DNA from: Geosiphon pyriformis uo1
Taxonomy: Eukaryota > Fungi > Glomeromycota
Length of the DNA: 64,000 bases
Reading direction: 5' to 3'
Assembly (NCBI GenBank): GCA_016748015.1
Contig: JAAOMT010000591.1
Span: forward strand, 323,532-387,531
Shown: positions 1 to 64,000 of the stretch, in pieces
How the letters are laid out: every line of letters begins with the position of its first letter
How positions within the stretch are numbered: the stretch's first letter is position 1
Program-made: the position numbers and the translations under genes
The notes under the pieces: generated by a model
Told to the model about the DNA's origin: nothing
Seen by the model: the letters and a program-made list of their open reading frames with translations, nothing else
Database searches by the model: none

Positions 1-3000
1 TGCCACCAAAGAAAACGCTAAAGAATATTCTCGACCCTTAGGAAAAGCTTCCCATCAAAATCCTATCGTTGTCTCGATGACAATGATTCATTGGGCCAAG
101 ATGCATGACAATATGATAACCGTTGTGGTTGACATGTGCAAGCACATGTCCGAATTATCGTTCGACGTTGCCACCTATTTAATCCTCGATGCCTTGTCAG
201 ATAATAAGGACCCGGGTAAAAAGATGAAAGACGATGGCGTAAACTGGAAAGATTGGATTACCAGTAAGTACCATCTTGAACTCTGTTTAACATTCTAATA
301 TGCTAATTTTGAAACCGCAAATTACTAGATCTTTCCAAGTTTTGCGGGCACATGTGTAAAAAATATGATGGAATGTGTATGGAGGCGATTTTGAGTTACA
401 TTGATTTGTCTCTCTCCCGACCCGGCCAATCCCACGATCTTGTTGTTATAGCACAACTTGTGGAAATAATGAGTGGGATCTCTCCTCTCGGCGCACTCTC
501 CGCCACTGATGTATCCGTCATTGGTGCCAGTGAAACTTGCCGTAAAGAACAACTGTATAAGTTTAGTGAAAAACTTAATATGCGTAAAAGCACTCGTAGA
601 CTTGTAGATGCCTTGAGAAAGACCAATTTGGCTTTCCCGTTGGTAAAGCTGCTGGCTGTTATTAAATATTTTCATTCCTACAAAGATCAATCATACTCTC
701 ATATCAAACTCATGACGAATAATGTTGACAGAGTAAGATATACAACTATATTTCATACTCAACGTTTTTTCTTAATCTTTTGAATAACAAATTTTCTCGT
801 ATCAACATTTTAGTGTCAATCAATCTTTGTGCAATACTGCGAATTTCTTTCCTATCATTTACCAACTACCGAAAAGTTTCCAAGATTCGATGAACTTCGA
901 ATCAATCTTGGACTTGAACCAGAAGCGGCGTTTCGAATTCTAAGGAAGCATCTAGGTGATATGATCTCCAAGTCGGCGAATAATAAAGAAACTTCCATGA
1001 TTTGGCAACCGGGACTCCTTAAAACAATTGAACAAGTCAAGCAAACTCTCAAACCTTCTGTATGGGAGAAGATAAGCCCCGAGTTTTATACTACTTTCTG
1101 GCAATTGCAGTTATATGATATTAACTACCCAAAGACTGGATACCAAGACCTTCTTTCAGAGGTTACCAAACAGCTTGAAGAGGAGGAACAAAACAGGAAA
1201 AATAATAAAAAAGTCAAAAAGGATAAAGAAAAGGCCTTAAAGTCAACCTATCAGAAAGTGGAGGAGGAACTTAAAGATCATGAAGCCCATGTAAATCAGG
1301 TTAAACGTCGTCTTCTTATTGAAAAAGACCACTGGTTTTCAACCCTTCCCGCGGAAAGAAAAGAAATTGTTAATGCAATATGGCAACATTGCCTATTTCC
1401 TCGTTTATATTCCTCCGCCGAAGACGCACTGTTTTGTGCCAAATTCATAGAATCTATGCACGAGATTGGCACGGCCAATTTTTCCACATTGACACTATAT
1501 GATCAAATCTTCGCCGAGTCTGTTCAAATAATCCTTTTCTCGCTCACCGACCAAGAAACTCGTCACTATGGCCGTTTTTTGAACACTATTCTGGATTTTT
1601 TGTCAAAATTACATAGCGATCAGTCAGCATTTGTAGAAAGCGGTCAAGGTGAGAAGGGTCTTCCCGGATTTATAATGAAATGGCCAACTCAGAATCGACA
1701 GGCGTTTAATGTCTCCAAGTCTGACCTCATCAACTATCAAGAGTTTCGAGAGGTTTTCCATAAGTGGCATTGCAAGCTTCGCACTGCGTTTATCGCTAGT
1801 CTCAACTCGACTTATTACAATGAGCATCGTAATGCTTTGATCGCACTTAGCTGCATCAGTAAATATTTCCCCGCAGTTTCCACACATGGGGAATCTTTAC
1901 AAAAAGCAGTGGGTCACTTAATTGATACTACTGGTCTAGATGAAATCAGACTTTTGGCCACCAGCTATTCCGGAATCTTGGGTAAAAAAACCAAAACATG
2001 GGTTCCCAAAGCTAAATTCTATACGCCCAAACCTGATCGGAAAAATGCTCCTGTCCCATCTACTACACGTCTTGTAACAGAAAGTACCAAGACAGATAAA
2101 TCACAATCTTCTACAACCCCTTCTGTTACCTCCAAGAGCATACCAGTTGAACCTGCGAAAACACCCAAAAAGTCCACAACCCCTGTTGTCCCTACAACAC
2201 CTGCCTCTAATGGAACTCCTCCATCGAATGTCTCAAAAACAGGTGCGATGCTGCACCCACTTCCCAAAAAACCGAAACCAGAAATGAAGCTTGAAAAGAA
2301 TAATATACCGCGTGAAGAACGTCGTGAACGACCTGAACGGGAGCGTATTGATGAACGTCAACGTGATCGCACAAATAGACTGAAACCAGTTGATGAACCT
2401 CAGGAAAAGAGAGAAGAAAAGAGGGCAGGTGACCACCATCGTCGTGAAAAAGAACGTCTTAAAGATAACGAAAAATCTCGGGACGAAAAACCGAAGGAAG
2501 TTAAACAGAAGGATGATAAACCGAGGGATAATTCCAGAATGATTGAAGAACGACCACGAGAAATTCGTGAGGAACGGAGGTCTAACAATAATGATCGTCA
2601 ATCGAATTCTTCGTCTTCGGTGCGAAGACATGACGAACAAGATCGTCCAAATCATCGCACTGAACCCAGCCCACGAAAAAGACCACGCGAAGAGGATTCC
2701 GTTTCAAACCCTACTCGAAGATTTAAGGAAGATGAACTGATCTCCTCGACCTCTAGACGTCCAAAACCTCGAAATGCTGAAGAATTGGAGTTAAACAGAA
2801 GCGGCAGTAACCGGCATGCATCGTCCACATCTGCATCAAAAAGAGAACGTGATCACGAAATTGAGGCTCCAGGCGCCTCTTCCAAGAAAACTAAAGCTAA
2901 TCATCAAAGCAACCATCAGAGTAGCACCAGTTCTTCGGGGCAAAGACCCCCCATTAAATTGCAAAGACAGTCCACCAGTTCATCGAGCAAAGGTAGCTTG

Positions 3001-3123
3001 ACCAATACAGCGGAAGTGATTGCCCCTCCGAAAAGTACATCATCCTCCCGTCGTGTAGTTATCGAAAATAAAACCCGTGAAACCAGGGACAAGGGTCGTG
3101 ACCAAAGGCGTGGAAGGAATTAA
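1..3123 (+). CDS. THO2: THO complex subunit 2, 3' part (5' end outside window). Exons <1-263, 329-732, 814-3123; GT-AG introns 264-328 and 733-813
   Basis: Splicing joins the three ORFs in frame (KDWIT-N-LSKFCGHMCKKY; NVDR-CQSIFVQYCEFL). Tho2 motifs SPEFYTTFWQLQLYDI, QHCLFPR..S.EDALFCAKFI, NFSTLTLYD, HKWH, then a long K/R/E/S-rich tail. CpG is intact. Confidence 0.93.
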
Positions 3124-5225
3124 TAGAAGACTGAGAAATATCTGGGTAAATTTATATCCAATCTATATGAAAAACAATCAATAATATATGTTGATAAGAC
3201 CTTTTTCATCCTTCTTTTAGAGTAGTGAGAAAATTCTTTCCATTACTCTTCTCAATATTTTATTCCTTTGTTTAAATTGCAAGCCCTTCATGCCATTGAT
3301 CATTAGTTGTTTATTGTATTATCGCATTTCGTTTTTTTTGACAATACTAACGGTCGATTAGTTGGGTATTGGCGAAAGAAAACGCTTTCATTTAGTAAAA
3401 TATAAAAATTTTACTAGCAATAAATTTAGAATAATTGATTATATCATGAATTATCGAGCGATTCAGCCAATTATCGTTTTATTGCATTTAACAATAAAGA
3501 TTCATAGTATCACGAATATGTTCATTTGCATGAGTTTAACATTTTTGATCGAGGTGAAACTCGTGCGTCAGACTCCATAATACTAATATAAATTCCCCAA
3601 TCAAGTGGATATGCTGGAAGCAAATATTCTCTATACACAGTCCCACAATTTTGCAGATAACTTCTAAACTTTATATAGACTCATCACCAACACCTATTTA
3701 TATCTCTTTAAAAGGGTGCGTGGCAGCATACTTCAGTGCTGAATGCCACACGGCTCGTTCAACGTAGCCGTGCAGAATCGTCATCAAGAGATTTTGCGCG
3801 CATAATTTTTAGGGGCGTCTACGGGCGGTTGTCTGGCTTCGTTTGAGCTGACGCCGCCCCTGATGCGAAATTGAAATGAGTGTGGTGTAGAGTTGTAGGC
3901 TTGGGTCAAAGATAACCATCTAAATAATTTATATACTGTAACAAAGAGAACTTGTGACATCATTCTTTAATTTCCTACTTACTTAAAATAAATTAAGTTT
4001 TCAACGCGTAACATCATACTGGAATTTGTTTTGACAAATAAAAATTTTCACGTCTCGGCATCCTCTTGGGCCCTTGACGATTTTGGAGAATGGTGTGCGG
4101 TGAATGCAACGTTCAGTGGGAAAAAAGTAGAATCATAGATTTCATGAAGGGCTCCCTGGAGCTACCACAGATGTAAAAATTTCCGAGGAAGTCAGGCAGC
4201 AGGCAGGCGATATGTTAAAAGACCTCGAGGTATGTATTGTCTACTTGTTTGAATGTGAATGATGCGAAAGGACGAGAGGGACAGTTTGCGACACCAATGA
4301 CCGCCAGTTGGTTTGGTCTTCGCAATGCCATTTAGCAAGTTCGAAGAGTCTGTTTCTTGATTCCTGCGGCAAGCTAGAGGGACTACTTGTCAGCCGGTGG
4401 CCCTCACTTAGGGATAAGAGTTGTACCCAGAACTTCGGGCACTAGGTCAATCTGGTCACACTGTGGACCGTCTGTCGGAGCATTGCTTCTTCCACGGTAT
4501 GCCAGAGAGACTACTCGTCAGCCGGTGGCCGTAGCCCTCACCATAGGGAATGGGCGGCTCCTAGACACCACATAGGCCCACTCGTTAAGGTTGCACCTAA
4601 ACCGTCGGCAGGAGTTTTACTATTTGCTTTATACATTGAAATGAAAGCATCATAAGACAAAGGAGGACTATTTCGATGCTGCAAAGTTCAATGCTTCGAA
4701 AAGAAAACTGGAATCGTTAATAACAGATGTTAGATTACAACGTGCACGATATATGCAATCGCAAGTGGCCGTCAATTCACGTCTTCTCCGTATAAGGCAA
4801 AGCTGAACGTAAGTCATTATTTTCTCATGTGGAATAAAATATGTGTAATTTGTACATGCCCAAAATTTCAAAATGACTTTACGATCATGAAGTCTAACTT
4901 TATGGCATAAAGAAGGTACATGGCTATTTTTATATATAACAATTATGTATATGAACTAATTTATCATTTTTGATAATGTAAAATTTTATAACAAAAATCA
5001 GCAAAAAATTATTTTAATTATTACAATAACTTGAATAAATTAACCAAATACAAATTAATGAATTAGTAAATTTATATAAAATAATTTAAACCATTTTAAA
5101 TTAGTTGGTAAAAATAATTTGGTATTAATATATTGATTGTAATTTTAAAAATTAAAATATTTTTATTTATTAATAATTGTGTATTTTATAAATAATCATT
5201 ATATTTTTTTTAAAGTTTATATATA

Positions 5226-6574
5226 CAGAGGGATATAAAAAGTATTGAACACTTAATATAATATATAAAAAAGGCTATATATTGTAATATTATTACCAAT
5301 TTAAGCCATAATTTTTTTTATAATTACTTATAATTATAATCTACAAATCAATATAAATTGCATTTTTGTAAAACACAACAGTAGATTATATGCATATATA
5401 TAAAATATCATACATTTTTGTTGTGAAAAAATTTACCACATCAAATATGTTTTGGAAAAAAACTTTCTGAATACCAAAAAGAAAGGATTATTTCAGCAAA
5501 AAAGTTAAAACATATAAACAGTAAGATTTCCACGACTATTGAATGTTCACATTCTTTTGTAATACATGTATGAAGTCATATAAGCTAAAAAAACTTCCTA
5601 AAAAATGAACAGACTGACCACAAATTCTTGACAAATGTGCATGTAAACAACTCAAATATTTAATAATGGAGAATAAAAAAACCCACCACCAAACTCTTTC
5701 TCAAATATGATTGAATTTTATTAAAAATACCAACAAATCTATTTCTATACAAACTATTTAAAATAGATTAATTTAAAAAGGACTTCACTTGTGCATTTCT
5801 TGTCTCAAGTCATTAATTTCCAAATCAAATAAAAAAAAACATTTACAATGGGCTCGTATTTATGAAAATTAGACAGTAGAAAATTTTAAATGAGTTGTTT
5901 GATCAAATGAATCTACATATACACAATTTAGAACTACAGAATTTGGATGTGTATGGCATAAACCTTCCAAAGAGTTTCATAAGAATTGTATTACAGCCAC
6001 AGTTAGAAAAAGCTTTGGTCACATGTTTTGGGGATGTTTTTTATGGGTTGATTTGGGTTCTTTAGTTCCTTTGGTTGGTTATATTACTTGAATTATACAC
6101 CATAAAATCTTGGCTAATTATGCAATTCCTATGGTAAAACTTCATGCAAAAAAAACTAAAAAAAAGTTTTTTTTTTTAGGAAGACAATGTACCAATTCAC
6201 ATATCAAAAGTCACGCATTCTTTTCTTACCTTTTCAAATATTGAATTACTTTTTTGGCCACTACAAAGTCCTGATATTACTCCAATAGAAAATTTTTGGT
6301 CATATATTAAAGTTAAAATTTGTTAACATAATTCACAACCCTTAAATATTGTACAATTGGAACAGTAAGTTAAGGAAGAATGAGATACAATACCTGTAAA
6401 TTATTATCGTAATTTAATCAAGTCTAGCTATGTCAAGTTCAAGCTATTCTTGAAGCAAATAGGAGTCAAACTACTAACATGTATTTTAATATAATAATAA
6501 AAAATTTATAATTCATAAGTTAATTCTTTTATATAACATATTATAAAAGTGTTCAATATTTTTATACCCTCTTG
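5226..6574 (+). mobile_element. Degenerate Tc1/mariner DNA transposon (~1.35 kb)
   Basis: Imperfect ~29-bp TIRs (cagagggatataaaaagtattgaacactt at 5226; aagtgttcaatatttttataccctcttg ending 6574), TA on both sides. Decayed transposase motifs: WSDES-like (~5900), EDNVPIH (~6180), WPLQSPDITPIENFW (~6256-6300). Confidence 0.9.
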
Positions 6575-6772
6575 TATATATTGTGCTATAATAATTAAAA
6601 TTAGTTTTGTTATTTTTTTATTACTTGGCAAATTTAATTATTAATTTATTAATTTAAGATTTTAAAAAATATTATAAAATAATAATTTTGTTATGTAAAT
6701 AAATCATAATTAAATCAAATTTAATAATAATAATTTTTATTATTATATGTAATTATTACTTAATATTAACCA

Positions 6773-9055
6773 GAATCTTTGTCTCCTTAATTTTATGACC
6801 ACAATCAGAGCAAATAGTAAAAAAGCTGTACTTGGTATTTGTCCTAAGATATCTAATAAAATTTCAACCAAAGAAGCTCTCTCTGTTGTAGAAACAACTA
6901 AGCAAAATGTTTTAGAAGCCTTTTCTTTACCCAATAATTGTGATAAGCTGCTTTTGACAGCCACTGAAGCAACTTCCTCATCTTTGGCTGGTTTCTCACT
7001 AGTCAAAGTTCTCTTAAAGAGACACACTTGGATTAGTTTCAGTATTGTCTCCACCCTTACTAAAAACCTAAAAGTGTTTAATAATAGACCAGTTAACAAG
7101 CTGGTCTTCTCTTCTATGGCTTCTACATCTAGTGTTGCTAGTACCTCCTCTTCAAAAAAAATGGTCAAAAAGACCAAAAGTTCAGAAAAGTGGGAGCAGT
7201 CACTTGCCTCTGCTATTGTTATACCAAACTTCTTTGTGGTTTCCAATGAAATCTTAGATAAAATCTTTGTAGTATCATCTGGCATGTCATTTAAGATGGG
7301 CCAAGATCAACCACTAGCTGTGTTGCCAAATGTGGTGTCTTTTGGCAGATCATTGCCAGTTTTAAAAGCAAAGCAATCTCTTTTTGTTGGGTTATCTGTT
7401 CTTGAAAACTGGACTAATCAACTGAAAACTAAATCATCTCCTCCTCTGGTTTTTGGTGCTATTTCTAGTAGTGCTTGGGAAACTATTATTAATTGTCAAA
7501 GGTTTGCTAGATGGGTGGCCTCTGCTCTGGTGCCTGGTGCTACTTTTAAGATTAAGTTGGCTTATATTAAGGCTGTTTTTCAGTCAGTACATGGTTTTTT
7601 AAATGCAAAGTCAGTATTAAAAGACAATATAAAGCTGTTTTGTGTGGAGTTTGCTTTTCAAGTGTCTTTAAAAGCTGTGTTTTTGGTTGAGCTTACAAGC
7701 TCTATATATTTGGCCACTCTCAAAATTGCCAAGTCTTTGGTAGTTTCTGAGTCTGGTCTCTCTTCTACTACTGTTGCACTATGTAATGTGCTCTTGGATG
7801 TGTTTGCTGTTGACATTAAGATGGCTCTCAGTGTGTTTGGTAGTGTCATTCATGTTGTGCTAAAGTTTGTTGGCATTTGACAGTATGTAGTAATTTATTT
7901 TGAGAAGTTGGATTTTGCTATGTCTGCTTTAAATCATTGGTCAGTCTTGGTGGGCAAGAATAGTGTTAGAATTCTCCCTCTGGTAAATCAAAACAAGACT
8001 ATTTTGTCTCATAATAAGTTTAAGGCCAAGTTGGTCAATCTTTTTTTTGAATGTATAGCTTTTAAGATTAATAATATGATCTCTCAAGTTGGTGGTCGGA
8101 CATGTTTTATCCCTCATTCTCTTGAATCTGGTTATCATTCCTGGTTTGTTCTGGTTATGTTTGGTTTCCAAGCTAATTTGGACTTTGCTATTGTCAAGAC
8201 TAGTACACTGAAAAAATGCTGTATTTAATAGAAAACTCCTGGTTGTCGGCATTGTTTCAAGTGTTAAAAACTGGGCCATTTGGCTGTAGACTGTAAGGTT
8301 TTTTCACCTCTACCTCCTAAGTTTTCCAAGGTGTTTATATCACACTTTGTTGGTCTCAAGTCTTATGCTAAGACTTCTGCTTTCTTGAGCTTCTTTAGAT
8401 CTCCATTTCTGTTACTTTTTGTCTTTTCTCCAGTTGTTGTTGGTAATCCTTTGGTGCTATCTTATTTGTTTTCTCTGAAATCTGATTTAACTAAGCTTTC
8501 TGCTTTGGTTGAGTCTATTGTTAAGCCTATTAGCTCTTTGGTTACAGCTTTTGAACAGTTTATTAATAGTGATTTGGTTTTAAGTAGTGCTTTTGATCTT
8601 AGAATTAATGAGGTTTTGGTACATATGAGTTCTTTTAGTAGGACTGTTAATAAGTTGGAGAGAGAAGTAGTTTCTTTGAAAAAAAAATGCTGTATGGAGG
8701 ACATTGATATGTTTGGTGATTCTGGACCCCCACCTGTTGTAAATGATAAGGTGTTTTCCAACTTAATGTTCCTTTGGAAGCATGAGTCTGTTGATGTTAA
8801 AACTGATCCTTTTAAAACTGCTGAGTAGCTAGTTGGTTTGGTTTTTTGCAGTGCAACTTTGTTTTCTGTCATTCAAAAGATGTTATTTTTGAGTAAATTT
8901 TCTTCTGTAGCTTCAGCATAATGTGTCCTTGACTAATCCAAGTGGCTGGTCACATATAGAAAATGCATGATTAGTACCTAGTTTAGATTATTTCTTTGAT
9001 GTATTGTGTTAGGTAGCTTTTGGGTCTTACTCATTAAATGATATAAAAAAAAAAA
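6773..9055 (+). mobile_element. ORF1-only non-LTR retroelement (HAL1-like), copy 1
   Basis: One decayed ORF, a ~125-bp 3' UTR and an A-tail (9045-9056). Flanked by ATTAACCA (6765-6772 and 9056-9063). No endonuclease or RT. Confidence 0.8.
6795..8921 (+). pseudogene. LINE ORF1/gag-like protein (~708 aa): RRM-like domains, CCHC knuckle, coiled coil
   Basis: ORFs 6795, 7908 and 8280 share one frame, broken by transition-type stops. CFKC*KLGHLAVDC at 8253-8294; RRM-like blocks VALCNV..DV...DIK.AL.VFG and FKAKLVNL...ALV.F. Confidence 0.8.
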
Positions 9056-9063
9056 ATTAACCA

Positions 9064-11346
9064 GTATTTTTTGTCTTCTTAATTTCATAATTACAACTAG
9101 AGCAAAGAGTAAAAAAGCTTTATCTGATATTTTTCCTGAAATATCTAATAAAATTTCAATCAGAGAAGCTCTCTCTGTAGTAGAAGCAACTAGACAAAAT
9201 GTTTTAAAACCTTTTTTTTTACTTAATAATCATGAAAAGCTGCTTTTGTTAGCTATTAAAGCAATTTCTTCATCTTTGACTGGTTTTTTATTAGTCAAAG
9301 TTCTCTTAAAGACACACATTTGGATTAGTCTTAGTGTTGTCTCTATTCTCTTCAAGAGTCTCAAAGTTTTTAATAATAGGCCAGTTAACAAGTTGGTCTT
9401 TTTCTTTTTAGCTTTAATATCTGGTGCTATTAGTACTGTCTCTTTAAAAAAAATGGTCAAAAAAGCCAAAAGTTCAAAAAAGTAAAGACAATTGCTTGTC
9501 TTTGCTATTGTTATACCAAACTCCTTTGTGGTTCTCAATAAGATCTTAGATGAAATCTCCATAGTATTATCTGGCACATCATCCAAGATGGGCCAAGATT
9601 AACCATTGGCTGTATTGCCAAATATGGTGTCTTCTGGCAGATTATTACCAGTTTTAGAAACAAAACAATTATTTCCTGTAGTGTTACCTGTTTTTGAGAA
9701 CTGGGATGATCAGATGAAAACTGAATTATTTTTTTCTCTGGTTTTTGGTGCTATTTCTGATGGTGCTTGGAAAATTATTACTAGTCATTAAAAGTTTACT
9801 GGATGGGTGGCTTTTATTCTAGTGCTTGGTGCTTTTTTTAAGATTAAATTGGCTCATGTTAAGACTGTTTTTCAGTCAGTACGTGGTTTTTTGGATGCAA
9901 AATCTGTTTTTAAGGACAATATAAAGCTCTTTTGTGTAGAGTTTGCTTCTCAAAGTTTTCTAAATGCTGTATTTTTGATTGAGCTTACAAGTTCTGTTCA
10001 TCTTGTCACTTTCAAAATTGCCAAGTTTCTGGTCGTTTTTGAGTTTGGTTTTCCTTTTGCTGTTGTTGTACTGTATAATGTGCCTTTGGGTGTGTCTGCT
10101 GCTGACATTAAAACAGCTCTTGGTGTGTTTGGTAGTATTACTCATATTGTGCTGAAGCCTGCTGATATTTGACAGTATGTAATTGTTTATTTTGAAAAGT
10201 TGGACTTTATTGCATCTGTTTTAAATCATTGGTTAATTTTGGTGGGCAAGAATAGTGTTAGAATTTTTTCTTTGGTAAATCAGAATAAAACTATTTTGTT
10301 TCATAATAGGTTTAAGACCAAGTTGATTAATCTTTTATCTGGCTGTACAGCTTTTAAAATTAGTAATATGATTTCTCAAGTTGGTGGTCAAACATGTTTC
10401 ATTTCCCATTCTTCTAAGTCTGATTGTCATTCTCGATTTGTTCTAGTTATATTTGGTTTTTAGGTTGATTTGAATGCTGTAGTATTAAAGACTAGTACAC
10501 TAAGAAAATGCCATATCTGATGGGAAACTCTTGGTTGCTGGCATTGTTTTTGGTATCAAAAGATAAGCTACTTGGCTGTAGATTGCAAGATTGCTTTATC
10601 TTCCCTTTCTAAGATTTCTAAAGTGTTTAAACCACATTTTGTCAGTTTTTTGTCTTATGTAAAGGCATTTGTTCTTACTGTTATTTCTGAGTTTTTTTTT
10701 TGGTGGCTTTTGCTCTTTTTGTGGCTTTTAAAGATTCTTTGGTGTTTTCTCAGCTGGCATCTTTGGAATTTGATTTGGCCAAGCTTTTTGTTTTGGTTGA
10801 ATTTATTGTTAAGTCTATTGGCTCTATGGTCAAAGTTTTTAAACAATTTGTTAATAGTAATTTGGTTTCAAGTTCTGCTCTTGGCTTCAGAGTTAACAAA
10901 GTTTTAGTTCACATAAATACTTTTAGCAGAGCTGTTAGTAAGTTAGAGTGAAAAGTGGTTGCTCTAAAAGCTAAGTGTGGTTTTAAAAACATTAATATGT
11001 CTGGCTCTCATGTAAATTTGTTATTTTTTAATGATAATATGTTTTCTAATTTGATGTCTCTTTGGAAACATAAATCTGTTGTTGTAAAGGCTGATGTCTT
11101 TAAAATGACTGAGTAGTTGATTGGTTTGATTAATAATAGTGCTACATTATTTAAGATTGTTCAAAGAATGTCTTCTTTAAATAAGTTTTTCTTTGATGCA
11201 TTAATGTAGTATAGCTTAAACTGACTTAAGTAGCTGGTTATATATAGTAAATATGTGAACCATATTTAGCTTTAGATCACTTAGTTTGGTCCTAATTTCT
11301 AAATAGTGATTGGACTATACTTGTTAAATTCATAATAAAAAATAAA
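9064..11346 (+). mobile_element. ORF1-only non-LTR retroelement, copy 2
   Basis: Colinear with copy 1 (ORF remnants 9246-10951), ends in an A-rich tail, followed by ATTAACCA (11347-11354). Confidence 0.8.
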
Positions 11347-12449
11347 ATTAACCAATTAAATTATTAATTAAAAATATGTTTTTTAAAAATATAAATAACA
11401 AAAATATTTTTATAATTATATTTGTTTATCATAAAAAATAAAAAATAAAAATAAAATTATTATTATTTAAAAAGCAAAACAATTTAATTCTAATAATTAT
11501 TATATTGTTTAAAATATTATGCATTTTTGTAAAAATTCTTAATAAAATAATTTTTTTTGTTTAATTTATTAAGTTAATCTTAAATATTATTTTAATATTA
11601 TAAATTATTACTAAATAAAAATAAATTAATTTGTTATTTTTATTAAAAAACAATAAAAATTATTACCAATGAACCAATAAATACAGCCATTTCAATTTTA
11701 TGTAAAATTAAATCAAAACTAATCTTGAGTGCTTTAAAAAACAATAAAAATCTGGAAATTTTTTTATTTAAAGCAAAATAATATTGTTGCCAAAAGAAAC
11801 AAAACAATTGCAAAAATTATTTAATAATTTAAATTTTTTGTTCATCTCCACTAAAGTTCATTTATCCAATAATATTCAGACAATTAATCCAGAAATCTAA
11901 GCCAAAATTGGTAAAATACTTAAGGAGTTAATGAAAAAGATGAAAGATAAAAGTGCTTACATGTCAGATGTGAATTAAGCAAAGAAGCTACGAAATTATG
12001 AAAGACAGCCTCATCATAAATGTTTTGTTTTTACAGCGTTACCCCATATATAATTCACAAGTAAAACCTTATGAATTATATAATAAATTCTGGCATGAGC
12101 CAACACTGCGGCTGAAAATACCAGTATAACAAAATAAAATTCATGTGACAAGATATATTCATTAGTCATCGTGATAAATCTTTCCTAAAGTGAATCTCAA
12201 TCGTCAAGATGGACTTCATCAGCGGACTTAGTGACTCGATATTGCCACTAATAATAATTAAATCAAAAAATTGGGTGATCAATGTTTTTTTATAAACTCT
12301 ATTTCGAGAGAGAAAGAGCCTGTTAATTACATTACTGAAACTCTGACACCTAACATATCTGCTTCTTCCGTTTTATTACAATAACATAAGTTCCTAAAAG
12401 AACGCGTCTAACACAGACACGCGCAGAAAACATTTTACGCATTCATAAT

Positions 12450-13893
12450 ATGTCTCCACCGACTGGTAAAACGAAATCAGAGTCAGGACTGGCTCGTTTA
12501 ATCGGATCTGGAACCTCGGGTTTACTCGAGCTATTCTTATTTCATCCGGTGGACACTGTTGCCAAACGGTTAATGACCAATACCAATAAAGTAAGTTTAT
12601 ACACCCTCTTTAAATCCAGCTTTTCTATACAGGAGATATGAAGAAGACTATTGAATTTATAATTTTCTTTCCAAATAGGTCTTTGTACCTGGAGCACCTT
12701 TATCACAAGCAATGGTAAATTTGAATCAAGCTATATTCCAGGTAAATTATTAAATGATTTTCGACTTGTAAATAGATCAATGTTACTGAATGATGTCTTC
12801 TTCTCTCATTTTCCTTCCAGAAAAAAGCTGCCGCTTCAATTACTCGTAAATATACTTCATTATTTCCCGGTCTAGGATATGCGACCGCATACAAAGTCCT
12901 GCAACGTATTTATAAGTACGGCGGACAACCATACGTAAAAGATTATATAAATACGCAGCATCGTAGCGTGTTTTATAACACTTTTGGGGAAAAAACCGGC
13001 AAAACCATGATCCACGCTACCGCAGGAAGGTATGTTTTCAATTACCTCAATTAAATGAATAATCAATCGCACGATTTCCCTTCTTTGATAAATCATATGG
13101 TTGAACTTTTGAAAGTTTGATCGGTGTTGGTGAAATTGCCTTGCTGCCATTTGACGTATTAAAAATCAAGCGTCAAACAGCGCCAGAAACTCTTGCTGGT
13201 CGGAATGCATTTCGAATTTTCTACGAAGAAGGATTCGGATTATATAGGTGGGTTTATCGTTTTCAGATTTGTGGAAAATGATTACTATGGTAAAAACACG
13301 ATCAAAATTGTCTCAACCCAATTTTACAAAGAGGTGCTCTCTGGACAGCTGCTCGAAATGCCCCCGGGAGTTTTGCATTGGTAATTTGGATTCAAATTTT
13401 AATGTGAAATAAATATCTGATATTCTTTATTAATCTTTTTTTCTTTAGTTTGGTGGATCAGCCTTCACGAAAGAGTATATTTTTGGATTAAAAGATTATA
13501 ACAAAGCGACCTTCTTCCAAAACTTTTGTGCCTCGATTTGCGGGGCTACAGCCTCTATCACTGTCGCACAACCACTCGACATAGTGAAAACGCGAATTCA
13601 GAAACGACCTTTTGACGCCCCTGAGAGTGGCATGCGTATTCTCACCGATATGATTAAGAGAGAAGGTCCCAATTTCTATTTCAAACTTTACAGTTTCACG
13701 ATAAATAGTCACTCTAATATTAATTTTTTTCTTCACAGGTCCAAGTTCCTTTGTCAAAGGTCTTACTCCAAAATTGATTGTGGTTGGACCTAAATTGGTA
13801 TTCTCATTCACTGTTGCACAACAGTTGATTCCGTTCCTTGATAGCTTTTTCATTGCGAAAGGAATCACGAGTCCTACGCCTATATCATCTTAA
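12450..13893 (+). CDS. GGC1: Mitochondrial GTP/GDP carrier (Ggc1/Yhm1). Exons 12450-12590, 12679-12741, 12821-13029, 13116-13247, 13332-13380, 13449-13665, 13739-13893
   Basis: Spliced translation contains SGLARLIGSGTSGLLELFLFHPVDTVAKRLM, SLFPGLGYATAYKVLQRIYKYGGQP, GEIALLPFDVLKIKRQ, WTAARNAPGSFALFGG and KGLTPKLIVVGPKL. All six introns are GT-AG and preserve frame. Confidence 0.93.
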
Positions 13894-15741
13894 GACCAAT
13901 CATATCAACTTGACAGTTGTAATTGGCTAGAGTATGCGAAATATATAAAGCTCAGAAGTCCCCTAATTCATTTTGATATTTCATGAATATAATCTTCCCA
14001 CCCAGTTTATGGTCCGCATGTTTGAAAAAAGCATTTGGCATTTTGAAATTAATAGAATGAGCAACTCTTAAATTTTCGCATTTAAATTTATTATATTAAA
14101 TTCTGAATATTCCTTTTGATCTTAATTAGCTAAAAATATGTTGTTGATTCAAGTAAATCTGATAATGTTGGTATTAATAGTTTAAGTAAGTGAAATATTG
14201 TTGCTGGTGTCAATAATACAAATAAGTCAAATGTTATTGGTGTTAAGAATTCAGGTAAATAAAATGTTGGTTTAAAATTTATTTTTTATATTATTTAACA
14301 ATAAAATTTATTATTATTAATAAAATAAATTGAAATTAATTAGTTTAAAAACAGCTTAATATTAAATTTTTAAAATCCATTATTATTAAAATTAGATATT
14401 TTGAAAATTTTGAAAATTTTTTACATCCAAAAAACCAGAAATAATTGTTAAAAATACAACAAAAATTGCTAAACAAATAAATAAAATAATTGTTTATTTT
14501 ATGAATAAAGCCCAATTATTATTTAATACAATTTAACTACTTAAAGTTTTAAATTAAATATACAGTAGAATTTTTAATAACTAATATTCTTATAAGTAAA
14601 AACCTATAATAACTAATAAATTAACTAATTTTAAAAGCAATTAAATAATAATAATCAATAATTTTTTATTAAATAATAACTAATAATTTTTAATAAAATT
14701 TCTTATATATATTAATTTAAAGAAATAAAATTTTTTAATATTATTTTGGGCTCTCAAAATTGTTATTAGATTATAATAAACTTTAACTATGTTTTAATTA
14801 GTCAATTTAATATAAATTTTTGCTTTAGAAATAAGATTTACAATTTTCTTAGCATTAAATAAATCTTTAATACTTAGTTGTTTAATACATAATATCAAAG
14901 TTTCTATGACTTTTTTTTTTGTTTTTGTTTTAATTTAATATTATGTGCTGTTTTTATTAGATTAAAATAATATTAACAATTTTAAATAATATATATGCTA
15001 ATATTAAATCAATATTTTTGAATTTAATAAATTATTTAAAATAAATTATTATGATAAAAATTTTTATATTTAATATTATATTGGTTAACAATATATACAA
15101 ACTGATAAGTATTATAAAATTACTTAAATATTGTAATAATATTAATATTTATTGATTGTATTTTATATGTTGTATTTAGAAAAAACATAGTACTATTACA
15201 AATAAATTTTTTTGAATAAATTAGTAATTTTTATAATTTGGTACTTAGATTTATCATAATATATTTTAAAAAATTATATTAAAGTTTTTTGTATAATAAA
15301 CAAAAATTTATTTAATAATAATTAATAATAGACTTGATAATTTTTTTAACTTAATAACTAATTTATTTTGGTATTTGCACTTTTCTAATAAGCAATCTTA
15401 ATTTTTTAACTATGAATACATTTTTTTTAGTATCTTTTATCCAACAATTCTTGATGTTATAATCTTAAATACTCTTTTACAATAAGTTAGTAATTCACAA
15501 TAAATATAACTATTAAAATAATAAAATAATAATTAATATTTTGTTAATAGTTATAATTAAAAGTTATTGTTTTAGTATTATTAAGTAACTATTATATATG
15601 CTAATAATATTAATATTATAATAATATAAGTTTTAACAGAATAATTTTGAATTCATTAATTAATAAATAAGATAAAAAATTTAATTAATTTGTAATTATT
15701 AATAAAAGTAGAAATAATTAGACTAATCTTAAAATAAGCTT

Positions 15742-18022
15742 GTTTTGTTGTTGTTGTTGTTATTGTTTTTTATTAAATTTAATAAGCAAGACCCAACCAC
15801 TATCTAAAAATTAGAAATAAACTAAGTGTTCTAGTGCTAAATATAGTTCATATACTTTCTATATATAATCAGCTATTTAAGCCAGTTTAGGCTATACTAA
15901 GTTAATACAGCAGAAAAAAACTTACTCAAAGATAATATTTTTTGAATAACATTAAATAAAGTAACACTACAAAAAACCAATTCAACCAGCTATTCAGTTG
16001 TTTTTAAAGAGTTAGTTTTAATACTAACAGATTTATGTGTCCAAAAAAACATTAATTTAGAAAACATATTATTATTTATGTCAATAAAATACTTCAAATT
16101 ACCAAACATATCAACATTGTTTATGTAACACTTTTTTTTAAAAAAACCACTTTTTTTTCCAACTTATTAACAACTTTGCTAAAAAAACTTAAATAAATTA
16201 TAAGCTTATTGATCTTTAAACTAAAAATACTGCTTAAAATAAGATTACTCTTAATAAAATGTTTAAATACAGTAATCAATATATTAATAGGTTTAATAAT
16301 TAATTTAACCAAAGCCAACAACTTAATCAAATCAAATTTCAAAGACACTAGTTGAAAGGAAAACAGAAAATTACCAATAACAACAGAAAAAAAAACAAAA
16401 ACTTCCAAAAAAAAAATTCAGAAGAATCTGAATAAACAGAGACCTTAGCATAAAAAACATTACTTGCAAAACATGATTTGAATATCTTGGAAGCCATAAA
16501 AGAAAAAAGCAGAAAAACTGTGCAATTTGCAGCCAAATGACCCATTTTTTGGCATTTAAAACAGCACTAACAATTAGGAGTTTTTTACCAAATATGACAT
16601 TTTCATAGTGTACTAGTCTTAACAACTGCAGAATTCAAATCAACTTAAGAGCCAAATATAATCAGAGCAAACTGGAAATAATAATCAGAATTAGATAAAT
16701 GAAAAATAAAATAAGTCTAACTACTAACTTGAAAAATCATATTACTAATCTCAAAAGCAGTACAGCCAAAAAAAAGATTGACCAACTTGGCCTTAAATTT
16801 ATTATAAAACAAAATAGTATTTTTTTAATTTACAAAAGAAAAAATCCAAACACTATTTTTGTCTACTAATACTGACTAGTAATTAAAAGTAAATGCAGCA
16901 GTATCTAATTCATTAAAGTAAACAATTATGTATTGTCAAACACCAATAGGCTTTAGCACAACACAAAAAACTTTACCAAAAACACTAAAAACTAACTTAA
17001 TATTAATAACAGACACACTTAAGAGTATATTATACAGTATAACAACAGCAAAAAAAAAACCAAACTCAGAAACTACCAAAGACTTGGCAATTTTAAGAGT
17101 GATAAGACAAACAAAGCTTGTAAGCTTAATCAGAAATATAGTATCCAAAGAACTTTGGAAAGCAAACTTCATACAGAAAAGCTTTATATTGTCTTTTAAT
17201 ACTGACTTTGCATCCAAGAAATCATGTACAAACCAAAAAACAGCCTTAATATAAGCCAATTTAATCTTGAAAGTATCATCAGACACTAAAATAGAGACCA
17301 CCTACTCAATAAATCTTTGATGACTAATAATAATTTTCTAAGTATTATCAATGACAGCACCAAAAACCAAAAAAAATGACTCAGTTTCTATTTAATTAGC
17401 CCAGTTTTTAAAAACATGTTATTTAATAGAAGATAGTTGTTTTGCTTCTAAAATTGGCAAAAATCTGCCAAAAGACATTATATTTAACAATACAGTCAGT
17501 GGTTAATCTTGGCTTATCTTGGATGATATATTAGATAATGCAGTAGAAATCTCAACTAAAATCTCAATTGAAATCACAAAGAAATTCAGTGTAATAATAG
17601 CAAAGGCAAATAACTGTTTCCACTTTTTTGAAACTTTGGTTTTTTTGACCATTTTAATTAAAAAAGTAGTACTAAAAACACCAAGTATAAAAGCTATAAT
17701 AGAGAAAACCAACTTGTTAACTGGTTTGCTATTAAAAATCTTTGGGCTCTTGAAAAAAGTAAAGACAATATTAGAACTAATCCAAATGTGTCTTTTTAAG
17801 AAAACTCTGACTGGTAAAAAACCAGTCAAAAATAAAAAAGATGTTTCAATGATTACCAAAGACAGCTTTTCACTATTAATATCTAAAAAAAATATAATTA
17901 AAACATTATGTTTAGTTCTTCAATAACAGAAAAACTTTTTTACATTGAAATTTTATTAGTTACTATAGAAAAAGTAATGAGTACAGCTTTTTTACTTTTT
18001 GCTTTGGTTATAGTCATAAAAT
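15742..18022 (-). mobile_element. ORF1-only non-LTR retroelement, copy 3 (older, inverted)
   Basis: Minus-strand ORF remnants (17503-17859, 16936-17301, 16348-16545 GHLAANC, 16121-16408) match copies 1 and 2. A/AAC-rich tail at ~15742-15772. Confidence 0.78.
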
Positions 18023-19173
18023 TTTTGTTTTTGTTGTTTTGTTTAAATAATTAATTAGTATTTTTTTGCTTTTTATTATTTTTGCTATATATACATAAAT
18101 TTTTATAATACAAAATTTTTGAAATTTTTATAATTTTTTTGAGTTATTGCTAAAATTTCTGAAATTTCTACTAGTATTTTTGAAATTTTTGGTATTATAT
18201 GTTTTAATAATTTTCTATTTTGCTATTGGTTATTTATATTATTATTATTTTTGTGTTTTTATATGAGTAATATTATCTTTTTTTTTAATATTAAGCTTTT
18301 ACAAAATTTTTAGTTTTTTTTTTGAATAAATTACATATTTTTTTTTCTATTATGATTTTGAAAACTTATATTTTCAGCTTTTTAAATTAAAAATTGTTTA
18401 TTTTTTTCAGCTGTTTTACTATTAAATTTTTTAATATTAAATGTAATAGTATTTTATAAAATTTATAAAATATCATATATAGTTGGTAAATTGCTTTTAA
18501 ATGAGTTATTAAGTTGTTTTTTCTAATAAAATGTTTTACTTATTGTATTATTTTTTTGTTAAACATCTATTTGGAATTATTAATATATATTATTTGAATG
18601 TTTAATTATTGTTTTAAGTAGTAATAGCAATATGCTATTGAAAACTGTTTTTTTTAATTCTTTTAGTCTTTTTTATTGGTTTTTCTGGTTAAATATTTGT
18701 TACTAAATTTTTAAAAGTTTTTTTTTACTTTTCCAATAAATTTTTTTACATAGTTATTTTTTTGTTTTTAAGTTTTGCTGTATGAAATTTTCTTAGCTGT
18801 TCTGTTTTTTTGAGTATTTTTATAACAAATTTTTTATTTGTTGACTGTTATTTCTATGTTTAAGTTTTTAGTCTTTAATATTTAAAATAATTATTATATT
18901 ATTATATATATTTTATTTATTATTTTCATTTTTTGTTTTGTTTGTTATATGTTCTGATTATATATTTATAACAATTTTTAGTTTTATAATATAATAATAA
19001 TTGGTTTAATTAGTATTTTTTGTGCTTTTAATTAAAATATATTAAAAATTGTTAATGTTTTACTATAATATAATTTTAGTTAATTTTTATGTGCTGCTTT
19101 GGTCAAGATTTTGTTTTTAGTTTTAGTTTGTATAATTTATTTCCAAGTATTTTTTCAATTTAGAATAATTTAT

Positions 19174-20115
19174 TGTTATTCAAGTAAAAAAACTGATTTA
19201 AAACTGTTAAAAAACATAATAACTACATAAAAATATAAATTAATATAAATTAATACAAAGTAATATATAATAATATAAAATAATATAAAATAATACACAA
19301 TAATACAAAATAGCACAAAAAAATTAGTAATAATATGAGATAACTAATTATAATATAAAAAAATAAGACAATAACTAAAATAATGAATAATAACTAATAA
19401 TAATAAGCAATAAGTTTAGTAAATAGAAAAAAACAGATCAAACAAGAATTAAATTAATATTTTTATTTACTCTTAGTTTTAGAAACTCTTTTTTTTTTTA
19501 TATTTCAAATTTACCAAATAAAATATTATTGTTTAATTTACAAGTTTATAATTTTAATATTTTAATTGTCAAAAATTGATTAATTGTTTTTACTTATCTT
19601 TATTTTAGACCTAATATAATTAACATAAATGCTTTTAGAATCTTAATAACTTGAACTAATTACTTTTGATTACTGTAATTAATAAAATATTAATTTTTAT
19701 TTATTTTTTTTATTTATTTTTTATTTTTTTATTTTTTATAGAATGATAACATTAAAAATTAACTGTTTTAAAATTAGACTTTATAATAGCCTGGTAAAAA
19801 AAAAGAAGGTTTTTCTAAGTTTAAATATTAATTTTATCTTGTTAGTTTATTAAAAAGGCAAAAAAACAATGTTAGACTTTAATAATTGTGCTTAACTAGC
19901 TTAAAAAACACAATTATAATAACACAATTAAAAAAACAATATCTCTGTAACTTATAACAAAAGAATTTAATAAATAAAACTTTAAACAAGAAAATTTTTA
20001 AAGACTAATAACTTATTTTACTATTAAAACCACTTTATTTAAAAATTATTTTTGCTTTTAGTAAATTATAAGCATCAAATATTACAATCATATTTTATTA
20101 AATTTATATATAATA
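19174..20115 (+). mobile_element. Solo LTR G (decayed) inserted in the integrase C-terminus of X
   Basis: tgttattc...tataata with TSD ttat/tcat (ancestral CCAT). Splits the host PKWDG|PFYIEE motif. Its U3 resembles 63752-64000. Confidence 0.65.
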
Positions 20116-21522
20116 TCATCTTACTTTGGGTCAAAGTATTTATTCTATTGGTTTTTATTTTTGTATAATATAATAATACTTTGTTTTTAATTTTAAATTT
20201 AGCTGGTTTGTTTAATAATTAACTATTATGTCTTTTTTTTTGTTTTTTTGTGACTCTTTAATACAATCAACTGCTTTTTTTTTGTTTTTCTAAGATTTTT
20301 ATTAAGTTATATGTTTGTTTTAATAATATTATTTAAAATGTGTTTTTTGTTATTGGTTTTATTAAATATATTACTATTTTTTTTTAGAGATATTATTATT
20401 TTGTTATATATTAATTTAAATAATATTATTTAAATAGTATTTTGCTTTATTATTTAATAAGCAAATAGTATTAATAATATAAATATGTTTTATTCTTTAT
20501 AGTTTTTTTAACTAATTTTAACTAATACTTTATATAATATTTTATTAAATTTTTTAACTAAGTTATTTGTTTGTAGATAATATAATAATAATAATAGTTT
20601 TTTGATTTCAAATTTTTGGTTTAATTTTGCTAATGTTTTGTTTACAAAATAGGTTCTTTAATTTGATAATAGTTTTTTTGAATATTTATGTTGACATATT
20701 AAGTTTTAATAAATAAATTTAACTACTAATTTTGCATTAGCTTTTTGTATAATTTTAGCTTTTGGTTATTTGATAAGATAATTTATAACAACAGCAATAT
20801 ATTAATTGTCTCTGCTTGTTATTAATAATAATTTTATTAAGTTAATTTTAATTTTATTAAATAATTGTTTAATTTTAATTAATCTTAGTGGTTTATTTTA
20901 TTTTATTTTATTTTTTCTTTAATAAGTATTGTAGTTTTGTATATATTGCTTTATATCTAAGTATACTGTTAATTAATAGTATAATTGTTTATTTTTTTTT
21001 AGTGTTAATTTTTAATTAAAATATTTTGTTGTTGAATCTGAGTACATATTAAATAATATTGTTTTTTTTTCTTGTTTTTTTACTACTTTTAATAATTGTT
21101 TTGATTTTGTTGGTTTTTTTAATATAGTATATTTTGTAATTAATATAATGTCTGATTTGTTGGTAAATATTATTTTGTTTATTTTAAGATAATTTTTTTT
21201 AAACTGTTTTGTAATAATATAATAAGCTAATTATTAATTCTTTTAAACATTCATGTTGGCAAATTAAATCTTAATACATAAATTTGGCTATTGTTTTAGC
21301 ATTTGTTACTTAAATAGCTCTGATTTTAGGCTATTTAGTTAAATAATCTATAACTACAATAATATAACAATTTTTTTTTAAATGTAATTAAGAAAAAACC
21401 AACCAAATCAATCTTAATTCTATCAAATAGATTTTCAACTAGAATAAATTAAAGTGGTTCTGTGGTTTTGGCTCTTTTTTTCTATTGACATAAGTCATAA
21501 TTAATAATATATTCAAAAATAT

Positions 21523-22176
21523 TGTTATGGTTGAAACTCATAATTTTTATTAGTTATCACATGTATTAGTCACTGATGTCATATAATTAGCCACTCTATT
21601 TTTAGATAGTGATCATTGACCTGATTAATGACCTGACCGTTGACCTGGTCATTGACCACTTTCAATAGCTATATAAGCAATGAGTCTCTTAGCTGTAGAA
21701 AATCATCTCTCAGACAAGAATCAAATAAATAAAAATAACAACTTTCATCTCAATCACTTTCTTATCACTAATTTCTCTTTCCCTACCTTCAAGTATCTGA
21801 ACATCTTTGAATAAAAGATTACTTGTTGGCCTTTTTCTGTTTGAATAATTGTAGTATTTGAAAATTATTTGAATAAACGTGACTGAAGAGCACAAATTGA
21901 TATCTGATATTGAATTCTAAGAGTGCCAACATGAGACATAGAATTATACTAGTGGTTATCAATTGTTGACAGTACGGACTATCCCTCTACCTTCAGATTC
22001 CCTTGTTACCTTTTGAAAAGAATAGCAACTGAAATATTTTATAAGACTGATCTCACACATTGAATCCATACTTATTTAATTTGCTCATTGAAGTTGAATC
22101 CCCTTTGATTATTTCCATTACCCTATAATCCTGTTCTTCCTTGCTATCCATTAGCTTGTTACTCCAACCCATAACA
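21523..22176 (+). repeat. Element A 5' LTR
   Basis: Direct repeat of 28506-29159. TGACC array in U3, TATA-like ctatataag at ~21669. Confidence 0.95.
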
Positions 22177-22182
22177 TAAAAG

Positions 22183-22201
22183 TGGTGCTCCCTGTGAGGT
22201 T
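22183..22201 (+). promoter_or_regulatory. Primer-binding site of A (elongator tRNA-Met or tRNA-Ile(UAU) type)
   Basis: TGGTGCTCCCTGTGAGGTT is complementary to a tRNA 3' end ...CCTCACAGGGAGCACCA. The tRNA identity is ambiguous. Confidence 0.75.
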
Positions 22202-22228
22202 GTCAAAATTCACTTATTCCCTCATTGT

Positions 22229-25200
22229 ATGGGTGATTACTCATATCTGCCACAGCAATCAGAAGAACACTTTGCAACACATAACAGAAACAACCTAGAT
22301 TTCATTGAACTTAATCCTCTGCCCTTCTGCTTGATCTGCTTCCCCCTTGAAGAACAATCCAGTAGACAATTCCAAGACTTTTGGAACTGGTTTTTGAATA
22401 AGCATTCAGCTGAAACCTACACAGCTTATACAACCTATTACTTTGACCAAGCTTATTTTGAAAACAACTTTGAAAAAAGAAACAACAGTATTAATCAGCT
22501 CTTATATTCTGCAACCTTTGAACAACAGCCCCTTGATTTCGAATATCTGAATTATCAAATCCACATTTGGATTGCTGTCCATCAAGCAACTGAAACTCCC
22601 TTTGAAACAGAAGAAGAAAGCTACCAAACTGCCCCTGTTTTTGACCTTTTATCAAGCGAATCAGACTCGTCTATACAAACAGTTACCTCTGAACCAATGG
22701 CTAATGACTCCATGCAAACAAACATTCTGGCCACTCTTCAAGGTATACAAACTGCTCTAGAAAGAAGAAACAATACCCCACTACTATTATTTAGAGGTGA
22801 TGTACAAGATCCAATTGAATGGTTGGATGATTTTGAGAGAACTGCCACAGCCAACCAGTATAATGAAGAATACAAGTTCTAAATTGTTGGTGGCTACCTC
22901 CAAGGCTCTCCTGCTATCTGGTTCTCACAAGAAACAGATGCCAATGCTCAACACAAAATAATCAGATGGACACCAATCAATGCTGGAAAAGAAAATACCT
23001 CTTTCACTACCCGATTTGAGGCCAAGTTCAGAACCCCAATATTAATATCCAAATGGCGCATAAAATTGGAAAGAAGAACCCAAGGCCCTGAAGAAGTAGT
23101 GACTGAATATGCCAAAGCTATTAGAAAGCTAATCAAACATGTAGACTCTGAGAGAAACTGGACAGAAGAACAAAAGATTCATTTCTTCACAAAAAGATTG
23201 AGAACTGATTTATTTTATGCTTTTTGGCCTCTCTTGGCCTTAAAAAACAACTCTACAATAAACATGGCTATTGAACTTGCCCAATGAATTAAAGACAACC
23301 AAAGAATACATTTGGAATCTACACTTCCAGTTTTTGCTCCTGCTCCTGTTATGGCTCCTGCTCCTCAAATGGCTGCTGCTTCTTTTGCTGCCCAAACTCA
23401 AGATCCAAATGAACAATTAATTGATAGACTTACAGCCAATCTTGCCTGGTTATTAGAACCTTTGGCACAAGCAGTCAAAGATAACTAGCAACCACCAAGA
23501 CTTAGATATGAACCTCGTTTTAACCAGCCTCAGCAACCTCCCTATCAAAGACAGCAAAATTGTGACCCACCTGTGTGCTATCATTGTGGATTAACTGGAC
23601 ATTATTTAAGAGATTGTAACAATCTTTTACTGCCTCCTCTAGCTCCCAGAAACAATGACAACCAAAACAAGACCCAACAACAACAACAACAATGTCCCCA
23701 ATCAAAGACCCAATTATGCCAATATCAATTTCTTTGGAGAGGGTCCTTTAGTTGAAGCCACTGTTTATCAGCCTTTAAACTGGTAGGTGCATCTCTAAAG
23801 GGTGAGAGTGCAAGCCAACCAGAAGAAAACCCCTTTTACACTTTTAACTTAATTGATGATAACCATGACATGAATGAACTAGCAATCAACATCTCAGAAC
23901 CAACCAGAAAGAAGAAGAAAGCCAAGGTTGATTTCGTTTTAGACTCCAACAAAGCCTCAACTTCTGCTGCTGATAACAATAAGCCACCAAAGGCTAAAGT
24001 CTTTAAAAATCCCTCAAAGTTGGAACCCTCAGAAATTGTACAAAAATCTGGACCCTATTCCGTTGTCAAAGATCTCATGGAAACTCCAGCACATATTATC
24101 TTTGGCCAGTTAATGACCCACTCACAGTTCAGAAAGGATCTTCACAAATCCTTGATCCCAAAGAAAAAGACACCAAAAACCAACAAGTGTTCTTGCCAAG
24201 CTGGACTTGCTGACAACAGCAATGTTACCCCTTTGATTTGTAAGACCCAAGTGGCTGGATACTTCATTGACTTAATTCTGAACAGTGGATCATCTGTTAG
24301 TGTTATTGCCAAACACTTCTTGGAAGCAATTAGTAGAAAGATTGATGAACCTTCCACCAAACCATTGACCAATGTACATGGTGACAAAAAGAAAGGACTG
24401 AGTATTGCCAAAGCTATTCTTGTCTGCATTAATAGAATCAGCATTGAAACTGACATAGAAGTTTCTAAAACCAAGGAATACACCATCATTGTTGGCAATG
24501 AATGATTCAAGAAAGCAAAAGCTTTGCTTGATTATGAACTTTGTGAATTAACCATCAGATGTGGTGAGAAACCCATTGTGGTTAAGTGTCACCATTAGAC
24601 AACTCCACCAGTACTCAAACAAAACCAAGAAGAAGAACAATCAGATGAATCAGATGATGAAGAGAGCAATGAAGAAAAAGAACAAGAAGAAACTGCTGAA
24701 CTCACCTATACCATCTTCACCAACAATGGCAAACTACTGGACAATGTTAAAGCAGACAAAGAAGGAATCATTGTAAATGGCAAGCTAATCTGCTGGCCTT
24801 ATTATGATATTCTTAGAAGAACCTTTGAAAGAAAACCTGGCAAGAAAGCCAAATACAGTTTTTGGTGGCATGGTCCTTGTGCCCAGTGTTGGTGCAACAA
24901 ACCCTTGTATTCTCCAAGCAATGAATGCAAATTATGCCTGATCTATTACAGAGATTGGGAACCAATCAGTTTGATACTCAGAGAAGAATTGAAAGAAGTA
25001 CAAAAGTCCTTTGAGAATAAACCATCTGAGATCCAATTACTGATTGTAGAACAAAAAGAACTCTTCTCAGAAGAAAGAAAAATAGACATTGAAAATTTGC
25101 TGGCTAAAAATAGCCCAGTTATTTTCAAAGAAGGTGATACCCTTGGATGTATCCATGTGATACAACACACCATTACTATCAGAAAAACTTGACCCATCTA

Positions 25201-26569
25201 TTTGAAGCCTTATCAATCCAATTAGCACAATGATGAGTTTATCAAGAAAGAAATAAACCCAATGAAAAAACTTGAATTCATACAAGAAACCAAGAGTGAA
25301 TGGGCTTTCCCAGTTGTAGTGGTATTCAAGAAAGATGGAACACTATGCTTCTGTGTCGACTATTGCCAATTAAATGCCATCACTGAAAGAGACATGTACC
25401 TACTTCCTAAGATTGATGCAATGTTAGACCAATTCAAAGATGCTGCTTTTTTCTCAACTATTAACTTAACTGCTGGATTCTGGCAAGTAAAGATGGATCC
25501 AAAAAGCAGAAAAAAAACTGCCTTCATCACCAAGTATGGCACTTATAAATTTACAGTCATGCTCTTTGGTCTCACCAATGCCCTTTCCACCTTTCAATGC
25601 TTAATGAATAAAGTATTTGAATCAGTCAAGGAAAACTTTGTTCTAGTCTATTTGGATGACATAATAGTATACTCAAAAACCTGGGATGAATACTTGGAAT
25701 ATTTGCAAAAGGGTTTTGACCTCCTTAGAAATGCTGGCCTTAAGATCAACCCAATCAAATCTTTCTTTGGAAGACAATCCACCCAGTTCCTTGGTTATCT
25801 TATCACAAAAGATGGAATCTTTCCTGACCCAGCGAAAGTTGAAAAAGTCCAAAACATCAAACAACCAATGAACATTCATGAACTACACTTTTTTCTTGAT
25901 TTGGCCTCTTATTATTGCAAATTTGTCAAGGATTTCTCCAAAATCGCCTCTTCTCTCAATCAGCTACTCAGAAAAAATGTCAATTACCATTGGAAAACAC
26001 ATCAGCAAAAAGCCTTTGAAACTTTAAAAGAAAAACTGGTTACAGAACTCATCCTCAAGCAACCTGATCTAGATCGACTCTTTATCCTCCACACTGATGT
26101 ATCTGGCTTTGGACTTGGTGCTGTTCTCTATCAGAAAGATGAAAATAGCAAAGAACATGCCATAGCCTATGCCAGTAGAACCCTTTCCCCAGCAGAACAG
26201 AACTATTCAGTCACTGAACAAGAATGCTTAGCAGTAGTATGATCTACCAGTTACTGAAGCAAGTATCTTCTTGGTGTGAAGTTTTTGGTGGTAACAGATC
26301 ACCAAGCTTTGGTTTGGCTGCACAACAAAAAGAGACTAGAACACAAATGAATAACTTGCTGAATACTCCACTTGGATGAATTTGACTATGATATTCAACA
26401 TTGCAAAGGAGCTAATCATCAAAATGCCGACACTCTCTCCAAACTTACATCTAGTGACAAAACAACCCTCTCAAACCAAACCAACTTAATTATTAGTAAT
26501 TCCCTCTTTTTTGACAAACACAATAATAAACTTGGACAACTACTCTGCCTTAATAGAATTTTTGGGTAA
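22229..26569 (+). pseudogene. A gag-protease-RT-RNaseH
   Basis: FRGDVQDPIEWLDDFE capsid, CYHCGLTGHYLRDC, LILNSGSS (protease, D>N), YLDD, FILHTDVSGFGLGAVL, NYSVTEQECLAVV. Mostly one frame with nonsense mutations. Confidence 0.92.
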
Positions 26570-27839
26570 AGGATAATACCCACCAAAATACACACGACAA
26601 CAAAGAGAACATTTGTGCAAACAATCAAATTTCTATTTGATTTGCCAGAACCAACTTTATAAAAAAAATAAAAAAGATTCTAACCACCCCCAGAGAGTTA
26701 TCAGATTTGAAGAAAGAAAAATTGTGATCTACAATATGCATACTGATCCATTAGCTGGACACTTTGGAAAAACAAAAACAATTCAAAAAACTCTAGCTTG
26801 CTATTATTGGCCTACCTTGGGAAAAAACATTGCTGAATACATTAAAACCTGTGATATTTGCCAAAGAAAAGGAAAACCCAATCACAAAAAAAATATCCAT
26901 CCAATCTCTGTTGGTCAACCCTTTGACAGAATTGGTATAGATGTTGTTGGATCTTTAACAATAACTCCTAATGGCAACAGATACATTATCACAGCTACTA
27001 ACTATCTTACAAAGTGGATAGAAGCAAGAGCCACTCCAGACCAAACAGCAGTCTCAATAGCCAATTTCATTTATGAAGATATTATTTGTCGCCATGGCTG
27101 CCCCAAAGAACTTTTATCTGACAGAGGAAGAGCTTTTCTCAGTACACTTGTTGAAGAACTTTGCAGAAAAATGGGAATACGTCACAAACTTTCCTCTTCT
27201 TATCACCTCCAAACAAATGGCCTAGTAGAATGTTTCAATAGAACACTATGTGAAACCCTAGCCAAAACCAGTGAAGAAACAAATTTATGGGACAAAGTAC
27301 TGCCTTCAGCTTTGTTTGCTTATAGAACTGTAAATTATGACATAACAAGTTATGAATCCTTTTATTTACTCTATGGATGCATGGCAACCCTATCAATAGA
27401 ACCTAACATTGAGACAATACCCTTTGAAGAAATAACAATAGGGAATTACAAAGACATTTTGCAAAGAAGACTTGGTATCATTCTTGACTCATTAGTAGAA
27501 GCACAGATAATTGCCTTTGAAAAGATAAAACAATTCCAAGAGAAGCTTAAGAAAAAGAAAACATATAAAACACTTTCCTTAAGTGTTGGTGACTTAGTTT
27601 TAGAATACTGTTCAGACAGAGACAATGTCTATGATAATAAATTCTCTAGCTGGTGGAAAGGACCCTTTGTAGTCAACAAAGTTTTGAACAATGGTTCTTA
27701 TATCTTACAAAATCAATATGGAACAATCTTTAATGATTGCCCTGTTTATGGTACACGACTCAAGAAATATCACAAATGACCTGATTGGTTACCTGTTGTA
27801 GTAATACCAACCCAAATGATTAACAAAAATCAGATATAA
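26526..27839 (+). pseudogene. A integrase (separate ORF; start decayed ATG>ATA)
   Basis: HHCC (H..PLAGHFG...CDICQ), IGIDVVG, LSDRG, TNGLVE, WKGPF. In a different frame from RNase H. No chromodomain. Confidence 0.9.
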
Positions 27840-27880
27840 ATAAATGCACCATTCCCAAAACAGAGGTATCTTCAATTGAC

Positions 27881-28496
27881 ATGAACAATTATTTTCTAGA
27901 TCAAAACATTCAAAATGCTTTCTACACTCTCCATGAATACTGGATCAAAAATTATCCAAATGCTACTCTGACCATTGGAAAACAAACCACCATAACTGAT
28001 AACAATGAAACATATACTGTTATTAGACCAAAAAAAACCACTACCAGAAGAGAAAAAATTGGTAGCAAAATAGATAAGTATTTACTAGAAAGCATAACAG
28101 CAGCAATACTTACACCTTCCATGACAATTGGAAAAATGATTAAGGAAATCTTGCCCATAGACAAAACTTGTCATATGGAAGGCAACTAAAACTCTATGGT
28201 TGTCTTGGTAAAATCATAGAAGAAATGAAGCTCATGAAGAAAACAACTTCAGAGATACAAGTGGAAATTTTGGACATTATACGTTTAGATGTCTTAAGAA
28301 TTTTGACCATTGCAAGAAGAGCCAAAACTCTTATACAAAGTTTTGGTCTCTTGAATACAAAGCTTATTTCACCTTAAGTACTATATACTCTATCCACAAA
28401 AGACTTCAACAAACTAGTTAGTTTTGAGTTAGACAAAACCCTTCAATTAGAATACCCTATAAATAGCTTGATTTTGCCAGAGCTCAATCTCTTTGA
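27881..28496 (+). pseudogene. A ORF3, unknown ~200-aa protein
   Basis: ATG 41 nt after the IN stop. ORF pieces 27881-28189 and 28168-28377 continue to the PPT. Confidence 0.65.
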
Positions 28497-28505
28497 AGAG
28501 GATAA

Positions 28506-29159
28506 TGTTATGGTTGAAACCCATAATTTTTATTAGTTATCACATGTATTAGTTACTGATGTCATATAATTAGCCATTTTATTTTTAGATAGTGATTATT
28601 GACCTGATCAATGACCTGACCGTTGACCTGGTTATTGACCACTTTCAATAGCTATATAAGCAATAAGTCTCTTAGCTGTAGAAAATCATCTCTCAGAGAA
28701 GAATTAAATAAATAAAAATAACAACTTTCATCTTAATCACTCTTTTATTGCTAATTTCTCTTTTCCTACCTTCAAATATCCAAACATCTTAGGATAAAAG
28801 ATTACTTGTTGGCCTTTTTCTGTTTGAATAATTGTAGTATTTGAAGATTATTTGAATAAACGTGACTGAAGAGCACAAGTTGATACCTGATATTGAATTC
28901 TAAGAGTGCCAACATGAGGCATAGAATTATACCAGCAGTTATCAATTGTTGACAGTACGGACTATCCCTCTACCTTCAGATTCTCTTGTTACCTTTTGAA
29001 AAGAATAGCAACTGAGATATTTTATGAGACTGATCTCGCACATTGAATCCATACTCATTCAATTTGCTCATTAAAGTTGAATCCTCTTTGATTATTTCCA
29101 TCACCCTACAATCCTGTTTTCCCTTGCTATCCGTTAGCTTATTACTCCAACCCATAACA
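28506..29159 (+). repeat. Element A 3' LTR
   Basis: Preceded by PPT gaagaggataa. Confidence 0.95.
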
Positions 29160-30268
29160 ATATTTTTATATATTATTGGCCAATAGTATAAATTTATTGT
29201 TTTTTCTAGAGTAAGATCTTTATTAAAGTGTTTATAATTGGATTAGAGTACATATCATGCAAACAATTTCTTTTTTATTGTTTTTTATAATTTATTGTAG
29301 GATAGTGCAGTTTTAGTATTCTTAATAATATAGTTAATTGTACTAAATAAAATATTTATAAGCTTGTTTTTGTATAACATTTTGTTTTTATTAAGATAGT
29401 TTTTTTTGAACTGTAATATTAATAAATACTGATATAATTACTAGTAAGTGGTTGTGTTTATAAGTCTGAAGTCAAATTTGTCTTATTTTTAACAAACTGT
29501 TGACATTGATGTTCTTGATTCTTTTTTTATAATATATCTTATATAAGAATTATTGCAAATAAGTACTTTATTATATATATTTTTCTTTTAGTTGTGGCTT
29601 ATTAAGTAATCAAATAAGTTTTTTGTGATCTATATATAAATCAAATAGTTAATAAAAGTAGTATTTCCAATTTTGTACTGCTATTATGGGTGATTATTTG
29701 GGTGATTAGAAACAAATAACAAATCTGTAACTTGGTGCTTAATAGTTGATATAATTGGTGATATCTAAAAATTTTGGTGTCTAAAGATTTTGGTTAAGTT
29801 TTTTGTATAATGAACAGAAATTCAATGATTGATATCTTGGTGTGATGTTTCTAGTTTTTTTTTCAACTTTTGAGTTGGTATGCATTGTTATTTGTAGTCT
29901 TCCAGAATGATTATTTTATTAATTTTTTTCTCAGCTTGATAGTCAGTTCTTTGATAAGCTATCTCTTAATTCTGAGTGTCTATCCTTAATTCTAAGTCTT
30001 TTACCAGTTCTTTTAACATCAATGATTCTACATATTTGATTTTTTAATTAATTAGTAAACAATAAAACAAAAATAAATAAATAAATAAAAATAAATAAAA
30101 AGAAAAAATTAGTATCTCATTAATAGCCATAATCAAAAGCTATTGTTTCAATGTATTTAAGTATTAGAGTCTATCAACACTCTATGTTGATAGAGTCAGG
30201 AGGATTAATATTTTTTAATCAAATGATAATAACATAAATTCAAGTAGTAATTGATAATTTATTGATAT

Positions 30269-31124
30269 TATTACAGATGATTATTTGGAGTCTCAAGTCA
30301 AATAACAAATCTGTAATTTGGTGCTTAGTTGGTACTCAGATGTTGATATCTGAAGGTTTTGGTTGTGGAGTTCTTTGTATAATGGACAGAGATTTAATAG
30401 TGTTTTCAATAGCCTCCTGGAATTGCAATTCCATCAAATTTTTTTCTTAGCATGGTGGCTGGTAATCCTCCTGGTAAGCTATCTTCAAATCTATGAGTGT
30501 TCTACTCTTGTTTCACAGGTCTTTTACCAGTTCCTATGACATCTGTATCTTAGCACTTAATTTTTAATCAATTTAGTAAAACCAAAGAAATAACAAAAAG
30601 AAATAAAAGCAAACAAAAAAAGATAAAAAAATAAACAGAAGCAATTGCAAGTTAGTATCTCATCAATAGCCGTGATCAAGAACTATTGTTCTAGTGTGGT
30701 TAAGTATCAATTACTATTAACATGAAGTGTTAATAGTGGAGAATAAGTTGAGATAGTGAATAATTATTTATTGATATTTGTGATGTGGAAGGTTTTGAAC
30801 TAATGAATTCTGCTCTTTCTACTTCTAACACTATCACTATATATACATAATTAATGTTCTACAAGATTGCTCACATTTCCAAGTGATGTGCTATAATTTC
30901 TTGAGTAATGCTCACATTGCTGAGTAATGTGCTCTCATTTTTTAATATCACTCTACATTGCTGAGCAATGTGCTGTGTTTTTTGATATTGCTCTATATTG
31001 CTAAGCAATGTGCTATGATTTCTATCATTGCTCTACATTGCTGAACAATGTGCTCACATGCTATATACTATTCGCTTATTGGTCTACTATTTTCCCTATA
31101 TCTGTTTTCTTTTTATGAGTAACA
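30269..31124 (-). mobile_element. Solo LTR F inserted in the LTR of X
   Basis: 856 bp with TSD ATAT (30265-30268 / 31125-31128). R/U5 is homologous to B/C/D LTRs; U3 carries TGCTGAGCAATGTGCT repeats. Confidence 0.85.
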
Positions 31125-32468
31125 ATATGTAATATGGATTTAAACTGCTTTTAACTGAGTGTTTTTGCTATAAATTCTAGCTGAGAATTCTAATAGTATG
31201 TTTTAGCTAGTGTTATTTATAAAATATAGGAAGTATATTAGTATATAAATTAGCCAATCAAAAGTAGCCATAGTAGATATGGAATTCTAGGATTCCAGGA
31301 ATTTCAGAATTTTTCTCAAGAGGAATCACAAGATTTACAAAAAATTGCAGGATTCCAGAATTTCAAGATTCTTGGTGTGAAAAATTAAAAAATTGAGGAA
31401 TCTTAATTATGTATATATAGCAACAGTGTTAGAAGTAGAAAAAACAGACCTCTTAGTTTAGATTTAATCTAAGCAACCTTTCACATCACAAATATTAATA
31501 AATAATTATTCTTATCTCAATCCACTCTCCACTATCAACATGAAGTGTTGATAGTAATTGATATTTAACTATGCTAAAACAATAGCTCTTGATTATAGTG
31601 TTACAGATGATTATTTGGGGTCTCAAATCAAATAACAAATCCATAACTTGGTGCTCAATTAATAATGTGGTTGGTAATTTCTGAAGGTGTATTTATCTGA
31701 AAGTTTTGTTGTAGAGTTTTTTGTATAATAGATAGAAATTTAATTGTTATCTTCTTAGTAGTCTTCCAGAATCGCAATTCTGTCAAATTTTTTTCTCAGC
31801 GTAGTGGCCAGTAATTTGGCAAAGATGCTCTTCTGATAAGCTATCCTTAAAATTTCAATTTCTATACTCTTTCTTTGGGGTCTTTTACCAGGCTATTCTT
31901 AACATCAATAACTTAGTGCTTAATCTTCAATTAATTAGTACAATAATATAATAACAAAATTAAAAAAAATAAAAGAAAATAAGCCAAGACAATGAATTTT
32001 AGTATTCTGTTAATAGCCATAATTAAGAGCTATTGTTCCAGTGTGGTTTAAGTATCAATTGTTATTAACATAAAATGTTGATAGTGAAGAGTAGATTTGA
32101 GATATTGATATTTGTAATGTGGAAGGTTGCTTTAGATTAAATCTAAACTTGAGAAATCTGTAACTAAAAGGTTCTGTCTCTTTCTGCTTCTAATACTACT
32201 GCTATATATACATAATTGAGATTCCTCAATTCCTTAATTTTTCACACTAGGAATCCTGGAATTCTTAGAATTTTACAATTTCTTTTGAGAGGAATTCTAG
32301 AATTCTGGAATTCTGTGATTTCTTGTACAAGAATTCTGAAATTCCTGGAATCCTGCAATTTCTCTTGAGAGGAATCCTGGATTTTTACATTTACTATAGT
32401 TACTTCTAATTGGCTATTTATATGTTAATATACTTCTTATATTTTATGAGTAACATTATCCCCTCTTT

Positions 32469-33123
32469 TTAATATTAAGCTCCATTAAGATTTCCTAATT
32501 TTAACTCTCTGTTATTAAGTATTTCTTGGACTTTTTTTTCAAGTATTATTTGTGTTATTCTGTTTTGTAGTTCTTCAAATTGGGTGTTGGTTATTTTTCT
32601 CATTTGGTTAACTGTAATGGAGTCCATTTCTAAGTAAGATTTCTGGTTTGTCTTAGAATCCAGTATATAGCCAATAGATGGCTCTTGCTTGTGTATTCAA
32701 ATTGTTCTTTCCCACAAATTGTCTTAGTTGTTGCAGTATTGTTGTATTAAATAATTGTTTTGTTTTATTCATATATAAATTCTGAATGTTTAAGTATTGT
32801 CCCAAGTGGAAATAACAAAAGTTCCTTGAAAATTCATGTATCCACTATTTCCAAGTTTTTTTGGTTAACTTTTGATATGTGGTGACACTTATTGGTTCTT
32901 CTATTATTAATTTTATTTTCAGAACTATTTTGTTGATAGTGTTTTCTGTTTTCCTTTGACTTTTGTATTTGGGCATCTTTCTGGTATCTTGGTATCAAAT
33001 GGTTTGTTGGTTGATAGTAATTTTCATATTCTGTTGTTGAATCAGTTGGAATAGTTATTGTGCTAGTATGTAAATGTCATCAGTAATTTCCATTTTTTTG
33101 AAGTCTTCTATCACATTTACCAT
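32469..33123 (-). pseudogene. C ORF3, unknown ~218-aa protein
   Basis: Colinear with B ORF3 (46005-46664); starts aaagacATGgta. Confidence 0.7.
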
Positions 33124-33149
33124 GTCTTTATATACTTTTTTTATTGTTC

Positions 33150-34519
33150 AATTCTATGTGTTTGATCCAATAATTATAATTGGTTTCAGATTTCATGGAA
33201 TCTTATCTGGTTGGATTAGTATTCACTATACTCCTAATTGTGGAATATTACTGATGGATGATAACACTATATGGTAATATGGTTTTAGTTAATCACTATG
33301 GCTAAAATTTTGTTGTTCTATCTTAATTTATAAGCTCTATTTCTAAGAATTTCTTTTATGTAAAATGGTCTATCCTATTTAGAGTCAAATTTTTCACTCC
33401 ATTGTTTTTTCACTTTGGTATGATATAAAAGTACTTTGTCTCCAATCTTGAATTCTACTGGTTTATCTGGTAGTTGGTTATCATGTTTTTTTTTTGTTTT
33501 TTTTGTGACTTTTGGATGTTATTAGCTGCTTTTTGCCATTTGTTTTCTAGAGTTTTTATCAAGTCATATGTTCTTTTTAGCAATTTTTTCTGAAAATTTT
33601 CTTCAGTTATTGGTTCTGTTAGATAAGTGTTGACTTCTATCTCAACTGGTAATGTTACTGTTCTACTATATACTAATTCAAATGGTATTGCTTGTGTAAT
33701 ATCTTGCTTCATTGTCTGATATGCCAATAATAGTAATGGTATAAACAAGTTCTATTTATTTTGGTTTTCTTGACTGATTTTGGTGATGGCTTCACACAAT
33801 GTTCTGTTAAACCTTTTAACTAATCCATTTGTTTGTGGATGGTATAATAATAATAATGGTCTTTTGATTCCAAATCTTTGACTTAATTCTACTAGTGTTC
33901 TATTCACAAAGTGGGTTCCTTGGTCTGATAATAGTTCTTTTGGATATTCATGTTGACATATCAAATCTTAATAAACAAATTCGGCAATGAATTCTACATC
34001 TGCTCTTTGAATGGCTTTTGCTTCTGACCATTTAGTAAGATAGTCTATGGCTACTGCAATATATCTATTGCCTCTGCTGATTATGGTTAATAGTCCAACT
34101 AAGTCAATTCCAATGCAATCAAATAGTTGTCACACTTTGATCAGTTTCAATGATTCACTGAGATTTGTTCTATCTCTTCTCTGACAAGCATCACAATTTT
34201 GAACATATTAGATAATGTCTGGATATATTGATGACCAATAGTATCTTTTTCTGGTTCTTTCTATAGTTGCTTCTTTATAAAAATGTCCTGCTGTTGGATC
34301 TAAGTACATGTTGAATAATATTGTCTCTTTCTTTGGTTCTGTAACTACTCTAATTGGTTGATCTGGATTTCTTTTGTTTTTCTGGTAAAGTATATTTTAA
34401 TGATTGATAAAATATTTTGATTGTTGTTTTATGTTGTTTTGTTCCTTTTAAGATAATTTCTCCTTGAACAATTGGGTATCTATATAATGTTGGAGTTGTT
34501 TGTATTTTTGTATATTCAT
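33150..34519 (-). pseudogene. C integrase (separate ORF)
   Basis: ATG at 34519, 31 nt after the RNase H stop (34551). PKELLSDQGTHF, YHPQTNGLVKRFNRTL. Confidence 0.88.
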
Positions 34520-37500
34520 CTTTTTGTTATATTTTTGGATTGAAATGTTTTTAGGTTTGTTTTATTCGTGACAATCCATCAGCATTTCCATTGTCTTTTC
34601 CTTTTTTATAATGTACTGTATAATTAAATAGTGAAAGTTCTATTTTCCATTTAGCATGATGATTGTTTACAAACTCTTGTTTCTGGATTGAAGTCAATCC
34701 TTTGTGATCAGTGTACATATCAAACTTTTGACTCAAGTATTCTTTTTATTTGATGACAGCCCAATAAATAGCTAAGTGTTCTAGTGCTAGAGTTCCATAG
34801 TTCTTTTCAGCTGGACTTAAGCTTTTACTTGTATAAGCTACTAGATGTTCTCTTCTGTTTGGTCCTTTCTGAGATAATACTGCTTCCAATGCTTGACCAG
34901 ATGCATCAATTGTGATTATGAATGGTTTGCTATAATTTGAATAGATTAATACTGGAGCTTGAATAAGCTTTCTTTTTAATGTATTAAAAGCTTCTTGTTA
35001 AATTTCTGTCTATTCATATTTGGTGTTCTTTGTTTGAAATTGGTGTAGTAGTTGAGCTATTTTGGAAAAATTCTTGATAAAATGGCAGTAATATCCAGCA
35101 AATTCCAAGAATGCTCTCAATTCTGTAAGATTATTTAGTACTAGAAAGTTTTTGACAATCTCAATCTTGTCTGAATCTGTTTTAATTCTATCTTTGCTTA
35201 CAACATGTTCTAAAAACTTGAGTTCAGTTTTTCCAAAGAAACATTTAGTTGCATTTAGCTTTAATTTGACTCTTTTTAGTCTTTCAAACACTTGTTAGAG
35301 ATAATACAGATGATTATCGAATGTTTTTGAGAACACATTGGTGTTATCCAAGTATACAATTACTGATTTCCATAGTAGCCTAGTATAAACAATTTCCATA
35401 AGTCATTAGAAAGTGGCTGGAGCATTCATCAAGCCAAATAATATTACTTTAAATTCAAAGTTTTCTTCTCAACTTGTGAAAGCTGTTTTCTCTTTGTCTT
35501 CTGGTTTTATGGCTACTTGCCAGTAACTACTGTCTAAGTTTAAAGTTGAAAACCATTTCTTTTCTCCAAAAGCATTAAAAAGTTCTTGGATTTTTGGAGT
35601 TGGGTAGCTGTTTCTTTTTGTTACTCCATTCAGTTTCTAATAATCCACACAAAAGCAGATTTTTCCATTTTTCTTATGAACTAGTACCACTGGTAAATGA
35701 CCATGGACTCATTAATGACTGAATTAGCCTGTTGTCAAGCATCCGATTGATTTTTTGATGAATGATCTCATGGCTAGCTGGTGGTACTCTGTATGCTCTC
35801 TGTTTAATTGGCATTGCATCTCCAGTCTTGATTTGATGTTAAATGATGTTAGTTCTGCCAAATTCGTTTTTGCTGGCAAAAATGTCATTAAAATTGTTGA
35901 GTAACATTTTGAGCTGCATATGTTGTAGTGAATCTAAGTTTCCCATGTTTATTTGTTCTAATTGCTCTGGTTGGAGCAAATAACATTCATTTTGTTCATA
36001 TATTGTTTGCAATGTAATATTTACATATCTGCAAAGTTGTAAAAAGTTTGGAATGATGTCTGACAGTTGGTTTTTAATTTTGGTGGTTAAGTATCTAATA
36101 GTTGTTTCTTTTGGTATTCTAATGACATCTCCTGTATTGTTGTAGATGGAAATTTTTATGTGACCATGGTTCTTGGCTGATATGTGTAAATTGACTAATC
36201 CAATCTCTCCTAATTTGTAAAGTGTTGCTTCTGCCTCAAAAATTTGAACCTGATCCTTCACTTTTTTTTCTATAACTACCATGTACTGGTCATATAGTGG
36301 AATGAAAATTGATTGACAAGTGGAGATAATTTCTCCCTTGTCAACAATTTTTTCCTCTGCCATATTAATTGGTATATTTATTCTACCCATTAATTCAAAT
36401 TCCTATATTTCTCTAGCTGTGATCCCTAATTCTTCCCTGTTTCCCACTAGTACTAATTGAGCTACTTTCACCAGAGACAGGAATATTGCCTGTGCTATCT
36501 TTTTGTTTGGCTCTATTATATAGTCTTTTTCTGAGTTATTTTGTAGTATAGCAATAATATTTTTTACATATCCTGTGTCAATTATTCCTCCTCTAATGTT
36601 GATTCCCCTTTTTGCTAAACTATTCCTGAAAACTAGTTGAACCATTGTTGTTGCTGAAATTTCCAGTGCTATTTTCAGATCAATGTAAGTGCACGAATGT
36701 GGTTCCAATTTGATGGCATTCTTTTCTGGATATCTCAAATCAAACCCTGTATCAGTATTATGTACATGTTCTGGCATAATACCTTTATTGTTATTACTGA
36801 ATTATTTCAGTTTCTGCTCCTTGGTAAGGTCAAGGAGTGTGATATATGTTTCTGGGTTTGAATCAAAGTCTGAATTGTTGTTATTTTTGTTGCCATATTG
36901 AGCAGAGCTGAAATCATTATTTTCATCATTATTATTGTCAGAGTTTGAATCGGGATTGAAAGTTGATTCCAATTCTAATGTGCAGTTGTTGATTGGTTTT
37001 TCCTCTTCTGGAATTGTGTAGATCATGCATGTTAGTAGATTGTAAATGAAGTCACACTCATTACAATATTGAAAGTTACATGGAATCAAACAGTGGTCAT
37101 ATAGTCTTGTGTTTATTTCTTTCAGATGTTGTTCTTGTTCTTTTCTTGTTGGTGCCAAGTTTTGATAGTGCTCATAAAATTCCTCTGGGCCTGCCTTAAT
37201 ATCCAAGAAGATGTCTGGATTGGGGATAAGGATTATGTCAACTAGTTCTGAAGGATTGTTCTTTATCTCCAGAATCTTACTGATTAAAGTGCCTTTTATT
37301 TTGGCATTGGCCATTTGTCAAATCTCATCTTCATGGTTACTCATAGAAATATAGGGAATATATTAGCATAGTTATTAACCAATCAGAAGTAGACGTAGTA
37401 AAATGTGGAATTCCAGGATTCCTCTCAGGAATTGCAGGATTCCAGAAATTACAGAATTCTCACAAGGAATCACAGAATTCCAGAATTCCAGGATTCCTCT

Positions 37501-38262
37501 CAAAGGAATTGCAGAATTCTAGGAATCCCAGAATTCCTGTTGTGAAGAATTAAGGAATTGAGGAATCTCAATTATGTATATATAGCAGTAGGATTAAAAG
37601 CTAAAAAGACAGACTTCTTAGTTTAGATTTTATCTGAACAACTTTCCAAACCACAAATAAATAACTGTTTGTTATCTCAAACTCACTGTCACTATCAACA
37701 CTTCATGTTGATAGTAATCGATACTTAACTATACTGAAACAATAGCTTTTGATCACGGTTATTGATGGAATACTAACTTGCAAATTGCCTTGGCTTATTT
37801 TTTTTCTTTCTTTATTTTCTTTTCTTTTTTTTATTTTTTGCTTTGATTTTATTGTTGTTTATTAACTCTATTGAGGATTAACATGCAGGGTACTGACGTC
37901 AGGATAAACATGACTGGTAAAAGATCCAGAAATAAGAGTAGAACACTCAATTGAGGATAGCTTACCAGGAGAAATACTGGCCATCAAGCTGAGAAAGAAA
38001 TTGACAAAACTGCAGTTTTAGGAAGCTATGGATAAAACTATTATCATTGAATCTCTGTCTATTATACAAAGAACTCAACCAAACCCTTCAAATACAAATC
38101 TTTCAGACATAAATCTTCAGATCACTATCAACTGCAACTAGATTTAAGCACCAAGTTATGGGTTTGTTATTTAATTCAACACCAGAAATAGTCATCTGTA
38201 ACATTTGGTGCTTTCTGTGAGGTATAATCTTACAGAAAACCAGCACCAACACAAATTTAAAA

Positions 38263-41200
38263 GTAGCAGAATCAGAAAACATAGGAGCAAACTATCTAAA
38301 ATTCGCAAAATCTTTATTTCAACACTACTGTCAACATTTGGGATTAAATCACAACCACATATCAGCAGAATTAGCTTTCAATTTCTACGTCAACAAAAGA
38401 ATTGCCTATCTGTTAGAAATACCAGTAAATATTGAATTGACAAGAGAAGCCTTTTACAGTGAATTAATTCAAAATACTAATCTGCCAACAAATTACAATT
38501 TCGTCTCCATCATCATGGAAATCAACAAAGAAATTGAACACCACATACAGCAAAGATACCCCATTACTTACATGAGCAAAGGCAAAGAAAAACTGCAAAC
38601 ACCAGCAGTAACACCCAAAAGAATACAACCACCTACTTAAAAGAAAACAAGAGTTGAGTTCCCAACTAATCCATCATACCACTATACACCTGGAAGCACC
38701 ATTAATATTACATCTACCAGTGCAGCCACATCAAACATAACATCAGCATTTAGACAATTTTCATTCCAAAGTAAACAAAGGAAAGCAGAGTTATTAGAAC
38801 CATATGGCACATATTTTGAAGAATTTAATTCACAATTATTAACGCCATCAGGACTCCAATTGCCACTGCCTCCCCCAGATTTCAGAATTTCTGATTCATG
38901 GAAAGTAATAAAATCAGAAGAAGAGGAAGAAAAAGAAGCTAAAGATCAAGAATTCACTTACCAGAATCCAATTGCTGAAAACCCGGAATTTGAAATCCTG
39001 AATCTTCAAACCCAGCAAAATTTAAACCCAGAAAATCTGAAAATTGAAACTCCAAATATTCAGACACAGGATAATCAAAACCTCAATTTAATAAATCAAC
39101 AAAACTTATCTCCAGTAATTATCATCAATCAACCACCGATTAATCCAATAGCTGAACTCCTACAACTGCCATTTCAACTACCACCTCAACAACCTGTGTA
39201 ACAACAACCACTTCAACTACTACCACAACAATCTAACTTAGATCCAATGGCCTATGCACCAATTGCAAAACTTGACAATTTTACCAGCAAAGAGAACAAT
39301 GCCCAAATATGACTCAATGACATTGAAAAAGCCATAGTGGTCAATGGATGGAACAACGGTAAAGCCCTTCAAGCAATCCCTTATTTTCTCAAAGATACTG
39401 CTGACTCATGGTATCAGAGCCTAGCCGCCAAACCACAAATCTTCAATGAGTTCAAAACAGAATTCTTGAGATACTTTAGTAATAACAATAGTATTAATCG
39501 CTTGACCAACACATTCACCACCATCAAACAAGGGGACACAAAAGCAGTCACCACCTACTTGAGACACTTCCATAGAAATCTGCACTAAATTCAGGCAATC
39601 CAAGCTAATTACTTTACAGCACCACAGATCTTAAACCAGTTCATCAGAGGATTGCACAGTAGCATTCTTCAGCAAATACGTTCAATGCATCCAGTTGACC
39701 TCCCAACCACCATTACCCATGCCAGAGATTTTGAAGCAGCCAAGCTAGAAGCCAATTATGCCCAAGCTGTAAATTTAGTGATGAACGGATCATTTGACTT
39801 GAATTCCAAACTAAAACAATTCAGTGATACAATCAATCAGAAACTAGAAGGATACTTAGCTGACAATTGTGCAATCTATCAACTACCACAACGACGCAAT
39901 AATTCAGAAAACATGAATCGTTTCCAAAATCAGCTGCATCCATTAACATTATTGTTATCATCATTACCCAATCAGCCATGGCAGCCAGAAATGCGTGTTT
40001 GCCACAACTGTGGTAAACAAGGTCACATTAGAGCTAACTGTCAATTTTATAGCAACAATCCACAATCGAAAAATTAATATCAAAACTCCAATCGCAGATT
40101 TCAGATTCAGAATCACTACCCAAATCAAGACCAATATCAAACCACTTACCTGCCAATGACGCAATAATCAATCTATCAACTACCAGTATATCAACCTCCA
40201 ATTTATTAACTGCAGCCACCAGTAATTTATCAGCTGCAGCCCCAAATAATTTATCAGCCCCAACAACTAATTCAAACACCACTCCAAAACCCCACTCAAA
40301 TGACATTAAGAAACCCAAGACCTAGAATCACTCAAAACTGGAAATCAATAATAGTTGTTTATCAACCAATCCTCAGCTCCTCTTACCAACCATTAGGCTC
40401 TTAACAGTAGAATTCAGGTACTGGTTCCACCCAAAACCCGAATTCTTAGAACTATTTAAGTCTTCTGGTTACCCCAAAAGATGCCACCACCAACAACTCG
40501 GAATCTAACCCACCCCAAACAACACTCACCAACAATATTCTACCAGTAACAGTTACTGAAAACGAATCTCTTACAGCCATCTTTCCTTTTAAATTGGAGG
40601 AAACCATCAACTCACCTTTGTTTAGTGGAACAGCACTTGAAGAAAAACCCATCACCGTGATGTACACTGATGCAAAAGTTGATGGTCACTCCATCAAACT
40701 GATCCTAGATAGTGGATCAGCTGGCAGCATCATCACAAGACAACTTATAAATCAATTAGGTTGTCAAGTTGATTGCACTGCCAGTGCCAGGATTATTACA
40801 GCTGATAGAGTGACCAAAACACCCATTGAAAAGATTGATGATTTCTCCATAGAAGTCAATGGCATCATAGTACCAATCAAAATACTTGTTATAAAAGCCA
40901 CTCAATACTAAGCACTCATTGGGAACAACTGGCTGTTCAAAACCAATGTGACTCTAGATTGGAACACCCAAAAGCTCCAGCTTAGCCAGAACGGCTAACA
41001 CACATAGGTACCAGTCACATGTGGCCACTTTAAGCCTATCACCATGCCATCAACACCACTTATCAAATTCAAGGAAGAAAAAGCGAAACCCACCTGGGAA
41101 ACATACCAAGTCTTGTGAGTTGACGTCGACCACAACAAACTGCTGCCAATACTCGCCTGGAACAACAACAACAATGGAAAGGAGAAACAAAAAGAAGAAC

Positions 41201-44200
41201 CTACCTGAGAAGCCACCATTGATGCTTGGACCGACAACAACCAAAGTGAGATGCCACCAATTCTAGATTGGGAAGAAAAGAGCAAGAAAAAAGGAAAAAA
41301 AAGGAAAAAAAACATACTTAAAGAAACCACCACTGTAGAAGAAATAACTAGTGACTAGGAAAGAGAATACTCACGTGAACTAATAAAAGAGCCACCATAT
41401 ATACCTCTCAAATACAAGGACTGTGAGAAGAAACTGTCCTTAATGAGAGCTTGGGTAGCACCAGATGAAGACTACTGGATGTGAACCCATTACTATTGCA
41501 AGCTCTGCCATAGGGAACAATATGGCTACCCAAAAAAACAAGGCAAGTGGAACAATGAATCATGTCTCACTTGCAGCAAACAATTACTTGATGAAGGAAT
41601 GTGAAACAACATTTTTGGTCGAGGAGGAATGTGTGACACTTCGTGCCAATACACAATCCTCATCAGCGACTGGGTAAATCATGGTACACCCATCACAGCA
41701 GCATGGCACTGAGCTATATTCCACTTAGACGGCTATCCACACGACGAGGACAAGATCTGGTAAATGGCCAATGCTAAAGTAGAAGGCACTTCGCCCAGTA
41801 AAATTTTGGAGATCAAGAATAACCCTCCAGAACCAACAGACATTGTTTTGGTTCTCAACCTGGATGCCTTTATTGACTTAGAAAACAGTCCAGAAGAATT
41901 TTATGAACACTATCAGAATCTAGCACCCATGAGAAAAAAGCAAGAGCAATACTTGGAAGAAATCAACACCTGATTATGTGACCACTGTTTGATTCCATGT
42001 GACTTCCAATTCTGTAATGATTGTGACCTTATCTACAATCCACCACCATGCATGATCTATATAATTCCCGAAGAAGAAGAACCAATCAACAGCTGCACAT
42101 TAGAATTGGAATCAAGTTCCAACCCCAATTCAAACTCTGACAACGACAATAACAAAAATAACAGTTCCAGCTCCATTCAAAATGGCTATAACAATGACAA
42201 TGATTCCAATTCAGATTTAAACTCCAATTCAAACTATGAACAATATATTGCACTCCCTAATCTCACCAAGGAGCAAGAACTGAAATGGTTCAGTGATAAT
42301 AATGAAGGTATCATACCAGAACATGCACATAATACTGATGCAGGATTTGATTTGAGATATCTAGAAAAGAACGCCATCAAATTGGAACTCTATTTGCACA
42401 TTTGCATCGATCTGAAAATAATATTGGAAATTCTAGCAACAACAATGGTTCAATTAGCATCTAGGAGTAGTTTAGTGAAAAAAGGAATAAACATCAGAGG
42501 AGAAATAATTGATGCAGGATATGTAGGAAATATCATTGCTATGCTACAAAATGACTCAGAAAAGGCCTATATTATAGAGCCAAATAAAAGGATAGCACAG
42601 ACAATATTTCTGCCTTTGGTAAAAATAGCTCAGTTAGTTTCAGTAAGAAATAGGAAAGAATTAAAAATAACAGCAAAAGAGATACAGAGATTTGGATCAA
42701 CGGATAGAATAAATGTACCAATCAATATGGTGGAGGTAGAAATTATTGGCCAAGGAGAAATTATCTCAACTGGTTAAACAATTTCCATTCCACCATATAG
42801 CTGATACATGTTAGCAATAAAAAGGAGAGAAAAGGAGCAAGAACAGATTTTTGAAGCAGAAGCAACTCTTTGTGAATCAGAAGAAATTGGACTTATCAAT
42901 CTACACATATCAGCTAAGAGTCATAACCATATCAAAATTTCCATCTACAATAACACCGGAAATATTGTAAAGATACTGGAAGGAACCACTCTCAGATATT
43001 TAACCACAGAAATTGAAGATCAAGCACCAAGCAGCATTTCAGATTTTCCACAGCTTTGTGGATATGTGGATATTACATCACAAATCATCTATAGATGAAA
43101 CAAATGTTATCTGTTACAGCCAGAACAATTGGAACAGATGAACATGGGAAATCTAGACCCACTTCAACAGATGCAACTAAAGATGTTACTTAATAATTTC
43201 AATGACATCTTCGCTAGTGAAAACAAATTTGACAGAACTAATATTATCCAGCATCAAATCAAAACTGGAGATACAATGTCAATCAAACAGTAAGCATATA
43301 GGGTACCACCAGCCAGCCATGAAATCATCTGTCAAGAGATTAACCAAATGCTTGACAATGGGTTAATTCAGCCATCAATGAGCCCATGGTCATCACCAGT
43401 AGTATTCATTCATAAGAAGAATGGAAAAATCCAATTTTGTATAGACTACAAGAAACTCAATGGTGTAACTCATGGAGACAGCTATTCAACTCCATAGATA
43501 CAAGAACTATTCGATGCTTTCAGTGGAAACAAATGGTTTTCAACATTAGACTTGAATAGTGGGTACTGGCAAATAGTCATGGATCTAACTGACAAAAAAA
43601 AAACGGCATTCACCACAAGAGAGAAAAACTTTGAGTTTGAAGTTATGCCATTCGGCTTAACCAATGCTTCAGCTACATTCCAATGGCTAATGAAAATTGT
43701 GTATACTGGCTTATTGTGGAAATTAGTAGTTGTATACTTGGATGGCACCAATGTGTTCTCAAAAACATTTGATAATTATCTACATCATCTTCAACAAGTG
43801 TTCAAAAGACTACAATAAACAGAATTAAAATTGAATACAACAAAGTGTTTTTTTGGCAAAACAGAACTAAAATTCTTGGGACACATAGTTAGCAAAGACG
43901 GCATAAAAACAGATCTGGAGAAAATAGAGATAGTAAAGAACTTTCCAATACCAACCAACATAACCGAGCTGAAATCATTCTTGGGATTGACGAGCTATTA
44001 TAGATGCTTCATAAAAAACTTCAAAAATAGCACAACCATTCAATGATTTTCAAACCAAAAATACAAAGTATGAATGAACTGAAACTCAGCAAAAAGCATT
44101 TGACATCTTAAGAAGAAAGCTTATTTAAGCTCTAGTATTGATCTATCCAGATCATAGTAAACCATTCATTATCACCACTGATACATCAGGTCAAGCATTG

Positions 44201-44536
44201 GGAGCAGTACTATCTTAGAGAGGACCAGATAGAAGAGAACATTCAGTCACATACACCAGCTGAGATTTAACACCAGCTGAAAAGAACTATGAAACACCAG
44301 AATTAGAATATTTAGCAATCTATTAAGCAGTTATAAAATGGAAAGAATACTTGAGCCAAAAGTTTGAGGTGTACACAGATCACAAAGGATTGACATCACT
44401 CCAAAAACAAGAATTTGGAGATGGAAGACAGTCAAGATGGAAAATGGTTCTTTCAACATATACTTATATCATACATTATAAAAAGGAAAAAGACAATGGA
44501 AATACTGACAGTTTGTCGTAAATGAGACAAATCTAA
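38263..44536 (+). pseudogene. B gag-PR-Cys-rich-dUTPase-RT-RNaseH
   Basis: ORFs 38338, 38860, 39337, 39652, 40594, 41764, 41989, 42808, 43552 and 43831 all share one frame. CHNCGKQGHIRANC, LILDSGS, YLDG; ends MRQI* at 44536. Confidence 0.92.
42301..42705 (+). pseudogene. dUTPase domain in B pol
   Basis: Motifs I-V: AGFDL, RSSL, GEIIDAGYVG, RIAQ, RFGST. Confidence 0.92.
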
Positions 44537-44597
44537 GAACATTTCAACCCAAAAATATAACAAAACCAAAACAATACTCATGAAAATATAACAAAAG

Positions 44598-45980
44598 ATA
44601 AACACACAAAAATATCAACAACTTCAACATTATATAGATATTCAACAGTTCAAGAAGAAATTATCTCAACTGGAACAAAAGAGGATCAAACAACAATTCA
44701 AATATTTTATCACTCACCAAAATATACTTTATCAAAAAAATAGAAAAGATTCAGATCAACCAACCAGAGTAATTACAGAACCAGAAAAGAAGACAATACT
44801 GTTCAACATGCATTCAGATTCAACTGCAGGACATTTTCATAAAGAAGCAACCATGAAAAGAACCAGAAAGAGATACTATTGGCCATCAATGTATCCAGAC
44901 ATCATCCAATATGTGCAAAATTGTGATGCTTGTCAAAGAAGAGGAGGAACAAGACCCAGCAAACCATTGAGACCAATCAAAGTGGGACAACCATTTGACT
45001 GTATTGGAATCGATTTAGTCAGACCATTGACAATTACCAGTAGAGACAACAGATATATTGCAGTAGCCATGAACTATCTTACTAAATGGCCAGAAGCCAA
45101 AGCAATTCAAAGAGCGGATGCAGAATCCGTTGCTAAATTCATCCATCAAGATCTGATTTGTCGACATGGATGTCCAAAAGAACTATTATCAGACCAAGGA
45201 ACCCATTTTGTGAATAAAACATTAGCAGAACTAAGCCGAAGATTCAGAATTAAAAGACCACTATCATCACTATACTATTCACAAACCAATGGATTAGTTG
45301 AAAGATTTAATAGAACATTGTGTGAAACAATAGCAAAACTCAGCCAAAAAAACCAGGACGAATGGGATTTGTTCATACTATCAGTATTATTTGCTTATCA
45401 GACAATGAAGCAAGACACCACACAAGCAATACTATTTAAATTGATATATGGTAGAACAGCAATATTACCAGTTAAAATAAAGGTTAACACATATCTAACT
45501 GAACCAATAACAGAAGAGAATTTCCAAGAAACATTGTTAAGAAAAACATATGACTTAATGGAAACATTGGAAAACAAACAAAGAAAAACAGCTAATAATA
45601 TACAAAAATTACAAGAAAAACAGAAAAAAAGACATGATAATCAATTACCAGACAAACCAGTTGAATTCAAGATTGGAGACAAAGTACTCTTACATCATAT
45701 CAAAGCAGAAAAACAATGGAGTGAAAAATTCGATTCCAAATGGAATGGATTATTTTACATAGAAGAAATTCTAGTAAATAGAGCTTACAAATTAAGACTA
45801 GATAACAAAATTTTAACCAAAGCAGCACATGAAGATCAACTAAAACCATATCACAACATCACACCACTATTCACCAGTAATATTTCACAATTAGGAATAC
45901 AGAAGATACTAGTCCAACCAGAGGAGATTCCATGAGATCTGGAACCAATCATCATCATTGAAAACAACACGTTAAATTAA
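44598..45980 (+). pseudogene. B integrase (separate ORF)
   Basis: Decayed start aaagATAaac is in frame with ORF 44808-45935. HHCC, DDE core and GPF-type C-terminus, ending EPIIIIENNTLN*. Confidence 0.9.
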
Positions 45981-46004
45981 TTTATTAAAAGAATATATAA
46001 AGAC

Positions 46005-46664
46005 ATGGTAGATGTGACAAGAAATATCAGAAAAATGGAAATTACAGACAACATCCATTCACTAACACAACAACTCTTTCAATTGATTCAACACCAAGAG
46101 ATGAAAATTACAATTAATCAACAAACTATCTGATATCAAGACACTAAAAAGACATCACCACATAGAACACAGAAGAAAACAGAAAATACCATTGACAAAA
46201 TCATTGTGAAAGTAAAATTAGCAATAAAAGAGTCGACAAAAGAGTCACTATACCAAGAGTTAACTAAAGAAACTTGAAATTGGTGAATACAACAATTTTC
46301 AAGAAACTATTGTTATTTGTATTTGGAACAACACATGAATATCCAGAATCTATATACAGATAAAACAAAGCAATTATTTAACACAAGAATACTACAACAA
46401 TTAGAACATTTTTTGGGAAAGAACAACTTATCCACACAGGCCTGAGCCATATACTGAATATACACAGCATTTCAGGATTGACCAGAAATTTTACTCAACA
46501 AAACAATGGATACAGTTACCAGTAATCAATTAAGAAAGATCACTAACACTCAATTTGAAGAATTACAGACTCAAATAACACAAGTAATTCTCGAAAATGA
46601 AATTCAGGAAATACTTTAAGAAAAGGAATTAACAGAGTTAGATTTCAACAGAGCTCAATATTAA
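46005..46664 (+). pseudogene. B ORF3, unknown 219-aa protein
   Basis: Single frame from ATG 46005 to TAA 46664, with several internal stops of transition type. Ends DFNRAQY* at the PPT. Hydrophilic and predicted helical by eye. Confidence 0.75.
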
Positions 46665-49600
46665 AAGGAGGAAATAATGTTACTCATAGAACTATAGGGA
46701 ATATATTGGCATAGTTATTAACCAATCAGAAGTAGATATAGTAAAATGTAGAATTCCAAGATTCCTCTCAGGAATTACAGGATTCCAGGAATTACAAGAT
46801 TCTCACAAGGAATCACAGGATTCCAGAATTCTAGGATTCCTCTCAAAGAAATTGCAGGATTCCAGGAATCCCAGAATTCCTGTTGTAAAGAATTGAGGAA
46901 TTGAGGAATCTCAATTATATATATATAGCAGTAGGATTAGAAGCTAAAAAGACAGACCTCTTAGTTTAGATTTCATCTGGACAACTTTCCAAACCACAAA
47001 TAAATAACTGTTTGTTATCTCAAATCTGCTACCACTATCAACACTTTATGTTGATAGTAATTGATACTTAACCACACTGAAACAATAGCTCTTGATCATG
47101 GCTATTGATGGAATACTAACTTGCAAATTGTCTTGGCTTATTTTTTTTTTTCTTTATTTTATTTTATTTTCTTTATTTCTTGCTTTGATTTTATTGTTGT
47201 TTACTAACTCTATTGAGGATTAACACACAGGGTACTAACATCAGAATAAACATGACTGGTAAAAAACCCAGAAATAAGAGTAGAACACTCGATTGAGGAT
47301 AGCTTACCAGGAGAAATACCAGCCATTAAGTTAAGAAAGAAATTGACAAAACTGCAGTTTTGGGAAGCTATGAATAAAACTATTATCATTGAATCTCTGT
47401 TCATTATACAAATAACTCAATCAAACTCTTCAGATACAAATCTTTCAGACACAAACCTTCAGATTACTATCAACTGCAACTAGATTTGAACACTAAGTTA
47501 TGGGTTTGTTATTTAATCCAACACCAGAAATAATCACCTGTAACATTGTCATGTAAGTAGCCATCCAAGCAAAAGATTGCTTGGTGCCAGGCAGCAGTAA
47601 CAGATGTTTTATGACTTACCCAGTCACTGATGAGAATCATATACTGGCATAAAATGTCACATGTTTTTCCTCGACCAGGAATGTTATTTCACATTTCTTC
47701 ATCGAGTAACCATTTGCTGCAAGTGAGATATGACTCATTGTCTTACTTTCCTTGTTTCTTTGAGTAGCCATAGCATTTTCTATAGTATGGCTTACAGTAG
47801 TAGTGGGTTCTTGTCCAATAGTCTTTGTCAGATGTGATCTAAGCTCCCATGGAGGAAAGTTTCTTTCTACAGTCCTTGCATTTGAGAGGTATATATGGCG
47901 GCTCTTTTATTAGTTCCTGTGAGTATTCTCTTTTCCAGCCACTAGTTATTTTTTCTGTGGTGGTAGTTTTTTTAGGTAGATCTTCTTTTTTTCTTTTTTC
48001 TTTCCCTTTGTTGGTTTCTTCCTATTCCCAGGTTGGCAATTTGTCTGAGCCATTGTTAGTTTCTCAGATTTAGTCTGTATTTCAGGTAAGTTTTTTTTTT
48101 GGTTTCCTTTTCTATTGTCATTCCAAAAGAGTATTGGTGGTAGTTTGTTGTGGTCTTCATCAGTTCATGACACTTGATAGGTTTTTCAGGTAGGTTTCTT
48201 TTTCTCTTCCTTGAAATTGATAAGTAGCCACATTGCAGTGCTGGGTTTGAAATGGCCACACGTTGCTGGTACTCGTATGTGTTGGCTGTTTTGACTGATT
48301 TACAACTCTTGTGTTGTCTAGTCAAGTATTGCATTTGTTTTGGACAGCCAGTCATTATCAACAAGGGCTTAGTACTGAATGGCTTCTATGACCAGAACTT
48401 TGGTTGGTACTGTGATGCTATTGATTTCAATAGAGAAGTCATCAATTTCATTAATCAGAGTTTTGGTCACTCCATCAGCAGTGATAATTCATGTGCTGGC
48501 AGCACAATCAACTCAGTGACCTAATTGATTCATGAGTTGTCATGTGATAATGCTGCTTGCTGATCCACTATCAAGAATAAGCTTGATAAAGTGTCTATTA
48601 AATTTGGCATCAGTGTACATAGTGGTGATTGGTTTTTCTTCAAGTGTGGCTTTCCTAAACAAGAGCATAGATGTCAGTTCTTCAAGTTCAAACAGGAAGA
48701 TAGCTGCAAGTAACTTGTTGTTAGTAACAGCGGCTAGAGGTATGTTGCTAATGAGTGTTTGTTTGTGGTTAGATTCCGTTTTGTTGGATGTGGTGTTTTC
48801 TGAAGTTACCAGGAGACTTAAATAATTCTAGGAATTCGGGTTTTGGGTATACTCGGTTTCTAAACTCTGCTGGCGTAATCTTGATGGCTGGTTTGAGGAG
48901 CTAAAAATCAGTTGGTGAACAACCATCACTGATCTCCAGTTTTGAGTGACTCTAAATTTGGGATTTCCTGATGTCACCTGAGTGGAATTTGGAGTTGAGA
49001 TCACTGGTGTCTGATAGATTACTTGTGGCTGCAGTGGTTAATAGATTATGAGTGTTGCTGGTTGATAAATTGATGCTGAAGTCTGATATACTGAAGATAA
49101 ATATAATTGCTATGTCATTAGGATTTGATAAATTGGCTGTGTTACTGAGGAGTAATGTAATTGAGATTGGTATTGTTCTGGTGATTGATTACTGATGTAG
49201 TTCTGAGTTTGTAGTTGGCAATTGGAGTTTTGATACTGATTAGTTGATCTCTGGTTACTTATTTTTTTTCAACATTCAAATTGCAAATGTTCTTGTTTAC
49301 TACAATAGTGGCATGTATGCGTTTTCTACTGCTATTGTTGATTAGTCGAGGATAATGCTGGATGTGACTGATTTTGAGAGTGACTTCTGTTTTCCTGATT
49401 GTTGCATCATTGTGGAGGTTGATAAATGGCTTGATTGGTATTAGCTAAGTATTCCTCTAATTTTTGATTGATTAATTTACTGAATTGCTTTAATTTGAAA
49501 TTCAATTTAGATGGTCTGTTCATTACTAAATTTATGGCTTGAATGTGATTTGTCTCAAGTTCAGCTGCTTCAAAATCTCTGACATTTGTAACTGCAGCTT

Positions 49601-52600
49601 AAAGATCTGCTGGATGCATTGGACATATGTATTGGAGGATACTACTGTGCAGTCCTCTAATAAATTGATTCAAAATTTGTGGCACTGTGAAATAATTAGC
49701 CTGTATGGCCTGAATTTGGTGCAGATTTTTATAAAAGTGTCCTAAGTAAGTAGTAACTGCTTCATTTTCTCCTTGCTTGATGGTGGTGAAAGTGTTTGCC
49801 AATCAGTTAATACTATTATTATTACTGAAATATTGTAGAAATGCAAGCTTGAATGCATTGAAATCTTGGGGTTTGTTAACCAAGCTTTGATATCATGAAT
49901 TGGCAGTATTTTGGAGAAAATAAGGGATGACTTGTATGGCTCTGACATCATTTCATTTATTGGCCGCAATGGCTTTTTTCACATTGTTCAGCCATACTTG
50001 GGTGTTGTCCTCTTCACCAATAAACTTTTCGAGTTTTGCTATTGGAACATAGACTATTAGATTCAAGTTTAGTTGTTGTGGTCATTGAAGTAGTAATTGA
50101 ATTTAAAATTGTGGTAGTTGCTGTTGTTGTGGAGTAACTGGTGGTGAATTGATAATGATTACCAGAGATAAGTGTTGTTGATTATTAATGTTGGGGTTTG
50201 GATTATTCTGATTTTTCTGGGTTTAAAAATTTGAAGTTTCAATTTCTGAATTTTCTAAATTTGGATCTTGCTAAGTCTGAAAGTTTGGGGTTTCAATGTC
50301 CAAGATTTCTGGAATTAGGTTCTGATAAGTAAATTTTTGATCTTTGGCTTTTTTTTCTTCCTCTTCTTCTGATTCTGTTATCTCCCAGGAACTTGCATTT
50401 CTGAAATTTGGTTGAGGTAATGGTGATTGAAATTCTAATGAGGTAGTTGATTGCTATTTAAATTCTTCAAAATAATTGCTATAAGTCTCTAATAACTCTG
50501 TTTTCTTTTATTTACTTTGAAATAGGAGTTGTCCAAATGTTGATGTCATATTTGATGTGGATGTGTCTATTGATAAAATGTTAATGGCGCTTCTAGGTAT
50601 ATAGTGATATGATAAGTTTGTTGGTAATTCAACTCTAATTTTCTTCCAAGTAGGTGGTTGGATTCCTTTTGGTATCACTGTTGGGGTTTGTAGTCTTTCT
50701 TTTCCTTTGTCTGCATAAATAATTGGGAATTGTTGTTGTGGGTATCTTTCAATGGTTTTATTAATTTTCTTAATAATTGGTATGAAACTGTGATTTCTTG
50801 GTAAGCTGGTGTGTTGAAATAATTCTGTATAGAAGTTTTCTCTTGCTGATTCGATGTTAACTGTTCCTTCTAGACAGTCTGTAATCTTTTCATTAACATA
50901 AAAATTGAAAGTGAATTCTGCTGGATAATGGTTGTTGGTTAAGCTCAATTGTTGGCTGTACTGTTGAAATAAGAATTTGGCAAATCCTAAATGGTTTGTT
51001 CCTATGATTTCTAATTCTGCCACTTTTAGATAGTTGTTGTTGGTGCTGGTTCTCTGTAGAATTATACCTCACAGAAAGCACCAAATGTTACAGATGATTA
51101 TTTGGGATCTCAAATCAAATAACAAACCCATAACTTGGTGCTCAATTGATAATGTGATTGGTAATTTCTGAAGGTGTTGTTATGGTTTAAGAATTTAGCA
51201 AAAAGAATCATAAAAATAATACAAACTATTTAATCATAATATAGTGCAGTAATAATCTTAGAAAGGTAATGATTAACATAGTAGCAAACACCATTTCGTG
51301 ATAGTGACAAGCACCAGTTCACAATAGCAGCCAATACCAACTGGTAATAGCAGCAAACACCAGGTTGAAATATCAAAAAGAAAGTATTATAATGTGTTTT
51401 CTTGTAGAACTACAAACATGTATATATACAGTAGTTTTAATATTAGGAAAAGAAATCAAGTAATAAAAATCATAACTTATCAAGCAATAGATCCCATTTT
51501 ATCCAACAAACTCCACTTTAAATCATACTTTCAAATTAAATATCCCAAGAAATCTTTAAATCAAAAAGAAATGAAAAGAATATTTAAAACTGAATTATCA
51601 CAACCCAAAGTATTAAGAAACTTACTTGTATTATTTATTGAATGAAACTATCATTCATCAACTGAATCTCTTGGAAGAATAATCCTTGATCAAGATTATT
51701 TACGTTGTTACTAATTGATAAAAGCTTTATTGTAAGAATTAGAAAAAGCGCTAAAAACCATTAACATTCTGTGTTTTTAGATTAGAGAAACACATCAGAC
51801 AATTGCAAGGATAGCCTCAGAGAAGACCCCAGATAGTGGGTAGATTTCAGTTCAGCCTCTGAAAAGGAGTACATAAACACACACAACAATCAGGAATTGA
51901 AGAATAACTTACATTGCAACATTAAAAAGAAAGCCTTCAGTATAACAGTGACATTATCACACAAATAGAATTGAGGAACTCACGAAAGACTGATTGCAAT
52001 TAAAACAAGATATCAGCAATTAAATATAACAAAAAAACTATTCCATAACATTTGGTGAATCCTACAAGAAAAGAAAATCAAAAAGGAAATAATAATTAGC
52101 AATAATTTATTGCTAAAAAGGAAGAGACAAAAGTGGCGACAAAAACCCCTAATCTTACTGTTCTTGAATTCTGCCATGCTATTTACACACAAAATCAAAG
52201 TGATCTTGGATTACCAGAAGAGTGTTGTCCAGCAGAATCTGCTCTCACTTATTATATCAATGCCAGAATAAATTATCATATAGGAAAAGAAAAAGAACCA
52301 CATGACACAAAACTTGGATTATATAGAGAATTATCACAATACACTACAAAAGAAGTAGCAGTAATAGCCGCAACTATTGTCAAAATCCATTGAGAAATTG
52401 AGCAATATGCCAACAAAAATTTTCCAATATCCACAGGAAACATTAGGGAATGCACCAACAAAACCAAAGAAAATTTAGAAACTAATCAAGAAAGTAACCA
52501 GCAAAAACTAAGAACACTAGCTCAAACACCAAAGAAAACTGTTACTCAATCAATAAAGAAACAACGTATTTATTCACCAGAAGATAAATCATACCATTTT

Positions 52601-55561
52601 TCACCAGAAAATAAGATACAAATTCCATTAGGAGCTGCATCATCATCAACATCAACTCCACAAACGCCAAGAACTTCTAGTTATACTGATAAAATTAAAC
52701 AACGTAACTGGAGAGACATACCAATTACAGGAGGATATTCATCACTATTCCAAAACCCTCTTTTTCAGCCAAAATTTAGAACGGGGTTTGAAAACCGTGA
52801 AGAGGAGTCTGAATCGGAATCCAAAAAAGAGACCAGTGAAAAAACAATCACAAGACCAGTCACTGGAACAAGCAGCCAGTCCAGAAACCAAGAAACTCAT
52901 GATCAAGAGGAAGAACTGGATATAAGGGAAGCTACCTTTAGGAATGTTCAAGGAAATATCATCCCACTTTCTCTTAGACCAATAAGCCCACCAGTAGAAA
53001 ATGGCAACAAAATGACCACACCATACATTGTAAGACTAACAGATTTCTCAGGAGAGGAAGAAGAAATGGACGTGCACACATGGCTTAGAGAAGCACAAAA
53101 AGCCATCCAGGCAAATAACTGAAATGACCAAAGAGCAATTCAAACATTACCTTTTTTCCTGAAAAGCACAGCCGACTCGTGGTATCAAAGCCTGGAAACA
53201 AAACCCACGAGCTTCGCTGAATTTAAAAATGCACTTCTGGAGTATTTTAGCAACCCAAACACCGTAATCCAACTACAGAACGAATTCAATACTATCAAGC
53301 AAAATACTGGTGAAACTGTCACCCAATACCTTGCTCGATTCAATCGAATTTACCGTCAGATTGAAGCGATTAAACAAAGATACTACACTGATCCTCAGGT
53401 TTTAAATCAGTTTATTAGAAGATTAAAAAGCAGCATTTTAGGAAGAATATGCTCTGCCCACCCTAATTCCTTACCAGAAGCCATTATGCTCACCAGAGCC
53501 CTTGAATCAGTTGAAAAAAAAGCTAACCATAGTCAAATAGTTAACATAGTAATAAAAGAAAATAAGACAGAAACATTAGAGAAAAGAGTAATACAATTAG
53601 GGAAGAAACTCTCTAAGAAAATAGAAAGTTGCCTCATCCCAGATCCAAGAAAAAATACATACCAACCACCCCAAAGATGCAGCCAGGAAGTCAGTGACAG
53701 TCGAAATAATTGCTCATCGTACCAGGAATTCAGAACAGAAACGCGTGCCTGCCATTTTTGCAAATGCGTAGGACATTTGATTAGTCAATGTCGAATGCGA
53801 ATGATGCAGGAAGCACGCGAAAATAATTACTACACGCCACCCCAAATGCCCAGAAACCAGTATACACCAATACCATGCCAATATCCCACCACGTATCAAA
53901 ATCAAGGAGCTTACCAGCAACAGCCCATGATAGCCAACCCAAATTGATGTCCTAAGGCCCGAAATCAGCCCATGTGGAACCAGAACACATTGGTCCAGAG
54001 AAATCCAAACCACGCCAAAACCAATCAGCAAACCAATCTAAACTACCAAAATTATCAACAAACTTACTTTAATATACCAGAAAAACTGATCATCGGAAAT
54101 AATGACAGTAGAAACATAAACAGAACCAAGAATTCCTCCAACAAATTGAGCCAGACAATACTACCAGCAGTTGCCACTAAAGATAGCAGCCTCGCAGCTA
54201 TTTTTCCTTTTGAATTAGAGGAAAACAAGGCTATATTCAGTGGAGCAGCATTGGACAAAAAATGCCCAATCACTGCTATGTATACGGAAGTCACTGTAAA
54301 CAATACCCCAATCAAACTTATCTTAGACAGTGGATCCACTGGAAGCATCATAACGCTTCAACTAGTAAACCAACTGGGTTTCAAAGTTGATCATGCTGTG
54401 ACGTCCCAAATCATAACAGCCGATGGAAGTACAAAGCTGCCTCATGGCGAAATCGACTCATTCTCTTTCGAAATTAATGGCATAGTAATACCTACAAAAG
54501 TATTAGTAATGGACACTACATAATATCAAGCATTAGTAAGGAATGACTGGCTAACAAAAGCCAATGCCACTCTAGACTGGACCACCCAAGAGCTTCTGAT
54601 CAATTATAATGGCCACCAGGCCAAAATTCCAGCTACCTATGGCCACTTCCAAAAACCCAGTGCCAACCAAAGACCTATCTTCGAATTTGAGGAAAATCCA
54701 GTACTACCAGCCGTACCAATGTGGACCAGTGAAAAAAGATCTGAATGGAACCAGGTAAGTTCACAAAGAAACTACCAGTGACGCAAACCAAAGCTAGAAT
54801 GCTCGGTTTGCAAGAAAAAACTCTTGTCTATGACTGCGTACAGCACACTGGACAAAGACCCAAGAAACCTCACCCACTACTATTGTAACCGTTGTAACAA
54901 AGAAAAATACAGTTATCCAGAAAGACATGGAAAATGGGACGAGGAACTATGTCTCACTTGTGAAGAACCGTTATCAAGAGGATGCGACTGGAACGACATA
55001 TCAGGCAGAAGAGGAACGTGTGACGCAACTTGCCAATACACAATCCTCATCTGTAACTGGGTAAGAGGAGGAATGCCATTCGAAGCAGCATTCAACAGAG
55101 TGTTAAAAAGACTACAGCACTACTCACACGACAAGAACGAGTTGTACAACACCACACAAGCCAAAGTAAGAGGAGGAACTGCCGAAGAAATACGACATTG
55201 GAAAGAGTCAGCCGAAGTAGCTAATGAAGTCACCAGCTACAACATGTTTGACCCAGTGGACGAATTCCAGGACTACTACCAACAACTATGCCCCACTCGA
55301 CAAAAGCAAGAACAATATCTCACCCAAATCAACACTTACCTCTGTAAAAACTGTCTCATTCCATGCCAAAATCAGTGCTGTGAAGAGTGTCAAGATGAAA
55401 GGGACTTAGAAAAAAAAATGGAAATTGAGAATCAGCAGTCTCAAAATCAATCAATAAATCAACAAGACTCACCTGACAGTTCCAAGTCAGAAAAATTTGT
55501 AGCCTATACCAACCTAGAACAGGTGACTGACATCCAATACTTTGACAATGGGCACTTAGGA

Positions 55562-55957
55562 ATAATACCTGAAAGAGCCCATCTAACTGATGCCAGATTT
55601 GATCTACGTTATCCGGAAGACCAATCCACAATGTTACCACTTAGGAGCATCACCAAAATTGACCTAAAAATAGCGGTTAAAATTCTGCCAGGAATAATGG
55701 TTCAAATAGCATCACAATTAAGCCTCGTGAAAAAAGGAATAAGCGTTCAAGGAGGAATAATTGACTCCAGATACACTGGAAATTTGATGGTTTTGCTACA
55801 GAACAATTCAGAAAAGCCTTATACCATTGAATCTAAGGAAAAGATTGCACAAGCAATTTTTCTACCATTGGTAAAAATTGGGAAATTTGTGCCAGTGGAA
55901 AATTGTGAGGAATTGTCACAAACAATAAGAAGAACTTTTGGTTTCGGATTAACAGGA
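55562..55957 (+). pseudogene. dUTPase domain in E pol
   Basis: IIPERAH.TDARFDL, GGIIDSRYTG, KIAQAIF, R.TFGFGLTG. Confidence 0.92.
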
Positions 55958-57208
55958 AAAGGAATTGAAGTGAATTTTGCTGAAACAATAGAGGAAAAAA
56001 GCAAAGTAATTAAAAATGAGCAGTTCATCACACTCCTACCATATGGAAAATCAGAAATAAGAATAAAAAGGACAATTAAAGAAAAAGACCTAATATTTGA
56101 GCCCTACCCAGAAACTTGCCAACAGTTTCTTATAGGACTTACTAACCTTTTTATTCCAGCTGATAAAGCTCAATGGATAAAAATTCCTATCGCAAACACC
56201 ACAGAAGAACCCATCTACATTCCGGAAGATACCATCATTGGATACCTCGGAACAGAGCTAGAAAACGCGTCAACACCACAAGAAATTCTAAATTTCCCAG
56301 AAATTGCCCTCTACTGTGAACTCACTTCAATAAATTGCCAACAACTGTTAGAATGTTATCAATTTACACCAAAAGAATTGGCCAAATTAAACATTGGAAC
56401 AATGAATTCTGACTAACAGCGACAATTAAAAGCATTAATTTTAAAATACTCTGATATATTTTCACGAAATAGCGAATTTGGAAGAACCAACTTGGTTCAA
56501 CACCAAATCCCCACTGGAGACGCCAGACCTGAAAAACAATGTGCTTACCATGTCTCACCAATGGAGCATAATTTTATCAGAGAAGAAGTCCAAAGCATGT
56601 TGGAAAAAGGAATAATACAACCATTAATGAGCCCATGGTCCTCACCAGTTGTTTTAGTAAAGAAAAAGAATGGAAAAATTAGAATTTGTGTCAACTATTG
56701 CAAACTAAACAGCAAAACAACTAAAGACTCATACCCAATACCATTAATTGACGAAATCTTTGACGTTTTTGGAGGAGCAAAATGGTTTTCTACATTGGAC
56801 TTGACCAGTGGGTACTGGCAAGTGGAAATGGACCCAAAGGACAGACATAAAACAGCATTCACAACACAAAATGGCAATTATGAATTCAATATAATGCCAT
56901 TTGGATTAACAAACGCTCCTGCGACATTTCAAAGACTAATGGACATAATTTACTCCAGAATCCTGTGGCAATCCGTTGTTGTCTACTTGGATGATACAAA
57001 TGTTTTCTTGTCAAAATTCACAGATCATCTCCAACATTTACAACAAGTTTTTGAGAGATTGAGACACGCTGGACTTAAACTAAATCTAAAAAAATGTTTC
57101 TTTGAGAAAAATGAGCTAGCATTTTTAGAACACGTAGTTGAAAAAGATGGAATAAAACCAGATCCATCAAAAATAGACAAAGTGAAAAATTTTCCAGTAC
57201 CTCGAAAC

Positions 57209-57283
57209 NNNNNNNNNNNNNNNNNNNNNNNNNNNNNNNNNNNNNNNNNNNNNNNNNNNNNNNNNNNNNNNNNNNNNNNNNNN
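57209..57283. other. Assembly gap (N run); real gap is probably longer
   Basis: The RT thumb and RNase H N-terminus present in B and C are missing across the gap. Confidence 0.95.
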
Positions 57284-57613
57284 ACGTGTAATCACTTATG
57301 CCAGCAGAAGTCTCAGTATGGCAGAACAAAACTACGCAGCACATGAACTTGAATGCTTAGCAGTAGTCTGGAGTTGTGTTCACTTTGACACATATTTACG
57401 GTACCAACCCTTTGAGATTACAACAGATCATAGAAGTCTGGTCTGGTTAAATAACAAGAAAGTGCTAAAAGGAAAATACGCCAGATGGTTACAAACATTA
57501 GCACCATACAATTATATTATCAAATACAAAGAAGGTACCAAAAATACTTATGCTGACTGTTTGTCAAGAATGAGACACACATAAAAATCACCAACCCACC
57601 TGCCACAACAACA

Positions 57614-58993
57614 ATGAACAACCATCTTTACAAAAACCTCAGCCAATACTTGGAAACACTACAAATAGACGAAGAAATGCCAGTAAAAGAGCTAATTAAG
57701 CTCCAAAAATTAGCAAAACACTATTTCATCCAAAATCACATACTTTATTACCAGAATCGACAAAATCCAGATAATCTATTAAGAATTATAACCATGGATG
57801 AAAAAGAAACTATCTTATTTAACATGCACTCAGATATTCATTCAAGCCACTTTGGAAAAACAGCAACCATCCAATGTGCAACTAGCCGTTACTATTGGCC
57901 AAAAATAAGTTCAGACATAATCCAATACATAAAAAATTGTGACTCATGCCAACAAAGAGGAGGAGCAAAAACAACAGAATTATTAAGACCAATAAAAGTT
58001 GGACAGCCATTTGACAGAATTGGAATTGATTTAGTTGGACCCTTACCAATAACAACAAGAAACAACTATTATATTGCAGTAGCCATAGACTATCTCACCA
58101 AATGGCCAGAAGCTAGAGCTATTAAAACAGCTGATGCTATTTCAGTAGCTCAATTCGTACATGAAAACTTAATTTGCCAACATGGATGTCCACAAGAATT
58201 GCTATCAGATCAAAGCACACACTTCATAAACAGCACCTTAAAAGAACTTAGCCAAAAATTTGGAATTAAGCGACCACTGTCATCACCATACCACCCTCAA
58301 ACAAATGGATTAGTTGAAAGATTTAATCGCACATTATGCAAATCACTGGCAAAAATTAGTAATGAACATGAAAAAGAATGGGATTTGTTCATACCAGCAG
58401 TACTACTAGCATATAGAACAGTAAAACAAGATACTACACAATTTACACCATTTGAACTAGTTTATGAAAGAAAAGCCACATTACCAGTTGAACTTACTAT
58501 CCCAACTTATCCAAGTGACACTATCATGGAAGCAACATTCCAGAAAACATTACTTAGAAAAACATACGAATTAATAAGAACTTTAGAAAACAAAAGAAGA
58601 AAAGCAGCACAAAATATTGAACAATTACAAGAACAACAAAAAGTGAGACATGATAACCAGTTACCAGATAATATAATTAGCTACAAAATTGGAGATAAAG
58701 TATTGTTGCATCATACAAAAATGGAAAAACAGTGGAGTGGAAAATTTGATCACAAGTGGGATGAACCATTTTATATTCATGAAATACTTGGAAATGGAGC
58801 ATACAAGCTAAGACTAGATGATAAAATATTAGGAAAAGCAGCACATGGTAACTGGCTGAAATTCTATTACAGTAAACCAGTAATAACAACAAAAACACCC
58901 AGAATTGAAACACAATTACCTTTAATTCTACCAGAACAAATTCCACGAGATTTAGAACCAATAGTTTTAATTGAACATTATTCAAAAAGATAA
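57614..58993 (+). CDS. E integrase, stand-alone uninterrupted 459-aa ORF
   Basis: acaacaATGaac 29 nt after the RNase H stop. HSDIHSSHFG..CDSCQ, IGIDLVGP, LSDQ, PYHPQTNGLVERFNRTL. Confidence 0.9.
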   Translation: MNNHLYKNLSQYLETLQIDEEMPVKELIKLQKLAKHYFIQNHILYYQNRQNPDNLLRIITMDEKETILFNMHSDIHSSHFGKTATIQCATSRYYWPKISSDIIQYIKNCDSCQQRGGAKTTELLRPIKVGQPFDRIGIDLVGPLPITTRNNYYIAVAIDYLTKWPEARAIKTADAISVAQFVHENLICQHGCPQELLSDQSTHFINSTLKELSQKFGIKRPLSSPYHPQTNGLVERFNRTLCKSLAKISNEHEKEWDLFIPAVLLAYRTVKQDTTQFTPFELVYERKATLPVELTIPTYPSDTIMEATFQKTLLRKTYELIRTLENKRRKAAQNIEQLQEQQKVRHDNQLPDNIISYKIGDKVLLHHTKMEKQWSGKFDHKWDEPFYIHEILGNGAYKLRLDDKILGKAAHGNWLKFYYSKPVITTKTPRIETQLPLILPEQIPRDLEPIVLIEHYSKR

Positions 58994-59077
58994 TTAATCT
59001 TAGATCACGACAAAAATGATTTAACAACCATAAAAACACATGCAAAAGATTCCAAAATAGCAGTCAAAATTAAAACA

Positions 59078-59341
59078 ATGATACTTATTCTAGAAAACAT
59101 CAACAATATAACTCAACAATTAGTTGAAAGCTTACAACAATTAAAATCTGATCTGGAAATCACAGTTAATAGCTCCAAGATAACATACATAAAAAGAACN
59201 NNNNNNNNNNNNNNNNNNNGACTTACCAATTCGCAATTTCAAGAATTACAACAACAAATTAATAACACAGTATTGAACCATTATAGTAACTTAGAATTTA
59301 ATGAAAAAATTAACTTCAATTTCGATGGAGCTCAATTTTAA
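59078..59341 (+). pseudogene. E ORF3 (middle lost in N gap 59200-59219)
   Basis: Both ends resemble B ORF3 (ENINNITQQL...LEITVN; LTNSQFQELQQQI...FDGAQF*). Confidence 0.7.
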
Positions 59342-61426
59342 AAGAAGGGAATAATGTTACGATTTAAGAATTTAGCAAAAAGAATCATAAAAATAATACA
59401 AACTATTCAATCATAATATAGTGCAGTAATAATCTTAGAAAGGTAATGATTAACATAGTAGCAAACACCATCTTGTGATAGTGACAAGCACCAGTTCACA
59501 ATAGCAGCCAACACCAACTGGTGATAGCAGCAAACACCAGGTTGAAATATCAAAAAGAAAGTATTATAATGTGTTTTCTCATAGAACTACAAACATGTAT
59601 ATATATAGTAGTTTTAATATTAGGAAAAGAAATCAAGTAATAAAAATCATAACTTATCAAGCAATAGATCCCATTTTATTCAACAAACTCCACTTTAAAT
59701 CATACTTTCAAATTAAATATCCCAAGAAATCTTTAAATCAAAAAGAAATGAAAAAGAATATTTAAAACTGAATTATCACAACCCAAAGTATTAAGAAACT
59801 TACTTGTATTATTTATTGAATGAAACTATCATTCATTAACTGAATCTCTTGAAAGAATAATTCTTGATCAAGATTATTCACGTTGTTACTAATTGATAAA
59901 AGCTTTATTGTAAGAATTAGAAAAAGTGTTAAAAACCATTAACATTCTGTGTTTTTAGATTAGAGAAACACATCAGACAATTGCAAGGATAGCCTCAGAG
60001 AAGACCCCAAACAGTGGGTAGATTTCAGTTCAGCCTCTGAGAAGGAGTACATAAACACACACAACAATCAGGAATTGAAGAATAACTTACATTGCAACAT
60101 TAAAAAAAAAGCCTTCAGTATAACAGTAACATTATCACACAAATAGAATTGAGGAACTCACAAAAGACTGATTACAATTAAAACAGAATATTAGCAATTA
60201 AATATAACAAGAAAACCATCCCGTAACAGTGTGTTTATCTAAAGGTTTTGTTGTGGAGTTCTTTGTATAATAGACAGAAATTTAATTGTTATCTTCTCAG
60301 TAGCCTTTTGGAATCACAATTCTGTCGAATTTCTTTCTCAACATGGTGGCCAGTAATCTGGCAGAGATGCCCTTCTGGTAAGCTATTCTTAAATTCTCAA
60401 TTTCTATACTTTTCTTTTGGGGTCTTTTACCAGGCTATTTTTGATGTCAATAACTCAGCACTTAATCTTCAATTAATTAGTACAATAATATAATAACAAA
60501 ACTAAAAGAAATAAAAGAAAATAAGCCAAGACAATGAATTTTAGTATTCTGTCAATAGCCATAATCAAGAGCTATTGTTCCAGTGTGGTTTAAGTATCAA
60601 TTGTTATCAACATAAAATGTTGATAGTAAAGAGTGTATTTGAGATATTGATATTTGTGATGTGAAAGGTTGCTTTAGATTAAATCTAAACTTGAGAAGTC
60701 TGTAACTAAAAGGTTCTGTCTCTTTCTGTTTTTAACACTACTGCTATATATACATAATTAAGATTCCTCAATTCCTTAATTCTTCACACCAGGAATCCTG
60801 GAATTCCTGGAATCTTGCAATTTTTTTTGAAAGAAATTCTGGAATTCTAAAATCTTGCAATTCCTTGTATGAGAATTCTGAAATTTCTGGAATCTTGCAA
60901 TTCTTTTTAAGAGGAATTTTGGATTTCCATATTTACTACAGCTACTTCTAATTGGCTATTTATATGCTAATATACTTCTTATATTTTATAAGTAATAATG
61001 GCTATTAATGAGATACTAACATTTATTGTCTTGGCTTATTTCTTTATTTTCTTTTATTTTCTTTTATTATTATTTTTTGTTTTACTAATTGGTTAAGAAT
61101 TAAAAAATGCTAAGTTACAAATGTCATAGGGACTAATAAAAGACCCATGAAACAAGGGTAGAAAACTCATAGATTTGAGGATAGCTTACCAGAAAGATTA
61201 CTGGCCATCATGCTGAGAAAAAAATTTGATAGAATTGTGATTCTGAGAGGTGACTGAAAAACAACTATTGAATCTCTGTTCATTATACAAAGGGCTCAAC
61301 CAAAACCTTCAGATTATAAAAATCTTCAAATACAGTTAATCTTTAGAAACCAACATCATTATATCAATTAAGCACCAAGTTATGGGTTTGTTATTTGCTT
61401 TGAGACTCAAATAATCATCTATAACA

Positions 61427-63751
61427 GCAGTACAAAATTAGAGACACTATTTTCACCAACTATTTAATCTATACACTAATTATAAAGGACTTATTTAATT
61501 ACTTAATAATCCACAACTAAAAAAAAATATGCACAATAAAATACTTATCTGTAACAATTCTCATAAAAAATTCATTATAAGGAAAAATCTAAGAACACCA
61601 ATATTAACAATTTGTTAAAAATAATACAAATCTAATCTCTAAACCATAAACACAACTATCTATCAGCAATTACACCAGTATTTATCAACTTTTTAGTTCA
61701 AAGAGCTATTATTTTAATAACAACAAAGTAGTATACAGAAACAAGCTCATAATTACTTTATTCAAAACAACCAACTAAACTATTAAAAATGTCAAAACCA
61801 CATTATCTTATAACAAGTTATAAAAAACAATGAAAAAGAAACTGTTTTGCACAGTATGCACTTTGATCTAATTGCAAAACACTTTAACAAAAACACTACT
61901 TTAAAAAGAACTACAAATCTATACTATTGGCCAATAATATATAAGAACATCTTTGAATATGTCCTCAACTGTAACTTATGTCAATGAAAAGAAAAAGCCA
62001 GAAAAATAGAACCACTTTGACTCATCTCAGTTTGAAATTTATTTAATAAAATAAGAATTGATTTGGTTAATTCTTTTCCAATTACATCTAAAAAAATTAT
62101 TATATTGCTATAGTTGTAAACTACCTTACTAAGTGGCCAGAAGCCAGAGTAATCTAAGTAGCTAATGCTAAAACAGTAGCCAAGTTTGTACACCAAGATC
62201 TAATTTGCCATTATAGATGTCCAAAAAAATTGTTATCCAATCAAAGAACACATTTTGTCAATAGTATACTAACCAAACTAAGCCAATAGTTTGGAATAAA
62301 ACAACTTTTATTATTATTCTATTACCCACAAACAAATAGACTGGTAAAATAATTTAACCTAATACTGTATAAAACATTAGCAAAAATAAGTTACAAAAAT
62401 GCACAAAAATAAAACTTATTTATATTTTCTGTATTATTTGCATACTAAACATTAAAGCAAAATACTACTCAGTTTACACCATTTGAACTAGTCTATAAAA
62501 GAAAAACTATCTTATCTATTGAACAAGAAATACTTTTTTTTCCAACAAAAAAAATCACTAAAGAAAATTTTGAAACTACCTTATATCAAAGAACATACCA
62601 ACTTATGAAAACATTAGAAAACAATTGTGGAACAGCAGCTAACAATATTAGTAAAGCTTAAAAACAACAAAAAAAAAGATATGATAATTGTCTATTTGAC
62701 CAACCAATCAAATTCAAGATTGAAAACCAAGTACTATTACATTATATAAAGGCTAAAAAACAGTAAAATAAAAAGTTTGATCTGAAGTGAAATAGTTTAT
62801 TTCATATACACAAAGTTTTAGACAATAGAGCTTACAAATTAAGATTGAAAAACAAAATTTTAAAGAAAGTAGTACATAAAAATCAGTTGAAAATTTATTA
62901 TACAAACCAAGAAACATTGTTATCTGTACTGTAACTAGAAATACAGATTTCATTAATCAAACCAAAAAATATATCATAAGATTTGAAACCAATTATTGTT
63001 ATCAAAACATAATCAACATACAACTATTTAATTAAAAAATTTAAGTATATATAATAGCCAAAACAGCAAAAAAAATGGTAGAACTCTCAACATAAACCTC
63101 TTAAATAAAATTTTAAAACTCTTAAAACAACTATTTGAGATAATTCAACAATTTACAATTCAAATAAAAATCACAATTAATAGAAAAGATATATAATACA
63201 AAGACAGAAGCAAAAAAAAATGAGTAAAAGTTTAACTAAAACTGAATATTCTTACAATTAAAAAAAAAAGATATGTTGAACCAAACTTGAAAAAATAAAA
63301 AAAGCTTTGAACAGTCTAGTATTAGAATCAGTAATAAGAGAATAGACACTTAAAAACTCCAGAATATGGAAAAAAAAACTTTTATTAGTCTACTGGTTCT
63401 ATAAAATTGGTAAACAAATAGGATTAAGAACACTATATAAAGATCTTAATTGACAAACATTCAACAAAAAAGCTCTTAAATAAGTAGAAGTATTTATAAG
63501 AAAAAACAACTTAATACTATACTATAAAGCAACATACTAATTATATGTGATATTCAAATACTGTTTAGCTATACTACTAAACAGCTCTCTAGAAACTATT
63601 ACAATCAACAACATAAGACAAATAATGAATAAACAGTTTAAAGACTTACAAAAAACAATATTTAACACAACAATCAAATACTACACAAAAAATACAAATA
63701 TTACAGATACATATAATTTTACAAAAACTTAATTCTAAAATAGAGAGATAA
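61427..63751 (+). pseudogene. Decayed RNaseH C-terminus - integrase - ORF3 block (Z) fused directly to LTR D
   Basis: Starts AVQN-RHYF..YT-YKGL. RNase H stop 61633-61635; IN remnants YYWP, YLTKWPEA, YYPQTN; PPT ~63738-63751. Confidence 0.8.
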
Positions 63752-64000
63752 TATTACTTAAGTAGAAAAACCAATTCAAGTTATGAAAAAACATAATCAA
63801 AATATAATAACATAAAATAATATAAAATAATATGAAAGAACACAAAATAACATGTAATAACTTAAGATAACACAATATAAAATGCAAAAATACAATATAG
63901 CACAAAAAAACTAATTAAACTTAAGATAACTAATAATAATATAAAAAAATAAAGCAATAACAGAAATAGTAAATAATAATTAGCAATAATAAAATAATTA
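63752..64000 (+). repeat. Start of a decayed 3' LTR (G-type U3), runs off the window
   Basis: Follows the PPT; tattacttaagtagaaaaacc resembles tgttattcaagtaaaaaaact at 19174. Confidence 0.6.

Follow-up and report, generated by a model that had tools for sequence, protein, structure and literature searches.

Ty3/Gypsy LTR retrotransposons are described as carrying either one Gag-Pol open reading frame (ORF) or separate gag and pol ORFs, with integrase as the last domain of pol (PMC2864245, PMC3248453, PMC7175516). Integrase is treated in these accounts as a cleavage product of Gag-Pol, and its making and its packaging are both explained in this way. Separately made enzymes are described elsewhere. 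DIRS-1 has a separate recombinase ORF, but this encodes a tyrosine recombinase (PMC5006619). Foamy virus Pol is made apart from Gag and is packaged through RNA and Gag contacts, by the account in PMC3196705. Translation that restarts behind a long ORF is documented in victoriviruses, hypoviruses, caliciviruses, SART1, and LINE-1, and gaps of 29 and 63 nt still permit it (PMC5972666). No LTR element whose RNase H and integrase are separated by a stop codon, nor any earlier account of such a layout for the clade studied here, is described in the full-text literature covered, which includes PMC12440569, PMC6839031, PMC2864245, PMC13465315, PMC3248453, 10.1101/2021.03.30.436303, PMC2836005, PMC5006619, PMC5009743, PMC7175516, and PMC5580714; Repbase, which lies outside that literature, GyDB, subscription journals, and the element tables of PMC2864245 and PMC3248453 could hold one.

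The window analysed here is a stretch of 64,000 nucleotides from Geosiphon pyriformis contig JAAOMT010000591.1. It contains the end of a host gene and a nest of LTR elements (Table 1). The elements show the TG...CA LTRs, the short target duplication, and the Gag-protease-RT-RNase H-integrase order of Ty3/Gypsy. Pfam assigns Ty3_capsid, RT_RNaseH, and Integrase_H2C2, and the nearest named full-length matches are Gypsy-type polyproteins. A chromodomain, the criterion for chromoviruses, was found neither in E, A, and B by Pfam nor in the best 120 near-length matches. In A, B, C, and E a tract starting TGGTG, a candidate tRNA primer-binding site, lies behind the 5′ LTR, and a purine tract, the candidate polypurine tract, lies ahead of the 3′ LTR. 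Element E is inserted in the 5′ LTR of C, and its own LTRs (51178-52050 and 59355-60228, 874 bp) are 96% identical. All 31 substitutions between them are C/T or A/G, and CpG stands at 0.42 of expectation; decay in the window proceeds through transitions. In Y and Z, LTR-derived sequence joins the RNase H end, integrase, and ORF3 directly, and the two may form a non-autonomous family retaining integrase and ORF3 only. E, B, and C also hold a long Cys-rich, acidic stretch between protease and dUTPase (54782-55560; 41974-42400). Elsewhere, a 2.3-kb decayed repeat with an open-frame remnant is present in three copies that are 72-75% identical, two of them in tandem (6762-11354, plus strand; 15760-18023, minus strand).

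Table 1. Positions of features in the window (plain coordinates) and in related loci (coordinates prefixed with the locus)
Feature	Position	Strand	Description
THO2-like host gene end	814-3123		Pfam Tho2, E=5e-93; more coding sequence at 313-783
Element A	21519-29159		LTRs 93% identical; target duplication ATAT
A integrase	26526-27779	+	Starts at ATA 26526, +1 to the RNase H frame, whose TAA is 26567-26569
Element Y	30133-20103	minus	Z-like, internally deleted, interrupted by A
Y junction	29474-29459	minus	TGA 29474-29472, 10 nt, ATA 29461-29459
Element C	31599-60995	minus	Broken up by B and E insertions
C junction	34553-34517	minus	TAA 34553-34551, 31-nt spacer, ATG 34519-34517
Element B	37336-47547		LTRs 92% identical
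B junction and integrase	44534-45935	+	TAA 44534-44536, 61-nt spacer, ATA 44598
Element E	51178-60228	+	Full-length Ty3/Gypsy LTR retrotransposon; TG...CA ends; 4-bp duplication GTGT
E Gag-protease-dUTPase-RT-RNase H region	52106-57584	+	Pfam; ends at TAA 57582-57584, four codons past AD.LSR
E spacer	57585-57613	+	29 nt; 26/29 A or C, one G, no AG, no ATG
E integrase ORF	57614-58993	+	459 aa from own ATG; H2C2 zinc finger, rve core, weak Tf2-like SH3 match
E ORF3 remnant and purine-rich tract	58994-59354	+	Ahead of the 3′ LTR; N gap 59200-59219
Element Z	60995-64000	+	Heavily decayed, internally deleted copy
Z junction	61633-61648	+	TAA 61633-61635, 10 nt, ATA 61646
RNA motif	L008:4461-4503, L013:5190-5232, L014:3295-3338, L032:1320-1362		And 14 further loci
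Pol extension past RNase H	L008:3494-4438, L013:4345-5163, L014:2417-3271, L032:584-1291		236-315 aa
Small basic relay ORFs	L028:602-736, L043:903-1399, L011:2490-2862, L044:2416-2574		Between Pol and integrase
ORF3	L003:2287-2712 and homologues; window 58994-59330, 46004-46640		

Element E is the clean case among these elements. Its region upstream of integrase is in one frame, with six nonsense stops from decay and no frameshift in 1,701 codons, up to an N gap at 57209-57283 across which frame continuity is unreadable. The integrase ORF, which lies in a different frame, has no breaks in 459 codons. The junction has no unusual predicted fold (z=-0.04), and the spacer is left unpaired in the prediction. 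The ORF3 remnant that follows resembles, by eye, those of B, C, and Z.

The sequence-only reading had held that integrase is separate from the RNase H frame in every readable Gypsy element here. Its five junction coordinates are all exact on re-check, and Y, which it had not included, adds a sixth. The integrase of A does lie in a different frame from RNase H, as had been stated. There is no stop ahead of its start, however, so that A is ambiguous alone, but its closest relative, L030, is split. ATG is present at only two of the six window starts and ATA at the other four, which fits transition-only decay since the substitutions between the E LTRs are all transitions. The phase of the junction is +1 in five of the six and −1 in E only. 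The B spacer equals that of C plus about 30 nt, in equal phase, so these two do not count as separate cases, and neither do Y and Z. The window alone makes a weaker case for the split than the sequence-only reading implied.

The split could be attributed to random mutations in dead copies or to an assembly artefact. Every copy in the window is damaged, ATA stands at most of the starts, and A, taken singly, might be a fused element that has suffered a single indel. The family of E bears on this reading. Contigs of run X1, 326 of which align to 57500-57700, represent copies of that family; X1 is possibly the window's own sample and so not independent of it, yet it holds many other copies. Runs X2, with 11 contigs, and X3, with none, do not enter the count. 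The TAA has no variant at 1% or more among these contigs, no indel at 1% or more occurs across 57500-57700, and the integrase ATG carries G>A in 4%, where variants near contig ends can be missed and one listed contig has two gap letters. The control is an in-frame TGA of E at 52391, where 66,241 of the 76,902 units of depth (86%) show C, giving a sense codon, with depth not being copy number. Unlike this decay stop, the junction stop and its phase are fixed in E's family, and the fixation of stop and ATG proposed as a check on the split is borne out among these contigs.

Relatives of E mostly have the same layout. The best 120 near-length matches to the integrase are integrase-only proteins of 390-453 aa, 119 starting with M and 108 with M-D/E/N, in a search restricted to integrase-sized proteins, to which fusions are invisible. 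Among longer proteins, 6 of the 120 matches listed reach at least 40% identity. These are three gene models (P0121, P0126, and P0130), the patchy P0131, a true fusion (P0124), and one animal gene model at 40%. The three gene models were rejected as fused relatives: the last part of RNase H and the beginning of integrase are missing from them, and we therefore read them as intron artefacts. Among 80 metagenome loci, the RNase H end and integrase are both visible in 38, of which 34 have the split layout; the other 4, including a broken one, belong to the fused type. Every one of the 30 loci with at least 39% integrase identity is split. L066 was rejected as a split locus, being a fused element broken within integrase.

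In seven split loci the ORF upstream of integrase is unbroken, at 1,026-1,621 aa, and the longest of these, in L013, spans capsid to RNase H. The reverse test started from long RT-RNase H (Gag-Pol) matches. Integrase was found in none of 44 metagenome-called matches out of the 120 listed, two of which (P0465 and P0467) are not clade members; the rest of the top listing is swamped by multi-copy gene models. An RT-RNase H profile search, likewise dominated by multi-copy gene models, gave 15 single-stretch matches among the 150 listed, with integrase in 5 and absent from 10, counted irrespective of clade membership. The continuous RNase H-integrase frame that might have turned up in intact relatives was not found; those relatives are split. 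The fixed stop and phase, the unbroken upstream ORFs, and the reverse test refute decay or artefact, to which we assign next to no probability. The split is inherited, as the sequence-only reading argued.

The split is also widespread in a fungal Gypsy lineage. In an RT tree, 24 split sequences and the fused P0124 group at an SH-aLRT of 96, with E and A inside and L062 and L067 outside. In an integrase tree, a core of 23 split sequences groups at 89, with L048, L064, L062, and L067 outside; four of its sequences labelled as fused (P0145, P0159, P0122, and P0139) are long proteins without RT. Both trees are quick ones, leaving out two near-copies and having no Copia or BEL outgroup. Because some split elements fall outside both groups, the split need not have a single origin. 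Among named integrases, the nearest relatives come from Rhizophagus irregularis, which encodes stand-alone integrases of this clade, and from Cetraspora. One Atlas cluster among the integrase matches is mostly Mucoromycota, and GIN1-named clusters are among the nearest Atlas matches. This large group of elements probably belongs to soil and mycorrhizal fungi. Viral contigs gave three weak, unrelated integrase matches only. Among genome contigs under prokaryotic MAG titles, L084 is the one member of the clade, the others being distant fused elements; L084-L092 are eukaryotic Gypsy elements that likely contaminate those bins.

We examined the start of integrase in stop-to-stop translations. ATG lies at the first position of the profile in 49 of 55 loci and 6-20 positions inside it in the other 6; three more loci have no readable ATG. 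A purine is found at −3 in 46 of the 55 starts, compared with 184 of 305 internal Met codons (p=0.0007), and an A at +5 in all 55, compared with 164 of 305. In all 55, the Met is followed by D, E, or N. The sequence-only reading had described a conserved M-N start; the conserved start stands, while the second residue is not N alone. M-D/E/N N-termini are substrates for NatB acetylation. Judged from its sequence, the integrase ATG is a conserved start with an initiation-like context.

The distance from Pol stop to integrase start varies widely, as does its phase, in agreement with what had been seen in the window. Across 34 junctions it ranges from −14 to +943 nt, and the three phases are represented 13, 12, and 9 times. 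The stop and start overlap in nine: once at −1 (TAATG), and twice each at −4 (ATGA), −8, −11, and −14. Four others are at 24-39 nt, ten at 62-97 nt, and eleven are longer. Two of the eleven have premature stops in the Pol tail, with a true spacer near 62 nt. In two more, an intact small ORF terminates on the integrase ATG (L028 at −4 and L043 at −8); a relay ORF starts about 30 nt past the Pol stop in both, and in L043 it is a second, chained one that reaches the ATG. Another two have decayed small ORFs ending at −8 (L011 and L044). Taken together, 13 of the 34 lie within −14 to +39 nt, 4 more come close to a stop through relay ORFs, 12 lie at about 61-97 nt, and 5 are unexplained. These five spacers lack a relay ORF (L033, 163 nt; L034, 162 nt; L067, 278 nt; L062, 371 nt; L041, 727 nt), and the last three hold 3-12 ATGs. 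The 14 spacers of 20-100 nt hold 4 ATGs where 12.6 are expected (P=0.002, with relatives not independent). In L062 (3859-4230) and L067 (1078-1356), the long spacer of a divergent split subfamily contains a conserved stretch of 60-70 nt twice, which may be a second structured RNA.

Recoding by frameshift, readthrough, or hop would produce a Pol-integrase fusion in which the AUG is incidental. Such a fusion would solve packaging, 9 of the 34 junctions are in phase, and the fused P0124 sits within the RT clade. The span of distances and the use of all three phases nevertheless exclude readthrough or one fixed frameshift, and the earlier argument against both is upheld. The Met is conserved with a start-like context, the spacers hold further stops, and Pol tails of 200-400 aa terminate at stop codons of their own. 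We regard recoding as very improbable.

Stop-and-restart translation on the genomic RNA is the reading we favour, at somewhat better than an even chance. Ribosomes would translate the Gag-protease-(dUTPase)-RT-RNase H frame of the full-length RNA, stop before integrase, and restart at the AUG of integrase in its separate frame. In some subfamilies restart would proceed through overlapping stop and start codons. In E, C, and L001 they would hop or scan a short way across the unstructured A/C spacer, and in one subclade a small RNA structure may help. The expression routes of the subfamilies may thus differ. Restart is favoured because stops, those of relay ORFs included, keep landing on or near the AUG, and because the E spacer has no splice acceptor. 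The overlaps, the short AUG-poor spacers, and the relay ORFs ending on the integrase AUG all fit restart. On the other side, the overlaps could be compaction, the fold of the E junction is unremarkable, and the five long spacers without a relay ORF are not accounted for.

Integrase could instead be made from its own subgenomic mRNA, either transcribed from a promoter inside RT/RNase H or spliced to the 5′ leader. The start context and the avoidance of AUG fit a capped subgenomic RNA as well as they fit restart. The five long spacers fit it too, and the distance from the integrase stop to ORF3, which reaches about 1.2 kb in L022 and L032, hints at subgenomic RNAs. A splice acceptor in the E spacer is ruled out by the absence of AG, and the 30 nt upstream are likewise free of AG at 12 of 53 starts. 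A separate mRNA also gives no reason for stops, including those of the relay ORFs, to sit on the start. We consider this route a serious but unlikely competitor of restart.

An RNA motif of about 40 nt lies directly before the integrase ATG in 18 loci of one subclade. It has two stems, an outer one and an inner one that carries a CANNGYGA loop, and a conserved bulge rich in purines. The motif occurs once per locus, with the loop 17-54 nt ahead of the ATG in all 16 loci that have a readable ATG. Of 12 named pairs, nine show changes on both sides; 95% of cells are paired, and none of 500 shuffles matches this; slid controls are 30-52% paired, kinship of the loci being uncorrected. A bulge-loop contact of 2 bp is possible but has no supporting double changes. 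The motif has no match in Rfam or in viral contigs. CAG or TAG is present in 14 of 16 copies, as a splice site for a subgenomic mRNA would have it, but L015 shows CGG there, matched by a compensating change, and this speaks for base pairing rather than for a splice signal.

The covarying structure and its placement before the ATG also count in favour of termination-independent internal ribosome entry on the genomic RNA, whether through this structure or through an unstructured A/C leader such as the G/U-poor, unpaired E spacer. The motif, however, is found in 18 of 90 sources and is missing from the window, which counts against both internal entry and structure-assisted restart there. It could instead be a protein-binding or packaging site, for example for the loading of integrase, and internal entry leaves the overlaps unexplained. 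We hold internal entry to be improbable, though less so than recoding.

Motif-bearing elements in which Pol is visible have an extra Pol tail, of 273-315 aa in L008, L013, and L014. This extension is acidic and then Cys/His-rich (C-D-x-x-C-D-x-x-N-H/Y-H-x-H-T-x-C-x-x-C-like), occupies the usual place of integrase, and has no Pfam match. After integrase, an ORF3 of 140-240 aa is found in ten loci, aligning weakly with a mean column identity of 21%. It is modelled with confidence (pLDDT 94) as an all-helical domain, for which there is no match in Pfam or, by Foldseek, in PDB or BFVD; Atlas matches are weak and unnamed. Its position relative to integrase starts from overlap and extends to the distances given above. 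The tricistronic order proposed earlier (gag-pol without integrase, integrase, ORF3) stands as a layout with a conserved ORF3, with the amendments that some relatives have extra small ORFs and that a layout is not a transcript.

A separately made integrase would need its own way to the DNA of the element. We infer that binding to RNA or proteins of the element, and not membership of a polyprotein, would bring it to the cDNA; of all the steps in the restart scheme, this loading has the least support. That a successful, high-copy lineage departs from the polyprotein route indicates that integrase can be supplied separately. The fungal junctions, from −14 to about +100 nt with relay ORFs and one structured RNA, provide a natural series for the study of eukaryotic restart after a very long ORF. 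There are also consequences for annotation. Mycorrhizal gene models bridge the junction by introns that delete conserved residues (P0121, P0126, and P0130), other gene models name the integrase an independent transposase, and intact split copies are at risk of being scored as broken.

In termination-reinitiation systems a downstream AUG overlaps or adjoins the stop of a long ORF, and some junctions of the relatives, with TAATG and ATGA overlaps, resemble them. The present candidate case differs in being an LTR retrotransposon, at the RNase H/integrase boundary, with wider distances. As to an upstream cis element of the TURBS or pseudoknot kind, the E junction has no unusual fold, and the covarying motif of one subclade lies within the spacer. 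In foamy viruses the whole of Pol is separate, whereas here it is integrase alone, with RT still fused to Gag.

Ginger1 and the Gypsy integrases with a YPYY motif, as described in PMC2836005, offer a stand-alone Gypsy-like integrase of about 400 aa, 4-bp duplications, and TGT ends. Split-clade integrases have, by eye, a Y/F-P pair before the zinc finger, comparable to the YPYY motif. Unlike Ginger1, the split elements have LTRs, Gag, and RT-RNase H, and have neither terminal inverted repeats nor an OTU/Ulp1 domain; the integrase-plus-Ulp1 proteins P0145 and P0159 do not group with the split clade in the integrase tree. We offer one broader idea tentatively, as doubtful. In an old fungal Gypsy lineage, integrase may have become a free-standing transposase with its own translation switch, made up of stop-restart junctions, relay mini-ORFs, and, in one branch, a 40-nt RNA device recruiting ribosomes or integrase. 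It would be loaded by RNA binding or meet the cDNA outside the particle, and the lineage would today stand midway between LTR retrotransposons and DNA transposons of the Ginger type.

Troyka, by the description in PMC12440569, has a 3-bp duplication and CG...CG ends, compared with 4 bp and TG...CA here. Canonical Ty3/Gypsy elements, including the fungal, dUTPase-bearing PosPlaTy3-5 described in PMC2864245, share the LTR ends and the order of capsid, protease, RT, RNase H, and integrase. E, L062, and L064 also have a dUTPase between protease and RT, like these fungal elements. Here, in contrast, a helical ORF3 without a Pfam or fold match is present and integrase lies outside the Pol ORF. Split-integrase elements are therefore a new variant lineage of Ty3/Gypsy rather than typical members.
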